Source of the DNA: a virus
Taxonomy: Duplodnaviria; Caudoviricetes
Direction: 5' to 3' (one strand)
Length of the DNA: 53,175 nt
Virus record (IMG/VR): IMGVR_UViG_3300023103_000006
Location: 1-53,175 of that record
Shown: positions 1-53,175 of the stretch, in pieces
Layout of the letters: each line of letters starts with the position of its first letter
Position numbering within the stretch: position 1 is the stretch's first letter
The notes under the pieces: generated by a model
What the model was told of the DNA's origin: nothing
Databases searched by the model: none
The model's input: the letters and a program-made list of their open reading frames with translations, nothing else
Program-made: the position numbers and the translations under genes

Positions 1-149
1 GTTTACTAATGAAACCAACAAAAACACCGATTGGAAGGTATGGACAAAGACACGGAAAAGCAAGAGAGAAAAAAGGATTGTCCACTAACAAAGTCAATTT
101 GTCTTACACCGGGCAAATGTGGGATTCATGGGAAGAAGAAAAAGGAGCT
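1..149. repeat. Terminal direct repeat, left copy (circular assembly overlap)
   Basis: 1-149 matches 53027-53175; exact from 24-149, mismatches at 5, 13, 18, 23. Confidence 0.95.
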
Positions 150-314
150 AATCAAACAGGTGTAGGCTTTAACAATGAAGAAGCGAGATACAAGGCAGAG
201 GGAAACGAACAGATATATGATACGCCAATCTTTGTACCTTCCGAGCAATTGGGTGAACGGGATAGAATAAGACAATTCATAAAAGATAAAGCTAAAGAAG
301 TGTTTAAGATATGA
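9..314 (+). CDS. 3' part of putative neck/virion morphogenesis protein (true start 52867)
   Basis: VNLSYTGQM motif resembles L-x-x-TG-x-M of phage morphogenesis proteins; lies between head-tail and tail genes. Confidence 0.6.
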   Translation: MKPTKTPIGRYGQRHGKAREKKGLSTNKVNLSYTGQMWDSWEEEKGANQTGVGFNNEEARYKAEGNEQIYDTPIFVPSEQLGERDRIRQFIKDKAKEVFKI

Positions 315-406
315 GAAAATATATTCGGAGATATTCTATACAAAAACTCAGAGAGTATTTAGCGTTTAAATCTTTGAAGAAAAGACTTTTAAAGTATGTA
401 CATTAA
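311..406 (+). CDS. Small basic protein (31 aa, MRKYIRRYSIQKLREYLAFKSLKKRLLKYVH)
   Basis: ATGA overlap with upstream stop; fills the gap to the next gene. Confidence 0.4.
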   Translation: MRKYIRRYSIQKLREYLAFKSLKKRLLKYVH

Positions 407-926
407 AGACCAAATAGCCCTGATAGATGCGCAGATAGCCAAACAGCTTCCTAAAGAATGCGGTATTACTGATAGGTGGGATGCTAAATATCACGGTCTT
501 TGTAGAGTACAGCTAACACAAAATAATCACGGTGATAAGCCTTTATATTTACTGCATGAAACGGGCGAAGGATTGCCAAAGGTTACGATTGATGACGCTT
601 ACGATTTACAAATAATGCACGTAACGGCAAGTACTTCACCTTTATCTAGCCAGCAGTATGGGAACTATACAGACACCACCTATGATTACAGAATGAAACT
701 TTTGTACATGGGTAAAAAACAAACCGTGTTTGAAAGATTATTAGAAGCAATAAGAAACACACCGGATGTTAAATTCATGGGAAGTATCTTAGACACAGAA
801 ACCGTAATGAGAAATGAAATTAAAATAAGCGTAGACCAGGGTAAAAACTACCCGCCTGAATATTGGGCATTTTGTATTTATTATGGAGTAACAAATATTG
901 AACCTATAATTGAAGATGAACTATGA
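396..926 (+). CDS. Putative tail completion/terminator protein
   Basis: 176 aa ORF between the neck gene and the tail chaperone; positional call. Confidence 0.45.
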   Translation: MYIKDQIALIDAQIAKQLPKECGITDRWDAKYHGLCRVQLTQNNHGDKPLYLLHETGEGLPKVTIDDAYDLQIMHVTASTSPLSSQQYGNYTDTTYDYRMKLLYMGKKQTVFERLLEAIRNTPDVKFMGSILDTETVMRNEIKISVDQGKNYPPEYWAFCIYYGVTNIEPIIEDEL

Positions 927-1081
927 TAGTAGTATGACACAAAATAGCAGAATACTTGGAACAAAAATACAGAAGAAACCTAGACCCGTTTGAAAAGAGT
1001 CTACACAAGACTACTGCTCATTGGAAGAAGACGAAAAAGAAACATGTAGATATATGGTCAGATACTACTAAACCCTAATTT

Positions 1082-1798
1082 ATGAATAGCATTTTCAAAG
1101 AACTTTTAGAATCCGGAAGAATAGACAAAGACCCTGTATTTACTTTTACCAGCGATGGAAAAGAATATAAAGGTTATACTTTTTCAAGTGACGGATGGAA
1201 GATGAACGAAAGCCGTTTTGAGGAGTATAACGAAGTGATGAAAGCCTACGAGGTTTTTAAAGTTGATAGAGAGGATTACGAAATTACAAGCAATATAGTA
1301 AAGGAAAATATCAAGCGTACAATAATGAGTTACGCTTCAGATGCTCATTCTGGATTCACGCTTTTAAATCAGGCATTGAGACAAATGGACGAACTAGAGC
1401 AAAGGATGGAGTTTAGTATTCCTTTGCAAAAGAGTTTTGATGCAATGAGTTTCACGGTATTGGAAGAAGATGAGAATCCATTAGTTTACGATTTTCAATA
1501 TAACAAAGAAAAGGTAAAACGCTGGATGAAAGATTTACCCATTGAAAAAAAAAGACCTTATTTGCAAAGTATGTTACAGGTTTTGCCAGAAGTCTCAATG
1601 CTCTTGCAATCGGATTCCCTGAATTATATTCACAACCAGGTGCTTTTGAACGCATCAACATTACAGATTCTTCTGCACTCGAAAGAATCAAATGGACTAA
1701 GCAAAGAAACGAAGCAATACATAAAATCACGGGTGGAAACCTTACAACAAAACAGCAACTACTTAACGGAACTTTCGAGGAGTATCACTTCTACGTAA
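1082..1798 (+). CDS. Tail assembly chaperone, gpG-like (0-frame product)
   Basis: Immediately upstream of tape measure; contains G-A9-G slippery run at 1544-1554. Confidence 0.7.
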   Translation: MNSIFKELLESGRIDKDPVFTFTSDGKEYKGYTFSSDGWKMNESRFEEYNEVMKAYEVFKVDREDYEITSNIVKENIKRTIMSYASDAHSGFTLLNQALRQMDELEQRMEFSIPLQKSFDAMSFTVLEEDENPLVYDFQYNKEKVKRWMKDLPIEKKRPYLQSMLQVLPEVSMLLQSDSLNYIHNQVLLNASTLQILLHSKESNGLSKETKQYIKSRVETLQQNSNYLTELSRSITST

Positions 1799-1857
1799 GT
1801 GCATGGAAAGCAGAACAGGAAGCAAAGAATAAGAAACCACAGCAAATAGATGAATGA
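1082..1857 (+). CDS. Tail assembly chaperone frameshift product, gpGT-like (~258 aa, -1 shift near 1552)
   Basis: -1 frame is open 101 codons after A_AAA_AAA and ends at TGA 1855-1857, overlapping the tape measure start. Confidence 0.7.
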
Positions 1858-4800
1858 AACTGAAATTTTTAATTTTATATTCAAGTTTTCGGAAGAGGGC
1901 GCAACAGCACTAACACAGGAGCTTGCAGAACTATACGTACAGAATGAAAAATTAAAAAATCAGGCATTAGAATATCAATCTACGCAAAGAAAACTCAACG
2001 CTGAAAGAAAGACAGCCGCAGAAGAATCAAAAGCCGCTGCGATAGCTGAAGTTAATTCACGCTTAGGCATTCAAAATGGGGTCAAGACCGAAATAGGATT
2101 AATTCAGAGACTTACTTCTGAAATTAAACTACTAAAATCTGCAAGGGAACAAGCCAATAACGTATCAGACGTAAATAAGTATACAGGCGCCATACAAGCA
2201 GCACAGAAAGAACTTAATGCACTTACTGGGGTAACGGATAAGTTTAGAGGTTCTAATGGGTTCTGGCAGGACTTAAAAGGACAGGTGATGGCTTATTGGG
2301 CGGCTGTACAGGTAGGGGATGTAGGAAAGACCTTAATAAATAATGAGGTCAGATTAGAAGCGCTAAGGCTTGCCCTTAGAAATGTATTATCCACACAAGA
2401 AGAATATACACAAAGCCTTACTTTCCTTGATAACTTATCTAATAAGTACGGGCAGGATATTACAATCTTAACCGGAACTTATAAGAATTTTATTGCAGCT
2501 TCTCAGTCTTCAGGATTGGAATTGAAAGAACGTAATCGTATCTATGAAGCTATTGTAAAAAGTGGTGCAGCTTTAAGTTTGAGCAATGAAGAAATTGAGG
2601 GGTCACTTCGTGCGGTGTCTCAAATGTTTTCCAAAGGGAATGTACAGGCAGAAGAGTTAAGGGGTCAATTAGGCGAAAGATTGCCGGGTGCATTTGGATT
2701 GGCCGCCAAAGCATTGGGAGTGACAGAATCTAAGTTGAATGATATGCTAAAAGCTGGGCAGGTTTTAGCAGTTGACCTATTGCCTAAATTAGCAACCGAA
2801 CTAGAAAAGGCGTTTGGAGATAAAGCGGCAAATAATGTTAACTTAGTAACAGGTGCTTACAATAGACTAACTAACTCTATTAAGGATTATTTCGGAGAAG
2901 CTAATCAGAACTATGGTATTACCGACAAGATAGCCAAAGGGTTTAATTTTCTTGCTGATAACCTAAAAGAAGTTGTAAGTATTGGGGCTTCGGTAATTTC
3001 TACTATTGTAGCTTATACTATTGCATCAAAAGCCGCAGCCGGAGCAAGTGCCGCATGGACTGTAATAGAAAAAGCAGGTTTAATAATAAAAGGAGAGGCT
3101 ATTTTACTAACAAAGCAACAATCAATTGCAAATGCTACATTAACAGATACGCAATTAACAGCAGCAGCAGCAGCGCAAACATTTAATAATACACTTCTTA
3201 AAAATCCTATTGGGTTAATAGTTTTAGCAATAGGCACAGCAATAACGGCTTATCAATTGTACAACGCTTCAGTGGAAGATGCAGCAGAAGAACAAAAAAA
3301 GCTAAACAAACAAATTACAGATGCAATTGCTCCATTAGAATTACAAAAAAGAGAATTTAATAGTCTAGCTAATGAAGTGCTTAAAGGAGTTGTGCCACTT
3401 CAAAAACAATACGATACTTTAGAAGCCCTAAAAAAACAATACCCTGAATTGCTGAAAGGCGTAACTAGTTTGACAGAAGCGGAAAGGATATTGAATGAGA
3501 ATAAAATTAAGGTAAACACCCAAGATGATTATAGGTTAGAAAAGTTAGAAGCATTAAAGGCGCAATATCCTGAGCAATTGAAAGGTATTAACAATTTAAA
3601 AGATGCAGAAGAAAAACTAGGCAAAGTAATTAGAGACGTAAACGCAGATTTCGCTGTAAGAGCTACTTTATTAGAGGCAGAAATTAAATACGACATTAAC
3701 AGAGAAAAGGCAACTAATTTGATTAAGCAACAAATTGATGCAGAAGGAAAATTAGTTAATATCCGTAAACAATTGTCTATTGAAACTAAAAATAGTCTTG
3801 AGGGTAGGGAGGAGTTTATATCATCATTAAGAGAAGAAGAAAAACAATATCAAGGCGTAATTAATGCAGCTAAGGCAGGTGTTGTAAATTTAATAGGAGT
3901 AAACCAAAGCATTACTAAAATTCAAGAAGATGCTAAAAAACGATTAAAATACAGCACAGATGAAGTAGTAAAAATTACCAAAGATGGAGAAGACAAAAAG
4001 ACTAAAATAAAAGCAGATTCAGCAGCTACACAAGCGTTAATAGCAGAAAAAACCCGTATTACTGAATTAGAAAAATCAGAAGTACAGGAACAAAAGCTAT
4101 TGGCTATTGATAAGGACATTGCAATACAAAGAATAAAAGATAGCAAAAAAGCTACACAGGAAAAGGCATCTGAGATTTACAAAATTGAGGAAAAATTTAA
4201 GCAGGATTTGAATAGACTTACTCAGAAGTATGATGATAAGGAGCAAGAGGATGAAATAAAAAATGGTACATTAGTTGCTAAAATTAGAGCAGACTTTAGG
4301 GTAATTAATGAAAAAGATGAAAAGAAAAGCCTAGATGCTCAGATAAAAGCTATTGAAGCAAAATATAAAAATGAAATAGATATAGTAAGTAAATCTTCTA
4401 AATCTTACTCAGATAAGAAAGCTGAAATTACTAAGTTAGTCATTGAAGAGGAAAAGGAACTATTGACTATAAGAAGACAAATTCAATTTTTAGTAGACCT
4501 TGATAAACTACACAAAGAACAGTCCAGAAATATTAAACAGATTACCAAAGATATTCTTGAAAAGTGGAATATACAGGACAAGGTAGATAAAGAAGAGATT
4601 GAGCATCAAAGGGAATTAATAAAGCTATACGACGAAAGGCAAAAAGTTTTTGGCGATATGGTAGCAAGTATAGTTCCTGAGATAAAAGGATTGATGGATT
4701 ATAACGATGCTGTAAATAATGCCGGAAGAGCTTTAACTAACTTTGCAGACCAAAAGATAAAACTTCACGATATTGAAAAGAAATCTGGCATTCAATCAGC

Positions 4801-6883
4801 TGAATTTCTTAAGCAATTAGAGATAACAAACAAAGCACAAGAGGAATCAGTAAAGGCAAATACTGAATCAATGGTTAGTCAGTATCAACTACTATACAAG
4901 GCGGTTGAATTTGTATTTAATGAAATTAAGCAAGCAGCATCAAAAGCATTTAGAGCAATTGGAAGTGCAGCCGCAGAATCAAATAAAATATATCAGGATT
5001 TTGTAAAACAACAAAGGAATGCAGAATTAGCAGCCTATAAAACTGACCTAAACTACCGATTAGGATTGATAGAAGGCAATTATGATGCGCAAATTGATTT
5101 GCTAAAAGAGTACTTAGCCAAAGCTGAAGGTGTAATAAAAAAAGTAAATCTATCTGAAGATATAGCAGCACAATTGCAAATATCGACAGAAAAGATAGTA
5201 GGATTTACTAATTATGTATCTAACGAGATAGAGCAGTTTAGTTTGAACCCCTTTACTATGGCTAAAAACGCCTTTAGGCAATTGGGCGTTGCAATAGCTG
5301 GGTGGAAAAAAGAAAATACAGATGCAGCAGAAAAAGCAATAATTGCATCAACAAATGCAATTGAAAATTTACAATGGCAAAGGGATGAGTCTTTAAAACT
5401 ACTCGATGATATAGCGGACACATACAAAGATAAGTATGACGGTATGCTTGATGCTGTGAAAAAGGGATTAAGTGAACAAGTAGACGCTATTAAAGAGGGA
5501 ATGGGCGCATCAATTGATGCAATAAGAAACAGTTTAGACAAGCAAATAGAAATTTTGTCTTCTTGGTACGATGGGCAAAAGGATATAATTACACAAAGGT
5601 ATGCAGATATACTTGATAATAATGTAAGATACACTGATATTGCATTTGAGGAGCAACTAGCTATTTGGAATGCAGCAAGAACTGACCAGGAGAATATATT
5701 AATAGGGCAAAGAGACACCGAAAAAGATATTCTAAAACAAAAATATAAAGAAGGAAAAATTTCTTTAGAAGAATATACGGCACAGGCTAAAGTAGTTGAT
5801 GAGAAATACTTTAGTGATATTTTAGCGTTAAGAACTAAATTTTATGATGATTTACAAGCAAAAACTACACAATATAATAGTGACGAACTTAATAAGTTAA
5901 AAGATAGTTTATCTGCAAACCTTATTACTCAAGAGGAATATGATGCAAAAGTCGGAACGCTTGAAGACTTAGCAAAGCAGCGAAGCGCAGACATAAAGTC
6001 TTTAGTAAGACAAGATAGAGATAAGGACTTATCATTGCTGAAAAGTGACTATTTGGATTTAAAAGAAATGGCTGAGCAGAAATCTGCTGATGCTATACTG
6101 AAAATACAAACAGATTCAGCTACCGCAATAAAAAAAGCAGAAAAAGATGCAGGGGATGAGATTATACGATTAACAACAGAAAGGAACAATAAACTTGCTG
6201 ATTTAGCACGGCAGAGACTGTTAACAGAATTGACATATAATTCTCAGATATTTGAACAACAAAGAGCATTGGCTAATGCACAAGCACTTGTAGCAATGGC
6301 ACAGGCAAAAGCAGAGGCATGGAAGAATCCATTCACGGCAAAGGCGGTAATAGGGCAGATACAACAGGCTTTTGCTGAAATATTTGCGGCTATTGGTTCG
6401 GCAGTGAACCCATTTGACGCTGAGATAGTAAAGTATGTACCAGTAACTCCAGACACAAACAACCCAGTAGAACCGCCTCCAGGTGGAGGAGAAATAGGAG
6501 ATGGCGGAGCTATAAAGATAGCTAAGGGGATAGACAGGCTTCCAAACACTAATGGGAAGGTTGGGGTAGATACGCAGCCAGCAATGTTGGATGTAGGCGA
6601 AAGAGTTATACCCACCTACCTAAACGATATGCTGAAAAGCAAACTAGGCGTAGATGTAACCAACAAGCAATTAGTGAACATGGCTTTAGGTCAATTCGAC
6701 TTTCAAGGAATTGCCAACACGGGAAAGAATGTTTCAAGCACAGACCCTAGATTAGTAAATGCGATAAATGGACTGTCAAAGGAAATGAAGAATCTTAAAC
6801 AGGTAAATGTAAACGTGAAAAACGGAGTGCCGACAATTGAGGAAAGGAGTTATAATAGGATGATAAAATACACTAAACCATGA
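1850..6883 (+). CDS. Tail tape measure protein
   Basis: 1677 aa, largely coiled-coil; tape-measure N-terminal motif QMFSKGNVQAEELRGQLGERLPGA; hydrophobic NPIGLIVLAIG segment. Confidence 0.93.
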   Translation: MNETEIFNFIFKFSEEGATALTQELAELYVQNEKLKNQALEYQSTQRKLNAERKTAAEESKAAAIAEVNSRLGIQNGVKTEIGLIQRLTSEIKLLKSAREQANNVSDVNKYTGAIQAAQKELNALTGVTDKFRGSNGFWQDLKGQVMAYWAAVQVGDVGKTLINNEVRLEALRLALRNVLSTQEEYTQSLTFLDNLSNKYGQDITILTGTYKNFIAASQSSGLELKERNRIYEAIVKSGAALSLSNEEIEGSLRAVSQMFSKGNVQAEELRGQLGERLPGAFGLAAKALGVTESKLNDMLKAGQVLAVDLLPKLATELEKAFGDKAANNVNLVTGAYNRLTNSIKDYFGEANQNYGITDKIAKGFNFLADNLKEVVSIGASVISTIVAYTIASKAAAGASAAWTVIEKAGLIIKGEAILLTKQQSIANATLTDTQLTAAAAAQTFNNTLLKNPIGLIVLAIGTAITAYQLYNASVEDAAEEQKKLNKQITDAIAPLELQKREFNSLANEVLKGVVPLQKQYDTLEALKKQYPELLKGVTSLTEAERILNENKIKVNTQDDYRLEKLEALKAQYPEQLKGINNLKDAEEKLGKVIRDVNADFAVRATLLEAEIKYDINREKATNLIKQQIDAEGKLVNIRKQLSIETKNSLEGREEFISSLREEEKQYQGVINAAKAGVVNLIGVNQSITKIQEDAKKRLKYSTDEVVKITKDGEDKKTKIKADSAATQALIAEKTRITELEKSEVQEQKLLAIDKDIAIQRIKDSKKATQEKASEIYKIEEKFKQDLNRLTQKYDDKEQEDEIKNGTLVAKIRADFRVINEKDEKKSLDAQIKAIEAKYKNEIDIVSKSSKSYSDKKAEITKLVIEEEKELLTIRRQIQFLVDLDKLHKEQSRNIKQITKDILEKWNIQDKVDKEEIEHQRELIKLYDERQKVFGDMVASIVPEIKGLMDYNDAVNNAGRALTNFADQKIKLHDIEKKSGIQSAEFLKQLEITNKAQEESVKANTESMVSQYQLLYKAVEFVFNEIKQAASKAFRAIGSAAAESNKIYQDFVKQQRNAELAAYKTDLNYRLGLIEGNYDAQIDLLKEYLAKAEGVIKKVNLSEDIAAQLQISTEKIVGFTNYVSNEIEQFSLNPFTMAKNAFRQLGVAIAGWKKENTDAAEKAIIASTNAIENLQWQRDESLKLLDDIADTYKDKYDGMLDAVKKGLSEQVDAIKEGMGASIDAIRNSLDKQIEILSSWYDGQKDIITQRYADILDNNVRYTDIAFEEQLAIWNAARTDQENILIGQRDTEKDILKQKYKEGKISLEEYTAQAKVVDEKYFSDILALRTKFYDDLQAKTTQYNSDELNKLKDSLSANLITQEEYDAKVGTLEDLAKQRSADIKSLVRQDRDKDLSLLKSDYLDLKEMAEQKSADAILKIQTDSATAIKKAEKDAGDEIIRLTTERNNKLADLARQRLLTELTYNSQIFEQQRALANAQALVAMAQAKAEAWKNPFTAKAVIGQIQQAFAEIFAAIGSAVNPFDAEIVKYVPVTPDTNNPVEPPPGGGEIGDGGAIKIAKGIDRLPNTNGKVGVDTQPAMLDVGERVIPTYLNDMLKSKLGVDVTNKQLVNMALGQFDFQGIANTGKNVSSTDPRLVNAINGLSKEMKNLKQVNVNVKNGVPTIEERSYNRMIKYTKP

Positions 6884-7095
6884 AGAGGATATTAATAATT
6901 ATTTTGTTGTTTATACCTATTTCCTGTAAAACACATGAAGTAAAGCCTATTGTTAGTAGGAGGGAACAGATTATGCAAAAGTTTAGAGATGCAGGTATAC
7001 ATATCGTATGCTCTCCTTGTCCATGGGATGAGCAAAGTGCGAGTCATGCGCCTACTAGAATTCGTTTCCCACATTACAAAACAGATTCCTTATAA
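6880..7095 (+). CDS. Small lipoprotein
   Basis: MKRILIIILLFIPIS-C lipobox-like signal; ATGA overlap with tape measure stop. Confidence 0.65.
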   Translation: MKRILIIILLFIPISCKTHEVKPIVSRREQIMQKFRDAGIHIVCSPCPWDEQSASHAPTRIRFPHYKTDSL

Positions 7096-7098
7096 TTA

Positions 7099-8922
7099 AT
7101 GTATACGTTCTACCTAGATAGCACCCAAGTAAATGAGCCGGAATCGTTCACCAATATCGTTTTTGAAAAGAAACGAGTGGATAGATATTTTGGGTTTGTT
7201 TATAAAAATGAGGGAAAAGTATTAGGTGCCGGGCAAATTAAATTTACAGAAGAAATAGCCGTGGCGATTTTAAAGGCGGCCAAAGAAAAATATGGATATG
7301 CCGCAGATGTGAGGTGCAAGGTGTTTTTTATGGGAAAATTAGCTTACGAGGGGATGGTGAATCTATGGAATAGCGAAGAATATCCGCAAAGTTTTGTAGT
7401 AACCTTTACAGATGCTTCGCCAACGGTGAAATTCTTAACGAACTCTTCAAAACGCTATCAGATTACGCCAAACGCATTTCAAGCATTAACTTCAATTGGA
7501 ATAGTAGGAAAAACTACCCACCAGATACTAAGTACTTTAACGACTTATAAAAAGAAAACAGTAAATCCGGTTAATTACTCACACCCGGTGCCTTTCCAAG
7601 CGACTGAAGGTAGCTCTAATTCTAATGTCAATCCGATTACTGATTTTAGTCAGGTTTTACCTCTTTATACGAATGATGCAGAAAAGAAAACTATCTCAAT
7701 CAAAGGAGTAATTAATTTCAATGTCAAGACAAGTAATTCAGGCAGTTTTAATCTGAAGCTAAATGATTTAATTGTACAGGAATTTATATCTGATTTAACA
7801 CCGACGGACGAAGTAGGGGTAATTGATAGAACTATTACCTTGCTACCTTATGAAACTATCAGTATAAGCATTGAATCAACAGTTAACAGTTCGGATACAC
7901 AGTTTATTTACGATTTAGAAAGTACAACACTTTCGATTAACGAAATAAAGGATAATTTACAGCCTACTGAGGTTCCGGTATTGTCGAGTTTCGACATAAT
8001 GGGCCAATTAGTTGAAAAGGCTTCTGAGGGTACATTAACATTAGAAAGTAAATTTCTGAAAGAATTTAAGGGAGACTGGACAAACGGACGTAATCTGCGA
8101 GGGGTAAGCGATGTAATTAATTGCTCGTTCAATGATATATTCGACGACCTTAACAAGATGAAGTGTTTATATGTAACCGTTAGTGAGAATAAAGTAAAGA
8201 TTGAAAAACGGGTTAATGTAGTAACAAACGGCGCAAAAAGTTATTTGGATAGAGATAGAATACTGAGCGAGGTTAAAGTGCCTAATCGCGAATATCTTTA
8301 CTCTTCGATAAAAGCTGGGTATAAAAACTGGCAGGGAGAATCAGCACTGTCTAATCAGGAAGTAAATGCAACCTTAGAATTTGAATCAAATCTGTTCGGA
8401 CGTGAAAATGTGTTAGATTTAGAATGTGATTGTATAGCTTCAGGTATCTTGATTGAAGAAATTAGACAAACACAATTCGGAAAAGTAAGCACTGACCAAC
8501 AGAAAAAGTACGATGATAAATTAGTAATCTTAATACCAAACGATGGAGCGGACAACTATATTAATGTAGGATTGAATCAGGACATTAGAAACTTATCTAT
8601 CCGACCTTATCAAATGATGTTGAATCATACCGAAGTGTATGGAGGTTATTTATACTGGCAATTCGTATCCGGATTAGGAAATTATTCGGCTTTAATAAAT
8701 AATGAGAAACAAAGTAAAAAAATCACTACTTTTGGAAATATAATAGGTTCGGCTTTCTGGGACTTAGAATATTTATGTGAGTTGGACGAATACACGAACA
8801 TAGGCGAAGTAATACAATGGACTGATACACTAGGAAAAGGACATGAAGGTATATTATATCAGGCTGAATGGTCAACAAGTAAATCAATGTTTTTACAAGT
8901 AATGGAGAATGAGACTATTTGA
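7099..8922 (+). CDS. Putative tail tip/baseplate hub protein
   Basis: 607 aa, first large gene after tape measure; beta-rich. Confidence 0.55.
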   Translation: MYTFYLDSTQVNEPESFTNIVFEKKRVDRYFGFVYKNEGKVLGAGQIKFTEEIAVAILKAAKEKYGYAADVRCKVFFMGKLAYEGMVNLWNSEEYPQSFVVTFTDASPTVKFLTNSSKRYQITPNAFQALTSIGIVGKTTHQILSTLTTYKKKTVNPVNYSHPVPFQATEGSSNSNVNPITDFSQVLPLYTNDAEKKTISIKGVINFNVKTSNSGSFNLKLNDLIVQEFISDLTPTDEVGVIDRTITLLPYETISISIESTVNSSDTQFIYDLESTTLSINEIKDNLQPTEVPVLSSFDIMGQLVEKASEGTLTLESKFLKEFKGDWTNGRNLRGVSDVINCSFNDIFDDLNKMKCLYVTVSENKVKIEKRVNVVTNGAKSYLDRDRILSEVKVPNREYLYSSIKAGYKNWQGESALSNQEVNATLEFESNLFGRENVLDLECDCIASGILIEEIRQTQFGKVSTDQQKKYDDKLVILIPNDGADNYINVGLNQDIRNLSIRPYQMMLNHTEVYGGYLYWQFVSGLGNYSALINNEKQSKKITTFGNIIGSAFWDLEYLCELDEYTNIGEVIQWTDTLGKGHEGILYQAEWSTSKSMFLQVMENETI

Positions 8923-11410
8923 CAATCCAATAAGATTTTATAAACTTGACGATTCAGAAGACCGTTACAAAAACTACCATGAGCCTAGAGATATGCGCAG
9001 AGGAGTATTAACGCAAAAACAAGGAGAAACAATTAAATTCTTTGCACCTAAATCTGATTTTGAGGGAATAGATATTAGAACTTTGCAAGTAGGACTATAT
9101 GGTGAAGCGTTTGAAGATTGTGTAAGTTTGGGCTATCAATTATTAGAAGATAATATAGGATTTCTAAGAGAACAACAGTCACGATTCTATTATGAAATGG
9201 TGATTAAGGTCAATAACGCGCCCTCGACTACTTGGAAACAGTTTTCCTTATTACGACCAAACGGACAGCAATTATTCGGAACCTATACAGGACAAGAAAC
9301 AGATTTAGAAACCTACATAAATAATTTAAAAGATTGGCTAGAAGCGTACCCACACACACGGGTTGATGCCTACAAAGAAGGAAACCTAATAAGATTAAGG
9401 GTTTGGGAGTCTGGCAATTTTATAATCAGGAATGAAGAAATAACAGTAGGATTGGGTACGGTATCAGTATTGAACGAGAATAGTCCGACATTGCAAAGAG
9501 GTGCTAAAACTACTTACAACAGACCTGCTTATAATACTTACGACTTAGTAATTGGCAGCGATGTAACCGAAGGCAATATTTTTACTTTAGGTGATGTGAC
9601 TTATACCGCAACCAAGGCAGATACAGCAGCAACGGTAAAAGCTGCCCTACTTGGCAATAATTCAAAGGTAGTTATTAATGTAGGAGATATAATACCAATA
9701 AACGCATCAGTAGGAACTGTAAGAACTGTAAACACGAATAACCCGACTATAAACGACCTTTACAATGATTTGCTGAGCGGAAACGACCGATATATAATAG
9801 AGATAGAGAACGTTCAAAAAGGAAATACATTCCAGGTTCTTAGAAGTGGATTAAGTCCCTTAACTATTAAGGCAAGCGAAACTGACACTAAAGCAACTAT
9901 TGAAGCATTTTTTAATTCAACTGGTGGCTTCTTGGTAGTACCTGCCGGAACAATACTAACAGTAAGCGCAGTTCCTGGCGTTAGAATTGACGACAACACA
10001 AATTCGCCTAGTATCAGTACTGCAAATGCCGTATTAACCCCGGCACAAATGACGGACAGGTGGAGAATATTTGTCGGAACAAGCGTAAGAAAGAATAATA
10101 AGTTCGTATTAGGTGATATTGAAGTAATAGCAGACGAAGACGATACCTATTTAACCATTGCCACAAAGTTAGGTCTAATTGACGGATTGTATTATGAAAT
10201 AGAGGAGGATGGCGTATTTAGTTCTTATGCAGAACGAGGGGAATTGTATGATGATGAAAATATTGCAGATATTCAGATTATATCTTCACCGATTAGACGA
10301 ATATCTCAACAATACCTATGCGAAGTGACTATGCCAGCAGGATACACCGGAAAGGCTCTACAAATAGCAGTTAGCGAGTATTCAAGAAATGACGAAGAAC
10401 AAACTTGGATATTCATTAGAACGGTTGTAGTTTCTAACTACATAAGAATAGAGGTAGACCCAAAAGAAACAGTAATGGTGCGATGTTCTTCATTAGGTGA
10501 AGCGTTTGGATTTGAGTATTTTGAGCAAGGAATTAATCAGCAAATGAGATTCCCTATTTACCTGAGAAATGACGGATACGAAACAACCTTAACTAAATCA
10601 CAAAGCGTAAACGATGCTACAGTAAACGGGAATACGCAACTCAGACCAATTTCTGACTTTCAGGTTTTAGGTTATCCTAGTTGGTTTCACAAATCACTGC
10701 AAACATGGCTTAGAAGCGATGTTGTGATGGTTGATGAAATGAAAATATCATTGATTAATTATGAAGTAAGTGAAGACGTTGGAGCCAAAAAAATACAATC
10801 AGCCAATGGTAGTTTGTATAAAGAAATCGGCATAATGAAGAATTACGGGAAATTATTTCTGGATTATGACAATTTTCAAGAAAAAGTTTCTGTAATAACC
10901 AACTTTAAGAGTAAAATAATTTGTGTTATCCTAAAAAATGACTTATTTTGTCAGGAAGTATTCGAAAGAGGAGAAATATTTATTCCGGTTGGCGAATACA
11001 GATGGAAAGCATGGGTAGGCGGAGCAGTAGGAGATACGGTGGACATGAGAATCTACCAGAATGGAACAAGGATTCATCACGTAACCATGTATTGTGGCAG
11101 AATGAATATGCTAGACTCTTTAATCAGGGTTTACACACACGACGAGTTGTTATTTGAAGAGGTAAGTCAGGAAAACATGACCATTGTAGGTATAGATACG
11201 AAGACCGAAACAACAGTTGCTTATGAAAGTGTAGACTATGCAGACGAAATAGGGGACTACGATAAATTGAATGGATATGTAGCACCATTTGTGCCACCAG
11301 CAGAAACAAATGCCGGACAATGGAGGGATAGAATAGACGAAGACACTAATCTATCGATTGAACAAAATACAGACGAAACGGGTTGGGTACTTAAATCAAT
11401 AATATCATAA
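8909..11410 (+). CDS. Putative tail/baseplate structural protein with internal repeats
   Basis: 833 aa in the tail module; three repeated ~85-90 aa units. Confidence 0.55.
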   Translation: MRLFDNPIRFYKLDDSEDRYKNYHEPRDMRRGVLTQKQGETIKFFAPKSDFEGIDIRTLQVGLYGEAFEDCVSLGYQLLEDNIGFLREQQSRFYYEMVIKVNNAPSTTWKQFSLLRPNGQQLFGTYTGQETDLETYINNLKDWLEAYPHTRVDAYKEGNLIRLRVWESGNFIIRNEEITVGLGTVSVLNENSPTLQRGAKTTYNRPAYNTYDLVIGSDVTEGNIFTLGDVTYTATKADTAATVKAALLGNNSKVVINVGDIIPINASVGTVRTVNTNNPTINDLYNDLLSGNDRYIIEIENVQKGNTFQVLRSGLSPLTIKASETDTKATIEAFFNSTGGFLVVPAGTILTVSAVPGVRIDDNTNSPSISTANAVLTPAQMTDRWRIFVGTSVRKNNKFVLGDIEVIADEDDTYLTIATKLGLIDGLYYEIEEDGVFSSYAERGELYDDENIADIQIISSPIRRISQQYLCEVTMPAGYTGKALQIAVSEYSRNDEEQTWIFIRTVVVSNYIRIEVDPKETVMVRCSSLGEAFGFEYFEQGINQQMRFPIYLRNDGYETTLTKSQSVNDATVNGNTQLRPISDFQVLGYPSWFHKSLQTWLRSDVVMVDEMKISLINYEVSEDVGAKKIQSANGSLYKEIGIMKNYGKLFLDYDNFQEKVSVITNFKSKIICVILKNDLFCQEVFERGEIFIPVGEYRWKAWVGGAVGDTVDMRIYQNGTRIHHVTMYCGRMNMLDSLIRVYTHDELLFEEVSQENMTIVGIDTKTETTVAYESVDYADEIGDYDKLNGYVAPFVPPAETNAGQWRDRIDEDTNLSIEQNTDETGWVLKSIIS

Positions 11411-11598
11411 TGGCTTATTTATATAACGTAGGGTTAAAGGTTATAGGCAATAGAGATAAAAGTATTATTGAGCCTAATCCCACACCACCAGTAGCAGGAA
11501 GCTGGAGACGAAGAGTATCGGGAGAAGGTGAAGCAAGTGTTTTGATTTACGAGAAGTTCGACGGTACGATTTGGGAAACTAAACAGGTAATATCTTAA
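11410..11598 (+). CDS. Small structural protein similar to the C-terminus of the upstream protein
   Basis: TAATG overlap; AGSWR...E...W..K..IS motif shared with the upstream C-terminus. Confidence 0.55.
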   Translation: MAYLYNVGLKVIGNRDKSIIEPNPTPPVAGSWRRRVSGEGEASVLIYEKFDGTIWETKQVIS

Positions 11599-12608
11599 TG
11601 GCCGTAAATGCAGCGCAAATAGTCGAAGGACATTATCAAGGTTCTGCCGAAGTCATTGTAGAATGTGATGAAGCAGACGGAACCGACATTGTAGTATATA
11701 GGTATGTGAACGGAACCGCTACATTAGTAGGAACAGCAGAACTGGGAAACGATACCGGATTAGGAAGTGGCAAATCAAGAGTACCATTAACTGAGAATAT
11801 TTCAATTGGGAATCAGTTAGTAGCTTATGTTGAGGAAAGATGGAAGCAAGGAGGCGACCCAGTTCCGGTTTACGAGTTATCGGACGGATTAAGAACCGGG
11901 TGGCGTGGCCCTGACGTAATTTATCTGGATGGTGATGTAGAAATTAGCTACGAGGAGTACCAACAATTAGGAGGGCAGGAAATAGCAAGTGTCTATGACC
12001 CACAAGCCACGATAAACAATACAGTAAACAGATGTGGCGATGCGCCCAAACAATTTGCAGATGCTACTTTAATACTAGAAAAAACAACGGCAGATTTAGG
12101 CGCAGGAGTGGTAAACGTAGAATACGCAACAATAGGGAACTTTAATCCGGCTTTAGGTGCAGCACGTGTGCAATGGGATGGCGGAGCGATTACGCAGGAC
12201 TATCAACAGACTTTTGTATTTGCAGATAATGGAGCGCACGTTGTGAAAATATATCCAGAGAACTTGGATTACGAAACAAAAGAATTTCCTTTTACGGTTT
12301 CAGTAGCATCAGGAACGCCAGCCCCGGCAGTAGCAGATATAAGAGCAGTAGCGTACGAAATAAATCCGGCCGCTAACAGACAGGTAACTGTATTAGCGTA
12401 TTCGGATAGACAACTAGAAAGCAGAGTAGTAGGATTAGACGACGGAGTACATGGTTCAGGAGCATGGGTTGCAATGAGCGGTTCAACTGGCGGCAAATGG
12501 CAACAACCTATTCCTTTTCAGAATGTGCCAAACGGCAATTATAGTGTAGATTGCAGGGTACAAGGCACAGTAACGGTAGTAACAGTAGCTTTAAAAGTTG
12601 ATTTCTAA
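11598..12608 (+). CDS. Putative virion structural protein (Ig-like, beta-rich)
   Basis: 336 aa, G/V/T/A-rich; in the tail module. Confidence 0.5.
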   Translation: MAVNAAQIVEGHYQGSAEVIVECDEADGTDIVVYRYVNGTATLVGTAELGNDTGLGSGKSRVPLTENISIGNQLVAYVEERWKQGGDPVPVYELSDGLRTGWRGPDVIYLDGDVEISYEEYQQLGGQEIASVYDPQATINNTVNRCGDAPKQFADATLILEKTTADLGAGVVNVEYATIGNFNPALGAARVQWDGGAITQDYQQTFVFADNGAHVVKIYPENLDYETKEFPFTVSVASGTPAPAVADIRAVAYEINPAANRQVTVLAYSDRQLESRVVGLDDGVHGSGAWVAMSGSTGGKWQQPIPFQNVPNGNYSVDCRVQGTVTVVTVALKVDF

Positions 12609-12620
12609 ATAAAAAATATC

Positions 12621-12875
12621 ATGGCAGATAATAAAGACGAAATAAAAGAAGCTACGCCTTCAAAAGAAGAGGCTAAAGCTCAGAAAAAGAAAATATTAAA
12701 ATGGACGCACGATATTACGGGCGGCAAGGTCTTGTTTGAAACACAAGGGTATGGAGAAAAGGAGAAAATCAAAGTTGAGATTAACGGAAAAGAAGAAGAG
12801 ATTGAAAACTATGGCAATCTGGCTATTTACTCACGAGGTGCAAGTTTCAAGGAGTTTCCGGCAGTAAAATATTAA
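12621..12875 (+). CDS. Hypothetical protein
   Basis: 84 aa; A-rich initiation region. Confidence 0.6.
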   Translation: MADNKDEIKEATPSKEEAKAQKKKILKWTHDITGGKVLFETQGYGEKEKIKVEINGKEEEIENYGNLAIYSRGASFKEFPAVKY

Positions 12876-12901
12876 ATTTACAATATAAACTTAAATAAAA
12901 T

Positions 12902-13873
12902 ATGTCTAGTACGCAAAACCTTATTTATGCTAACCTGCAAGGGGCAGGGGGGCTATCTACAGGACAAAACAGAACACTTAATACTTACGTAGCGATGGCT
13001 ATCATTAACAAGGGTGTTTTGCCTGCGGATGGTGCTGCGTATGCGGGCGACGCTGGCGGCTCATTAGTTCCGGCAGGGTTCGTAAATGGACAGTGGATTG
13101 CAAAGATTTGTCAGGATTTAGCCATTTTTAATAAAGCCCGTTGGCTGCCAAACGGAAGTATTACAGGCTCACAGGCAGAAACAGTCAATGTAACAGAAGG
13201 GCAGATTTACGGACTTGACCCGGCAGACGCTACGACCGGAGAAACGATGGATATGTTTGATATTCTGTTTAAGAATTATTTTCAGAACAGACAAGGATTA
13301 AACGCTATCAGAAGCCGCCCTCGTGATTGGGATATTGTTCTATTCACAAACAACACAGCAGAAATATACAGACGTGACGGTAGTAGTACAGTAATTACAA
13401 AAATTACAGATACCGCTGACGGAACAAATACTACATCAAGAAAAGGAACAATCAGCTTCGCTACGAGAGGTGTAGATGGTCAGGTTGTGCCTTTGGAGGG
13501 TATCAATGCGGCAGACTTAGGAGAGGTAAGTAACGTTTTTTACACACTTGCTTCAGGTGCTGACGTAAACCTAACAGCAGGGACTTGCAACGGAGATTTT
13601 AACAGATGGGTAAGAGATACAACTGTAACCCTTTCTTCTTTACAAATGGTTCCGTCTTTCGCTTCTCCTTGTGCAACTTATAGTTTATACCGTGTATTAG
13701 CTAATGGCACTTTGATTCCTTCTACTGGTAGTACTTATGCAAGTATCAATACAGTGACAGGACTTATCACGTTTCCGGCTGCACACGTTTTAGGGGCAAC
13801 AAAATACATTGCACAATTACAAAACGAAGTAGGGGTTCACGCTGAATACAAACTTGAAGTGCAAATAGCTTAA
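12902..13873 (+). CDS. Putative major tail (tube) protein
   Basis: 323 aa, G/A/T/N-rich, possible C-terminal Ig-like domain; strong A-rich start region; followed by a hairpin. Confidence 0.55.
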   Translation: MSSTQNLIYANLQGAGGLSTGQNRTLNTYVAMAIINKGVLPADGAAYAGDAGGSLVPAGFVNGQWIAKICQDLAIFNKARWLPNGSITGSQAETVNVTEGQIYGLDPADATTGETMDMFDILFKNYFQNRQGLNAIRSRPRDWDIVLFTNNTAEIYRRDGSSTVITKITDTADGTNTTSRKGTISFATRGVDGQVVPLEGINAADLGEVSNVFYTLASGADVNLTAGTCNGDFNRWVRDTTVTLSSLQMVPSFASPCATYSLYRVLANGTLIPSTGSTYASINTVTGLITFPAAHVLGATKYIAQLQNEVGVHAEYKLEVQIA

Positions 13874-13888
13874 CAATCTAAAAAACAA

Positions 13889-13907
13889 AGGGGGATAACA
13901 CCCCCTT
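13889..13907. terminator. GC-rich hairpin between tail tube and portal genes
   Basis: AAGGGGG-ATAACA-CCCCCTT inverted repeat; A-tract on the 5' side, no U-tract on the + strand. Confidence 0.45.
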
Positions 13908-13914
13908 ATATATA

Positions 13915-15834
13915 ATGCTTGATTTTCAAAGAATACTTCCTTATTTAAAAGTAGATGAAAATGGAATCCCGATAGACAAGAAATTGCGACACGCCGGGTA
14001 TGACAGAAGCATTGAAATTGCAAATGATATAAAGGACGTATTCAGCGAAAAGTTCCCTGAGTTTTTAAAAGTAAAGAGACCCAAAGAAAAGGCAGTTCAT
14101 TTGAAATACCGGGAAATGATTTACTTGAATAAGGTAATGAAGTTCCGAACCAAAGCAATGTCTTTGATAACTACGATAAAGCAGAACGATGATTTTAACG
14201 TAACTTTTAAGGATGAGAACATTTTCAAGGACTACACGGAAACTGAAATGTTTGATAATCAAACCTTGCCAGAATGGTTCTTTTCTGAATGGGCAAAGTT
14301 TAGTATTGACGACCCGAACGCAGTTATCGCACCTGTCTTAAAGGATTTTGCAGAGAATGACCAGGAGTTTAACCAACCAACTTTAAAGATATTCTCATCT
14401 GTTGGTGTAATTCAACTAAACAAGGATATTTGCGTTTTAAGAGGTGACGAAAAGACATGGATTAACGTAAACGGTACACAAGAGAAAATAGGACGTAATC
14501 TTTATTTTTACGACAAAGATTCTTTTCTAATTTGTAGACAAACAGGTAAAAATGTAACAACCGAAAACGAAACCAATTATAATTGGCAGATAATTGGACA
14601 AAATTTAGTTGAATTTGAAAATGAAATATTAGAAGTTCAGCCATTTGCAACCAATACTACCAAGATTCCTGCACAGAGAATCGGACGTATATTAGGCGAG
14701 AAGATAGACGGAGAAGTGCAATTGTTTAATAGTGAGATTTCAGACGCACTGCCGTACCTTAAAACAATTGGTTTAAGGATTTCGGATACTGAAATTGAAT
14801 ACTTACAGCACATACATACGGTAGAATGGTTTGTAACAACAAAGCACGAATGTAAAGAACCTGGGTGTGTTAATGGGTACGTAACTAATCCGACATGGAG
14901 ACCAGGCACAGACATACCGCCAAAACACAAATGCCCAAAATGTGACGACAAAGGATTTCCTATTAATGGACTTGAAATTATCGTGCATACGGTTTCAGAT
15001 GATGGCGGCATAGATTCTAACAAGAGTGCCAGTATACCTAATCCACCCGGAGGTTTTATACCGAGAAACATTGAAACGGTTCGGGAACTGAGATTGGAAA
15101 TTGCTAATAACGAAGCCAGCGCATACGGAACAATGGATTTGCTCTATATGTTTGAAACCCCACTAAACACAAGTGGAAAGTCTAAAGCCTATGACAGACA
15201 GGACAATTACATTCGTAGAGCAGATATTAGCGTACACACTAAGAAGCAGATAGATTTCGGATACAATAGTACAGCGTGTTTTATGCTTGGTACAATTGGA
15301 AATGTAGAAAGGTATTTGCCAGTAGTGAATGTGCCGACCGACAGTTTTGATTTAGCGACCCAAGAAGAAGCCTTAAAAGACCTTACAGAAGCGAGTGGAG
15401 TGGTTAGCGGTATTGTACAAAATGCTTTAGAAATACGATACATACAAAAACAATTTGGCAAAGATACAAGTCTATCTAAATTGCTAATTCTTCATAATCG
15501 AATTGACCCATACGACTCTATTAAAGGAGGTAATAGGGCGGAAGTTTTAGACCTGATGATGTTTAACAACATTAAATTGTATGGGATAGATAGTGAAAAT
15601 TTAATGTTTTTGGTAAAGAAAAATACATTAGCGAAGCAAAAAGACAGCATTGTAAAGGATTTGATTAAATTATATCCTGACTTTTTAGATTTTAAAATTG
15701 AAAAGCAGGACGCATTAATTGAGACACAGTTAGAATTTTATCTTCCTGAAAAAATAAGTGAAGACGTTTATAAACCAATTAAGCAAGAGCCAATGGTAGA
15801 CGTAGTAAAAGAAAACCAAGTGGCATTAAATTAA
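13915..15834 (+). CDS. Portal protein with Cys-rich insertion
   Basis: 639 aa upstream of scaffold/capsid; SGKSKAYD motif typical of portals; CKEPGC...CPKC insert. Confidence 0.75.
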   Translation: MLDFQRILPYLKVDENGIPIDKKLRHAGYDRSIEIANDIKDVFSEKFPEFLKVKRPKEKAVHLKYREMIYLNKVMKFRTKAMSLITTIKQNDDFNVTFKDENIFKDYTETEMFDNQTLPEWFFSEWAKFSIDDPNAVIAPVLKDFAENDQEFNQPTLKIFSSVGVIQLNKDICVLRGDEKTWINVNGTQEKIGRNLYFYDKDSFLICRQTGKNVTTENETNYNWQIIGQNLVEFENEILEVQPFATNTTKIPAQRIGRILGEKIDGEVQLFNSEISDALPYLKTIGLRISDTEIEYLQHIHTVEWFVTTKHECKEPGCVNGYVTNPTWRPGTDIPPKHKCPKCDDKGFPINGLEIIVHTVSDDGGIDSNKSASIPNPPGGFIPRNIETVRELRLEIANNEASAYGTMDLLYMFETPLNTSGKSKAYDRQDNYIRRADISVHTKKQIDFGYNSTACFMLGTIGNVERYLPVVNVPTDSFDLATQEEALKDLTEASGVVSGIVQNALEIRYIQKQFGKDTSLSKLLILHNRIDPYDSIKGGNRAEVLDLMMFNNIKLYGIDSENLMFLVKKNTLAKQKDSIVKDLIKLYPDFLDFKIEKQDALIETQLEFYLPEKISEDVYKPIKQEPMVDVVKENQVALN

Positions 15835-15839
15835 ATATT

Positions 15840-16142
15840 ATGGCAAAGAATAAAGAAGAAGAAGGCACACCAATTGGGTTATCTGAAAAAGAGTTTTTTG
15901 CAAGAAAAGACCTTTTGGAAAAGAAAGCACGCATCTATGTAGAAGTAGCGGAAGGCAGAGGAGAAGACGAAAAAGGTAAATCTATCGTGATGTACCCGGC
16001 TAAAGAAATCGAAGTACAGCCAGCTTATTGGAGTACTATTTTACGAGACAAAGAGACGGGCGAACCAATGAAAGAACAAAAGTTAGTTGGCTACAAGATT
16101 GAAGAGAACGGAGAAATGAAACATTATAAATTTAAAGAATAA
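15840..16142 (+). CDS. Hypothetical head-module protein
   Basis: 100 aa charged ORF between portal and scaffold. Confidence 0.6.
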   Translation: MAKNKEEEGTPIGLSEKEFFARKDLLEKKARIYVEVAEGRGEDEKGKSIVMYPAKEIEVQPAYWSTILRDKETGEPMKEQKLVGYKIEENGEMKHYKFKE

Positions 16143-16144
16143 AT

Positions 16145-16987
16145 ATGAAATTAGGCACAGTAATTAACGAGTTCGCAAAAAAGGCAGGACTTGATTTGAC
16201 TAAAATCAAAGACCTAGTAGACGAGCTGAACGCATCTGACAAGCAAATTGACGATGACGTAGCAACACAACTACAACAAAGCCTTTTGACCGAATCGGAA
16301 GCAGAAAGCCGATTCATGAGCAAACACAAAAACGGTCTTTTGACTCAAGGAAAAAAGGAAGCATGGGACGATATAGACAGGAATCATGCGGAAATTATTT
16401 CTCTGTTAGACGCAGAAGACAAAACCAAATTCGATGCACTGAAGACTACAAAGGAAAAAGATAAATTTCTTTTCAACTTCTTTATCGAAAGAAAGATAAC
16501 CGACAAGGATTCTTTAGCAATCAAAAAAGCGCACGACACCTTGTTGTCGAAGATTGACACGGATTACGTGCCTTTATCAAAACACAAAGAGCTAGAAGAC
16601 AAGTATAAACCAAAGGCGGACAAAGCGTTTTTCAGCGAATTTGTAGTTGATGCCGTAACAAATAGTAAAATATCTGAGACTTTTAAATCAAATAAAAGAT
16701 TCAGAACAAATTTAAAAACAGATTTTGATGAACTCCTGACAAAAAGGGGCTGGACTGTAAATACTGAAACCGGAGAGTATTTGGATAAGGAAGGCTTGCC
16801 TGTTTTGAAAGGAAGTGAAAAAATGAATAACAATGATATTCTTGACGAACTTATGGCAAGTGACGAAGAGTATCTCAAAAAGTCTAATGGTAAACCTGCA
16901 AGTGGGGAAATAACAGTTGATGTACCAAAGGTGAACGGAAGTAGCCTTTTGAATAATCCTAACTATAAAAACCTTGTGAGGCAGTAA
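16145..16987 (+). CDS. Capsid scaffolding protein
   Basis: 280 aa, charged and helical, directly before the capsid gene; low-complexity C-terminal tail. Confidence 0.65.
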   Translation: MKLGTVINEFAKKAGLDLTKIKDLVDELNASDKQIDDDVATQLQQSLLTESEAESRFMSKHKNGLLTQGKKEAWDDIDRNHAEIISLLDAEDKTKFDALKTTKEKDKFLFNFFIERKITDKDSLAIKKAHDTLLSKIDTDYVPLSKHKELEDKYKPKADKAFFSEFVVDAVTNSKISETFKSNKRFRTNLKTDFDELLTKRGWTVNTETGEYLDKEGLPVLKGSEKMNNNDILDELMASDEEYLKKSNGKPASGEITVDVPKVNGSSLLNNPNYKNLVRQ

Positions 16988-17031
16988 TGCTAATTGGCGC
17001 AATTTAATCTTTAAAAATTAAACCAACGACA

Positions 17032-18288
17032 ATGGCAAATAATGTAAATTTAGGTGCAGCCCGGGGGCTGTATGCAGCAATTCTGCATGTAACAAATAAC
17101 TATTACCGATTCACTAACGTAGGAACAACAGGCGCATTGCGTGACCCAGCAAGTAAGCAGATTCAGGACGCAACGAATCCTTTTTTGCTTCAGAATACGA
17201 GCGGAACGACGATTGGTTACGCAGCAGGAACAAGTAACGGAAAACTTACTTTAACGTGGACGCCAGCTTATGCAGGTGGTTATCGTACTTCACGTATCGG
17301 AGCAGGTGGGGCAGCAGATTCAAATGGTGTAAAAACTATTCAGGCGGCACAAAGTTTGGTTTTCAACTTCGACAAAGTAATTGAGTTTGAAGTAATTCAA
17401 CCTTTGGCAACGGCAGATTTCTTTTTGGAGCCTTTGACTATCGAGTATTTGGATAAGTTAGAAAATCCAAAATACATGGTTGAGGCTTTGAACGATGGTA
17501 GATACACAGGAACTCGTGCGCAACTTGTAAGAGTGGGTAATGAAATAATGCGTCGTCTGGACAGAGACATGTTGATTCCGATGGATGATGATTTAATTGC
17601 GACTGTGGCAACTGGAGTAGGACGTAATGTAGCCTATCCTTGGGATAGCACCAATGGAACTTTAAATGCGCCAATCACGCAGATATATGCTTTCAAAGCG
17701 GACGGCACACCGGATGCTGATTTCTGGAACTACATTCAGAACAGTTCTCGTGATAACCGCTACGAAGGTAAAGCGATATTTGTTGGCGGTTCTAAAATGG
17801 CTCAGTACATGCAATTAAAAGGCATTGTAGGGCTTGCAGATACCGGGTATAAGTTAGATGCTCAAATTGAAAATCTTCCTGTACACTGGTATTATGATGC
17901 ACGTATTGACACTATCTTGGGACAAGACGAGTTCTTGATGTGGGATTCTGGCGCAGCAGCTTTGCAAACATGGCTTAATCATAGCACTTACGGAACTGTA
18001 AGACAAAAACGCTATGCAAACATGGATTACGGCAATATGAATGTAACGGTAGGACAATATCGTGGTATCGGATTAGATGGGAATCTTGACAAAGACAATA
18101 TCTCTTTAGATATGGACGTTCGTATTTTGGAAGGTAGAGATTCTGCCGATTATCCAACAAGCCGTGTAGTGCCTTCGATTAACTACGGTGTATTTATGCG
18201 CCCGGTTGGTTACTTCACTTCTGACAATACCGACCCTTTGTATTACATGACTGGTATTTTTAGAGGAAAACTTTTAACAAGGGCTTAA
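17032..18288 (+). CDS. Major capsid protein
   Basis: 418 aa after scaffold; composition and position typical. Confidence 0.75.
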   Translation: MANNVNLGAARGLYAAILHVTNNYYRFTNVGTTGALRDPASKQIQDATNPFLLQNTSGTTIGYAAGTSNGKLTLTWTPAYAGGYRTSRIGAGGAADSNGVKTIQAAQSLVFNFDKVIEFEVIQPLATADFFLEPLTIEYLDKLENPKYMVEALNDGRYTGTRAQLVRVGNEIMRRLDRDMLIPMDDDLIATVATGVGRNVAYPWDSTNGTLNAPITQIYAFKADGTPDADFWNYIQNSSRDNRYEGKAIFVGGSKMAQYMQLKGIVGLADTGYKLDAQIENLPVHWYYDARIDTILGQDEFLMWDSGAAALQTWLNHSTYGTVRQKRYANMDYGNMNVTVGQYRGIGLDGNLDKDNISLDMDVRILEGRDSADYPTSRVVPSINYGVFMRPVGYFTSDNTDPLYYMTGIFRGKLLTRA

Positions 18289-18292
18289 TATT

Positions 18293-19096
18293 ATGGGGTT
18301 ACAGCAAATTCAAATAGACGGAAAGAACGGCGTTTACTTTGTTTTTGAAGAAAAGCAAAGATGGACAATCTACGAGGTACTCGGTCAAATGACTGGCTCT
18401 ATTGATGAGTATACTTCTTTGCAAGATTTACAAGTAAATAATCAAACACGTTTAGTTGGATTTGCTGTAAAACCTAAAATTGGAGACAACCCTTATATTG
18501 GAGGATTTGAAGAAATAAAGCCAGTACAGCCAATAGCACCACAGCCTCCAGATGTGCCGGGCGATTCAGGGTTTATCCTCAATGTGCTGCCATGTGCAAG
18601 CGAAAAAGCAACCGTTTCAATACTTAACGAAGGCTTAACAAGAAAAAAGCCGGGTACGGTTGAATTTCAGCTACTTTTGTTTTCGCTGACCTACGTTAAA
18701 GAGTATTCAGACAAAGGGCTTTTGGCTAAGTGTGATTATGACTTGATAGGAGAAGACGGCAAGATGTATGTAAGTATGCGTCAAAAACAAGGTGCAATAG
18801 CAGGTGGAGACTGCCCAAATAACCACCCACGCTTTGAAGATAATGTGCCAGGATTAGGAAAGTATGATTGTAAGGTATTTTTACCTAAAATAGACTATAC
18901 TCTTAGAATGTGGAATACAGGAGAAACACCTATAAAGCCTTGGTTACACCACCCGGGCAAACAAAGTTCAGATATTTATGTAGGAAGACTGGAAAAATAC
19001 AATGAAGTAGAGGTGTTTATTTCTAAGAACGAATTTACAGGTGCTGACCACGAAAACACCATCAAGATTAACGGTAATTGTGTATATGATATGTAA
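18293..19096 (+). CDS. Hypothetical virion-associated protein with Pro-rich linker
   Basis: 267 aa; PVQPIAPQPPDVPG linker. Confidence 0.55.
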   Translation: MGLQQIQIDGKNGVYFVFEEKQRWTIYEVLGQMTGSIDEYTSLQDLQVNNQTRLVGFAVKPKIGDNPYIGGFEEIKPVQPIAPQPPDVPGDSGFILNVLPCASEKATVSILNEGLTRKKPGTVEFQLLLFSLTYVKEYSDKGLLAKCDYDLIGEDGKMYVSMRQKQGAIAGGDCPNNHPRFEDNVPGLGKYDCKVFLPKIDYTLRMWNTGETPIKPWLHHPGKQSSDIYVGRLEKYNEVEVFISKNEFTGADHENTIKINGNCVYDM

Positions 19097-19165
19097 CTTT
19101 TGAAACTATAAGAGTATCTTTTGCTGTAAAATTTGTCAGATTTTACACATTTTAAAAACAGTTTT

Positions 19166-19846
19166 ATGAAGTTCGTTTTCTTTTTGCTAATTACATTAAA
19201 AACGTATGCGTCTATTGAGATAGATACAACATTTAATCCACCGGGTGATACTACTTCACCAACTGCCAGTATGTACCTGTTAGAATTAGCAGGAAAAGCA
19301 AAGTTTAAAGATTCAGTAAGGTTTCAGTACTTAACAAGATTCTTAGATGTAGCACATTTTACCAACGCATTGATTGAGACATTAAGATTACCAATAGCGG
19401 ACGGGATTTTACAAGTAAGTGAACAGAATGTTTTTTCAGGTGCGATAGCAGCTACGCAAATAGGTAGCGTATCAACCGGAAGGGTCACATTCGGAGATTC
19501 TACTCATAAACTAACAACAAGCGAGCTATTCCGCTACGAAGATTCAACCGGGACATTATTTGTACCTAATATAGTAATAGGTGAAGGAAGTTCTGAAGGG
19601 CTAAGGATAGGAGGAGGATTTGCTAAGATAAAAGGAAACTACACAGCAGATGATAAAATAGAAACAATTTTTGTTGATACAAGTGATGATAAGATAGAGA
19701 TAGACTTGAAACCACCTAAAAGAGAGGGCAAGTCTATTTTTATTAAGAGAGTAAAAGGAAAACACAGTTTTATAGTAAATAAAGAGCATAAAGCAAAAGA
19801 CGACATTAAATTAATATGGGACGGAAACACATGGATAAGACTATGA
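19166..19846 (+). CDS. Fibre-associated protein with predicted signal peptide
   Basis: Likely start ATG 19166 (MKFVFFLLITLKTYA-S); C-terminus YT..I.VD...I.L.P..G..I.IK...LIWDGNTW resembles phage fibre adaptor domains. Confidence 0.6.
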   Translation: MKFVFFLLITLKTYASIEIDTTFNPPGDTTSPTASMYLLELAGKAKFKDSVRFQYLTRFLDVAHFTNALIETLRLPIADGILQVSEQNVFSGAIAATQIGSVSTGRVTFGDSTHKLTTSELFRYEDSTGTLFVPNIVIGEGSSEGLRIGGGFAKIKGNYTADDKIETIFVDTSDDKIEIDLKPPKREGKSIFIKRVKGKHSFIVNKEHKAKDDIKLIWDGNTWIRL

Positions 19847-22800
19847 AATTACTAAAATATATATTATTACTTCTTCCTTTCTGGTCTTTTGCCCAAAGTG
19901 GAACTACCCATACAGGTAAAGTAAATATTAACAATGGCACTACTACTCCTACTGAAAGATTGTACGTGAATGGTACTTCTCGTTTTATTGGGGCTATTCA
20001 AATGAACGCTTACACAAATGGGGTATTAACAGTGAATGGCAGTGGTGTAGTTGGTGTTTCGGCAGGTGGTAGTGTTCCGGCAGCAGGAGCAAGTGGAACC
20101 GTTTTGACTTCAAATGGAAGTACTTATTCATGGAATTTGCTTACTAATACTAACATTGCCGCAGGAGCAGCTATTACGCAATCTAAAATTGCGAACCTAT
20201 CGGACTCTTTAAATGCAAGATTAAGGCTATCTGGCGGAACTATGACAGGGAATCTTACGCTTAGGTATAGCGTTCGGGTAGGTGGTACAAGCCTTTTTGG
20301 GTATAATACATTTTTAGGCAAAAATGCACTTATAGCGTACACCTCCGGTAGTAACAATACAGCAATAGGTGATGCAGCTTTGTCCGTTCTTACGACTGCT
20401 AATTATAACACAGCCGTTGGAGTTAGTGCGCTTAAAAATACTAATGCAACCTCTAACACAGCAGTTGGCGCAAGTGCATTAGAATCTAACACTTCAGGAG
20501 GGTATAATGTTGCAATGGGTATGAATAGCCTAATATCTACAACTACTGGACAAGGTAATGTAGCAACAGGATGGAATGCTTTAGGCAGCAATGTAAGCGG
20601 TTCGGTTAATACGGCTGTCGGGTATGGGGCAGGAAGATATAACTTAGGGAGTAATAATACTTACTTAGGTAGTTTTTCTGGATTAGGCTTTGAAAATCGC
20701 TCAGGAAGGATTTGGATAAGCGATGGACAGTCTAACGTTAGAATCATGTCAGATAGTCTTGGAAACGTAGGAGTGGGAACGAATAGCCCGACTGTTAGAT
20801 TACAAGTGGCTGGTGATTTTACCGTAAGTGGCGCAATCAACACGACACTAAGTAATGGATATGGAAAAATAACTTCTGGAGTATTAGGTTCGGTGTCTTC
20901 TATTCCGGTTTCCGACATAACTGGTACGCTGCCAGTAAATAAAGGTGGTACAGGAGCGGTAACGCTAACTGGATACTTAAGAGGAAATGGAACGGGTGCA
21001 TTTAGTGCAGTAAACTCGATTGATTATTCAGACGTAACATTCCCGGCAACACAAATACCATTCGGAAGTGCTGGGGGGTTTCTTGCTAATAGCGCCGCCT
21101 TCACTTTTGATAGCGGACTAATGAGTGTAGGGGCTGTTAATGCATCATCTTACGTTACTGTTGGAGGAGGGATTAGAACAGGGGCTTTAAGTTATATAAG
21201 AGGACAGGCAAACCTTTATGGTGGAACAATTTATGCTGACAGTACGGGCGCAGGGTATAATCATAGGTATAGAACAAGAATTATAAATGTTGGAGGCGTG
21301 GGTACCTACTCAATTGACTATTCATTAAATGGAGGTATTTTTACTTCTGGAATTTTCAATATAAGAGGTTCTAACGTTGGTATTGGAACGGATAATCCCT
21401 CAACAAAGCTACAAGTAGTTGGTGATGTAAATATATCCACTACCCTAGTTGTGGGTGGGAGGTCTACACTAAACGGCATAGATATTTGGAGAAACGGAGC
21501 GTCTACAAACAATAATAACATTGCCATTGGGGCAAATACATTTACGGCACTTACTACTGGTTTAAGAAATGTTGCTTTGGGCGATTCTTCGTTGAGATTA
21601 AATACCACAGGCGCACAAAACACAGCAATTGGGTACCGGGCAATGGAAAATAATACAACCGGAGGATTTAATGTAGCGATTGGCGGAAATTCCGGGAGAA
21701 GTGCCAATGACGGACTATCTAATAACACCTATATTAATTTTAACGGAGCAGGCGTAACAACGGGGAATAATGTATTCATAGGGGATGGTAGTGCTGTAAG
21801 GATACGAGCCAATTCTACCGGAGACGTAGGTATTAATACAGGTACAAATACGCTTTTAGCTACTGGGGGAGGTCTTGATATTGCAAGTGGATTACTAGCT
21901 GAAGTAGGTGGAGCAAATACAAACTCATCATCAGGACTTAGAACAGATGCAACGAGTAAGGTATTCAGAAAAGGAGCAGTACACTATACAAATGCAGAAG
22001 AGCCAGTGGGAATAGTGATGGTTTCAAGCACAGCAACAAGCGGCATACTAAACTGGGGCGGAGGTTCTACTGCAATGAACGCACCAACACAACAAAGATT
22101 CTATACAGCTGCTAATAATACAACTGTAACAGGAACAGAAAGAATGCGTATTGATAGCTTAGGGCAAGTAGGTTTACCTACAACTGTTATGGGTAGGACT
22201 ATTTCAGTAAACAAGTTAATAACTGGCGCAACAGTATCTTATGGAATTAGCAATGCCGGGGTGACGCAATCAGATGTTACTTCTGCTTCTATTTATTATG
22301 CAACAAACGCAAGCACGGCAGCAGCTTCTTATACCGTACCTAGCTTATATCACTATTACGCTATACAGGGAACAGTAGGGGCAGGAAGTACGGTAACAAA
22401 TCAATACGGTTTTTATGTTGATGCCGGAGCAACAGGAGCGACTAATAACTACGGATTACGCTCAGATTTAGCAGCTTCAACAGGTCGTTGGAACGTTTTC
22501 ACTGGAACTGCTCAGAGTTATTTTGGTGGAAAAATTGGAGTCGGAAGCGGAAAAACAGTTCCAGTATATGATGTTGATGTGAACGGGGTTGTTGGTGCCA
22601 ATAGATTTGTAAGTCAGGGGTCTGCACCTACCATTTCTGCGGGCGCTGGCGCAGGAACAATACCTGCTATTGCACTAGCAGCAGGAAGTACAGACAATTG
22701 GTTTCAAGTGCAATTGGTAACCGGAACATCTCCATCGGTCAGTTCTGTAGTGGCTACTATTACCTTTAGTGGTGGCGCTTATTCTACCGCTTCATTTGGA

Positions 22801-22956
22801 GGATGTAGTCCTGTAAATTCGGCAGCCGCTACGCTGAGTGGCGCAAATCAGGTGTTTTTCACGAATACGACGACAACTTTAGTTATAAATTCAAACACTA
22901 CCGCTTTGGCATCCGGCACAGACTATCGTTGGAATTGCTGGGCAGGGGGTAAATAA
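19843..22956 (+). CDS. Tail fibre/adhesin-like protein with Sec signal peptide
   Basis: Start 19843 by ATGA overlap (MKLLKYILLLLPFWSFA-Q); NxAxGxxAL repeats and GNVG[IV]GTxxP motifs; G/T/S/N-rich. Confidence 0.75.
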   Translation: MKLLKYILLLLPFWSFAQSGTTHTGKVNINNGTTTPTERLYVNGTSRFIGAIQMNAYTNGVLTVNGSGVVGVSAGGSVPAAGASGTVLTSNGSTYSWNLLTNTNIAAGAAITQSKIANLSDSLNARLRLSGGTMTGNLTLRYSVRVGGTSLFGYNTFLGKNALIAYTSGSNNTAIGDAALSVLTTANYNTAVGVSALKNTNATSNTAVGASALESNTSGGYNVAMGMNSLISTTTGQGNVATGWNALGSNVSGSVNTAVGYGAGRYNLGSNNTYLGSFSGLGFENRSGRIWISDGQSNVRIMSDSLGNVGVGTNSPTVRLQVAGDFTVSGAINTTLSNGYGKITSGVLGSVSSIPVSDITGTLPVNKGGTGAVTLTGYLRGNGTGAFSAVNSIDYSDVTFPATQIPFGSAGGFLANSAAFTFDSGLMSVGAVNASSYVTVGGGIRTGALSYIRGQANLYGGTIYADSTGAGYNHRYRTRIINVGGVGTYSIDYSLNGGIFTSGIFNIRGSNVGIGTDNPSTKLQVVGDVNISTTLVVGGRSTLNGIDIWRNGASTNNNNIAIGANTFTALTTGLRNVALGDSSLRLNTTGAQNTAIGYRAMENNTTGGFNVAIGGNSGRSANDGLSNNTYINFNGAGVTTGNNVFIGDGSAVRIRANSTGDVGINTGTNTLLATGGGLDIASGLLAEVGGANTNSSSGLRTDATSKVFRKGAVHYTNAEEPVGIVMVSSTATSGILNWGGGSTAMNAPTQQRFYTAANNTTVTGTERMRIDSLGQVGLPTTVMGRTISVNKLITGATVSYGISNAGVTQSDVTSASIYYATNASTAAASYTVPSLYHYYAIQGTVGAGSTVTNQYGFYVDAGATGATNNYGLRSDLAASTGRWNVFTGTAQSYFGGKIGVGSGKTVPVYDVDVNGVVGANRFVSQGSAPTISAGAGAGTIPAIALAAGSTDNWFQVQLVTGTSPSVSSVVATITFSGGAYSTASFGGCSPVNSAAATLSGANQVFFTNTTTTLVINSNTTALASGTDYRWNCWAGGK

Positions 22957-22965
22957 AACAAACAC

Positions 22966-23757
22966 ATGAAAACCATTTTACTTTTGCTCGTGAGTACCTG
23001 TATTTTTGCACAAACACCAATATCAGGTATTGATTACACATTAACCAGAACAGTTGACAATACAGTTAATAACTATTTCAACGTAGGGACTATTAAGACA
23101 ACAGGAATGAGCGTAGAGGTAATAATTTCCTGCAATTCTGCTACCTGGCCTTCGAGTAAAAGATATAACTTCCAATTAGGCGGAAACCCCTATACTGGCT
23201 GGATGAAAGTACCAAGTTCTAATAATTCTATTGTGACTGACTGGGATTTACAGATTTATATGTACGGTGATTCGACCCAGCTAAGAGTAAAGAATGTTGC
23301 ATCTCATGGCGGAACGGTACCTGTTAATATAACGATTTCGGCAAATGGAAATACAGATGCCAAATTCTATCCGAATGCCGGAACTGGTAGTGATGCAAGC
23401 AATTTGTATACTTATATTTCGTTTAATCCTGAGATAATAAGCAGTTCTTTAGGATTTAAGCCGTACTCTAATACAGCGACTACTACAAGTGGGGTAGCTA
23501 CTTTTTATTTGACAAGCGACAAAACGGCGGGTGGAACGGCTTTGTATGGCACAAATGTTTATCCTAATATTGTGGTGAATGATGCGGCGGCAAATTATAC
23601 TTACGGGTGGTCATTAAGCGGAGATAAAAAGACGTTAACAGTGACGACGAAGGTAAGTTCACAAAATGTAGTGGCATTGGTAGGGCTTACACTAATAGGA
23701 GTTCCGGCTAATGTGCCTAATGGAACTACTGTTTATTTAACTTGTTTTGGATTATGA
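22966..23757 (+). CDS. Fibre-associated protein with Sec signal peptide
   Basis: MKTILLLLVSTCIFA-Q; beta-rich, T/S/N-rich. Confidence 0.65.
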   Translation: MKTILLLLVSTCIFAQTPISGIDYTLTRTVDNTVNNYFNVGTIKTTGMSVEVIISCNSATWPSSKRYNFQLGGNPYTGWMKVPSSNNSIVTDWDLQIYMYGDSTQLRVKNVASHGGTVPVNITISANGNTDAKFYPNAGTGSDASNLYTYISFNPEIISSSLGFKPYSNTATTTSGVATFYLTSDKTAGGTALYGTNVYPNIVVNDAAANYTYGWSLSGDKKTLTVTTKVSSQNVVALVGLTLIGVPANVPNGTTVYLTCFGL

Positions 23758-24320
23758 TAATCAAGCAAAACTTTTTTGATATTGTACGAAAGGAATTAGG
23801 CAAACTCAATCAAAGTCAGGTTGATGGTTTTGATTTTATATTAGATTCGTTGACTAGTCAGGACGAGATTAAAGACTTAAGGCAGTTTGCTTATATCTTA
23901 GCTACTATCTGGCATGAGACAGCCAGAACTATGCAGCCTATTGAAGAGTGGGGTAAAGGTAAAGGACACGATTACGGCAAACCTGACCCCGTGACTAAAC
24001 AGGTTTATTACGGCCGTGGATATGTACAAATAACTTGGAAAGACAATTACCAGAAGTTTGCTAACATCTTAAATATCAACTTAGTAGGTAAGCCGGAACT
24101 GGCACTACAAAAAGAAGTAGCTATTAAAATATGTTTGATAGGCATGAAAGAAGGACTATTTAGGGCTAGCCATAAACTTGATATTTATTTCAACGAAACT
24201 AACGAGGATTGGATAAATGCCAGACTAATCATAAATGGGAAAAAGAAAGGCGAAACGCTACCCGACAAAGCAAAAGAAATAGCAGAATACGCAAAGATAT
24301 TTTATAAGGCGTTGATATAA
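23754..24320 (+). CDS. Endolysin, glycoside hydrolase family 19-like
   Basis: YILATIWHET and YYGRGYVQITWKDNY motifs; start at ATGA overlap 23754. Confidence 0.88.
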   Translation: MIIKQNFFDIVRKELGKLNQSQVDGFDFILDSLTSQDEIKDLRQFAYILATIWHETARTMQPIEEWGKGKGHDYGKPDPVTKQVYYGRGYVQITWKDNYQKFANILNINLVGKPELALQKEVAIKICLIGMKEGLFRASHKLDIYFNETNEDWINARLIINGKKKGETLPDKAKEIAEYAKIFYKALI

Positions 24321-24436
24321 ACACAAAATCCGCTTAGTAGCGGACTTGTGGGTTAACCCAAAAACTAAAACTGATATTTCCCTATCGAATCCAAACCACC
24401 TTTAATCCAACTGAGAAGTGGGGTTTAAAAGGTGAA
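24320..24436 (-). ncRNA. Candidate ~115 nt small RNA antisense to the lysin-spanin intergenic region
   Basis: Minus-strand TATATTTG at 24439-24446 with TTTG 18 nt upstream; 5' hairpin CACCUUU/AAAGGUG; 3' terminator-like hairpin 24322-24350 whose G-U pair forms only on the minus strand; no obvious ORF. Confidence 0.5.
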
Positions 24437-24459
24437 AACAAATATAAACAAAAAATCTT

Positions 24460-24906
24460 ATGCTCAAAATACTTTCGTTCTTTTCTTTGGAAAGAATACT
24501 TTCAATAGTTTCGCTGATTGGTATATTCTATCTAACACGTGATGTAGTAAGCTGCCAGAAGAACAAAGTAATAAGTAAACTCGATAAAGAGATAATCAAA
24601 AAAGATGAAATTATAGTATCAAAAGATTTAGTTATCACTCAACTACAAAAAGACACCTCAGAATACCGTCAGAACTTCGCTATATCAAGTATTCAGATAG
24701 ACTCTTTACAATCTATGGTTCAATACTTTTCAAAGCGTGATAGAGCCTTAAAACGTGATTTATTAGAATCACAAGAATCAATGAAACACGCAATAGATGA
24801 AGGGATAGTAATTTGTGATACTTTATTCGTAAAGCCCGTTAATTTATTCAAAAAAGGAGCTTATAAGCGCATTCCTAAATCAGAGATAAGAGAGATTAGG
24901 GATTAG
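24460..24906 (+). CDS. Putative spanin (Rz-like)
   Basis: N-terminal hydrophobic segment followed by coiled coil; directly after endolysin. Confidence 0.55.
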   Translation: MLKILSFFSLERILSIVSLIGIFYLTRDVVSCQKNKVISKLDKEIIKKDEIIVSKDLVITQLQKDTSEYRQNFAISSIQIDSLQSMVQYFSKRDRALKRDLLESQESMKHAIDEGIVICDTLFVKPVNLFKKGAYKRIPKSEIREIRD

Positions 24907-25111
24907 GCTTTTTGATATAATAATATGTTCCAGCAAATCTTGAATGTGCGTATCCCTTTACTTCGTCTTTTTCGTCTACCATATATTTATAGCTATTATC
25001 TATAACAATATCGCCTTTTACTGTGTTTAAATTATTCTCTGTTTGAAACTTGCAAGCCTCTTGATAAGTTACTTGAACAAATTCTTCTTTGTTTATTTTG
25101 TAATTTTTCAT
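24896..25111 (-). CDS. Hypothetical protein
   Basis: Last ORF of the convergent minus-strand operon. Confidence 0.55.
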   Translation of the reverse strand: MKNYKINKEEFVQVTYQEACKFQTENNLNTVKGDIVIDNSYKYMVDEKDEVKGYAHSRFAGTYYYIKKPNP

Positions 25112-25153
25112 ACTTCAATACTGTTTATTGTTTCATTGATTTCTTTTTCTTGC

Positions 25154-25312
25154 TCATTCTCTATTTAATCGTTTAACGACTATAAATATATTTCCTATTA
25201 ATGCAGCCGTCAATATCATAATAGCTGCCACATCTGAAATAGTAAATTTATCATCCATTAATGACGCTCCAAGTGCTAAACTAACTATAATACAAGCAAT
25301 GAAATTTATCAT
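25154..25312 (-). CDS. Small 2-TM membrane protein (52 aa)
   Basis: MINFIACIIVSLALGASLMDDKFTISDVAAIMILTAALIGNIFIVVKRLNRE; below the ORF-track cutoff. Confidence 0.5.
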   Translation of the reverse strand: MINFIACIIVSLALGASLMDDKFTISDVAAIMILTAALIGNIFIVVKRLNRE

Positions 25313-25323
25313 CTTTCTATTGT

Positions 25324-25635
25324 TTAAACTGTTATTAATTCTTTTCTAACTTTAGCAACTCTACGCCTGGATACCTTAAACGTTTCACCTGTAAGTGATT
25401 TAACTTTTCCGCTTTTGTCATTACCTTCATAATGCTGAACGAATATAGGATTAACCGCAACGATTTTATCTATTCGGATGAAACTATTTTCTATTAGCTT
25501 TAATATCTTAGTTAGTGTAAATGAGCTTAGAAAATAAGTTCCATCTTCAAAATATATCCGGCAATAGTTTATCTCTGACTTAAGATGTGTTATTTGGCTT
25601 GTGTCTAATAGCCGTCTGGATATTTTTACTGTCAT
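25324..25635 (-). CDS. Stand-alone LytTR DNA-binding domain protein
   Basis: I.HL.SE.NY..IYF...TL......FIRIDK...VN....VSRRR pattern of LytTR. Confidence 0.8.
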   Translation of the reverse strand: MTVKISRRLLDTSQITHLKSEINYCRIYFEDGTYFLSSFTLTKILKLIENSFIRIDKIVAVNPIFVQHYEGNDKSGKVKSLTGETFKVSRRRVAKVRKELITV

Positions 25636-25830
25636 TTAATCTTTATATTTTATGTTTCTCATACGCATTGTTATTCTTTTTAGTTCATCTGCGCACAACC
25701 ATAGATAATCAGACCTACTAGGTGTTTTTCTAATTCTGCCAGAGTCTTTAGGCTCTTTATCTTTCAATTCCTCTATTATCTTACTAGCCTGTTCTGTCAG
25801 GTCTTTAGCTTTTTGTAGTTGAGAGTTCAT
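25636..25830 (-). CDS. Hypothetical protein
   Basis: Tiled ORF in operon. Confidence 0.55.
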   Translation of the reverse strand: MNSQLQKAKDLTEQASKIIEELKDKEPKDSGRIRKTPSRSDYLWLCADELKRITMRMRNIKYKD

Positions 25831-26114
25831 AGTTCTGAAAATTCTTTTTGTAGCGTAATAATTTCTTGCTTTATTCGACTAATAACTGAATCAATTAGCA
25901 CGGATATTTCAGGAGTCTGTTTAGTGTATAAACTTTGCAACTTTGTTTCTGAGTGAAAAGGGAATCCACCGTCTGTACTTTCTTCATGAACTTCCTGAGA
26001 GAAAAAGTCAATTCTAGTACAGCCTTTGCAATACATAAAACTATTGATTTCATTTTGCTTTTTCTTAATTTCTGCCTGAATTTCGTTAGCTCGTTTTCTT
26101 ACTTCTTCTGTCAT
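25827..26114 (-). CDS. Hypothetical protein
   Basis: ATGA-coupled ORF. Confidence 0.6.
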   Translation of the reverse strand: MTEEVRKRANEIQAEIKKKQNEINSFMYCKGCTRIDFFSQEVHEESTDGGFPFHSETKLQSLYTKQTPEISVLIDSVISRIKQEIITLQKEFSEL

Positions 26115-26235
26115 TGTCTTTTCAGTTTTAATATCCTGCTTGCCTCAGCAGGAGTGAAGTTATTAGTAATTATAAATTTAATTTTCTGTCTTTCAGTATC
26201 AACAGGTATTCGTTCTTTGAGTAGGCGTGATTCTC

Positions 26236-26508
26236 TCATTTGACTACAGGTATTTCCATGTAGTGGATTATGTTGTGAAATATAAAGGTAGGCAATTCGC
26301 AAAATATACCTCCTCTTATAGATGGTTTTAAAGTTCCAACCATAGCTATTCCTTTAGAATCAAAGGCTATAACTTTTTCATTTGGCAAATTATCCTTATC
26401 CACCGTAATAATAATAGCATTTACTATTTCAGCGGCCAAATCGTCAAACCCCGTATCCGTTCCTAGCATACAGTTGTTTCTTAAAACTTCAATTATTTTC
26501 TGTTTCAT
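26236..26508 (-). CDS. Hypothetical protein
   Basis: Tiled ORF. Confidence 0.6.
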   Translation of the reverse strand: MKQKIIEVLRNNCMLGTDTGFDDLAAEIVNAIIITVDKDNLPNEKVIAFDSKGIAMVGTLKPSIRGGIFCELPTFIFHNIIHYMEIPVVK

Positions 26509-26520
26509 AGGTAATCAGGT

Positions 26521-26745
26521 TTAAGTATTCATTAGTTTGTCGAACTCGGTTAGCCATTCGATTGTAAAATTCTCTTTTAAACACACTCCATACTCTATAA
26601 ACCCGTATTCGTCAGAAGTATAAGTAAAAAAATCAAAAGTTCCATTTTTATAGAATCTAATAATTGCCGAAAATGTAGAATATTGTTTTACAAAGTTTGG
26701 AGACTCAAACCCCAACTCTTCCAATGCTTTCTTTATCTGTTCCAT
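26521..26745 (-). CDS. Hypothetical protein
   Basis: Tiled ORF. Confidence 0.55.
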   Translation of the reverse strand: MEQIKKALEELGFESPNFVKQYSTFSAIIRFYKNGTFDFFTYTSDEYGFIEYGVCLKENFTIEWLTEFDKLMNT

Positions 26746-26746
26746 G

Positions 26747-26956
26747 CTATTTTTCTATTTTACGCCAATGCGAAGGTTTAGAATTTTTAAAGGTAATTTT
26801 ATTGTCTTTTGTCTGAGTTACAGAAAATGAACCTGTTTCATTTATCCACCCGGTGGTTTTCCATTCAGGAACTACGCTTAATGTGCTAATCCTCATAAAC
26901 TCTACTCTGGTTTTAGGAGGTGGTTTTTGCTTTTCTATTTCAATCCAATCTTTCAT
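26747..26956 (-). CDS. DUF551-like small phage protein
   Basis: W I...P...V....SHW pattern. Confidence 0.5.
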   Translation of the reverse strand: MKDWIEIEKQKPPPKTRVEFMRISTLSVVPEWKTTGWINETGSFSVTQTKDNKITFKNSKPSHWRKIEK

Positions 26957-27417
26957 TTCTCTTTTAGGTTATCGTTAATAATTGGCTTAGCTAGGTTACG
27001 ACCCAAAAGATTTTGGAAATCGAAATGGTGTTTAGCCAGTATTTGAACTTGCCAGTAGTGCAAATCTTTATAGCTCGAGTGTTTCATTGAATCGAGATAC
27101 ATAGTCCAATTTGCGATATTAGTATCAGCGTGCAAGTTCATTAGATGTTTTGCCATTTCTTTATAGGCTTCTGATTCAATAGTAAACTCCGACATTGGGC
27201 GAAGAAGTGGGGTGAAGTCTTTTAGGGGTTGCCAATAGTCTGGTCTAGTAAATTCTGTAATTATAAAGGTTTCACTCCTTTGATAGTTACAATCTTTTAG
27301 CAGACACTTGCCGCCATTTAGTCCCAATAATTCATGCACTTTTTCACTTTCATCTTCAATGCCCTTCAACCCATAAGGGAGATACGGGGACAGCATTTCA
27401 ATACTTAATTTTTCCAT
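26953..27417 (-). CDS. Hypothetical phage protein
   Basis: PYLPYGLK...PLLRPMS...HFDF..L pattern recalled from Bacteroidota phage proteins. Confidence 0.6.
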   Translation of the reverse strand: MEKLSIEMLSPYLPYGLKGIEDESEKVHELLGLNGGKCLLKDCNYQRSETFIITEFTRPDYWQPLKDFTPLLRPMSEFTIESEAYKEMAKHLMNLHADTNIANWTMYLDSMKHSSYKDLHYWQVQILAKHHFDFQNLLGRNLAKPIINDNLKEK

Positions 27418-27431
27418 AGTTTAGTTATTTA

Positions 27432-27538
27432 TAAAATTAGCCGCCTTTCGGCATGGTGCTACAACATTTACCACTCTTATTATGTTTGTTGCCACAAGTC
27501 TAGGTGCCCTAGATTGCGAATAAGCATGACTAATTTTA
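27432..27538 (-). ncRNA. Candidate multi-branched structured RNA
   Basis: 11-bp closing stem, three internal hairpins, GCC-GAAA-GGC GNRA tetraloop on the minus strand. Confidence 0.5.
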
Positions 27539-27555
27539 ATGAGGGTTAATATTCC

Positions 27556-27831
27556 TTACATACCAATCATATTTGAATCGAAGAGTACAGGGTCGTTAAG
27601 CCCTAAAACACAATATCCCTTTTCGATGCCAAAAGACCCCCCGTTTAGTTTATACGTAATTTCGGCTCGTATGTATCTGCCGGAAAAACTGTCTTTAATG
27701 TGGTCGTATTCTTTCAAGTCTAACATATCGCCCACCTCAAAGTTTCTATCGTCTTCTCTGACTTCAAAGGTTTTATGTCCTTCCCATAGTGCCTTAAAAT
27801 ATTCTTCCCAAGTTTTCAATTCGTGTATCAT
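27556..27831 (-). CDS. ASCH/PUA-like (DUF3850) protein
   Basis: HELK...YF.A...G.KTFEVR.DDR.F.VGD.L.L.E motif. Confidence 0.85.
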   Translation of the reverse strand: MIHELKTWEEYFKALWEGHKTFEVREDDRNFEVGDMLDLKEYDHIKDSFSGRYIRAEITYKLNGGSFGIEKGYCVLGLNDPVLFDSNMIGM

Positions 27832-27861
27832 CTTGTTATCTGTTTATAATTGAATGATTGG

Positions 27862-28233
27862 TTAAATTCCTTTTTTAAATATTTGAGTTAATGCTTTGGC
27901 AAGTTCTTTTTTAGCCTTAGCTTCTGATTCAACATTAAAGTGTATACCATGAATAATAAACTCTTTTTTAACTTTCTTTGGTCTATCTACTTTTACGGGT
28001 AAGTTTTCTATATTAGGAACTAGGTCAGAAACGCTTAACCCTAATACACTTGATATTTTCACCAAGTTAGATACTGGTATATCACGGGTTCCCTCTTCAT
28101 AGTTAAATATAGCACCCTTAGATAGCCCTATCTTATCAGCCAACTCTTGCATTGTCATTCTTAATTCAATTCTTTTATTTGAAATAAGAATACCTATTTG
28201 TCTACATACCGGGTCACAATCTTTAGTTTTCAT
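27862..28233 (-). CDS. XRE-family HTH regulator
   Basis: MTMQELADKIGLSKGAIFNYEEG motif. Confidence 0.85.
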   Translation of the reverse strand: MKTKDCDPVCRQIGILISNKRIELRMTMQELADKIGLSKGAIFNYEEGTRDIPVSNLVKISSVLGLSVSDLVPNIENLPVKVDRPKKVKKEFIIHGIHFNVESEAKAKKELAKALTQIFKKGI

Positions 28234-28263
28234 ATTTAAAAAGGTTTAAAGACGTTTTTATGA

Positions 28264-28626
28264 TTAAATCTTTTCGCAAACATTAATTGCTCTTACTTCT
28301 TCTTCCAAGTACACCTTACAGTCTTTTAGCGTATTCACAAATCCGAAGTGCTTCATAATTTCTTCTACTGCTAATGGAGCAGGATAGTTTTTGGTACACG
28401 AAACCGATAAATGCCTTACGTTTCCTTGTGGGTATTCATCAATAGAAAATACGGCTCTGAAATTCATAGGAATCATTACTATGTGATTTTCATCGTCTCC
28501 TATTGGTAACCTATCCTTTAGGGAAACATCAAGCATGTCATCCATTGATTGAGGGTGTTTTTCTGCCCATGCAACGACTTCTTTTATTCGTTCGATAGTA
28601 TCGTTATCTATTACTAATACACTCAT
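28264..28626 (-). CDS. Hypothetical protein
   Basis: 120 aa; RHLSVS motif. Confidence 0.6.
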   Translation of the reverse strand: MSVLVIDNDTIERIKEVVAWAEKHPQSMDDMLDVSLKDRLPIGDDENHIVMIPMNFRAVFSIDEYPQGNVRHLSVSCTKNYPAPLAVEEIMKHFGFVNTLKDCKVYLEEEVRAINVCEKI

Positions 28627-28793
28627 TGTTTATGTCCGTCTAAAAATGCACCGCCTAATTCTAAAAATGTTAACCTTAATTGACTCCAGTAAATTGAAGA
28701 CCCTTTGTATTTCTCGCACTCAAGTATTGCGTCTAACCATGTCCAACGATAGCCTTTAATATCAAGACCATCTTTTGCTTGCTCCTCTGTCAT
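28623..28793 (-). CDS. Hypothetical protein (56 aa)
   Basis: MTEEQAKDGLDIKGYRWTWLDAILEC...; ATGA overlaps at both ends. Confidence 0.5.
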   Translation of the reverse strand: MTEEQAKDGLDIKGYRWTWLDAILECEKYKGSSIYWSQLRLTFLELGGAFLDGHKQ

Positions 28794-29050
28794 TGTGTAT
28801 CTTTGATAATGGTAAATAAATCATTCTTATCTGTACTCAAAAGACTTGGCGTTAAAGGTTTATTGAATGACAATAACGACACCCAAACTTTTCCAGTAAA
28901 TAAGACTCTCAATCTTTCTTTCCATGAAAGACCCCAACAGGTAATTACTTCACCGCTTGGCGTATCTAATCTCAATGCGGGGAGTGGCTGGTATTCGGGT
29001 TGGTCTTTTGCGAATACTACATTTTGCTCTTTAAATTCGATTGGTTTCAT
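28790..29050 (-). CDS. Conserved hypothetical phage protein
   Basis: MKPIEF.EQN.VFAKDQPEY.PLPA...CW.L...ER. Confidence 0.65.
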   Translation of the reverse strand: MKPIEFKEQNVVFAKDQPEYQPLPALRLDTPSGEVITCWGLSWKERLRVLFTGKVWVSLLSFNKPLTPSLLSTDKNDLFTIIKDTQ

Positions 29051-29370
29051 TAGAATGTCGATTTATGAGGGTGAGCAACGGTTGGAAATCCCCTTTCAAG
29101 TTCTGCAATAATATATCTTAGATGTTCAGCAGAGTCTCTGAATTTTTCTTGATGGCACATGTGAATATTCGCTATTAAAGCCTGAGTTAAAACTCCTGTA
29201 ATAACATGCGCACCATCTTTTGTTGGTAAGCCTTCTTTATCTAAGTACTTGTTAACATCGAGATTCTTTGACGGGTCAAGATTGTAGCTTAAACCTACGT
29301 GCTTAGAGGTTTTATCGCCTTTGTTGTGTTCTAATTCAAGAACGGCTCTCACTTCAAATGAAAAGTTCAT
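29050..29370 (-). CDS. Hypothetical protein
   Basis: Coupled ORF. Confidence 0.6.
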   Translation of the reverse strand: MNFSFEVRAVLELEHNKGDKTSKHVGLSYNLDPSKNLDVNKYLDKEGLPTKDGAHVITGVLTQALIANIHMCHQEKFRDSAEHLRYIIAELERGFPTVAHPHKSTF

Positions 29371-29570
29371 AGTTTTTTATTTTTAATGTCTTCTAATGCA
29401 CAATCAATAATTACGTGAGTACCCGTGCCTAATAGGGTAAAACCTACGGCAAGCCTTTCTGCTAAAGCATCCTCTGTACTTTCTCTTTCCACTATACCCC
29501 AATGCTTGCCTTTAGCTTTGAAAATGATTCTTACATCTTCTATGTCGTCTATTTCAAAAGGTTGTGTCAT
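29367..29570 (-). CDS. Hypothetical protein
   Basis: ATGA-coupled ORF. Confidence 0.55.
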   Translation of the reverse strand: MTQPFEIDDIEDVRIIFKAKGKHWGIVERESTEDALAERLAVGFTLLGTGTHVIIDCALEDIKNKKL

Positions 29571-30070
29571 GATTTCCTTTCATTTAAGCACTCTTCAACC
29601 ACGCTAGAAACTGCCAATGTCATTTTAGCTTTAAATGAAGCATCTTGTTTTAGCTCATTTACAACTTTGTCGAATAAGCTATCGCTACTTGAAAGCATTG
29701 AACGAGATACTTTGTGAGAAAAGGCATTAATAACAGATTGTTTAAAATCATCGGTATTGATTACCTTCGTAAAGCTGTCAGAAATAATTTGCCTTAACGA
29801 TGTAGTGTTTTCGTCAACTACTGAAATTATTAACTTATTTAGCGGGCTTTGATAGCCAGTAAGTACAGTTTTCATGGCTTCTGCTATGGATTGTTGCGCT
29901 GTAATTAGAATATCTTTTTCGAGATAAACAGGGTTATGCTTTTTTTGAATACCTTCATTCAGTTCTTTTACTGATTTGTCAGTAAACCTTTCTAGGTTTT
30001 GGTTTTTGTCTTGTAGGTCACGAACTGTTTTCTTTAGTTCGTCGAACTCGTGCTGTTCTTGTTTTGTCAT
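29567..30070 (-). CDS. Hypothetical coiled-coil protein (true start likely 30070, MTKQEQ)
   Basis: The upstream extension to 30136 lies inside structured leader A. Confidence 0.6.
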   Translation of the reverse strand: MTKQEQHEFDELKKTVRDLQDKNQNLERFTDKSVKELNEGIQKKHNPVYLEKDILITAQQSIAEAMKTVLTGYQSPLNKLIISVVDENTTSLRQIISDSFTKVINTDDFKQSVINAFSHKVSRSMLSSSDSLFDKVVNELKQDASFKAKMTLAVSSVVEECLNERKS

Positions 30071-30077
30071 TGATGTA

Positions 30078-30198
30078 AAATAAAAAATTCCTTGATTGGG
30101 GCTTGGACTTAGCAGGGGTGGATTAGACCCGTCCAAACTTTCCTATCAAGGAATTTCTCTAATATCTTTAAATCCGTTCGGCTGCTAAACCGTTGAAC
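30078..30198 (-). ncRNA. Kissing-loop leader element A
   Basis: 5' loop UUAGCAG (30182-30188) complementary to CUGCUAA (30109-30115) inside a 12-bp terminator-like stem 30085-30096/30145-30156. Confidence 0.6.
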
Positions 30199-30228
30199 AA
30201 ATATAGTAGTCATATTTTGAATTTCCAA
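30198..30228 (-). promoter_or_regulatory. Bacteroidota sigma-A-type promoter
   Basis: TTG-N20-TATATTTG. Confidence 0.7.
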
Positions 30229-30245
30229 GAATTATTTTAACTTTG
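30216..30245 (+). promoter_or_regulatory. Bacteroidota-type promoter for the membrane-gene island (divergent, overlapping)
   Basis: TTTG-N18-TAACTTTG, 4 nt before ATG 30250. Confidence 0.65.
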
Positions 30246-30249
30246 TATC

Positions 30250-30531
30250 ATGGCACGAAGAGTTGAAATATCAGAACATCTATATGTTTCACCTAGAATT
30301 TACTTTTGGTTGAAAATAGCTTGGGCTATGGCTGGAGGTATGACAGGAGTAACATTTAGTGATATGTTCCCTAAATGGGTAATGGCTGTTATGTTTCTGA
30401 TTAACTTAGGCTTTGCAGAGGTATTCAGACAAAAGGCCAAGAACGATGCACCACCAAACAGCACTTCAATTAAACAGACAGAAGTAAAACCCAATAGTAC
30501 AACAGAAACACAGATTACAACAACACCGTGA
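30250..30531 (+). CDS. 2-TM membrane protein, holin-like
   Basis: Two hydrophobic helices and a polar tail. Confidence 0.6.
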   Translation: MARRVEISEHLYVSPRIYFWLKIAWAMAGGMTGVTFSDMFPKWVMAVMFLINLGFAEVFRQKAKNDAPPNSTSIKQTEVKPNSTTETQITTTP

Positions 30532-31061
30532 GAAATTCATTTATTAAAGACTTATTTTTGAGTTTAATGGAAGATGTGGCGGCATTCATTGCTGATTTTA
30601 AAATGAATGCTTTATACATTCTATTAGGTTACATAATAGATAAGTACATTATAGGAGTTAAAAAAGCTATTCAATTCTGGTTATTTGATGAATTTACCTT
30701 TGCTACTTTCTTTATAATTATGTTGGTTTGCGATTTTCTTGCATACGTTAACAAATTAAGGACTTCAAATAAAGGAATGAGAATAAGTTTTGCGGTATCC
30801 GGTGTTAATAGATTCTTTGACAATGTAGTAAAATATGGAATAGCACTTATAGCAATTCATGGACTTTCTAAGTATAGCGTAAACGGTGTAACTAATACGT
30901 GGTTTGCAGATGCTCCCAACTGGTTTTTCGCATTTTGTATGCTAAGGGTAGCTACGAATATATTCAGGAACTTAGGGTTTGACGTTTCATTAATAATTGA
31001 CAAGATAAGCGAGAAGTTTAAGGATTTTAAAGTAAAGGATACCGACGATACAAATCAGTAA
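30528..31061 (+). CDS. Multi-TM holin-like protein
   Basis: ...LV.D.......S.G..RF..........S/TNI..NL.. pattern resembling phage holin family 4; charged C-terminus. Confidence 0.6.
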   Translation: MRNSFIKDLFLSLMEDVAAFIADFKMNALYILLGYIIDKYIIGVKKAIQFWLFDEFTFATFFIIMLVCDFLAYVNKLRTSNKGMRISFAVSGVNRFFDNVVKYGIALIAIHGLSKYSVNGVTNTWFADAPNWFFAFCMLRVATNIFRNLGFDVSLIIDKISEKFKDFKVKDTDDTNQ

Positions 31062-31079
31062 CAATTTAATCGTACATAT

Positions 31080-31280
31080 ATGGCAAACAAAAAGCAAAGA
31101 ATACTTGAAAAGATTGAAAAAATAGAGCACAATAATAGAGAAAATGACCAACTGTTAGAAGAGATTAAATCTTTATTATTGGTTGGAGGTGACTCACAAT
31201 CGCTCGATGACGGAGAAGGTGGCGCACCTCATCCGCCAACGCCTCCGCCGCCACCTCCACCGCCAGGAACAACAACATGA
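31080..31280 (+). CDS. Small protein: coiled coil plus poly-Pro C-terminus
   Basis: ...SLDDGEGGAPHPPTPPPPPPPPGTTT. Confidence 0.6.
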   Translation: MANKKQRILEKIEKIEHNNRENDQLLEEIKSLLLVGGDSQSLDDGEGGAPHPPTPPPPPPPPGTTT

Positions 31281-31633
31281 AGTACTACGTAGTTTTGGCG
31301 TTAGCTTTTGTGATATACATGGCTAACGCCTTATTTTTGGCATTCTTTTACTATGATTTTGAATGGTTAAGGTCTTTTACTTGGCTTATAGACCATCTTT
31401 GGCAAGTGATTTTACCTTTGTATATTGGTTTAAGTAGTGGGTATAAAAAAGTAAAGACAATTGCTTACTACTGGACTATATTTGCTTTATTCCGGTTTCT
31501 TTATACTACGCTTACTTACAGTTTAAAATTGCCTCTAATATCTGAAAGGTATTCTTACTTATTTATCCATTGGATTTTTATTTTTACCTTGATTTTTCTG
31601 GTTATTAAGAATCTTAGAGAACCAAAATCATAG
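31277..31633 (+). CDS. 4-TM membrane protein
   Basis: Highly hydrophobic 118 aa; ATGA-coupled to the Pro-rich ORF. Confidence 0.65.
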   Translation: MKYYVVLALAFVIYMANALFLAFFYYDFEWLRSFTWLIDHLWQVILPLYIGLSSGYKKVKTIAYYWTIFALFRFLYTTLTYSLKLPLISERYSYLFIHWIFIFTLIFLVIKNLREPKS

Positions 31634-31712
31634 GTATTTTTACGTGTTTTATTGTACGTTACTAGGAAATAACAAATTAAGTTAATACTTTCGGTTTTTA
31701 ACTTATGCTGTT

Positions 31713-31979
31713 GTGGGGAGAGTTGCCTTGAATGTAATTTTTTTGAATGTTTTAAAATGGTTAGAGCAAACTCTATTTGTTTTTCTAGTCACTTTTTACG
31801 ACTTCTTACAGGCGCAATTAGCTTTAAGCATATCAGAGAAGAAAGAACTAATATTGTTCGCCTGCGGGCTTGTTTGGGGGCTATTTCGGATAGGTAGAGA
31901 GTGGGTGAAGTTAGACCAACAGAGAATTGAAAGGGATATTAAGAAAGAGGAATTAAAAAAGTTGAAAGAAGAAGTGTAG
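31713..31979 (+). CDS. Small membrane protein, holin/antiholin-like (start uncertain)
   Basis: Hydrophobic segments and a highly charged C-terminus. Confidence 0.5.
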   Translation: MGRVALNVIFLNVLKWLEQTLFVFLVTFYDFLQAQLALSISEKKELILFACGLVWGLFRIGREWVKLDQQRIERDIKKEELKKLKEEV

Positions 31980-32026
31980 ATAGTATTTCATAGTTTTAGA
32001 TTAGGGTTGAAATTAGGTAAGTTTCG

Positions 32027-32058
32027 AAAGCATTAGATGTTATTCTAATGCTTTTTTT
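32027..32058 (+). terminator. Intrinsic terminator, probably bidirectional
   Basis: AAAGCATTAGA/TCTAATGCTTT stem plus T-tract between convergent operons. Confidence 0.75.
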
Positions 32059-32059
32059 G

Positions 32060-32266
32060 TTATAGCCCGCCATAAGCCCATTGCCCTGATTCTTCATCTT
32101 GTCTAAAGCCTATTTCTTCCAATTCCCATTCTAACTCTTTTGACATTGACCAATCGATGTCACCAATAAGTAGACATTCATATTCAAACTTAATATTTTC
32201 ATCTCCACCTTTGGGTTTTATGGATTCAATAATTTCTAATGCTCTAATTAAATTTTTTGCCTTCAT
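32060..32266 (-). CDS. Hypothetical protein
   Basis: Tiled ORF. Confidence 0.55.
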   Translation of the reverse strand: MKAKNLIRALEIIESIKPKGGDENIKFEYECLLIGDIDWSMSKELEWELEEIGFRQDEESGQWAYGGL

Positions 32267-32290
32267 TTTTCTAATTGTTTATTTGTGAAA

Positions 32291-32650
32291 TTATTTATTA
32301 GACTTCATTAGGTTATTTATTCGATGCTTCCACTCTTTGCGCTTAAGTTTATCAGACTTCCAATTACGAAAAGGTAAGATTGTTTCCATAACAACCGGAG
32401 TTAGTTCCACATTTATAATTTTGCTATGCGAAGAAACATACATAGTTAAAAGTGTTGAAAGACTAATTTCCAAACCGCTAAGTCCGTAAGATTGTGTTTC
32501 TTTCCACTTTCTATAAATCTCGACACTTTTATCGACACTTATACCAGCCCGTGCAAACTGCAATGCCTCTTCTTCAGTGCATCCTGTAATATGCATTAAG
32601 TCACAAGCTGGATTTTTTATTTCTGGTGGTAACTGATGAAAGTCTGTCAT
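32291..32650 (-). CDS. Hypothetical protein
   Basis: Coupled ORF. Confidence 0.55.
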   Translation of the reverse strand: MTDFHQLPPEIKNPACDLMHITGCTEEEALQFARAGISVDKSVEIYRKWKETQSYGLSGLEISLSTLLTMYVSSHSKIINVELTPVVMETILPFRNWKSDKLKRKEWKHRINNLMKSNK

Positions 32651-32841
32651 TTTTCTAATATTGTTTTGAGTGTTAATAATCTGTTCAGATAAGCCTCCCC
32701 ATTCTTAGGCTTCAAACTCTTTGCAAATGCAATGTGAGATGCAACAAACCGTTTTACATTCAATATATTTTCACTTTTTGAAAGTTGAATTGAATCAGGG
32801 AGGGTTGTTGAGTTGAAGAAGGTTTCGAGTTCATTTATCAC
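32647..32841 (-). CDS. Hypothetical protein
   Basis: ELETFF....LP..I.L...E.I.NV..FV.SH pattern recalled from Bacteroidota. Confidence 0.6.
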   Translation of the reverse strand: MINELETFFNSTTLPDSIQLSKSENILNVKRFVASHIAFAKSLKPKNGEAYLNRLLTLKTILEK

Positions 32842-33017
32842 GGTAGCTGAGTAAAATATTGGAACCTATAACCAATGTGGCTGAAATTAGTATTGTGCCT
32901 AATACGTACCAATCAGGGAAAATATAAGACAATAATAAAGTCCATAGTGCAATGGCTGATGCGTAATTTGCTACTCTTGACAAAGGTATATTTTTCACCT
33001 GAGTTTATATTTAAGTG

Positions 33018-33290
33018 TTATCTATCTAAAATTTTCAATATTGCGTAAAGGTCTTCTTTCGAATCTACAATCGGGAATTTTATCACAGGCATTTCATCGG
33101 TAGGCAATTGGCTGAAATGTAAAAAGTATACCAGACGCCCGCCAAAACATTCCTCTAGTATAAATATAGCTTCAAAACTTTGTCTTTGATAGTATTCATA
33201 TCCCTCGTAAATACGGCAATCATAATCTGGGTGTCTTTCTTTCATATACTCCCTAACCCATCCTTCGGCTTGCTCTTTTGATGCATACAT
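33018..33290 (-). CDS. Hypothetical protein
   Basis: Tiled ORF. Confidence 0.55.
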   Translation of the reverse strand: MYASKEQAEGWVREYMKERHPDYDCRIYEGYEYYQRQSFEAIFILEECFGGRLVYFLHFSQLPTDEMPVIKFPIVDSKEDLYAILKILDR

Positions 33291-33309
33291 GGTTATATTG
33301 CTTTATTTG

Positions 33310-33639
33310 TTAATTGGAGTTTTTAGGGTGAAAATAATGTATGTCGTCCGTCCATTCGTACGGAATTTTTATTTCATTTAAACAATTTTGTCCCCTATTC
33401 AATATTTCTCCCTTTTCCTTATCGCTGTAATCGATAATCTTATTTTTATCAACTCCGCCAAGCGAAGAGTAGCAGTTGTAAAAATAAATCCCTAAACTTT
33501 CACATTTTTTATACGCTTTCCTTAGTTCTTCAAAAGCCATTTTCTGCTTTGGAGTTAAACAAAATAATTCATCTTGTTCTGTCAATTCTTCTTTTTTAAG
33601 ATTGTCAAATTTTTTCTGCGCAAAATATTCTTTCTCCAT
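33310..33639 (-). CDS. Hypothetical protein downstream of leader B
   Basis: 109 aa ORF. Confidence 0.6.
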   Translation of the reverse strand: MEKEYFAQKKFDNLKKEELTEQDELFCLTPKQKMAFEELRKAYKKCESLGIYFYNCYSSLGGVDKNKIIDYSDKEKGEILNRGQNCLNEIKIPYEWTDDIHYFHPKNSN

Positions 33640-33647
33640 ATTAATAT

Positions 33648-33760
33648 AAAATAAAAAAGCCTTTACAAAATAAAGGCGACTACTCCCTTACTCATAAAGG
33701 CTGTGGTATGTTAATACCAAAATCTTTTCTTACAGGTAGTCGTTTCTGTAAGTATTGAAC
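33648..33760 (-). ncRNA. Kissing-loop leader element B
   Basis: P1 CUUACAG/CUGUAAG with loop CGACUAC (33736-33742), complementary to GUAGUCG (33677-33683) in the loop of terminator stem 33658-33702. Confidence 0.65.
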
Positions 33761-33761
33761 A

Positions 33762-33792
33762 CAAATATACTAAAAAACTACTTAACTTTCAA
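33762..33792 (-). promoter_or_regulatory. Bacteroidota sigma-A-type promoter
   Basis: TTG-N20-TATATTTG. Confidence 0.7.
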
Positions 33793-33926
33793 TAAATAAT
33801 TTTGAATAGTTAAAATCGGACGATTTAAGCTAAAAGCAATTATCTTAGGTGTGAAGTTCAACTGCTTATAGTATTCTATCATTCGTTTTTCGTCCGTGTT
33901 CAGATGGTGTGCTTTGCTTTCGATTA

Positions 33927-34097
33927 TCATGGGGTTAGGAGGGATTGTAGATCTTTGATGAATTTTTCATGTTTAAAAATTTCCAAATTTAACTTATTCC
34001 TAGTATCGCTACCCATAATATACGTATCCCGTTCATTCACTAGATTGTCCTTCTCTTTTTGATACCTCTCAATCAGTTTTTGTATTTTCTCTTTCAT
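33927..34097 (-). CDS. Hypothetical protein (likely start MKEKIQ)
   Basis: A-rich initiation region at 34097. Confidence 0.5.
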   Translation of the reverse strand: MKEKIQKLIERYQKEKDNLVNERDTYIMGSDTRNKLNLEIFKHEKFIKDLQSLLTP

Positions 34098-34114
34098 CTT
34101 ATTTTTTTGTTTAA

Positions 34115-34381
34115 TTAGGATAGTAGTGCTATCCAGAAGTGTTTTATTGAGTAATCTAATCTTGAAATGTTTACCCATTCATCAAAGTACAGTAGTTGAA
34201 TTACTTTATCTACGACTAGAAAACGTAGTCTGTTTTTCACTCTCTTGTCGGCACTTAATGAAATGTTGACAAAGAAAAAATCAATGCCCCCTTTATTGCT
34301 ATGCTCAATCTCGTAAGAACTAGTTACAAATTCCCCTAACTCTTCATCAAGAAGCTGTTTTAATCTATCATAGTGTTTCAT
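34115..34381 (-). CDS. Hypothetical protein
   Basis: Tiled ORF. Confidence 0.55.
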   Translation of the reverse strand: MKHYDRLKQLLDEELGEFVTSSYEIEHSNKGGIDFFFVNISLSADKRVKNRLRFLVVDKVIQLLYFDEWVNISRLDYSIKHFWIALLS

Positions 34382-34433
34382 TGTATTAAATCTTTAAATT
34401 TTGAATAACTTTTCTTGTTTAATAATTGGGTTA

Positions 34434-34946
34434 TTACGGCTTAAATATTGAATCCATGCCCATTTTAATTTTACAATCACCTTTATAGCCTTTTTGAAAA
34501 TGAAAGTTTCCTACACTAAAACCAAATGGAAAATCTATCAACTGACCACTTCCATAGATAATCATACTTTTAATGCCCCCGTATTTATTTATCAGATTCA
34601 TGATAATCTGTCTTTGAAAAATTTTATTGGTTGGTACAAGATAGCTGACATTGTCAGCTATCTCAAAACCTTTTCTAAGGAACTCTTCAAAAATAGAGTA
34701 AGGAGGATTTCCAATAACCCAGTCAATCTTTTTATTGTAATCGAAAAAATCTTTGCCTTCTCTTATTTCACAATAATCAGACCCATCAGGTAGGTAATCG
34801 TAAAAGGCTCCGTCTCCCTTACATGGGTCTAAACAAGTGCCTGTGGGATTTAAAAAACTAATTATGTGTTTACTAACTGCGATTGGAGTAAAAACTATAT
34901 CTGCAGGAAGAACTGGTTTATCAAATGCTTCTAGTTGTACGTTCAT
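34434..34946 (-). CDS. Orphan DNA amino-methyltransferase (N6-A/N4-C)
   Basis: LDPCKGDG motif I and IGNPPYS motif IV. Confidence 0.8.
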   Translation of the reverse strand: MNVQLEAFDKPVLPADIVFTPIAVSKHIISFLNPTGTCLDPCKGDGAFYDYLPDGSDYCEIREGKDFFDYNKKIDWVIGNPPYSIFEEFLRKGFEIADNVSYLVPTNKIFQRQIIMNLINKYGGIKSMIIYGSGQLIDFPFGFSVGNFHFQKGYKGDCKIKMGMDSIFKP

Positions 34947-35209
34947 TTTTGACCTTCTATTAATTCAAATCGTTGATTAAATTCTTCTTCCGTTTTAAAA
35001 GAAGCATGAAAAGGTTCTTGTTGTGTCCTTTTTACTGAACTGTCAGGTTGCGATTCTATTCTTCCTAACTCTGTGAAAATCTGGTACCCGTTGCCAATCG
35101 CAAACTTATGAATTTGGCATTGTAGAATTAACCCAGCCTTCAGATTAAACTTAGGCTCATCTTGCAACAGTCTGACTGTTGCAAACTCATTTGATTGTGT
35201 TGTTTTCAT
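34943..35209 (-). CDS. Hypothetical protein
   Basis: Coupled ORF. Confidence 0.55.
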   Translation of the reverse strand: MKTTQSNEFATVRLLQDEPKFNLKAGLILQCQIHKFAIGNGYQIFTELGRIESQPDSSVKRTQQEPFHASFKTEEEFNQRFELIEGQK

Positions 35210-35241
35210 ATTATTTATTTTGTTTTCTGATTCCGGTAAGG

Positions 35242-35478
35242 TTAATTATTTGGCACAAGTAAAACTTCAATTGGTTGTATTAATTCTATGTCTCCATAAT
35301 CAACAATAAAACCAAACTTAGTTCTTCCATTTGATAGCATCCCCCTGTGATGTGCCGCTCCTTTTACTACTTTCCCTTTGTAGTATTGACCATTGCCGTT
35401 TTTATAAACCACCACATCTCCTATTTTTATCGACTTTGGTGTTTGATACTCTTTGGGGTTAATTTTTATCCAAGCCAT
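35242..35478 (-). CDS. Hypothetical SH3/Tudor-like protein
   Basis: KIGDVV...YKGKVV...VDYGD pattern. Confidence 0.5.
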   Translation of the reverse strand: MAWIKINPKEYQTPKSIKIGDVVVYKNGNGQYYKGKVVKGAAHHRGMLSNGRTKFGFIVDYGDIELIQPIEVLLVPNN

Positions 35479-35483
35479 TTTCT

Positions 35484-35687
35484 TTAATTATTGAAATGAT
35501 TATAAAGAGTTAATATTTTGTTTTGAATGTGCTTTACCGTTTCGGTGGTGAATGGTACGGTTTCTGATTTGATTACCTGGTTGTTTTCGTACAGTTCTAT
35601 TTTTACATCTGTCTTACCTGTCAATGTAGACTTAACGTCATATTTTGAACGGATTAGCCATGTTAGAGCTTTGTTGTAATCATTCAT
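35484..35687 (-). CDS. Hypothetical protein
   Basis: Tiled ORF. Confidence 0.55.
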   Translation of the reverse strand: MNDYNKALTWLIRSKYDVKSTLTGKTDVKIELYENNQVIKSETVPFTTETVKHIQNKILTLYNHFNN

Positions 35688-35916
35688 TTTTAACTAATGT
35701 TTTCATGCCGTGCTTTTCTAATTCGTTGATTCTGAATTTCTGAATTTCTGATAGACAACCTTTTTCAGACTTTACCTCTACAAAAAACGCTTCACCATTT
35801 TTACAAACCAATAAATCCGGAATACCATTTTTGTTTGATTTTATAATTTTCAACACAAAATATCCTTCTGCTTCATACTGCTTGATAATCTTTGACTGTA
35901 TTTTGCTTTCTAACAT
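35680..35916 (-). CDS. VRR-NUC domain nuclease
   Basis: ES.IQ...GIPDL......FVEVK...G.LS..Q motif. Confidence 0.85.
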   Translation of the reverse strand: MLESKIQSKIIKQYEAEGYFVLKIIKSNKNGIPDLLVCKNGEAFFVEVKSEKGCLSEIQKFRINELEKHGMKTLVKNE

Positions 35917-37147
35917 AATTATTGAAATGTGAAAGTGTAAAATCCTGTTTGTTCAATACTTTCTGATAAATCTCATGCTCAATACCATGTTCAGAGAATA
36001 CCCAATAGATTTGATTTCTTAACCTTTCCTTTGTCGTCATTCTATCCCTGGACTGCCAAAACGAAACTGCGCTGAAGTCGATATTTAGGTATACGATATA
36101 TTTAGCGGCACTTAGATTTATCCCCTCTCTCCCAGATACAATTTGCAAGGCAATATTTTTGGTAGTTGAATTAAATTCCTCTAAGGATTCGCAAATATTG
36201 TTGCCAAACACCTGCTTAAGCATTTGTAATTCAGCTTTGAATTTATAGAATATTGCTATCTTTTCATGCTTGAATCGTTCTTTAATTAAATCAGCTTTAG
36301 AGGTATCTATTACCTGGAAATTACCTGATTCAAAAATTACGGTACCGGAGCATAATTGGTGAATTTTGTTCATTAATTTCACTGCCGTATCCGCTAATAT
36401 TGTTTCTTTTTTGCCTTCTATAACACGATGTGTTTTTAGTCTTTCGCATAGGTCAATCGTTAGTTCTGACATTTGACAGGTAAGAACTTCCTGCTCAATA
36501 ACAGACGTAAACCCGGCTTCTTGTTGGGTGAATCTGATAAAATATCTATCGGTGAATTTAATTATTTCTTCTTGCTTTGCTTCTGAATAATCATTAATCG
36601 GAGCATACCCAAAGTTTAATACCTTTACATTCACAAACACTTTAGCCCATTTATAAAAATTTACATAATCACGAAACGGGCTTACATTACTTATCCACAT
36701 TTGGTGATAAATTTGTGAATAACTTTCAGGGGTTGGTGTGCCTGACAAAAGTATCATAGGTAATTTTGAGTACCGTTCTTTGATAAGTTTGGCGGCAAGG
36801 CATGGTTTAGGAAATGCTGAAAGTCTATGCGCTTCATCTATAATCACTAAATCAAACTCCAATGTAATCAGGTGTAATGATTCGTAATTAATTACTGTCA
36901 AATCAAACTGATAATTCATTGCGTCATAGTCTTTCTGAATGCTTGAAATAGCTTTCTTCTTAGTTATGAATAAAACCCTTTTAGCCTTGTAAATATTAGC
37001 GGTTTCTAAAGCCATCAATGTCTTGCCAACACGGACTTCGCACGCCAAATAAACTATTTTAAAGTTTATCAATTTCACAGACGCTTCATTAGCTATTTTT
37101 ATTTGATAGTCTCGTAAAATCATGTTTTTCGTAGTCATATGTTGCAA
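35873..37147 (-). CDS. SF2 (SNF2-like) helicase; likely start at MILRDYQ
   Basis: LRDYQ, GKT, DEAH, LSGTP, GINL and QSRDR motifs. Confidence 0.88.
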   Translation of the reverse strand: MQHMTTKNMILRDYQIKIANEASVKLINFKIVYLACEVRVGKTLMALETANIYKAKRVLFITKKKAISSIQKDYDAMNYQFDLTVINYESLHLITLEFDLVIIDEAHRLSAFPKPCLAAKLIKERYSKLPMILLSGTPTPESYSQIYHQMWISNVSPFRDYVNFYKWAKVFVNVKVLNFGYAPINDYSEAKQEEIIKFTDRYFIRFTQQEAGFTSVIEQEVLTCQMSELTIDLCERLKTHRVIEGKKETILADTAVKLMNKIHQLCSGTVIFESGNFQVIDTSKADLIKERFKHEKIAIFYKFKAELQMLKQVFGNNICESLEEFNSTTKNIALQIVSGREGINLSAAKYIVYLNIDFSAVSFWQSRDRMTTKERLRNQIYWVFSEHGIEHEIYQKVLNKQDFTLSHFNNYVRKQNTVKDYQAV

Positions 37148-37331
37148 TGATATGCCAAAGATAGTCGTATGGGGTCAATCCGGACTGATTAAAGTCTTCA
37201 CTTTTTAAAACATCTATAATTTTAAAGGAAGAAAATATTAACGGGTCTTCTTTTGCTAGTTTTGTGTCAAAATTATCAATATGCTCGCAAAATGCTTTAT
37301 ATTCTTCTTCTTCAGAAAGGAATTTCTTCAT
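37089..37331 (-). CDS. Hypothetical protein
   Basis: Between primase and helicase. Confidence 0.5.
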   Translation of the reverse strand: MKKFLSEEEEYKAFCEHIDNFDTKLAKEDPLIFSSFKIIDVLKSEDFNQSGLTPYDYLWHIIATYDYEKHDFTRLSNKNS

Positions 37332-39684
37332 CGTCTTTTGGTTTTTCGTTATTAATAATTACTTCTGATGTTCTAATCTCAAACCACCTCACACCCTGTG
37401 TATTACCTTGTAATAACTCAAACCCTTTTAATTTGCAATACTTATCCATCCACTCTAAAAACTTCCTTTGACTTAAATTATTTTTCTTAAAATCTGGGTA
37501 TTCAGTAATAAAGTTGTTGAAATATTCTCCTTTACCATTTCTTACATTTCTTGGAAAGTTTGTAGTTTCTTCTATCCACTCAAAAAACTCATCACCGCTA
37601 CCTGCTAAGAACTTCCTAATTTTTATATTCTTTGCCTCTTGCACTATTAACCCTGTATTTAAATAACTTTGAAGGCAAAAAATCATATAATTATCAAAAC
37701 ATAAATAATCTTCTCTACTCCAATCATCAAACAATTGCCTTTTAAAGTCGTCTTCCGGCGTTCTCTTTGCTCCGTAATATTGGGCAAATTCTAATTCAAA
37801 ACGCCTTCTATCATGACTATTACCCTCTCCCTTGATAGCGTAATTGGTGCTTATTACAATCTTTGGACTATCACTAACGCTTTGTTTTATGGCGTCCTTA
37901 TTTTTTCGCTCTAAAGTTATTCCCTCGGTAACCAAGCTAAATTTATTTTCAAAACTAAAATTCTTAACTACATCGTCAAACACTAAAACCTGTGTATCTT
38001 CACTAACAGTTTGATAAGGGAATGATTTCTTGTCATCAAACGTTTTCCCATCTAAAACAGCTACTCTTCTTATCTGCTGTATTCCCTGTATAAATACTCC
38101 TTTGCCTGTTCCACCTTCAGGGTTTTGACTTATCACTTCATCATTCAAAATGATAGCCATGTTATTCATTTTATTTTTATAGGTACTCAAAAGATAGCCT
38201 ATAACGCTTTCCATTGCCTGAGGCTTACCGTCTGACACATTAAAAATAAAGGACTTATAGTCATTATCAATGATAGGATTAATTTTAAAATCTCTGTCAA
38301 TTATCTGTCTTTTCCATATGTAACTATCTATATCTATAAAATCAACTAACTTTACAGATTCCTTTGTGACCTCTAAAATACCATTATTGTAAGCTATAAA
38401 TGAGGACTCTTTTTTATCTTTTAGCATTAATAATTCAATGGTATCAATCATTAGCAAATAACTCTCCGTAAACATAGTAGTCTGCTTTGCGCAATAATTC
38501 CATATATCTATTTCTTTTCTGGTTTCAAGATACATCAAAACAAAATCTTTAATTTTCTCTACACTGGTTTGCGTGACTTTATTTGATTCAATATAAAGAA
38601 AAACTGGCTGCTCTGAATTTTCTGGATAGTACTTTCTGAATCCATGCCTCTCTAAAAATATCTTGTATTTAAACGGATTAATTGTTGTTTTTTTTACGCC
38701 TTTCTTATCGGTTATCGTGTCCCAGAAATCGTCATGGTCTACATCTTCCTTTATCTCATTGTAAATATTTTCGCTTATTTGAAATTTTTGCAAAATCTCT
38801 TCTTTGGGTTTCCTAATATCTCTTTTGATTAGAAGTATTTTTTCATTATCTTCAAAATATCTAGAGTTAAAAACCCTATCCCCGTATGAACTTTTAATTG
38901 TTCTTATAGTTTCTGCCTCTGAGAAATCCCCTATCACTACATTATTGTAAATATATCCTATTGCAGTTTCAATCTCAATCCCATATTCGCAAAACCAATT
39001 AGCTAAAACATAAATATTGTTATTTCTTTTTCCATTAACAAAACCATATTTTCCATCCCACATTTTCATTATTTTGTCAATAATTTTCGCCTCTTCCCTT
39101 AGTGGTAAAACTGGTATTTTTTCAGCGTACATGTGTCCTTGCTCTTCTGCCTTTTCGTCAAAGATAATAGCATTGGCATTATAATAAATATTAGGGTCGT
39201 AACCTTCAAAACATACCCTGTCAACATTACAATTCTTTTCGTCGAAATACTCTATTTTAAATTTTCTATGAAACCCTTTAAAATATAAAGGATGTGTCTC
39301 CTTGTCTGCTAAAGGAATTTTTATAACAGCCTTTATTCCATTACCGGAGGGTGAACGAAAACAAATTATTACATGAGGATTAGAAGTGATTTTTAAAAAC
39401 ATTTCCTCTAATTCGGTTTCTGGTATTTTATCAAAATCAAGCACACATAAGCCAGAATGCTGAACCAAAGAATTTCCATTCCTCTCTTTAAACTCTCCAG
39501 CAAATAAAATACAAGGCAATTCGTTTTTTAACCTAACTCTTTCGGCATCATTTTGGGCAACACGTATTAGTTTTATTAAATCCTTAGAGTTTCCATCTCT
39601 TATCCTTTCTACCACCTTTTCAAGTGGAACATTAAACGAAACATCTTTGGATTTATATAAACTCTTAAATATCGAAACTATCAT
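37312..39684 (-). CDS. Primase-helicase (BT4734/VirE N-terminal-like domain plus P-loop helicase)
   Basis: HSGLCVLDFD and SPSGNGIK N-terminal motifs; GGTGKG Walker A; VLVFDD Walker B; ISTNY; RRRF. Confidence 0.85.
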   Translation of the reverse strand: MIVSIFKSLYKSKDVSFNVPLEKVVERIRDGNSKDLIKLIRVAQNDAERVRLKNELPCILFAGEFKERNGNSLVQHSGLCVLDFDKIPETELEEMFLKITSNPHVIICFRSPSGNGIKAVIKIPLADKETHPLYFKGFHRKFKIEYFDEKNCNVDRVCFEGYDPNIYYNANAIIFDEKAEEQGHMYAEKIPVLPLREEAKIIDKIMKMWDGKYGFVNGKRNNNIYVLANWFCEYGIEIETAIGYIYNNVVIGDFSEAETIRTIKSSYGDRVFNSRYFEDNEKILLIKRDIRKPKEEILQKFQISENIYNEIKEDVDHDDFWDTITDKKGVKKTTINPFKYKIFLERHGFRKYYPENSEQPVFLYIESNKVTQTSVEKIKDFVLMYLETRKEIDIWNYCAKQTTMFTESYLLMIDTIELLMLKDKKESSFIAYNNGILEVTKESVKLVDFIDIDSYIWKRQIIDRDFKINPIIDNDYKSFIFNVSDGKPQAMESVIGYLLSTYKNKMNNMAIILNDEVISQNPEGGTGKGVFIQGIQQIRRVAVLDGKTFDDKKSFPYQTVSEDTQVLVFDDVVKNFSFENKFSLVTEGITLERKNKDAIKQSVSDSPKIVISTNYAIKGEGNSHDRRRFELEFAQYYGAKRTPEDDFKRQLFDDWSREDYLCFDNYMIFCLQSYLNTGLIVQEAKNIKIRKFLAGSGDEFFEWIEETTNFPRNVRNGKGEYFNNFITEYPDFKKNNLSQRKFLEWMDKYCKLKGFELLQGNTQGVRWFEIRTSEVIINNEKPKDDEEIPF

Positions 39685-39720
39685 AACTTCAAACGGTTTG
39701 TAATTTTATAAGAAAAAAAA

Positions 39721-39876
39721 TCATTTTAAGCAAATCAGCTTTTTTTCTAAAATAAGCTCAGAATCTACTTTCTTTTGGTCAATCCAAGTATAGACAGTTT
39801 TTAAAGACCTATTCATGAGAGAGGCATAGTCTTTTGGGGTCATATATGTTTTACCGTTTATATATATTTTATTCAT
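39721..39876 (-). CDS. Small HTH DNA-binding protein (51 aa)
   Basis: MTPKDYASLMNRSLKTVYTWI, an excisionase/MerR-like HTH; below the ORF-track cutoff. Confidence 0.65.
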   Translation of the reverse strand: MNKIYINGKTYMTPKDYASLMNRSLKTVYTWIDQKKVDSELILEKKLICLK

Positions 39877-39900
39877 TTGTTAATAACTAAATTTCTACTG

Positions 39901-39933
39901 CAAATATAGTAAAATATAATTCATAACTACAAA
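39901..39933 (-). promoter_or_regulatory. Promoter for the replication operon
   Basis: TTTG-N21-TATATTTG. Confidence 0.7.
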
Positions 39934-39949
39934 CAATTTGAATAATATT

Positions 39950-40165
39950 TTTTCGCAACACGCAACGCAACACATACCCCTATATACTACTGTGTAGAAA
40001 AAAAAGATTATTTTATTTGTACCCCCATCATTTTTTTAGAAAACAATGTGTTGCTACGTTGCGTATAAGTAAAAAGTAGCTCTAAATCAATGTATATAAA
40101 AGAATTTTCAAAAACACATATACAAATAAAGTGTTGCGCTGCAACAGATTAAAGTGTTGCGTAAA
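39950..40165. repeat. Putative replication origin with GCAAC(A)/(T)GTTGC iterons
   Basis: Clusters at ~39955-39974, 40048-40063, 40131-40146 and 40153-40161 in non-coding AT-rich DNA between divergent replication genes. Confidence 0.6.
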
Positions 40166-40182
40166 TATTTTTATTCAAACCG

Positions 40183-40213
40183 TTTGTAGATGTAGTTTTT
40201 ATTATTATCTTTA
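40183..40213 (+). promoter_or_regulatory. Promoter for the SSB-like gene
   Basis: TTTG-N19-TATCTTTA (one mismatch to consensus). Confidence 0.55.
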
Positions 40214-40268
40214 CATACTCAATAATGAGTAATCATGCCAATATACGGCACTTAACAAATTCAATATC

Positions 40269-40916
40269 ATGGCAATAAACGCTAGTGCGGGGAGTTCTAC
40301 CCCTAGAGAATTAATACCTGCGGGTATGTATGTAGCAAGATGTTACAAAATGGTTTACTTAGGAATGATTGAAGAAGAAACCCAATGGGGGCTAAAGAAA
40401 ATGCCTAAGGTAATAATTACCTGGGAGTTGCCCAATGAGAAAAAATCGTTTAAAGAGGGTGAAGAGCCAAAGCCTTTAGTAATTTCAATGGAGTTTACCC
40501 TATCTTTGGCCGACAAAGCTAAATTAAGAAACTATCTAAACTCATGGAGAGGTAAGCCGTTTACTGATGCGGAGGCTAAAAAGTTTGACATTACTAAATT
40601 ATTGGGTCAACCTTGTTTATTGAATATCACGCATAATACCGGAAAAAAAGACCCATCAAAAACTTATGAGTTTATTGCCACGATAACACCCTTGATGAAA
40701 GGTCAAGAGTGTCCGGCACAAATTAACGAAACTTTTGAGTTCAACTTTGAGGAGGCATTTAGTTGGGAGAAGTTTAATTCTTTCCCTGATTTTATTAAAG
40801 ATAAAATTAAAAAATCTGATGAGTACGGTAAATTAGAGGTTCCGGCATCTAACCCCGCCACTGGCGTTGTTTCTACTGAGAACACAGCTACTCCAGACAT
40901 AGCCGTGCCATTCTAA
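40269..40916 (+). CDS. Phage ssDNA-binding-like replication protein
   Basis: PAG.YVARC...LG; K.KLR..L.SWRG..F...E...FD...LLG.PC; C-terminal ...VPF tail. Confidence 0.7.
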   Translation: MAINASAGSSTPRELIPAGMYVARCYKMVYLGMIEEETQWGLKKMPKVIITWELPNEKKSFKEGEEPKPLVISMEFTLSLADKAKLRNYLNSWRGKPFTDAEAKKFDITKLLGQPCLLNITHNTGKKDPSKTYEFIATITPLMKGQECPAQINETFEFNFEEAFSWEKFNSFPDFIKDKIKKSDEYGKLEVPASNPATGVVSTENTATPDIAVPF

Positions 40917-40932
40917 CAATTGTCACTAACTC

Positions 40933-40966
40933 AATAGCTGGCATAGTAATGTGTCAGCTATTTTTA
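40933..40966 (+). terminator. Intrinsic terminator after the SSB-like gene
   Basis: ATAGCTGGCAT...GTGTCAGCTAT stem plus T-tract. Confidence 0.7.
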
Positions 40967-40973
40967 TATACTT

Positions 40974-41426
40974 ATGGAACAAAATATTGAGAAGATAGAT
41001 TTTAAAAATTTATCTAAAGAATCTCTTTTGTGTTTGGTTGATGCAAACCTTCAATTATGGGCTGATAATGGTCAGGACAAACTAGGTTTTCATGCTATTA
41101 TTTGTAAAGCTGAATTATTTTTTAGCGAGCTGAAGAAAAAATTAGCTAAAACCTTGATTGATGAATTGGCGAAAAATAATAATTCTACGCATAATGGCGT
41201 AGTATTGTCTCTGTCAAATGGTAGTTCTTACGATTACTCAAACAGCCCGGCATGGATTGAAGTGAATGGAAGAATTGAGGTGATTAAAGAAGATTTAAAA
41301 GCTATTGAAGCGATAGCAAAAGTAACTAAAACCAGGAGTGAATGGACAGACAAAGACGGTGAATGTTATGTTATTTATCCGGCAGTATCAAAAAGCGCAG
41401 AAACGGTAAAGGCTACAATTAAGTAG
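40974..41426 (+). CDS. Hypothetical protein
   Basis: 150 aa; YDYS...W motif. Confidence 0.6.
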   Translation: MEQNIEKIDFKNLSKESLLCLVDANLQLWADNGQDKLGFHAIICKAELFFSELKKKLAKTLIDELAKNNNSTHNGVVLSLSNGSSYDYSNSPAWIEVNGRIEVIKEDLKAIEAIAKVTKTRSEWTDKDGECYVIYPAVSKSAETVKATIK

Positions 41427-41664
41427 CGTTTAAATCTCTTTTAGTTACTAATTTGTACAAACTTTTAAGTTCTTCTACTGTTTCTATACGGATATTATCA
41501 GAACCATAATACCATGAGCCTGCAACAAATCCATGTTCTGTAACTTTGCAAATACTTATACCTAATTTAACATCGTGTTTAACATAACTTACCCAATCTT
41601 TAGTGCCAGTTCTGCAAGGCGTAAACCCATAAACTGTAATATTATCTTCGGTTAATTTTTCCAT
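41419..41664 (-). CDS. Hypothetical protein downstream of leader C
   Basis: 81 aa ORF. Confidence 0.6.
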   Translation of the reverse strand: MEKLTEDNITVYGFTPCRTGTKDWVSYVKHDVKLGISICKVTEHGFVAGSWYYGSDNIRIETVEELKSLYKLVTKRDLNAT

Positions 41665-41677
41665 TTTAGATAGTTTT

Positions 41678-41775
41678 AAAATAATAATGCCCCAAATACC
41701 TGCTTAGCTTCTGACGTCTAAACAAAATAGATGAGGCAAAAATCTTAATGGCAGTATAGTCAGAAGTGCCAATGA
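41678..41775 (-). ncRNA. Kissing-loop leader element C
   Basis: P1 UGGCA/UGCCA with loop CUUCUGAC (41759-41766), complementary to GUCAGAAG (41708-41715) in the loop of long stem 41688-41738. Confidence 0.6.
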
Positions 41776-41776
41776 T

Positions 41777-41807
41777 TAAATATAGTAAGAAATTATGTAA
41801 AAAGCAA
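41777..41807 (-). promoter_or_regulatory. Bacteroidota-type promoter
   Basis: TTG-N20-TATATTTA (one mismatch). Confidence 0.6.
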
Positions 41808-41816
41808 GTTATAGTA

Positions 41817-42287
41817 CTAAGAAATTCCTTTCATAAAAGTTAGCCACATAGTTTTACTTTGTCTGCCTGTCGTATGTCCGAATAAGGGCTTGTAAGGAAT
41901 TAATTCTAAAACCTCACTAACTTTTATTTGCGATTCGTTCCATTTGAAAATTAGAGTACCATTCGGTTTTAAGACACGAATGCACTCATCAAATCCGGCT
42001 TTTAAATCTTCTTTCCAAGACGGTAATAAAACACCGTACTTTTGCGCCATCCATGATGTTTTACCTAATTGATTCATGTGTGGAGGGTCAAATACTACCA
42101 TATAAAACGATTCATCCTCAAATATCATTTGCCTGAAATCGCTGATTACGTCAGGTTTCACTACTAAGGTTCTGCCATCGCATAGGTTTGTGTCAAGCTC
42201 CCGAATATCTGCAAAAACTACATGAGGATTTTCTTTGTCGAACCAAAACATTCTACTGCCACAACAAGCGTCTAATATTGTTTTCAT
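41817..42287 (-). CDS. SAM-dependent (probable DNA) methyltransferase
   Basis: ILDACCGSRMFWFDK and VVFDPPH motifs. Confidence 0.85.
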   Translation of the reverse strand: MKTILDACCGSRMFWFDKENPHVVFADIRELDTNLCDGRTLVVKPDVISDFRQMIFEDESFYMVVFDPPHMNQLGKTSWMAQKYGVLLPSWKEDLKAGFDECIRVLKPNGTLIFKWNESQIKVSEVLELIPYKPLFGHTTGRQSKTMWLTFMKGIS

Positions 42288-42449
42288 ATCAATTAGTTAT
42301 AAATATCCTACAAACTTTATTAAAATCAACTCCACACTTCAAACAGATTTCTTTCAATCCGTTACGCTTATCTTTAGGATGCTGTTTAAGAAAGTTTTCA
42401 AATTCAGTTCCTATGCTTTGCAGGTTGTTTGCTCTTTGTTCTCCGATGC

Positions 42450-42695
42450 TCATGTTAGATAAACTGTTAGGAATAAAGCCAACAATAAGTTTCTTTCGTT
42501 TAACTCAGCACATTTTTCTTTGCCAAACTGAATATAGGTTTTATTATGAATTTGAAAGAAATTGACAACTACAACCTTCTTAGTAATTGTGCTAGATAAT
42601 TTGTACTTATATCCCTCGCTAGTAGTACTTAGGTATTCAAATTTAAACTCTTGTCCTAGACAGGCTTCAAGCGTTTCTTCTATTTCGTTTTTCAT
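42450..42695 (-). CDS. Hypothetical protein
   Basis: Coupled ORF. Confidence 0.55.
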   Translation of the reverse strand: MKNEIEETLEACLGQEFKFEYLSTTSEGYKYKLSSTITKKVVVVNFFQIHNKTYIQFGKEKCAELNERNLLLALFLTVYLT

Positions 42696-43276
42696 ATTTT
42701 ACTTACTGTTAGTTTAAGTCCTGATTCTTTTTCTATTTGTTCGATTAATGCCTTATGTTTGTCCGATAAGCCGGAAGACTCCAAAGGCTTAATATAATTA
42801 AATGCCCTGTATGCGCTATCTTCATTTAAAGTATTGATTGAATTAACTATATGTCTATCCCTATTAGGGTGTTTACATACGTAATTCCACTCAGACCATT
42901 CAATTTGATTGTCGCTTGCAAGGACTATTTCGCCGACTTGTGGCACAAATTCGACTTTTTCTTCAATTAGTTTTTCGATTCTTTTAATTAAAGCGCTATC
43001 AGGTTTTGTAGCAAACTCAATTATTGGTTCTGATATGAGTTTGAAAAACTCGCAAAATTCAAGAACAGTACAATTATTAGGCATATCTTCTTTAGCCCAA
43101 CTTTCCCAAACTCCTTGTTCATTAACTCCGGCATACTGATAATCCGGATAGGAAGAGCAGTACTCGTAATGTGCCTGCCAGATTTTAATAAACCTTTCTG
43201 ATTCGCCGTTTACCGCACTTAGAATATCTACACACCAGTTTTTATCTGGCAGATTGTTAAAATTGTATTTTTTCAT
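42692..43276 (-). CDS. Hypothetical protein
   Basis: 194 aa coupled ORF. Confidence 0.6.
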   Translation of the reverse strand: MKKYNFNNLPDKNWCVDILSAVNGESERFIKIWQAHYEYCSSYPDYQYAGVNEQGVWESWAKEDMPNNCTVLEFCEFFKLISEPIIEFATKPDSALIKRIEKLIEEKVEFVPQVGEIVLASDNQIEWSEWNYVCKHPNRDRHIVNSINTLNEDSAYRAFNYIKPLESSGLSDKHKALIEQIEKESGLKLTVSKI

Positions 43277-43464
43277 TTTAGTATAAGAATTGGATAATAG
43301 TTAATAATACAAAAAGCAATAGCGGTAATGACAAAGGCCCAGCAAGCCGCTATAAATACTTTGACATAGTGCTTGAATACCTTAGCTTCAAGTCTTTGGT
43401 ATAACTCAGTCAATAACGATTGTTTCGGAAGACTGTTTTTGCTTTGTTGTTTGTAGTAGTTCAT
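43273..43464 (-). CDS. Small membrane protein
   Basis: C-terminal TM helix. Confidence 0.5.
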   Translation of the reverse strand: MNYYKQQSKNSLPKQSLLTELYQRLEAKVFKHYVKVFIAACWAFVITAIAFCIINYYPILILK

Positions 43465-43700
43465 AGCTCTTTTTTTGGTTTTCCAGTTAAAACTTCAAAT
43501 AAAAAATATGAAAGAGATATGCCACAACTGTATTTATCTTTAACAGCCCAATATTTCATAGGTAGGGGTATTATAGGCATATCAAAAGAATCCCTGCTAG
43601 ATATTTTTACTATTAATTCAAGCGGATATTCTATTTTCAATCTCTTATCCATTTTGTTTCGCTTTCCGAACTTAGAAAGACCGTGTATTTTTATTTTCAT
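43461..43700 (-). CDS. Hypothetical protein
   Basis: Coupled ORF. Confidence 0.5.
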   Translation of the reverse strand: MKIKIHGLSKFGKRNKMDKRLKIEYPLELIVKISSRDSFDMPIIPLPMKYWAVKDKYSCGISLSYFLFEVLTGKPKKEL

Positions 43701-43888
43701 TTGATAAAGTTATTAAAATCTGTTTCGTTAAGTTCGATAATGTTGGTGATTGTTATTACATCACCCCTTTCTTTTAATATTTTCATAGAAAACTCTTTTT
43801 GATTTGGATAGTTTTCATCTATTAATGCACTGTGTCCATTTCCTTGCCTAGGTGTATTTATACAGAAAAACACAATAAAATATCTCAT
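43697..43888 (-). CDS. Hypothetical protein
   Basis: Coupled ORF. Confidence 0.55.
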   Translation of the reverse strand: MRYFIVFFCINTPRQGNGHSALIDENYPNQKEFSMKILKERGDVITITNIIELNETDFNNFIK

Positions 43889-44150
43889 TTCTTAAATAGT
43901 TTTTTGATTAAAATAAAAGGTAAATAAACAGTTATAAGGATTAGTAGAGAGAAAAAGGCTGGAACGAATACTTTAAGAATTGTTTTCATGGTTCCACTTG
44001 CTGAAAAATAGTCCAATCTTCACAATTAAATCTAGCAAAATGAGCTGCCCCAATTCTAGTTTCAAAGGTTTTTATATTTCCTTTGTCGTCTCTTACTATT
44101 ATAGGGTTTCTAGTAAGGTAATGTAAAATGATTATGTATTTCATAGTCTA

Positions 44151-44366
44151 TCAATTTAAAGGTTCACTACTTATGATTCGCCAGTTTCTATACGTCATTA
44201 CTGCAAACCCTAATAACTGAGGTGAGATAATGAAAAGAGCCGCAATTCTTTGCATACCTGTTATGTCTGAAATAAAGGTATAAATAAGCGCAATTATCAA
44301 AGCGATTGTATAAAGCCCGAAGAAACAATAGTTATCTTCAAGTACTCTTTGTTCAGGTGTTTTCAT
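44151..44366 (-). CDS. 2-TM membrane protein (likely start MKTPEQ)
   Basis: Two hydrophobic helices. Confidence 0.5.
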   Translation of the reverse strand: MKTPEQRVLEDNYCFFGLYTIALIIALIYTFISDITGMQRIAALFIISPQLLGFAVMTYRNWRIISSEPLN

Positions 44367-44519
44367 TAGATTGTTTTTTAGTATCCGAATCTGTTCCAAA
44401 AGCTAATAATTTCTTTTATTGTTTTTCTAAGGCGCTTCTTAGCCAACTTCTTTCTCTGTCTCTTGTTCATCTTAGTATAAACATTTAAGGGTTTTGCACC
44501 TAAGTACACATCATTTTTA

Positions 44520-44828
44520 TCAAAAATCCGAACGACTCCGTATGATCTTTTTTATTAGTCCACATTTAGAGCACTCCTTACAGGTTAATGTTTCATCTGT
44601 AAGATAGTTTTGAGGGTTGTAACATATATCTTCCCAGTACTTTTGTCCCTGACTTGTCAAGTGCCACAAAAAAGCATTCAACAAGGTCTTTTCTAAAGAT
44701 TTACCTTTCTTAGAAAGAAACGTTTTTGGCGTATCTTTTTCGTCATTTCTAAATTCAGTCTTCACATTCTCAAACGCCTGACTACGCCAGGGTTCCTTTA
44801 GTCTGTTGAGTTGGTCTTTATTGGTCAT
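44520..44828 (-). CDS. Hypothetical protein
   Basis: L.EPWRSQA..N...AF.W....QG..YW pattern. Confidence 0.6.
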   Translation of the reverse strand: MTNKDQLNRLKEPWRSQAFENVKTEFRNDEKDTPKTFLSKKGKSLEKTLLNAFLWHLTSQGQKYWEDICYNPQNYLTDETLTCKECSKCGLIKKIIRSRSDF

Positions 44829-45034
44829 TTTATAGTTTTTATTTGTTCTATTTCTCGTATTTTTAAATCAAAAACTCCGGTAATTTCCGTTCTTTTCAAA
44901 TGAGAAATTTCCTCGTCTTCTTCAAACCATGCCCCTGCACAACCACGATTAGGTGCAATAATCTTTCTAATTATGACTTTTATATTGTTTGTCCCTTTAG
45001 GAATATAAGACAAACAGGCGATAAATTCTTTCAT
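44825..45034 (-). CDS. Hypothetical protein
   Basis: Coupled ORF. Confidence 0.55.
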   Translation of the reverse strand: MKEFIACLSYIPKGTNNIKVIIRKIIAPNRGCAGAWFEEDEEISHLKRTEITGVFDLKIREIEQIKTIK

Positions 45035-45408
45035 GTAAAATCAGGTTTGAATAATAGTTTGATTTCTTCGATAAGGTGATTGTACTCTTCTAAATGTTTT
45101 AATGATTTGTCTGTAAGTGAAACTCCAGGATTAAAGAAAGTCTCACCTTTCATTTTTGTTTCAACATAGACAGGATGATAAAACATAAGCGTCTTAAGTG
45201 CTTCAAATGTTTCTTCTTTTGCGGCGATAGATTTTTTGCTTTCTTTCGGAATAACAAGTTCTTCTAATTCGCAATTCAAATCTACTTCCATATCAAACTC
45301 AACTAATGACTCAGGGGCAGGGATTAAGACAATTTTGTTGTCAATTAACTCCATTCCCAAATCTACGTATCTTGCAGTCATTTGTTGAAAAGCCTCAGTA
45401 TGTGTCAT
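45031..45408 (-). CDS. Hypothetical protein
   Basis: Coupled ORF. Confidence 0.55.
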   Translation of the reverse strand: MTHTEAFQQMTARYVDLGMELIDNKIVLIPAPESLVEFDMEVDLNCELEELVIPKESKKSIAAKEETFEALKTLMFYHPVYVETKMKGETFFNPGVSLTDKSLKHLEEYNHLIEEIKLLFKPDFT

Positions 45409-45443
45409 AGTTTTATTTATTTATCTGCCTATTGGCAGGGTGG

Positions 45444-45650
45444 TTAAACAACTTTAAAAAATCCGGCAATGGTGCCAGTATAATTATCTGGTTCAATTCG
45501 GTCTATATTTTCTTTGCCAAATCTACCATTAGCAAAGTCAATAGCCTCTTGCTCTGTTCGTTTTCGTCCGTTCAAATCAAAGCTTGTTATTCGAAAATTA
45601 TAATTTTCGATAGATTTATTGAAAAATACACGCCAGAATTTCTTTTCCAT
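45444..45650 (-). CDS. Hypothetical protein
   Basis: Tiled ORF. Confidence 0.55.
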   Translation of the reverse strand: MEKKFWRVFFNKSIENYNFRITSFDLNGRKRTEQEAIDFANGRFGKENIDRIEPDNYTGTIAGFFKVV

Positions 45651-45690
45651 AGTTTTATATTTTAACCCCTAACTAAATAGGGGGAGTGAG

Positions 45691-45915
45691 TTATTCTTCT
45701 ATATTAGACAAATGAACATCTAAGAAACTTTTGAGGTGCTTTAGTTCTGAGTATTCAATAAGGCAAGACGCTGCAATTTTCCTATCGCCCCGGCCAATTA
45801 GTTCAATATGCAAACATTGCCTGTCTCCGATAAAATCAAGGTCGTACATTTGACTTTGTGATAACTGTTCGGTAATTATCTTTGTAGCTTCTGATTGAAT
45901 TAATAGTGATGCCAT
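45691..45915 (-). CDS. Hypothetical protein
   Basis: Tiled ORF. Confidence 0.55.
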   Translation of the reverse strand: MASLLIQSEATKIITEQLSQSQMYDLDFIGDRQCLHIELIGRGDRKIAASCLIEYSELKHLKSFLDVHLSNIEE

Positions 45916-45950
45916 GATTTTTAAGTATTAAAGATTAAATGATTTATTTT

Positions 45951-46211
45951 TCAAAGAACAGAAAGTCTATTACCAGAAGTCCAATAGCTTCTATTTTCAA
46001 GTGAAACTTTAGACATATCTTTGTCGGCATTGGTTGAATGATTCATTTTAGACCAGTTTAATTTAAACTTTTCGTCTGCTACTTCATCCTGAACTTGTTT
46101 ATGAGCAGTCTCCTGTCTTTTTCCTGCTTTCTTCCATTGCCATACACGAGCCATGTATTTGCTTCTATCTAATTTGCCAGTTTCGGGGTTGATTAATTTG
46201 TAGTTGCACAT
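45951..46211 (-). CDS. Hypothetical protein
   Basis: Tiled ORF. Confidence 0.55.
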   Translation of the reverse strand: MCNYKLINPETGKLDRSKYMARVWQWKKAGKRQETAHKQVQDEVADEKFKLNWSKMNHSTNADKDMSKVSLENRSYWTSGNRLSVL

Positions 46212-46215
46212 TGTG

Positions 46216-46437
46216 TTAATATTTATAAAGTTCTGTCATTGCTTTTTCTACTGCTACGTTCACCGGATTCCCTGCATTGTTTTTGTAGAATTTACGCTCT
46301 GTAACCATATAGGCATAGTCTTCGTGTTGTTTTCCCCTGAAAGTTCCTTTAATCATTCCACCTTCTGCCCTTGCAGATATACGAGGGTCAATTTGATTGA
46401 TTCTATTTGCGATGTCGATAACTAATTGAGTTGTCAT
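46216..46437 (-). CDS. Hypothetical protein
   Basis: Tiled ORF. Confidence 0.55.
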   Translation of the reverse strand: MTTQLVIDIANRINQIDPRISARAEGGMIKGTFRGKQHEDYAYMVTERKFYKNNAGNPVNVAVEKAMTELYKY

Positions 46438-46489
46438 TGTAGTAATTAAGTTTTAGATTTATTGGCACTAACGCAGGACCCGCAGTTTA

Positions 46490-46723
46490 TTAGATATTAT
46501 TGATGTATAAAGACTTGATGTAATAAGGTTTGCCGAAATTATTTTGATTTGAGAGCGCAAACCCGAATTTAAACGGCATATCTCTGTTGAATATGTATAC
46601 TTGCCATGCTGTTTTGCAAACCTTAGTTACCATTACGCCATCTGGGCCAACTAAAGACATTTCAACTATTTCTTTTTCTGGTAATGTAGAGTGCCATTTT
46701 TGAGAGTATTTTGAGTTTGCCAT
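46490..46723 (-). CDS. Hypothetical protein
   Basis: Tiled ORF. Confidence 0.55.
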   Translation of the reverse strand: MANSKYSQKWHSTLPEKEIVEMSLVGPDGVMVTKVCKTAWQVYIFNRDMPFKFGFALSNQNNFGKPYYIKSLYINNI

Positions 46724-46759
46724 CTTCTTGTTTTAATTTGATAGTATAAAGGTTATATA

Positions 46760-47107
46760 TTATTCAAAATCCGTTCCGTATTTATTCCACATATCTCCAT
46801 AAAAAAGGTTGTTAACTACTTTCTTTTCGTTTACCAACCATTCGTTATTTTTTACAATTGGCGTAGACATCTTTACTGTTTCTGCAACTTGTGTAACTTC
46901 TTTTTTGGCCAATTCTATTTCGTATTGCTTCGCAACCTCTTTTGATTCTTTAGCAGAAACCCACGCTTCTAATTTAAAGAAAACTCCATCTAAATAGATG
47001 AAAATAACATTATTGTTTTTGTTGTTATTTTGAACATAAACTACACCGTTGAATTTTGCGCCTGATGCGATTTTTTCTTTTGCGATACTTAGAGTTGAAT
47101 TGTCCAT
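46760..47107 (-). CDS. Hypothetical early protein (likely start MDNSTL)
   Basis: The longer TTG start lies upstream of the -7 box at 47134-47141. Confidence 0.55.
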   Translation of the reverse strand: MDNSTLSIAKEKIASGAKFNGVVYVQNNNKNNNVIFIYLDGVFFKLEAWVSAKESKEVAKQYEIELAKKEVTQVAETVKMSTPIVKNNEWLVNEKKVVNNLFYGDMWNKYGTDFE

Positions 47108-47116
47108 TTTTGTTTC

Positions 47117-47164
47117 TGTTTTAATTTCTATATCAAAGATACGGTAAATAATAATACAAAACAA
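47117..47164 (-). promoter_or_regulatory. Early promoter, repeat copy 1
   Basis: TTG-N20-TATCTTTG; 47117-47141 matches 49035-49059 at 24 of 25 nt. Confidence 0.7.
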
Positions 47165-47181
47165 GCATTACTTGTAATAAG

Positions 47182-47382
47182 TTATCCACAATCTTGTATT
47201 TTTATTGTTAGCCCGAATATCTTAGCAATGTTTTCCACCGTTTCAAAAGAGGGCGTAGTTGCTCCTGATTCTATTTGCTGAATAGCTTGCTGAGATATAG
47301 GAGGGGTTAATAGTTCGCCTAATTGCGCTTGAGTTAACCCCCTGGCTTTTCTGAGTGTCTTTATTTTTTCGTTGATTTTCAT
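47182..47382 (-). CDS. XRE/Cro-like HTH regulator
   Basis: LRKARGLTQAQLG...ISQQAIQQIESG..PS. Confidence 0.85.
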   Translation of the reverse strand: MKINEKIKTLRKARGLTQAQLGELLTPPISQQAIQQIESGATTPSFETVENIAKIFGLTIKIQDCG

Positions 47383-47390
47383 GTTTTAGT

Positions 47391-47675
47391 TTATTTTCGT
47401 TTACCTCTCCAGTGTTCCGAATCTTTCGGAAGATATACAGGCTTTTTATATTTGTTGAATAGCTTTTTCATTGGAGAAATTGTTTTGTTATTCATTTTAA
47501 AAACACTCTCCATGTGTTCAGGATGTCCACATTCTAAAGTTCTTTTAAGCTGTCTTAGCCAATAAGGGCCGTTATAATTTCCTGCCCATTCTATTAGGTC
47601 TTTTTGCCTATATTTTGGCAAACTTAGGAACTTATCAGGGTCTCTAATCATTAAATTTAATTTCTTCTTTCTCAT
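47391..47675 (-). CDS. Hypothetical basic protein
   Basis: Coupled ORF. Confidence 0.55.
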   Translation of the reverse strand: MRKKKLNLMIRDPDKFLSLPKYRQKDLIEWAGNYNGPYWLRQLKRTLECGHPEHMESVFKMNNKTISPMKKLFNKYKKPVYLPKDSEHWRGKRK

Positions 47676-48190
47676 GTTATTAGTGACGTAAAGAATTTTT
47701 TCATAAATTTATCTTCATATTTATACCACCTATCGCCAGCAGAGTGGTTTAAGAATTTCTTATAGAATTTTTCAGCTAAATGCCCCTTTTGGGGTATATT
47801 AAAAAGTATTTCCAACTCTGAATAACTGCCGTATTGTAATCTTTTAAATTCTAAAGCAGAATCATAAGTACTAATAACTTTGATAAAGCCATAATCTTTG
47901 TTAATCACAACTAATAGTGATTCTCTTTTCTTACTTCTAAAGTTTTCTTCCAGAAAAATCAAAGACTCTTTCACTCTTTTGATTGAGGATTTGTCTCTAA
48001 ATGTTATTACAAAATCAGGAACAGTATCATCTATTTTGCTATCATCAACTTCCGACCTGTACATCATGATAGTGTTATTCTCTCCATGACGGTCTTCGGT
48101 AGAAAATATTTTGAACCTTTCAGAAAAAAGTTCTAAATAATAAGATTCATCAACCTCATTACCCATTTTTATTAACTTTTTCTTTATCAT
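47672..48190 (-). CDS. Hypothetical protein with a possible degenerate GIY-YIG/T5orf172-like C-terminus
   Basis: FIKV....RLQYG...LEIL......E...KKF.....G.RWY. Confidence 0.5.
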   Translation of the reverse strand: MIKKKLIKMGNEVDESYYLELFSERFKIFSTEDRHGENNTIMMYRSEVDDSKIDDTVPDFVITFRDKSSIKRVKESLIFLEENFRSKKRESLLVVINKDYGFIKVISTYDSALEFKRLQYGSYSELEILFNIPQKGHLAEKFYKKFLNHSAGDRWYKYEDKFMKKFFTSLIT

Positions 48191-48354
48191 AATTCTTCTA
48201 CAATTTCATGTTCTAAATTCCACCAAGAGACAGGCAACCATTCGCCACGTTCGTTTTTAATTTCCCCACCTTTCACCTCGTAAAATGAGTTTTGGTAAAG
48301 GCCGATAGATTTTAAATTACTATCTGATTTTTTAAGTTTGATTATTGCATTCAT
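48187..48354 (-). CDS. Hypothetical early protein (likely start MNAIIK)
   Basis: Downstream of the promoter at 48390-48397. Confidence 0.5.
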   Translation of the reverse strand: MNAIIKLKKSDSNLKSIGLYQNSFYEVKGGEIKNERGEWLPVSWWNLEHEIVEEL

Positions 48355-48389
48355 TGTCCTATTTATTTTATTGTTCCGTTTAACTGATA

Positions 48390-48421
48390 CAAATATACAA
48401 GGCATCTAGGATATATCCTAG
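48390..48421 (-). promoter_or_regulatory. Promoter -7 box plus palindromic operator CTAGGATATATCCTAG
   Basis: TATATTTG at 48390-48397; perfect 16-bp palindrome at 48406-48421. Confidence 0.7.
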
Positions 48422-48432
48422 TAATATATCAT

Positions 48433-48609
48433 TTATTTTTCTAAACTTTCAAAAAAATATTTAGCCGCTATCCCCCTGGATGCCGGAAATGGTTTTTTCT
48501 CTTTCAGATAGTTATACCAGTCGCCTTCATTAATACCTAAAGCCTCAAACATAGCTTTGTTTTTGATGCTATGTTGCTTCATTTTATCTTTTACCTGTTG
48601 TATTGTCAT
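48433..48609 (-). CDS. Small Cro-like HTH protein (58 aa)
   Basis: MTIQQVKDKMKQHSIKNKAMFEALGINEGDWYNYLKEKKPFP...; below the ORF-track cutoff; lies between the two operators. Confidence 0.55.
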   Translation of the reverse strand: MTIQQVKDKMKQHSIKNKAMFEALGINEGDWYNYLKEKKPFPASRGIAAKYFFESLEK

Positions 48610-48686
48610 AATTTAATTTTTTTTTATTCCTTTGTAGCACTCCTACTATTTTATTCGGAAATCTGTGCTACTGGTGCGATTAGTGG

Positions 48687-49025
48687 TTATACTGCCTTTA
48701 CAAACAACTCAACTGTTTGATGTTTACTACCTTCTTTGTGATTTACATACATTAACATCTTTTTTCCTGCGAACTTGTTGAAAGTTCTGTTTTTCACGGG
48801 AATATCCACTTCTATTAAGGTGTTGCAATCTGTATTAATTGTAATATTTTTTAATGTAGAAAGATTAATTTCGTGACGCTCGAAACCTTCATTAATTGCA
48901 ATGCGAGATACTTTTTGTTTTATCATACCTACAAATTTAGGCGCGCTAGTTTCTCTTCTTAAGTCTGTAAGAGAGATAACCGTATTTGCTGATTCGATTT
49001 TTAATGTAAATTCTTGAGTTGTCAT
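48687..49025 (-). CDS. Hypothetical early protein
   Basis: First gene after promoter 49052-49059. Confidence 0.6.
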   Translation of the reverse strand: MTTQEFTLKIESANTVISLTDLRRETSAPKFVGMIKQKVSRIAINEGFERHEINLSTLKNITINTDCNTLIEVDIPVKNRTFNKFAGKKMLMYVNHKEGSKHQTVELFVKAV

Positions 49026-49034
49026 TTTCTTATT

Positions 49035-49083
49035 TGTTTTAATTTCTATGTCAAAGATAGGGGTTATCTAGGACATATCCTAG
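49035..49083 (-). promoter_or_regulatory. Early promoter, repeat copy 2, plus operator CTAGGACATATCCTAG
   Basis: TATCTTTG at 49052-49059; palindrome at 49068-49083, same offset as at 48406. Confidence 0.7.
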
Positions 49084-49132
49084 AACTATTTAATTTATTT
49101 TCAATAATATTTTCATAATGCTTGAATAGTTA

Positions 49133-49140
49133 TATATTTG
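49133..49140 (+). promoter_or_regulatory. -7 box of the probable late-operon promoter
   Basis: TATATTTG 21 nt before ATG 49162; no clear -33 element. Confidence 0.5.
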
Positions 49141-49161
49141 TAAGAAAAAACATTATAAAAC

Positions 49162-49575
49162 ATGAAGAAGATTATAGGACTCTTGGTTTTACTTTCATTA
49201 TCACTCTGCTCTTTCGCTCAAACCGCCCCTACTCTTGTAGCTTCCGGCACAATAACTAATACAACCTACTCTTATAAGGGTTACACATTAGGTACAGGTG
49301 TAGGTGGTAATGTGTTGTATCAAATCGTGGCAACAAGAACATCAGGCACAACTACCGGGGGTATCCGGTTGGAATATTCAAACGATGGGGTTAATTATGT
49401 TGCGATACCAAGCGCAGATACGCTAGCGATTACAAACGTAGCAACAGCGCAAACAAAAACTATTCCTATCGCTATTCCAGCCGCTAAATTTGTTCGGGTA
49501 CGTGGTCAACTAGCAGGTACAGGGGTTTATACCTATGCTTTATATGCGAATTATAGATATAATAGTAAGCCGTAA
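49162..49575 (+). CDS. Secreted beta-sandwich protein with Sec signal peptide, possibly a virion decoration protein
   Basis: MKKIIGLLVLLSLSLCSFA-Q; LEYSNDGVNY...FVRV motif. Confidence 0.65.
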   Translation: MKKIIGLLVLLSLSLCSFAQTAPTLVASGTITNTTYSYKGYTLGTGVGGNVLYQIVATRTSGTTTGGIRLEYSNDGVNYVAIPSADTLAITNVATAQTKTIPIAIPAAKFVRVRGQLAGTGVYTYALYANYRYNSKP

Positions 49576-49645
49576 TAGGATTATAATTAGTTAAGTCTCG
49601 AAAATATCGAACCTGATAATTAAAAGTATAGGATAATTCTAATAA

Positions 49646-50119
49646 ATGTCTAAAAAAGAAGAAAATAAGGGAGGTAGACCGCCTTTGTTTCAGAATGAAG
49701 AAGAACTTGAAGATAAAATAAAAGAGTATTTTATTCATATCAAAGGTGAATATCATTATGAAACCAAAACTTCTTTGAATAAAAAGACAAACGAAGAAAG
49801 AGAGATTGATGTAATAGTCTGGGATAGGGATGAAGAACCGCCAACAATAACAGGATTAGCTTTATTTCTTGGTTTTTGTAGTAGACAATCGTTTTATGAC
49901 TATGAATCTAACGACGGGTTTTCTTACGCTATAAAAAGAGCGAGAATGAGAATTGAAAATGCTTACGAAAAATGCTTATACAATGATAAGCCAATCGGGG
50001 CTATTTTCGCCTTGAAAAACATGAGTTGGAGGGATAAGCAAGAACTGGAACAAACTGCCAAAGTCTATCATCTATTAGACGGCACAGAGGGCAAAGATTC
50101 AGAAGAAGATGACGATTAG
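49646..50119 (+). CDS. terS: Terminase small subunit
   Basis: GGRPP.F; PTITGLALFLG; GAIFALKN..WRDK; adjacent to terL. Confidence 0.85.
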   Translation: MSKKEENKGGRPPLFQNEEELEDKIKEYFIHIKGEYHYETKTSLNKKTNEEREIDVIVWDRDEEPPTITGLALFLGFCSRQSFYDYESNDGFSYAIKRARMRIENAYEKCLYNDKPIGAIFALKNMSWRDKQELEQTAKVYHLLDGTEGKDSEEDDD

Positions 50120-51506
50120 CCACATAACCAAAGATGCAAGCGATTTAGAAAAGCGATTTTTGCCAAATTATCACAAGGTTAAGAAAGCAAAAACCGATTA
50201 CATAATTAACTTTGGGTCTGGAGGTTCCGGTAAATCTTATTCACAAGCACAATTCTTTGTAAAGAAAGTAACCCGAAAGAAACATAAATTAGTGGTTCTT
50301 AGAAAAGTAGGTGCTGATATAGGAGACAGCGTTTATTCGCAGTTCGTAGATGATGCCTTACCCTTTTGGGGGCTAGAAAACAAAGAAGATTATATTCTAA
50401 GAAAGCCAGAAGGCAAATATAGGATAGAATTTCCTCATAATGGTTCAAAGATTTTATTCAGAGGTGTAGAAGACCCTCAACGCTTTAAATCAATTAACGG
50501 TGTAACTCTCCTTTGGATTGAAGAAGCAAGTGAATTTACGGAAGAAGAATTTAATATCATAAGTGACCGGATAAGAGGGGATAATGTAAGAATATATTTA
50601 ACCTTTAATCCTATTAGCGAAGACCACTGGTTAAAGAAAAGATTTATTGATACGCCTATCTTAGATGTAAACGGACAAAGCAGGGTAACGGTAATATTTA
50701 GTACTTATTTAGAGAACCCCTTTGTTGGCAATAAGTTTATAGAGGATATGAACTGGTATAGAGTTAATGACCCTGACCATTACGCAGTATATGGATTAGG
50801 ACAATGGGGGGTAATAGCATCGAAAAGACCGTTTATTCGTGCGGTAGATTACAACAAACAATTTGTTAAATGCTTTGACTGGTATAGACCGGATTTGCCA
50901 GTTTATATTTCACTTGACTTTAACGTAAAATGGTCTGCAACTGTCAGACAGCAAATCCCTGGAAAAGGGCGTGTTTATCTGGAAGCAAGGCGGGATTACC
51001 CTGACGAACTAATAGAATATTTAGCGGTAAGATATGGAGGGTATGAAGTGTTTTTCACGGGCGATGCAAGTGGCAGGGCTCAAACACAATACACAAGCGA
51101 TGAAAGTAAGAAATCAGCTTGGCTACTATTAAGAAGTAATTTCAATGCGATTTGTTGTAAGTTGTATAATAGAAGCGAGCAAATGCAATTAAGAGCCTAT
51201 TTCAATGATTCTTTTGTAATGAAAAGGAATATAGGACACGATTCAAGCCGGATTATATGTAACACGATGTTTCAGATTTGGGGAGAACATAATCAGCTTT
51301 GGTTTGATGAAGAACATTGCAGGCAATTGAAAGATGATTTTAAGCGTGTAGATGCTACACCGAGCGGTGGTTTGAATAAAGTTCAGTTGAATAATGAAGA
51401 CATAGCTCACTTGTTAGATTGCGCTAGGTACGACGTTTGTTACTTTGAATTTGAGAATTTCAAGGCTTTGGATTTATATAAGAAACAAGTAAAACTGGCA
51501 GCATAA
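50109..51506 (+). CDS. terL: Terminase large subunit (PBSX-like)
   Basis: GSGGSGKS Walker A; WIEEASE Walker B; LTFNP; STYLENPF; nuclease motifs LDFN and HLLDCARY. Confidence 0.93.
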   Translation: MTISHITKDASDLEKRFLPNYHKVKKAKTDYIINFGSGGSGKSYSQAQFFVKKVTRKKHKLVVLRKVGADIGDSVYSQFVDDALPFWGLENKEDYILRKPEGKYRIEFPHNGSKILFRGVEDPQRFKSINGVTLLWIEEASEFTEEEFNIISDRIRGDNVRIYLTFNPISEDHWLKKRFIDTPILDVNGQSRVTVIFSTYLENPFVGNKFIEDMNWYRVNDPDHYAVYGLGQWGVIASKRPFIRAVDYNKQFVKCFDWYRPDLPVYISLDFNVKWSATVRQQIPGKGRVYLEARRDYPDELIEYLAVRYGGYEVFFTGDASGRAQTQYTSDESKKSAWLLLRSNFNAICCKLYNRSEQMQLRAYFNDSFVMKRNIGHDSSRIICNTMFQIWGEHNQLWFDEEHCRQLKDDFKRVDATPSGGLNKVQLNNEDIAHLLDCARYDVCYFEFENFKALDLYKKQVKLAA

Positions 51507-51694
51507 TGGAAGAAACATTTGTAATAGTTCAAAATCCTAAATCAAAACACTATCATATTTGTAATGATGAAAAAGGAAACATGAAAGCTTTTAGTAGTGA
51601 AGAAAGTGCAAAGAAGTATGCTGAATATAATTTAGAAAAAGATTGCGTTGTATTTAAGTTAATTACTCCCTTTTCTTGTGTTGAAATCTTATGA
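51506..51694 (+). CDS. Hypothetical protein
   Basis: Coupled at both ends. Confidence 0.55.
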   Translation: MEETFVIVQNPKSKHYHICNDEKGNMKAFSSEESAKKYAEYNLEKDCVVFKLITPFSCVEIL

Positions 51695-52758
51695 ACTACC
51701 TTTCAAACATAGTAGGCTTAACAGGAACCACAACACCCCCGGTAACAGGCGCAAAACTTGTGAATGATTTGCCTATTATATCTAGTAGCTTCGTTGTAGG
51801 TAGTGGCAAGCTAACAGAAACTGGGATAGATGAAATATGGAATAGAACGCTAACTAATGCCGCTGATATATTCGAAATGGATTTGTATTCTGAGATAAGC
51901 AAGGAAGATAGATTCAGGCAATTAATGAGTATGACGGCTGACTTTCAGTCTTCTACTAATCCAGACAAGGCGGCAAGCCCAAGGTATGAAGGCGTGAGAT
52001 TGAGGGCGGCAAGGCAAAAGAATACAGTCTTGTATATCAAAAATCTTTATGTTTATGGCACAGGAACTTACACAGTTAAGATTTACGACTTAAATACTGG
52101 CAATGAGGTATATGAATCGCCTGAGCCATTAAATGTTGTTGTAGAGGGGTATTTACAAGTTTATCACAAATTAAGCTTAGATAAACTAAATAACAATTAC
52201 TTTGTGTGCGTAGATGTTACTGATATAGATTTAGGCGCAATAAATGGCAATAATGGGTTCTTCAATGATAGGTGTGGTCAATTTCCGGTTGATGTTACAA
52301 GCGGCTCAATCCTAATAGCAAGCGACAAAAAAGACTTAAATTTTGTATCAAGTAATTGTTATGTTCATGTTGAAGCTGAAATAGCAAGCGATTTGACAAA
52401 CTTTGTGAGCATGAATACGGATTTGTTTGCTTTGGCGGCACAGTATCTTTGTGGTTCGTTATTACTGGCAGATTCACTAAAGAGCGATAAGTTTAATATA
52501 TGGACTAATACCAACGCAATTGTAAGAGAAAAGGAAATGATAGCTCAAAGAGAGTCTTACTACGAATACCTTTGCAAATCAATTCAGCCAGCATTAATGC
52601 GATTAGCTCCGACGGCAATAGTAGAAAAGAAAGACGCAAGCGAGAAACTAGGCATTCATACAAGTAGTTTAATTCCTGACGGCTTTTATTATTATCCAAG
52701 TGAATACGACATTAACAGATTCGGAGTTTTAAATTCACAAGATTATCCAGTTTATTGA
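51691..52758 (+). CDS. Putative head-tail adaptor/structural protein
   Basis: 355 aa between terL and the neck gene; positional call. Confidence 0.5.
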   Translation: MNYLSNIVGLTGTTTPPVTGAKLVNDLPIISSSFVVGSGKLTETGIDEIWNRTLTNAADIFEMDLYSEISKEDRFRQLMSMTADFQSSTNPDKAASPRYEGVRLRAARQKNTVLYIKNLYVYGTGTYTVKIYDLNTGNEVYESPEPLNVVVEGYLQVYHKLSLDKLNNNYFVCVDVTDIDLGAINGNNGFFNDRCGQFPVDVTSGSILIASDKKDLNFVSSNCYVHVEAEIASDLTNFVSMNTDLFALAAQYLCGSLLLADSLKSDKFNIWTNTNAIVREKEMIAQRESYYEYLCKSIQPALMRLAPTAIVEKKDASEKLGIHTSSLIPDGFYYYPSEYDINRFGVLNSQDYPVY

Positions 52759-52759
52759 C

Positions 52760-52870
52760 ATGGAATTTGAATTTATAATCTATTTGGGCTTTATAATGAT
52801 GGTAATAGGCGTATCATTCTTTATTGGCTATCAGATTAGTAAATGGATAGATAAAGACTTTGAACTATGA
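52760..52870 (+). CDS. Small single-TM protein (36 aa)
   Basis: MEFEFIIYLGFIMMVIGVSFFIGYQISKWIDKDFEL; ATGA overlap with the next gene. Confidence 0.5.
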   Translation: MEFEFIIYLGFIMMVIGVSFFIGYQISKWIDKDFEL

Positions 52871-53175
52871 TAACCATAATAACCCCCGACGCTAAATTAG
52901 AGAAAGCAAAACAAAGCATTGAAAGTTTTGTAAATGTGATTCCTGATATTATCTTTGAGGCAGCAGGCAAAGCGGCCGACATGGTACAGGATAGAGTAGA
53001 AGGGCAAGGACTTGCGGCAAATGGAAGTTTTCTAATGACACCATCAAACACACCGATTGGAAGGTATGGACAAAGACACGGAAAAGCAAGAGAGAAAAAA
53101 GGATTGTCCACTAACAAAGTCAATTTGTCTTACACCGGGCAAATGTGGGATTCATGGGAAGAAGAAAAAGGAGCT
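52867..53175 (+). CDS. 5' part of putative neck/virion morphogenesis protein, continues across the junction to 314
   Basis: ATG 52867 (MITIITPDAKLEKAKQSIESF...) is in frame with ORF 9..314 through the terminal repeat; ATGA overlap with the upstream stop. Confidence 0.7.
   Translation, partial: MITIITPDAKLEKAKQSIESFVNVIPDIIFEAAGKAADMVQDRVEGQGLAANGSFLMTPSNTPIGRYGQRHGKAREKKGLSTNKVNLSYTGQMWDSWEEEKGA
53027..53175. repeat. Terminal direct repeat, right copy
   Basis: Matches 1-149. Confidence 0.95.

Follow-up and report, generated by a model that had tools for sequence, protein, structure and literature searches.

Gene organization and export signals

Why would three adjacent fibre-type genes of a tailed phage, a kind of virus whose assembly is to our knowledge otherwise known only in the cytoplasm, begin with host-type secretion signals? 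The locus lies in the record of an uncultured phage, 53,175 nucleotides long (IMG/VR IMGVR_UViG_3300023103_000006; hereafter the window), and the occurrence of such signals on three fibre-type genes suggests an extracytoplasmic site of maturation for these parts. Our preferred reading, to which we assign a probability of about 0.55, is that the three products (SP1, SP2, and SP3) form a receptor-binding module that is exported and added to the virion at a late stage.

All three genes are on the + strand, where SP1 (19166-19846; 226 aa) is called as an ORF for a short fibre-like protein, SP2 (19843-22956; 1037 aa) as one for a long mosaic fibre, and SP3 (22966-23757; 263 aa) encodes a conserved N-terminal domain with a swappable tip. 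The stop and start codons overlap as ATGA at the SP1/SP2 junction, 9 nt separate the SP2 stop from the SP3 start, and the endolysin ATG at 23754 overlaps the SP3 stop. A sequence-only reading had described three consecutive genes with leader starts, and the ORFs and N-termini match it exactly: SP1 starts with MKFVFFLLITLKTYA followed by Ser (leader residues 1-15, nt 19166-19210; predicted cut between TYA and S), SP2 with MKLLKYILLLLPFWSFA followed by Gln (residues 1-17, nt 19843-19893; cut between SFA and Q), and SP3 with MKTILLLLVSTCIFA followed by Gln (residues 1-15, nt 22966-23010; cut between IFA and Q).

Leaders were called with our own crude n/h/c-region script and by eye. The script flags signal peptide (SP)-like starts in 9 of the 93 ORFs of at least 50 aa in this genome and in 6 of the 45 of at least 100 aa, with Gln at +1 found only for SP2, SP3, and the gene at 49162-49575. 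By our own arithmetic, three adjacent flags among 45 ORFs have a chance of roughly 0.06, which is only mildly unlikely. The case for the leaders rests on their conservation. Here, all four SP1 homologues have an SP-like N-terminus, the SP2 pattern MKLLKYIF..AQ with SGT after the cut is kept in the four nearest leader-bearing relatives, and the SP3 pattern MKTILLLL..FA/G with Q after the cut is kept in the single full-length homologue and in the sister-phage copy. Leaders are thus retained in all near relatives surveyed, and no conserved internal Met that could start a leaderless isoform was found when SP1-3 were compared with them. According to PMC5837995, Bacteroidetes typically have Gln after the signal peptidase I (SPase I) site, and SP2 and SP3, with Gln at +1 as had been claimed, have the same kind of leader as the Q-rule Sec/SPase I substrates of Bacteroidota. 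Moreover, of the 30 proteins that share the SP3 tip, 17 have an SP-like start by the script, and in 14 of these the residue at +1 is Gln. Taken with the enrichment of a glycosylation motif in SP1 (see below), the conserved leaders and the Gln at +1 give good sequence support to the earlier proposal that these are genuine Sec/SPase I signals.

Domain structure of the three proteins

SP2 matches the tail spike family phrog_4636 (E 2e-25) as well as phrog_23837 and phrog_6002 (virion structural), and in tblastn it matched 67 phage records, among them annotated tail fibres of Pelagibacter and Roseobacter phages and tail spikes of Flavobacterium phages. Its description as a repeat-rich fibre is therefore borne out by tail-fibre repeats and by both kinds of match. 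At E<=1e-3, 38,015 library proteins match SP2. In all five family members, the N-terminal ~110 aa and the C-terminal ~130 aa are conserved, and the only two cysteines of mature SP2, C988 and C1032, are invariant.

The C-terminal tip of SP3 (23458-23754, + strand; residues about 165-263), modelled by AF2 with a pLDDT of about 90, folds as a beta-sandwich like those at tailspike and fibre C-termini, in keeping with the beta-rich tip that had been proposed. In VIA, it matches the C-terminus of the Pam1 tailspike RBD (Z 8.4, rmsd 2.1, 70 aligned) and the AP22 gp53 fibre (Z 7.2), Z values that are middling on VIA's own scale, and the first nine ranks are taken up entirely by C-terminal portions of phage or pyocin receptor-binding proteins or depolymerases. 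The tip is common to 29 other proteins with differing N-terminal parts. Mature SP3 has two cysteines, at positions 56 and 260.

For SP1, the AF2 model has a pLDDT of about 77 in residues ~150-226 and below 50 elsewhere, and AF2 and VIA identify the C-terminal part (19613-19843, + strand; residues about 150-226) as an XD1-type beta-sandwich. VIA matches it to the gp83 tailspike of Solidus (Z 9.4, rmsd 2.0, 76 aligned), residues 79-175 of CBA120 TSP4 (Z 8.8), the Pa223 capsid spike (7.9), CpaA (6o38; 7.8), and StcE (4dny; 6.2), with scores falling below 4 past rank 8. In the TSP4-N paper, CpaA and StcE are given as XD1 homologues, and the XD1 fold serves as a spacer or binds glycans, the docking folds being XD2 and XD3. 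As to the earlier notion of SP1 as an adaptor, the XD1-type domain, found also in CBA120 TSP4, T4 gp9, and T4 gp10, speaks for it, but XD1 is not the docking fold, and no XD2 or XD3 domain was recognisable in SP1.

The Bacteroidota O-glycosylation motif D-[ST]-[AILVMT], as defined in passages of PMC12871550, occurs five times in SP1 against 1.05 expected, a count reached by 5 of 2000 shuffles. All five members of the SP1 family have 5-8 motifs against about one expected (reached by 0-5 of 2000 shuffles), and this enrichment points to exposure to the periplasm. No enrichment was found in SP2 (4 vs 2.9), SP3 (1 vs 1.1), or their families.

Some leader-bearing library homologues of SP2 are very long (1200-2300 aa) and resemble bacterial surface proteins, as would be expected if the trio were bacterial cargo, that is, surface adhesins that benefit a lysogen and have nothing to do with the particle. 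We regard this as very improbable, as neither an integrase-sized gene nor a lysogeny module was seen in the genome, only XRE-type regulators, and the trio is translationally coupled within the late gene string. In addition, the SP3 tip family had no match in one genome per species across 185,579 species, and members of the SP1 and SP3 families sit on contigs of 52-54 kb or on viral contigs.

Divergence from the sister phage

In the sister phage L012 (52 kb), the order p267-SP1-SP2-SP3-endolysin is kept and all three leaders are present. Identity between the two phages is 91% for the capsid-like p418, 86% for the scaffold-like p280, and 80% for the endolysin, but 38% for SP1. For SP3, identity is 52% over residues 1-202, beyond which the two copies differ, the tip having been replaced, and SP2 can be aligned by BLASTP over residues 12-92 only (72%). 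The leaderless p267 (267 aa; 18293-19096, + strand), directly upstream of SP1 and with no family match, shows 49% identity, a divergence like that of the trio and far above that of its capsid-like neighbour. The conserved portion of the trio is the N-terminal part, leader included, a pattern as in virion-anchored fibres, and these sequence comparisons support the view that SP1-3 evolve like host-range determinants. Together with the matches of SP2, the tip fold of SP3, and the XD1 fold of SP1, this upholds the original interpretation of the locus as a fibre module.

These data also bear on whether the hydrophobic N-termini work as export signals at all. Were they instead a tether to the membrane, a help in assembly, or the remnant of a bacterial gene, folding of the fibres and their attachment to the particle would both take place in the cytoplasm, the textbook site of assembly; in fact, 133 of the best 150 library homologues of SP2 are without an SP-like start by our script, and 12-13 of the 30 members of the SP3 tip family carry the tip on leaderless fibres. 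Nevertheless, a remnant leader would not persist while the mature parts drop to 38-52% identity, and Gln at +1 together with small residues at -3 and -1 (14 of the 17 SP-like starts noted above) only fit substrates of the Bacteroidota SPase I. As the motif enrichment in all five SP1 family members also points to periplasmic exposure, we consider cytoplasmic maturation unlikely.

Genomic context

The trio had been placed between capsid and endolysin genes. The endolysin (23754-24320, + strand) is confirmed by a match to phrog_181 (E 1.2e-33), with a weak Glyco_hydro_19 match (E 1.5e-4) below the cut-off, but the capsid assignment of p418 (418 aa; 17032-18288, + strand) is only a lead. It comes from an Atlas look-alike score of 0.96 to a major capsid protein cluster in which 37% of members have SU10_MCP, and p418 had no sequence match in Pfam, PHROG, or PDB. 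Downstream of the endolysin, a 148-aa protein (24460-24906, + strand) carries a membrane segment at its N-terminus, the rest being charged and coiled-coil-like; it has no family match and is possibly a holin- or spanin-like lysis accessory protein.

Among 12 phage records matched by the primase/helicase, all eight with a named host infect Flavobacterium, Polaribacter, or Maribacter (the remaining four name none), in line with a host from the Bacteroidota, probably of the Flavobacteriia. Neither a T9SS C-terminal domain nor S74 was matched at permissive thresholds, as the sequence-only reading had stated. Its claim that there is no other fibre gene fares less evenly: SP2 alone among 20 late proteins scanned matches fibre or spike PHROGs, but four large uncharacterised products of genes past the tape measure (607, 833, 336, and 323 aa) might be the actual baseplate receptor-binding proteins. 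Elsewhere in the genome, no copy of an SP1-3 domain was found.

Virion part or envelope factor

The closest analogues in layout are found in two cultured Cellulophaga phages (GenBank KC821618 and NC_021794 for phi10:1 and phi18:3). Here, three consecutive proteins of phi18:3 (gp085-087) and five of phi10:1 (gp091-095) have a leader followed by Gln, and both runs close the block of particle genes, with membrane and lysis genes following directly. GenBank lists seven of the eight as structural or tail proteins, with the note 'annotation based on experimental MS/MS proteomics analysis', though an MS/MS match in purified lysate could also reflect co-purifying envelope material. In four further Cellulophaga phages, residues 1-118 of gp086, a stretch that includes the leader, recur at 82-83% identity, whereas the remainder differs. 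Like SP1-3, then, these are consecutive leader proteins before lysis genes with a conserved N-terminus and an exchanged remainder, but the likeness is one of layout only, as no sequence similarity to SP1-3 was found. Moreover, several are annotated as pectate lyase (tailspike-like enzymes), unlike the repeat fibres here, and the phi10:1 proteins, unlike SP1, show no enrichment of the glycosylation motif. The leaders are absent from the GenBank annotation, and we found no paper describing them (the primary paper lay outside our search) or describing phage fibre genes with export signals.

Because seven of the eight leader proteins at the same position in phi18:3 and phi10:1 are annotated as structural from MS/MS, the analogy favours virion association of SP1-3 over display or receptor masking. 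If exported but not part of the virion, SP1-3 might work within or at the infected cell's envelope, or free after lysis, by masking or destroying receptors so that progeny are spared from debris, blocking superinfection, or loosening surface polysaccharide. The leaders with their Q-rule residues do point to the periplasm, and the trio is coupled to the endolysin gene, not to the tape measure or baseplate genes. The genome also encodes two more exported candidates, namely a 137-aa protein just upstream of the small terminase gene (49162-49575, + strand; MKKIIGLLVLLSLSLCSFA followed by QTAP), with a weak F5/8 type C match (E 0.011) below the cut-off, and a lipoprotein-like 71-aa protein between the tape measure and the next tail gene (6880-7095, + strand; MKRILIIILLFIPISC followed by K), with no family match. 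Phages do export small receptor-masking proteins, such as T5 Llp and Cor of phi80/N15, which are phage-encoded lipoproteins well under 100 aa whose genes lie beside receptor-binding genes. SP1-3, with their SPase I-type sites and fibre size, are unlike this type, and the 71-aa gene fits it better. Within the same phylum, Porphyromonas gingivalis prophages encode Q-rule substrates that passages of PMC10367356 interpret as modifiers of the envelope rather than as fibres or components of the particle, although the example there is 144 aa long and not a fibre. Against an envelope role, the trio is built in full like fibres, the N-terminal part being conserved and the tips variable, as in particle-anchored receptor-binding proteins, and the genome has no leaderless copy of the binding domains for a decoy to imitate. 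With the Cellulophaga annotations also weighing against it, we rate this role as possible but rather doubtful.

Proposed route and comparison with other fibres

From what the sequences themselves present, namely the conserved leaders, the homology to fibres and tips, the N-conserved and C-variable modularity, and the SP1 motif enrichment, we infer export, cleavage, modification, and late docking of the virion-associated module as follows. SP1-3 would be translated late, from one tightly coupled string of genes that includes the endolysin, and moved by Sec into the periplasm, where SPase I would cleave them to expose Ser in SP1 and Gln in the other two, this Gln presumably being cyclised by the host to pyroglutamate. 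Folding and trimerisation may then take place in the periplasm, where host chemistry could add a disulfide in the C-terminal domain of SP2 and O-glycans on SP1. Once the inner membrane is breached at lysis, SP1-3 would meet the cytoplasmically built particle and dock.

Bdellovibrio mosaic adhesive trimer (MAT) fibres, described in PMC10769870, are extracytoplasmic, as SP1-3 would be, and are phage-fibre-like trimeric adhesins with mosaic tips that recognise cell surfaces, but unlike SP1-3 they are bacterial genes of the predator, displayed on its own surface, and some use S74 chaperone domains, none of which was found here. Ordinary tail fibres and tailspikes (among them the branched TSP1-4 complex of CBA120 and the tail spikes of immuto) share with SP1-3 the conserved N-terminus and exchangeable C-terminus, fibre repeats as in SP2, and a C-terminal beta-sandwich as in the SP3 tip. 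They are without a signal peptide and assemble in the cytoplasm, whereas SP1-3 carry leaders, after which no N-terminal baseplate anchor domain was recognisable. In fact, for the Flavobacterium phage immuto, whose tail spikes have repeats in common with SP2, all three neighbouring gene products examined are leaderless, and export is therefore no general need in this host group.

Gene layout and N-terminal leaders of the SP trio

The three leader-bearing, fibre-type open reading frames, SP1 (19166–19846; 226 aa), SP2 (19843–22956; 1037 aa), and SP3 (22966–23757; 263 aa), are arranged in tandem on the plus strand, and upon translation their N-termini proved identical to those quoted in the sequence-only reading. 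Here, the stop codon of SP1 and the start codon of SP2 overlap in an ATGA, 9 nt separate the SP2 stop from the SP3 start, and the ATG of the following gene (at 23754) overlaps the SP3 stop. This neighbour had been taken for an endolysin, and a match to phrog_181 (E 1.2e-33) bears this out. Alternative upstream starts, these being TTG at 19133 for SP1 and ATG at 19816 for SP2, would merely give a longer positively charged n-region. At the nucleotide level, the sole matches of the 17000–24400 stretch among 50,697 phage records (blastn) were segments of 53–92 nt in the endolysin genes of four Acinetobacter phages, which fall at 23888–23980 with 77–85% identity.

Leaders were called with our own crude script for the n-, h-, and c-regions (positive n-region, uncharged hydrophobic h-region of at least 7 residues, and small residues at −3 and −1) and by reading the sequences by eye. 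By this heuristic, all three proteins begin with a Sec/signal peptidase I-type leader, with the cleavage sites predicted by eye at TYA↓S (SP1), SFA↓Q (SP2), and IFA↓Q (SP3). The +1 residue is accordingly Ser in SP1 and Gln in both SP2 and SP3, and Gln following the signal peptidase I site (the Q-rule) is presented as a Bacteroidetes trait in PMC5837995. Genome-wide, the script flagged 9 of the 93 ORFs that reach 50 aa and 6 of the 45 that reach 100 aa, with Gln at +1 only in SP2, SP3, and the product of a 137-aa gene at 49162–49575. Chance adjacency of the three flagged leaders is only mildly improbable, and we consider the conservation of the leaders among related sequences to be the stronger argument.

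The leaders are retained among near relatives of all three proteins. All four SP1 homologues (96, 53, 50, and 38% identical) start with MKF or MKY, then have a hydrophobic stretch and a site of small residues, while the pattern MKLLKYIF..A↓Q(S/E)GT is common to the four leader-bearing proteins closest to SP2, and MKTILLLL..F(A/G)↓Q is kept in the sister-phage copy of SP3 and in its sole full-length homologue. Moreover, no conserved internal Met was found in the SP1, SP2, or SP3 families, so a leaderless isoform produced from a second start is unsupported. We regard it as improbable that the leaders of the trio are non-functional, and the three proteins are very probably exported by Sec and cleaved.

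Export signals are more varied in the wider SP3-tip family, whose 30 members (the window's own included) share the last ~95 residues of SP3 as a C-terminal domain, with unrelated N-terminal parts in the other 29. The script scored 17 of these as signal peptide-like, 14 of the 17 having Gln at +1, and by eye two more (P0008 and P0030) are leader-like, ending in ..SFA↓Q and ..MFS↓Q, while 12 members are without any export signal. Separately, we noticed a lipoprotein-type start (..LLFSC) in P0020 and an apparent N-terminal membrane anchor in P0010, and thus the SP3-type tip occurs behind three different types of export signal, besides occurring without one.

Homology and structural comparison

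The fibre character that had been proposed for SP2 was substantiated by PHROG matches to a tail spike (phrog_4636, E 2e-25) and to virion structural families. A tblastn search with SP2 matched 67 phage records, among them annotated Pelagibacter and Roseobacter tail fibres and Flavobacterium tail spikes, and 38,015 library proteins were matched at E≤1e-3. Among the best 150 of these matches, a signal peptide-like start was found in only 14–17, depending on the script version (17 with the latest), and so SP2-type fibre modules are mostly leaderless. The near family of SP2 (n=5) has a mosaic middle between conserved ends of ~110 residues (N-terminal) and ~130 residues (C-terminal), and the sole two cysteines of mature SP2 (988 and 1032) are invariant in all five, a pairing that fits a disulfide, although as evidence it is weak.

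Neither SP1 nor SP3 gave a family match in profile searches, nor did these two, the capsid-like protein, or a 639-aa protein (p639) match any of the 50,697 phage records by tblastn. Likewise, a PDB sequence search with the capsid-like protein, p639, and SP2 returned nothing, and no paralogue of SP1, SP2, or SP3 was found elsewhere in the genome. We consider it highly improbable that the trio is bacterial cargo. The sequence-only reading had also seen neither a T9SS C-terminal domain nor an S74 chaperone, and both absences held on closer search: SP1–3 gave no match of any sort to Pfam at E up to 5 or to NCBIfam at up to 0.1, the sole exception in this permissive scan being a chance-level IS200 match on SP1. 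As a separate candidate, Llp/Cor-type receptor-masking lipoproteins were considered and rejected for SP1–3, given their signal peptidase I-type sites, the lack of a lipobox Cys at +1, and their lengths of 226–1037 aa; Cys12 of SP3 is part of the h-region, and the sister phage has another residue there.

AF2 models were usable for the C-terminal domains of SP1 and SP3 only. For the SP3 tip domain (pLDDT about 90), VIA-align gave Z 8.4 to the C-terminal domain of the tailspike of cyanophage Pam1 (70 residues aligned, rmsd 2.1) and Z 7.2 to the AP22 gp53 fibre. Every one of structural ranks 1–9 is a phage or pyocin receptor-binding protein or depolymerase, with the proviso that Z scores of 7–8 are common for unmatched models. 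The modelled likeness of the SP3 tip to receptor-binding-protein C-termini is thus support rather than proof, and many proteins with this tip domain bear the usual fibre repeats. An Atlas search with residues 17–165 of SP3 gave a top score of 0.87 with no named family. Matches from a BFVD Foldseek search were weak and for the most part unnamed.

In SP1, residues 150–226 were modelled at a pLDDT of about 77, and the rest at below 50. The closest structural matches of this domain were Solidus gp83 (Z 9.4) and residues 79–175 of CBA120 TSP4 (Z 8.8), followed by the Pa223 capsid spike (7.9), CpaA (7.8), and StcE (6.2), with scores beyond rank 8 below 4. According to PMC8825819, residues 79–175 form XD1, whose structural kin are T4 gp9, gp10, CpaA, and StcE. 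XD1 is described there as probably a spacer but also a glycan-binding fold, with XD2 and XD3 docking the partner spikes. The adaptor role once proposed for SP1 therefore has partial backing only: the model shows an XD1-type domain, and XD2/XD3 jellyroll docking domains are not recognisable in it. From the model, a glycan-binding tip is as possible for the SP1 C-terminal domain as an adaptor. Complex prediction with three copies each of SP1 16–226 and SP2 18–115 gave no verdict for or against their association (score 0.30, mark 0.32).

Divergence and exchange of the module

The sister phage (L012, a 52,093-bp contig) retains the order p267–SP1–SP2–SP3–endolysin, with all three leaders present. 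Between the two phages, identity is highest for the capsid-like p418 (91%), p100 (89%), the scaffold-like p280 (86%), and the endolysin (80%), and then falls through p323 (71%), p336 (70%), p833 (66%), and p639 (56%) to SP3 (52% over residues 1–202, with a different tip) and SP1 (38%), while SP2 is alignable by BLASTP over residues 12–92 only (72%). In related phages, the N-terminal part is conserved and the C-terminal part is fast-changing or exchanged, as in the receptor-binding proteins of fibres and tailspikes. The divergence pattern is that of host-range determinants in which a conserved partner keeps the N-terminal part unchanged. Immediately upstream of SP1, the leaderless p267 (18293–19096, plus strand), with five cysteines, is 49% identical in the sister phage versus the 91% of its capsid-like neighbour. 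Diverging as the fibre trio does, it could be a candidate partner of the trio on the particle.

On the tip-domain tree, leader-bearing and leaderless contexts are mixed, with 9 changes, a number as low being reached in 175 of 500 label shuffles on this weakly resolved tree (16 of 26 inner branches unresolved), where well-supported branches force only 1–2 changes. Among seven viral loci with the tip domain, it is found on leader-bearing proteins in four (L002, L003, L005, and L006) and on leaderless ones in three (L004, L007, and L008), though the L004 gene is possibly cut by the contig end. An endolysin gene lies within about 2 kb downstream of the tip gene in L003, L006, and also the leaderless L008, so lying just ahead of the lysis genes is usual for fibre genes, with or without a leader. 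In the 121-kb viral contig L005, positions 4901–12354 encode four leader-bearing proteins (527, 266, 404, and 634 aa) with a leaderless 437-aa protein interleaved and small membrane proteins directly after, which by its sequences looks to be a further string of exported fibre-type genes. Scans of viral contigs for close relatives (queries SP3, SP1, and P0003) gave nothing, a metagenome scan gave only an 11-kb contig from a 96% relative, and a genome scan with a reduced tip-domain alignment gave no relative.

Cultured analogues and rival functions

A comparable layout exists in cultured Cellulophaga phages. In phi18:3, the consecutive products gp085, gp086, and gp087 begin ..FGYS↓QVLV, ..GVSA↓QTVI, and ..GLNA↓QTVE, and are annotated as a virion structural protein, a structural protein, and a tail protein, each "based on experimental MS/MS proteomics analysis", with membrane-protein genes and an endolysin directly downstream. 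Phage phi10:1, of another family, has five consecutive leader+Gln proteins (gp091–gp095), preceded by tail genes and followed by three small membrane proteins, and gp091–094 bear the MS/MS proteomics note. Moreover, residues 1–118 of gp086, leader included, are 82–83% identical in phi10:1, phi19:1, phi19:3, and phi13:2, beyond which the sequences differ. As no sequence similarity to SP1–3 was found in the phi18:3 and phi10:1 proteins, the Cellulophaga link is by layout only. A counter-example is Flavobacterium phage immuto, in which three neighbouring products (two annotated as tail spikes, with a hypothetical protein between) are leaderless, one of them having repeats in common with SP2.

In the open-licence PMC and bioRxiv literature, no paper describing Sec leaders on tailed-phage tail fibres was found, and the term "signal peptide" occurs 0 times in PMC8776804. 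PMC5723332, PMC6199706, PMC3338817, and PMC5026251 likewise proved to have no bearing on the question. The single prior description found of phage-encoded Q-rule leader proteins concerns Porphyromonas gingivalis prophages (PMC10367356), and that paper gives their function as not known, possibly as outer-membrane modifiers, with one such protein in its supplement being 144 aa. Set beside this precedent, the trio might be exported without ever being particle-bound, acting instead in receptor masking, as a debris decoy, or on the envelope; with leader-bearing proteins of similar layout annotated as structural by proteomics in Cellulophaga phages, we consider this rather unlikely.

A proposed two-compartment assembly route

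Our preferred reading, to which we give a probability of roughly 0.55, is that the trio is exported and then docked on the particle. Under such a route, the head and tail of many Bacteroidota tailed phages would form in the cytoplasm, and the receptor-binding fibres would be exported by Sec. In the periplasm, host enzymes would process them (signal peptidase I and glutaminyl cyclase, with O-glycosylation and disulfide formation in some cases), and they would join the particle only once holin action has breached the inner membrane. Any particles in an unlysed cell would then be fibreless and non-infectious, and lysis would contribute to assembly and not only to release. That such two-compartment particle building extends across many Bacteroidota tailed phages is a more tentative proposition, which we would put at somewhat under even odds.

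Receptor-binding proteins determine host range, and the standing assumption is that they fold, and are attached to the particle, in the cytoplasm. Were the proposed route true for a large group of Bacteroidota phages, then phage production would have host secretion, pyroglutamate formation, and glycosylation among its host factors, host glycans may be present on the fibres, a periplasmic route would be needed to express such fibres for host-range work, and lysis timing would be coupled to assembly.

The Bacteroidota O-glycosylation motif, given as D-S/T-A/L/V/I/M/T in PMC12871550, was counted as D-[ST]-[AILVMT] against 2000 shuffles of each protein. SP1 has 5 sites versus 1.05 expected (5 of 2000 shuffles reach this count), and its four homologues have 5–8 versus about 1 (0–4 of 2000), three of the family's sites (residues 28, 49, and 126 of SP1) being shared and the remainder lineage-specific. 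SP2 (4 versus 2.9) and SP3 (1 versus 1.1) are not enriched, nor are the SP2 family, the SP3 family, or 19 other proteins of the phage, and the motif was thus rejected as a feature common to the trio, since of the three only SP1 is enriched. As a side observation, phi10:1 gp093 (6001–8334 of locus L014), which is leader-bearing and MS/MS-annotated as structural, is depleted in the motif (1 versus 4.1 expected, a count equalled or exceeded in 1976 of 2000 shuffles), the opposite of SP1.

Host and genome context

The 790-aa primase/helicase matched 12 phage records, and all eight with a named host infect Flavobacterium (5), Polaribacter (2), or Maribacter (1). Together with the Q-rule, these sequence matches indicate a likely Bacteroidota, probably Flavobacteriia, host. 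The early region encodes a helicase, XRE-type regulators, and two DNA methyltransferases, the latter on the minus strand at 41817–42287 (phrog_954, E 6e-80) and 34434–34946 (phrog_799, E 9e-27), and no integrase-sized gene was seen in the window. CheckV estimates the completeness of this 53,175-bp IMG/VR virus record at 49%. Despite this, terminase, tape measure, capsid-like, lysis, and replication genes are all present, and three relatives (the sister phage and those carrying P0001 and P0003) are on contigs of 52,093–54,391 bp, so the roughly 53 kb are probably the whole genome.

The late genes have an unusual order, running from terminase (49646–51506) to tail genes (1850–11410; the tape measure and three large uncharacterised proteins) and then to portal-sized, scaffold-like, and capsid-like genes (13915–18288), and the candidate portal and capsid proteins have no Pfam, PHROG, or PDB match. 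Between the tape measure gene (1850–6883) and the next tail gene, a 71-aa gene (6880–7095, plus strand) without a family match has a lipoprotein-type start, MKRILIIILLFIPISC↓K, and its product is a candidate for a small exported protein acting in exclusion or receptor masking. A fourth leader protein of the Q-rule type (49162–49575, plus strand; 137 aa, ..CSFA↓QTAP) is encoded immediately ahead of the small terminase gene, and its mature part is beta-rich, with a weak, sub-threshold F5/8 type C match (E 0.011).

What the first reader, a model, noticed from the sequence alone, without database searches (positions are those of the whole stretch)
30078..41807. Three orthogonal kissing-loop/terminator leader RNAs: candidate new cis-regulatory RNA class
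Seen: three minus-strand intergenic regions (A 30078-30228, B 33648-33792, C 41678-41807) share little primary sequence but have the same layout. In order: a TTG-N20-TATATTT[G/A] promoter; a short 5' hairpin P1 right after the predicted start site; a linker containing AAGAU; a long hairpin followed by a U-rich tract; an AUG 10-25 nt later. In each, the P1 loop is the exact reverse complement of an unpaired segment in the long hairpin: UUAGCAG/CUGCUAA (A), CGACUAC/GUAGUCG (B), CUUCUGAC/GUCAGAAG (C). The three pairs differ completely, which amounts to covariation within one genome. G-U pairs in B and C form only on the transcribed strand. Inference: an attenuator/riboswitch-like device in which loop-loop pairing controls termination, or short terminated pseudoknotted RNAs acting in trans (e.g. 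protein decoys, by analogy with pseudoknotted type III antitoxin RNAs). I do not recognise it as a named family.
Basis: partly seen in the sequence, partly recalled or inferred. Interest (0 to 1): 0.9.

Follow-up and report, generated by a model that had tools for sequence, protein, structure and literature searches.

The report
Phage leader RNAs with kissing terminators
Three short leader RNAs of this phage, and dozens in related phages, pair the very start of the transcript with the loop of a terminator hairpin just ahead of the gene; this design matches no catalogued RNA family and probably gates early gene expression.

Summary
All three minus-strand regions carry TTG-N20-TATATTT[G/A], a 5' hairpin, an AAGAU linker, a hairpin plus U tract and an AUG. 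The loop complements are exact: 7, 7 and 8 nt.

It is not chance. In 122 related loci plus the window, terminator loops complement their own upstream 97 nt in 64 of 1239 cases on the gene strand, against 49 of 6190 mismatched pairs. The opposite strand shows none (9 of 1745 vs 48 of 8721). I found 48 promoter-linked modules with 32 different words. Homologous subfamilies keep their flanks while the words covary.

Rfam 15 gives no hit. A Flavobacterium chromosome sample and the nearest GenBank phage lack the module.

The transcript's 5' terminus, in a P1 loop or naked, pairs with the apical loop of a promoter-proximal intrinsic terminator.

Best reading (about 0.45): a cis-acting attenuator that limits expression of early genes (primase and homing endonucleases in relatives). 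Function is inferred; no RNA data exist. Rivals are trans-acting short RNAs and a 5' UTR stabiliser.

The parts
30198..30228 (-). Leader A promoter: TTG (30228-30226), 20-nt spacer, TATATTTG (30205-30198). It overlaps a divergent plus-strand promoter-like site at 30217-30245.
   Evidence: the same consensus is enriched in two Flavobacterium MAGs
30176..30198 (-). Leader A 5' hairpin P1 (weak: CGG/CCG plus GUU/AAC). Its loop holds the word UUAGCAG at 30188-30182.
30164..30168 (-). Leader A linker motif AAGAU
30085..30156 (-). Leader A long terminator-type hairpin. The complementary word CUGCUAA lies at 30115-30109, 3' of an inner small hairpin.
30077..30087 (-). Leader A U tract, followed by AUG at 30070-30068 (ORF 29567-30070, 167 aa, no family assigned)
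33762..33792 (-). Leader B promoter: TTG (33792-33790), 20-nt spacer, TATATTTG (33769-33762)
33729..33752 (-). Leader B hairpin P1 (7 bp, 10-nt loop) with the word CGACUAC at 33742-33736, flush with the 3' side of the loop
33705..33726 (-). Leader B linker: AAGAU (33726-33722) and an optional middle hairpin (33718-33705)
   Evidence: middle hairpins also occur in relatives
33658..33702 (-). Leader B terminator hairpin. The apical loop holds GUAGUCG at 33683-33677. A compact alternative terminator at 33677-33659 uses the same 3' arm.
33648..33658 (-). Leader B U tract, followed by AUG at 33639-33637 (ORF 33310-33639, 109 aa)
41777..41807 (-). Leader C promoter: TTG (41807-41805), 20-nt spacer, TATATTTA (41784-41777). 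It starts 10 nt after the stop of the upstream methyltransferase ORF (41817-42287).
41749..41771 (-). Leader C hairpin P1 (5 bp, 13-nt loop) with the word CUUCUGAC at 41766-41759
41742..41746 (-). Leader C linker motif AAGAU
   Evidence: the same UAAGAUUUU linker occurs in the look-alike module of L062/L063
41689..41737 (-). Leader C terminator hairpin (basal stem with one G-U pair, internal loop, 7-bp apical stem). The apical loop holds GUCAGAAG at 41715-41708.
41678..41688 (-). Leader C U-rich tract, followed by AUG at 41664-41662 (ORF 41419-41664, 81 aa)

Best explanation
These are members of a phage-specific family of 5' leader modules. Each module reads: host-type (Bacteroidota sigma-A consensus) promoter; a 5'-terminal element; an A/U-rich linker of 16-39 nt; an intrinsic terminator hairpin; then an AUG 10-30 nt later. 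The 5'-terminal element is a short hairpin P1 that starts at about +1, or in one subfamily the naked first 8-10 nt. The terminator has a basal stem, a small purine-rich internal loop, a 4-6 bp apical stem and an apical loop of mostly 8-10 nt, followed by a U tract. The apical loop pairs by 7-10 Watson-Crick pairs with the 5' element.

Proposed mechanism: a cis-acting promoter-proximal attenuator. Every polymerase that starts at the module's promoter, or reads in from upstream, meets the terminator before the first codon. The 5' element is made first. It captures the loop word as soon as that word emerges and stacks on the weak apical stem. This nucleates and locks the terminator, so most transcripts end as a compact RNA of about 65-125 nt. 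The genes behind the module are then expressed only by read-through. Read-through would be either a constant small leak or a gate opened by a factor not yet identified.

Shown: the sequence anatomy, the conservation, the covariation of the pairing, the restriction to phages in my samples, and the position before start codons.

Inferred: transcription from these promoters, actual termination, and the direction of the kiss's effect.
For: Anatomy of the three window leaders.

Recurrence and covariation:
- Promoter-anchored test that did not use complementarity: 15 of 60 cognate pairs reach a complement of 7 nt or more, against 21 of 3540 non-cognate pairs on the gene strand, and 0 of 63 on the other strand.
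- Terminator-anchored test: 64 of 1239 cognate against 49 of 6190 non-cognate.
- 48 unique promoter-linked modules carry 32 distinct words of 7-9 nt, with duplex energies of -6.9 to -16.1 kcal/mol.
- Subfamily alignment A4: the pseudoknot helix is paired in 100% of cells, 3 of its 7 pairs change on both sides, and the whole structure is 95.4% paired against 78.5% in shuffles (0 of 500 shuffles as high) and 34-48% when slid.
- L060 and L053 differ by two compensated changes in the word helix and by nothing in the aligned linker core and the rest of the hairpin.

Kissing-type loop geometry: the loop word is flush with or overlaps the 3' side of the loop in 37 of 46 modules. It has 0-2 unpaired bases on the 5' side in 44 of 46, and 30 of those 46 unpaired bases are A.

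Terminator features: 5-7 T in the 8 nt after the stem, and hairpin energy of -9.3 to -25.9 kcal/mol. The T tract was a selection criterion for that set.

Position: the word starts 4-17 nt after the -7 box, and an ATG follows 10-30 nt after the stem.

Leader A sits in a divergent intergenic region, so I see no other promoter for the genes behind it. Terminator A must therefore be passable (inference).

Downstream genes in relatives are ones where low or gated expression is plausible. 8 of 39 distinct downstream ORFs are NUMOD4/HNH_3 or GIY-YIG endonucleases above Pfam cut-offs, and 16 of 39 are the primase. The primase count is biased, because the loci were fetched around primase genes.
Against: - No transcript data. 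The only sequencing runs found are two DNA runs, so start sites, termination and read-through are all unproven.
- In leader B a compact 7-bp hairpin using the same 3' arm and U tract could terminate without any kiss. The kiss may therefore serve the finished RNA rather than termination.
- No conserved antiterminator alternative was found, and no factor was identified. The only candidate is a 51-aa ORF with a sub-threshold HTH_17 match (20.1 bits against a cut-off of 27). It has a homologue in only 1 of the 144 loci searched.
- The loop word sits about 16 base-pair steps from the U tract, so a direct steric effect on polymerase is unlikely (inference).
- Between close relatives the words change while the surrounding hairpin core stays invariant. 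This would fit a specificity (trans) function at least as well as a purely structural cis role.
Confidence: 0.45

Rival explanations
1. The product is the short terminated RNA itself, a stable compact small RNA acting in trans. The variable words would be specificity determinants. One possibility is immunity-, incompatibility- or exclusion-like cross-talk between co-infecting relatives, by loop-loop contact with nascent leaders. Another is that the A/U-rich linker is held out as a seed. Downstream genes would be served by leak-through.
For: - The words differ between close relatives while the hairpin core is invariant.
- Modules within one genome carry different words: three in the window, and 2-4 in each of L028, L033, L036, L045 and L050.
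- The loop geometry resembles that of fast-pairing antisense loops (the comparison is recalled).
- In B termination does not need the kiss.
- Both RNA ends are buried in structure.
Against: - The cis partner is at very high local concentration, so it should outcompete any trans partner.
- The module always lies 10-30 nt before a start codon. A free-standing small RNA gene would not need that.
- No target was identified, and 7-mers are uninformative in a 53-kb genome.
- No opposite-strand promoter-like site lies inside the three leaders.
Confidence: 0.2
2. It is mainly a 5' UTR stabiliser and insulator for the full-length mRNA. Pairing the first nucleotides protects the 5' end from end-dependent decay, either inside P1 or directly to the hairpin loop. 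The compact fold keeps the A/U-rich start region open. The hairpin plus U tract would terminate poorly, or only incidentally.
For: - The 5' element starts at about +1 in the modules: the median P1 start is 4 nt after the -7 box, and in the P1-less subfamily the word starts 3-5 nt after it.
- Bacteroidota start regions are A/U-rich and lack Shine-Dalgarno pairing (recalled).
- An AUG follows closely in all 48 modules.
Against: - A simple 5' hairpin would be enough for end protection, so the conserved kiss to the terminator loop is left unexplained.
- G/C-rich stem bases directly abutting runs of 5-7 U are the signature of intrinsic terminators.
Confidence: 0.15
3. The fold is a recognition tag for processive antitermination, in the manner of nut, put, Q or AlpA systems. 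A phage or host factor would recognise the shape (kissing stack, purine-rich internal loop, A-rich linker) or the promoter, and would make polymerase resistant to this and later terminators.
For: - The layout of a promoter with an intrinsic terminator just downstream is the one described for AlpA (abstracts of PMC9371919 and PMC7969949).
- The internal loop and linker core are invariant within a subfamily.
- A small HTH_17-like ORF heads the primase operon in the window.
Against: - The HTH_17 match is below the Pfam cut-off, and homologues occur in only 1 of the 144 loci searched.
- The internal loops differ between subfamilies, so a single shared protein site is doubtful.
- Known Q and AlpA units need no RNA pseudoknot (recalled).
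Confidence: 0.1
4. It is a riboswitch: a small-molecule sensor whose pocket is built by the pseudoknot, the internal loop and the linker.
For: - The tertiary architecture is compact, and the internal loop and linker are invariant within a subfamily.
- Terminator-embedded aptamers exist (abstract of PMC6478431).
Against: - No nucleotides are conserved across the family. Internal loops vary (UGAA/GGAU, UGAU/UGAU, UUU/UUU, GGA/GAA, or none), and the pairing words are hypervariable.
- Downstream genes are functionally unrelated.
- No alternative structure is conserved.
Confidence: 0.04
5. It is a DNA-level element (nested inverted repeats serving as protein sites, recombination sites or homing targets), or simply chance.
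For: - Inverted repeats are strand-symmetric by nature.
- Some modules sit beside homing endonuclease genes.
Against: - The crossing (ABA'B') arrangement recurs with different sequences.
- The modules have a fixed orientation relative to the promoter, the U tract and the downstream gene.
- The transcribed strand folds slightly better than its complement: 28 of 48 modules, mean -20.25 against -18.75 kcal/mol, Wilcoxon p 0.015.
- The non-cognate controls exclude chance.
Confidence: 0.03

Closest known systems
Intrinsic (Rho-independent) terminators used as promoter-proximal attenuators
   Same: A G/C-based hairpin is followed directly by a U tract, placed between the promoter and the first codon.
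   Different: Classical attenuators switch between terminator and antiterminator stems. Here no conserved alternative stem was found. Instead the terminator's apical loop pairs with the transcript's 5' terminus.
Cobalamin riboswitch kissing loop between the aptamer loop and the loop of the expression-platform hairpin (recalled)
   Same: A loop-loop kiss onto the loop of the regulatory hairpin is the structural link between an upstream element and the expression platform.
   Different: That kiss has conserved sequence and depends on a ligand-binding aptamer. Here there is no aptamer, the words are hypervariable, and Rfam models give no hit.
Bacillus subtilis pyrG attenuation, where extra G residues added at the transcript's 5' end pair with the terminator (recalled; one search listed only secondary papers)
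   Same: The extreme 5' end of the nascent RNA pairs with the downstream terminator hairpin of the same leader.
   Different: In pyrG the 5' end pairs with the terminator's stem strand and prevents termination. Here it pairs with the loop, which is compatible with the stem.
Lambda PR'-tR'/Q and Pseudomonas AlpA antitermination units (abstracts of PMC9371919 and PMC7969949; the lambda part is recalled)
   Same: A promoter is followed at short distance by an intrinsic terminator, so that downstream genes need read-through and a short RNA is the default product.
   Different: Those units rely on a DNA-loaded protein and have no 5'-end-to-loop RNA pairing. No convincing factor was found here.
Phage P4 CI RNA and P1/P7 c4 RNA; ColE1 RNA I/II and pT181-type antisense attenuation (recalled)
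   Same: Short complementary words presented in hairpin loops decide premature termination or gene silencing. Specificity words diverge between relatives.
   Different: Those act through a processed RNA or a countertranscript in trans. The Rfam C4 model is not matched, no opposite-strand promoter-like site lies in the leaders, and here both partners sit on one short transcript.
Pistol self-cleaving ribozyme (recalled anatomy)
   Same: A 5' hairpin's loop forms a pseudoknot of about 6 bp with a downstream unpaired segment, followed by an A-rich linker. It is often found in phages.
   Different: In pistol the partner lies in an internal loop 5' of a third hairpin, and conserved core nucleotides and a cleavage site exist. 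Here the partner is the apical loop of a terminator, or in A lies 3' of a small hairpin. No Rfam hit appears even at E up to 10.
Unnamed candidate structured RNAs catalogued from IMG/VR (PMC10690425; passages read)
   Same: That catalogue reports 1241 of 8495 phage candidates containing Rho-independent terminators, and 879 lying upstream of genes. Some could be subfamilies of this motif.
   Different: The main text does not mention primase, kissing loops, or any pseudoknot other than the T4 gene 32 one.

Membership tests
Any Rfam 15 family | Score at or above the family's gathering threshold in cmscan | tested here: not met
   There were 0 hits in the whole window. There were 0 hits in 133,825 nt of nine related loci, where my scans place about 18 modules. 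At E up to 10 there were 8 weak hits in 29900-42000, none overlapping the three leaders.
Kissing-loop / loop-to-5'-end pseudoknot RNA (structural class) | Watson-Crick complement of at least 6-7 nt between a hairpin loop and a second loop or terminus, kept by compensatory change in homologues | tested here: met
   (7 of 7 pairs always paired, 3 pairs with changes on both sides). There are 32 distinct words in 48 modules.
Intrinsic terminator | Stable hairpin with G/C-rich base directly followed by a U tract | tested here: met
   Sequence criteria only; termination itself cannot be tested with these tools.
Bacteroidota sigma-A type promoter | TTG, a 19-21 nt spacer, TAnnTTTG (consensus recalled) | tested here: met
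   All three leaders have a 20-nt spacer. The pattern occurs 52 and 35 times in two Flavobacterium MAGs, against 9 and 1 for the reversed control. Start sites were not mapped.
Pistol ribozyme | Match to the pistol covariance model; pseudoknot partner in the internal loop 5' of P3; conserved core and cleavage site | tested here: not met
   There is no Rfam match even at E up to 10. The partner lies in the apical loop (B, C and 47 of 48 modules), or 3' of the inner hairpin in A.
Type III antitoxin RNA (ToxI-like) | Tandem direct repeats of about 36 nt before a terminator and an endoribonuclease toxin gene | tested here: not met
   Tandem Repeats Finder found nothing in the three leaders. The downstream ORFs have no significant family hit of any kind.
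Countertranscript (antisense) attenuation, ColE1/pT181 type | A promoter on the opposite strand that makes an RNA complementary to the leader | tested here: not met
   No plus-strand TTG-N18-22-TAnnTTT[AG] site lies inside 30078-30198, 33648-33762 or 41678-41777. The plus-strand site at 30217-30245 points away from leader A. This is a consensus scan only.
Riboswitch | Nucleotides conserved across the family that could line a ligand pocket; mutually exclusive expression-platform folds | tested here: not met
   The internal loops differ between subfamilies, the words are hypervariable, and the candidate alternative pairing is not maintained. Ligand binding cannot be tested here.
Q/AlpA-type antitermination unit | Promoter-proximal terminator plus a cognate DNA-loaded antiterminator protein | tested here: inconclusive
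   The terminator layout is met. The only candidate protein is a 51-aa ORF (39724-39876, minus strand) with a sub-threshold HTH_17 match. Its homologue occurs in 1 of the 144 loci searched.

The most novel reading that the evidence does not exclude
The 7-10 nt words are address codes. Each promoter-proximal terminator would be licensed or locked only by the 5' end of its own transcript. This would give these phages a set of orthogonal, fast-evolving, RNA-programmed transcription gates. The abundant short RNAs might add immunity-like cross-talk between co-infecting relatives. Such a self-addressed lock on intrinsic termination would be a natural programmable device with no described precedent that I could find.
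Probability: 0.2. Interest if true: 0.9.

Novelty: new variant of a known kind. Interest (0 to 1): 0.75.

Why it matters
If the reading holds, a whole clade of Flavobacteriia phages places a small RNA device in front of many early genes, including the replication primase and free-standing homing endonucleases. In this device the first nucleotides of a transcript dock into the loop of the terminator that ends it.

This would add a new way of tuning intrinsic termination. It would not work through competing stems. It would work through a tertiary kiss whose sequence is free to vary.

Because the words are interchangeable, the natural set of at least 32 word pairs would be a ready-made library of orthogonal parts for Bacteroidota synthetic biology.

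It would also give a handle on temporal gene control in environmental Bacteroidota phages, which to my knowledge is little studied. It may also bear on how selfish endonuclease genes are kept at tolerable expression.

Tried and rejected
Searches for relatives:
- A near-identity search of GenBank phages with 13.5 kb found no match.
- A distant search with leader A found only one 25-nt chance hit.
- Single-protein scans of IMG/VR with the three downstream ORFs and the primase gave nothing useful. An alignment of 25 primases was needed.

Detectors that did not work:
- My first hairpin-pair detectors were too permissive. They gave thousands of hits, or equal counts on both strands. I replaced them with the promoter-anchored and terminator-anchored tests with non-cognate controls.
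- A first selection from 130-nt MFE folds kept too few candidates.

Alignments:
- MAFFT alignment across subfamilies (A2) and of subfamily 1 (A3) was out of register at the words. The count of structure pairs was therefore run only on A4, and subfamily 1 was segmented by script.
- No covariance model was built. The pseudoknot cannot be modelled that way, and primary conservation across subfamilies is low.

Other checks:
- Other intergenic regions of the window show no further module.
- Sequencing runs: 2 runs were listed, both DNA (coded X1 and X2). No RNA holder was listed, and read laying was not used.
- The AlpA-like antiterminator idea remains a lead only.
- A linker-to-5'-arm antiterminator pairing in subfamily 1 is rejected, because L050 and L058 lose it.
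- The purine-rich loop words of subfamily 1 resemble Shine-Dalgarno sequences, but other subfamilies do not, so I dropped that idea.
- Literature searches found no description of this architecture. The supplementary tables of PMC10690425 could not be seen.

Full report
**What the window is.** The window is the whole record held for this genome: one 53,175-bp virus contig.
- It encodes a BT4734-like/VirE-type primase (37312-39684, minus strand) and an SNF2-type helicase.
- The nearest GenBank phage, MW202828.1, shares only 40.6% primase identity.
- More than 1000 metagenomic primases lie at about 55-61% identity.
- The best genome-collection matches are contigs binned into Flavobacterium or Flavobacteriaceae MAGs. 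The host is therefore probably a member of the Flavobacteriia; this is an inference.
- The window has no tRNA.

**Observation check.**
- Each has TTG, 20 nt, then TATATTT[G/A].
- A hairpin starts a few bases later.
- The linker contains AAGAU.
- A long hairpin is followed by a U-rich tract, then an AUG.
- The complementary words are exact: UUAGCAG/CUGCUAA in A, CGACUAC/GUAGUCG in B and CUUCUGAC/GUCAGAAG in C.
- RNAfold leaves these words unpaired and gives folds more stable than shuffles: z -4.1, -3.6 and -2.2.

Two details differ from the description.
- In A the downstream word lies 3' of a small inner hairpin rather than in an apical loop. P1 of A is also weak.
- In B the sequence GCCUUUA occurs twice. 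The 3' arm can therefore close either the long hairpin that displays the word or a compact 7-bp terminator.

Within this one AT-rich genome a loop-loop complement of 7 nt or more is not rare. 46 of 5306 sliding windows reach it, mostly with A/T-only words. The three copies alone would be suggestive, not conclusive.

**Known families.**
- Rfam 15 gives no hit at gathering thresholds in the window.
- It gives no hit at E up to 10 inside the three leaders.
- It gives no hit in 133,825 nt of nine related loci, where my scans place about 18 modules.
- There are no tandem repeats in the leaders.

**Relatives.** An alignment of 25 primases retrieved 80 IMG/VR loci and 42 loci from genome collections. 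All are oriented with the primase on the plus strand, which corresponds to the window's minus strand. I ran three tests on these loci.

- *Test 1, promoter-anchored with loop complementarity scored directly.* I folded the 130 nt after every promoter-like site. A loop-loop complement of 7 nt or more appeared at 16 of 539 sites on the gene strand and 2 of 468 on the other strand.
- *Test 2, promoter-anchored, candidates chosen without using complementarity.* I kept sites with a small first hairpin and a last hairpin abutting a T tract. On the gene strand 15 of 60 cognate pairs reach 7 nt or more, against 21 of 3540 non-cognate pairs. On the other strand the figures are 0 of 63 and 43 of 3906. 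Several low-scoring candidates were true modules that the MFE had misfolded.
- *Test 3, terminator-anchored and promoter-independent.* Among 3004 terminator-like hairpins, I asked for a complement of 7 nt or more, with at least 3 G/C, between an unpaired run of the hairpin and its own upstream 97 nt. On the gene strand this occurs in 64 of 1239 cases, against 49 of 6190 mismatched pairs. On the other strand it occurs in 9 of 1745, against 48 of 8721.

After de-duplication 51 hits remain. Several of these have no promoter and look like chance; one of them overlaps what looks to me like a tRNA T-arm. 48 unique sequences are promoter-linked, and they carry 32 distinct words.

**Anatomy of the family**.

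| Feature | Observed range |
|---|---|
| Word length | 7-9 nt by the exact-match criterion, up to 10 in L053 |
| Word start | 4-17 nt after the -7 box (median 10) |
| Word end to terminator base | 16-39 nt of A/U-rich linker, sometimes with a small middle hairpin as in leader B |
| Terminator basal stem | about 7-9 bp |
| Terminator internal loop | often a symmetric 3x3 or 4x4 loop (UGAA/GGAU, UGAU/UGAU, GGA/GAA, UUU/UUU) |
| Terminator apical stem | 4-6 bp |
| Apical loop | 5-12 nt (median 8) |
| After the stem | 5-7 T in the next 8 nt (a selection criterion for this set) |
| ATG | 10-30 nt after the stem (median 17) |

- The complement lies in the apical loop in 47 of 48 modules.
- It is flush with the 3' side of the loop, or overlaps it by one base, in 37 of 46 modules.
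- It is preceded by 0-2 unpaired bases in 44 of 46, and 30 of those 46 unpaired bases are A.
- Most P1 loops show the same arrangement on inspection of the module list. This is the geometry expected of true loop-loop kisses; that comparison is recalled.

**Covariation in homologous subfamilies.**
- *Subfamily 2* (six sequences, alignment A4). The four helices are 95.4% paired, against 78.5% in column shuffles (0 of 500 as high) and 34-48% when slid by 1-3 columns. The pseudoknot helix is paired in all cells, and 3 of its 7 pairs change on both sides.
- *Subfamily 1* (ten sequences before primase genes). The hairpin core and the 3' half of the linker are nearly invariant, yet the word pair takes eight forms.
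- In subfamily 1 there is no P1. The word begins 3-5 nt after the -7 box, which by the recalled promoter geometry is at or next to the first transcribed nucleotide.
- L060 and L053 differ by two compensated changes in the word helix and by nothing in the aligned linker core and the rest of the hairpin.
- Leader C resembles the L062/L063 module in loop, linker and hairpin layout, with the first two word positions changed on both sides. Leader A's loop resembles that of L066.

The conserved principle is therefore that the 5' terminus of the transcript, either in a P1 loop or naked, pairs with the apical loop of a promoter-proximal terminator.

**Distribution.**
- Convincing modules were found only in the closer relatives, at roughly 52-60% primase identity. 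One lies in L084, a contig binned into a Flavobacteriaceae MAG.
- The only hits in the loci at about 40% identity are L091 and L104. Both lack a promoter and look like chance.
- MW202828.1 gave 0 hits among 88 terminator-like hairpins.
- 400 kb of a Flavobacterium MAG chromosome gave 5 of 953 cognate hits against 44 of 4759 non-cognate. None of the 5 has the module layout.
- The promoter consensus itself is of host type. It occurs 52 and 35 times in two Flavobacterium MAGs, against 9 and 1 for the reversed control.
- The transcribed strand folds slightly better than its complement: 28 of 48 modules, mean -20.25 against -18.75 kcal/mol, p 0.015. 82 of 949 predicted pairs are G-U.

**Context.**
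- In the window, leader A lies in a divergent intergenic region. I see no other promoter for the run of small genes behind it, so its terminator must be passable (inference).
- Leaders B and C sit between co-directional genes.
- In relatives I found 39 distinct downstream ORFs. 16 are the primase, which is biased because the loci were fetched around primases.
- 6 are NUMOD4 plus HNH_3 endonucleases, 2 are GIY-YIG endonucleases and 1 is a C-5 cytosine methylase, all above the Pfam cut-offs. The rest are mostly small ORFs that I did not identify.
- Five of the six subfamily-2 modules precede a homing-endonuclease gene confirmed by Pfam. For the sixth (L033, locus coordinate 14743) no ORF could be called.
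- The three window ORFs behind the leaders have no assignable family and no homologue in the loci.

**Mechanism.** What is shown is a conserved, covarying RNA fold with a host-type promoter in front and an intrinsic-terminator signature behind, immediately before start codons. I commit to a cis-acting promoter-proximal attenuator (about 0.45).
- The 5' element is made first. It captures the loop word as it emerges and stacks on the weak apical stem.
- This locks the terminator, so most transcripts end as a compact short RNA.
- Downstream genes then depend on leak or on gated read-through.

The points against this reading are substantial.
- There are no RNA data.
- In B a compact alternative hairpin could terminate without the kiss.
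- No antiterminator fold is conserved.
- No factor was identified. The HTH_17-like 51-aa ORF is sub-threshold and rare.
- The words change between close relatives while the core does not, which suits a specificity function.

The rivals are:
- a trans-acting, self-addressed small RNA (0.2);
- a 5' UTR stabiliser or insulator (0.15);
- a recognition tag for processive antitermination (0.1), with the AlpA layout as precedent (abstracts);
- a riboswitch (0.04);
- a DNA-level element or chance (0.03).

**Comparison with known systems.** By logic the module resembles several known systems: the cobalamin riboswitch kiss onto the expression-platform loop, pyrG 5'-end-to-terminator pairing, lambda Q and AlpA promoter-proximal terminators, and P4 CI or plasmid antisense kissing control. 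All of these are recalled except AlpA. It meets the membership criteria of none of them (see the membership table).
- Literature searches found no description of a 5'-end or P1 kiss onto a terminator loop in phages.
- A catalogue of about 8,500 unnamed IMG/VR structured-RNA candidates exists (PMC10690425; passages read). It may contain subfamilies of this motif, but I could not see its supplements.

**Verdict.** This is a real RNA motif family, specific to phages in my samples, and not in Rfam. I rate it a new variant of a known kind (leader/attenuator RNAs), with interest 0.75.

Noticed in passing
window 48406-48421 and 49068-49083: A 16-bp palindrome, CTAGGATAT[A/G]TCCTAG, occurs twice (0.05 expected by chance). 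Each copy lies next to a TATATTTG promoter box (48390-48397 minus, 49133-49140 plus). The two copies flank a 112-aa ORF and a 58-aa ORF with a weak Cro/C1-type HTH match. They are a candidate operator pair at the early/late divergence.
   Followed up: partly
window 39954-39973 (minus) and 40131-40161 (plus): GTGTTGCG occurs four times (0.54 expected) in the 585-bp intergenic region upstream of the promoter of the HTH-plus-primase operon (39901-39932). That promoter has no leader module. The same word precedes primase promoters in relatives L026, L027 and L032. It is a candidate operator or origin iteron.
   Followed up: partly
window 30198-30250: Leader A's promoter overlaps a divergent plus-strand promoter-like site (TTG 30217 to TAACTTTG 30245). 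The ATG of that site's gene (30250) lies only 4 nt after the -7 box, which suggests a leaderless or nearly leaderless mRNA.
   Followed up: no
window 39724-39876 (minus): A 51-aa ORF is the first gene of the primase operon. It has a sub-threshold HTH_17 match (20.1 bits, cut-off 27). In many relatives a leader module occupies this position between promoter and primase. A homologue was found only in L002.
   Followed up: partly
L066, L072, L028, L033, L036, L050, L023, L044 (related loci): Free-standing homing endonuclease genes sit directly behind leader modules: six NUMOD4 plus HNH_3 genes and two GIY-YIG genes. Endonucleases of two unrelated families share the same subfamily-2 leader.
   Followed up: partly
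window 33659-33702 (minus): In leader B, GCCUUUA is duplicated. Two alternative hairpins therefore share one 3' arm and one U tract. One is long and displays the kissing word; the other is a compact 7-bp terminator.
   Followed up: partly
window 32026-32055: A 12-bp hairpin with T runs on both strands lies between the convergent plus-strand block (30250-31979) and the minus-strand block ending at 32060. It is probably a bidirectional terminator. A weak sub-threshold Rfam FopS match overlaps it (31983-32061, 25.2 bits against a gathering score of 56).
   Followed up: no
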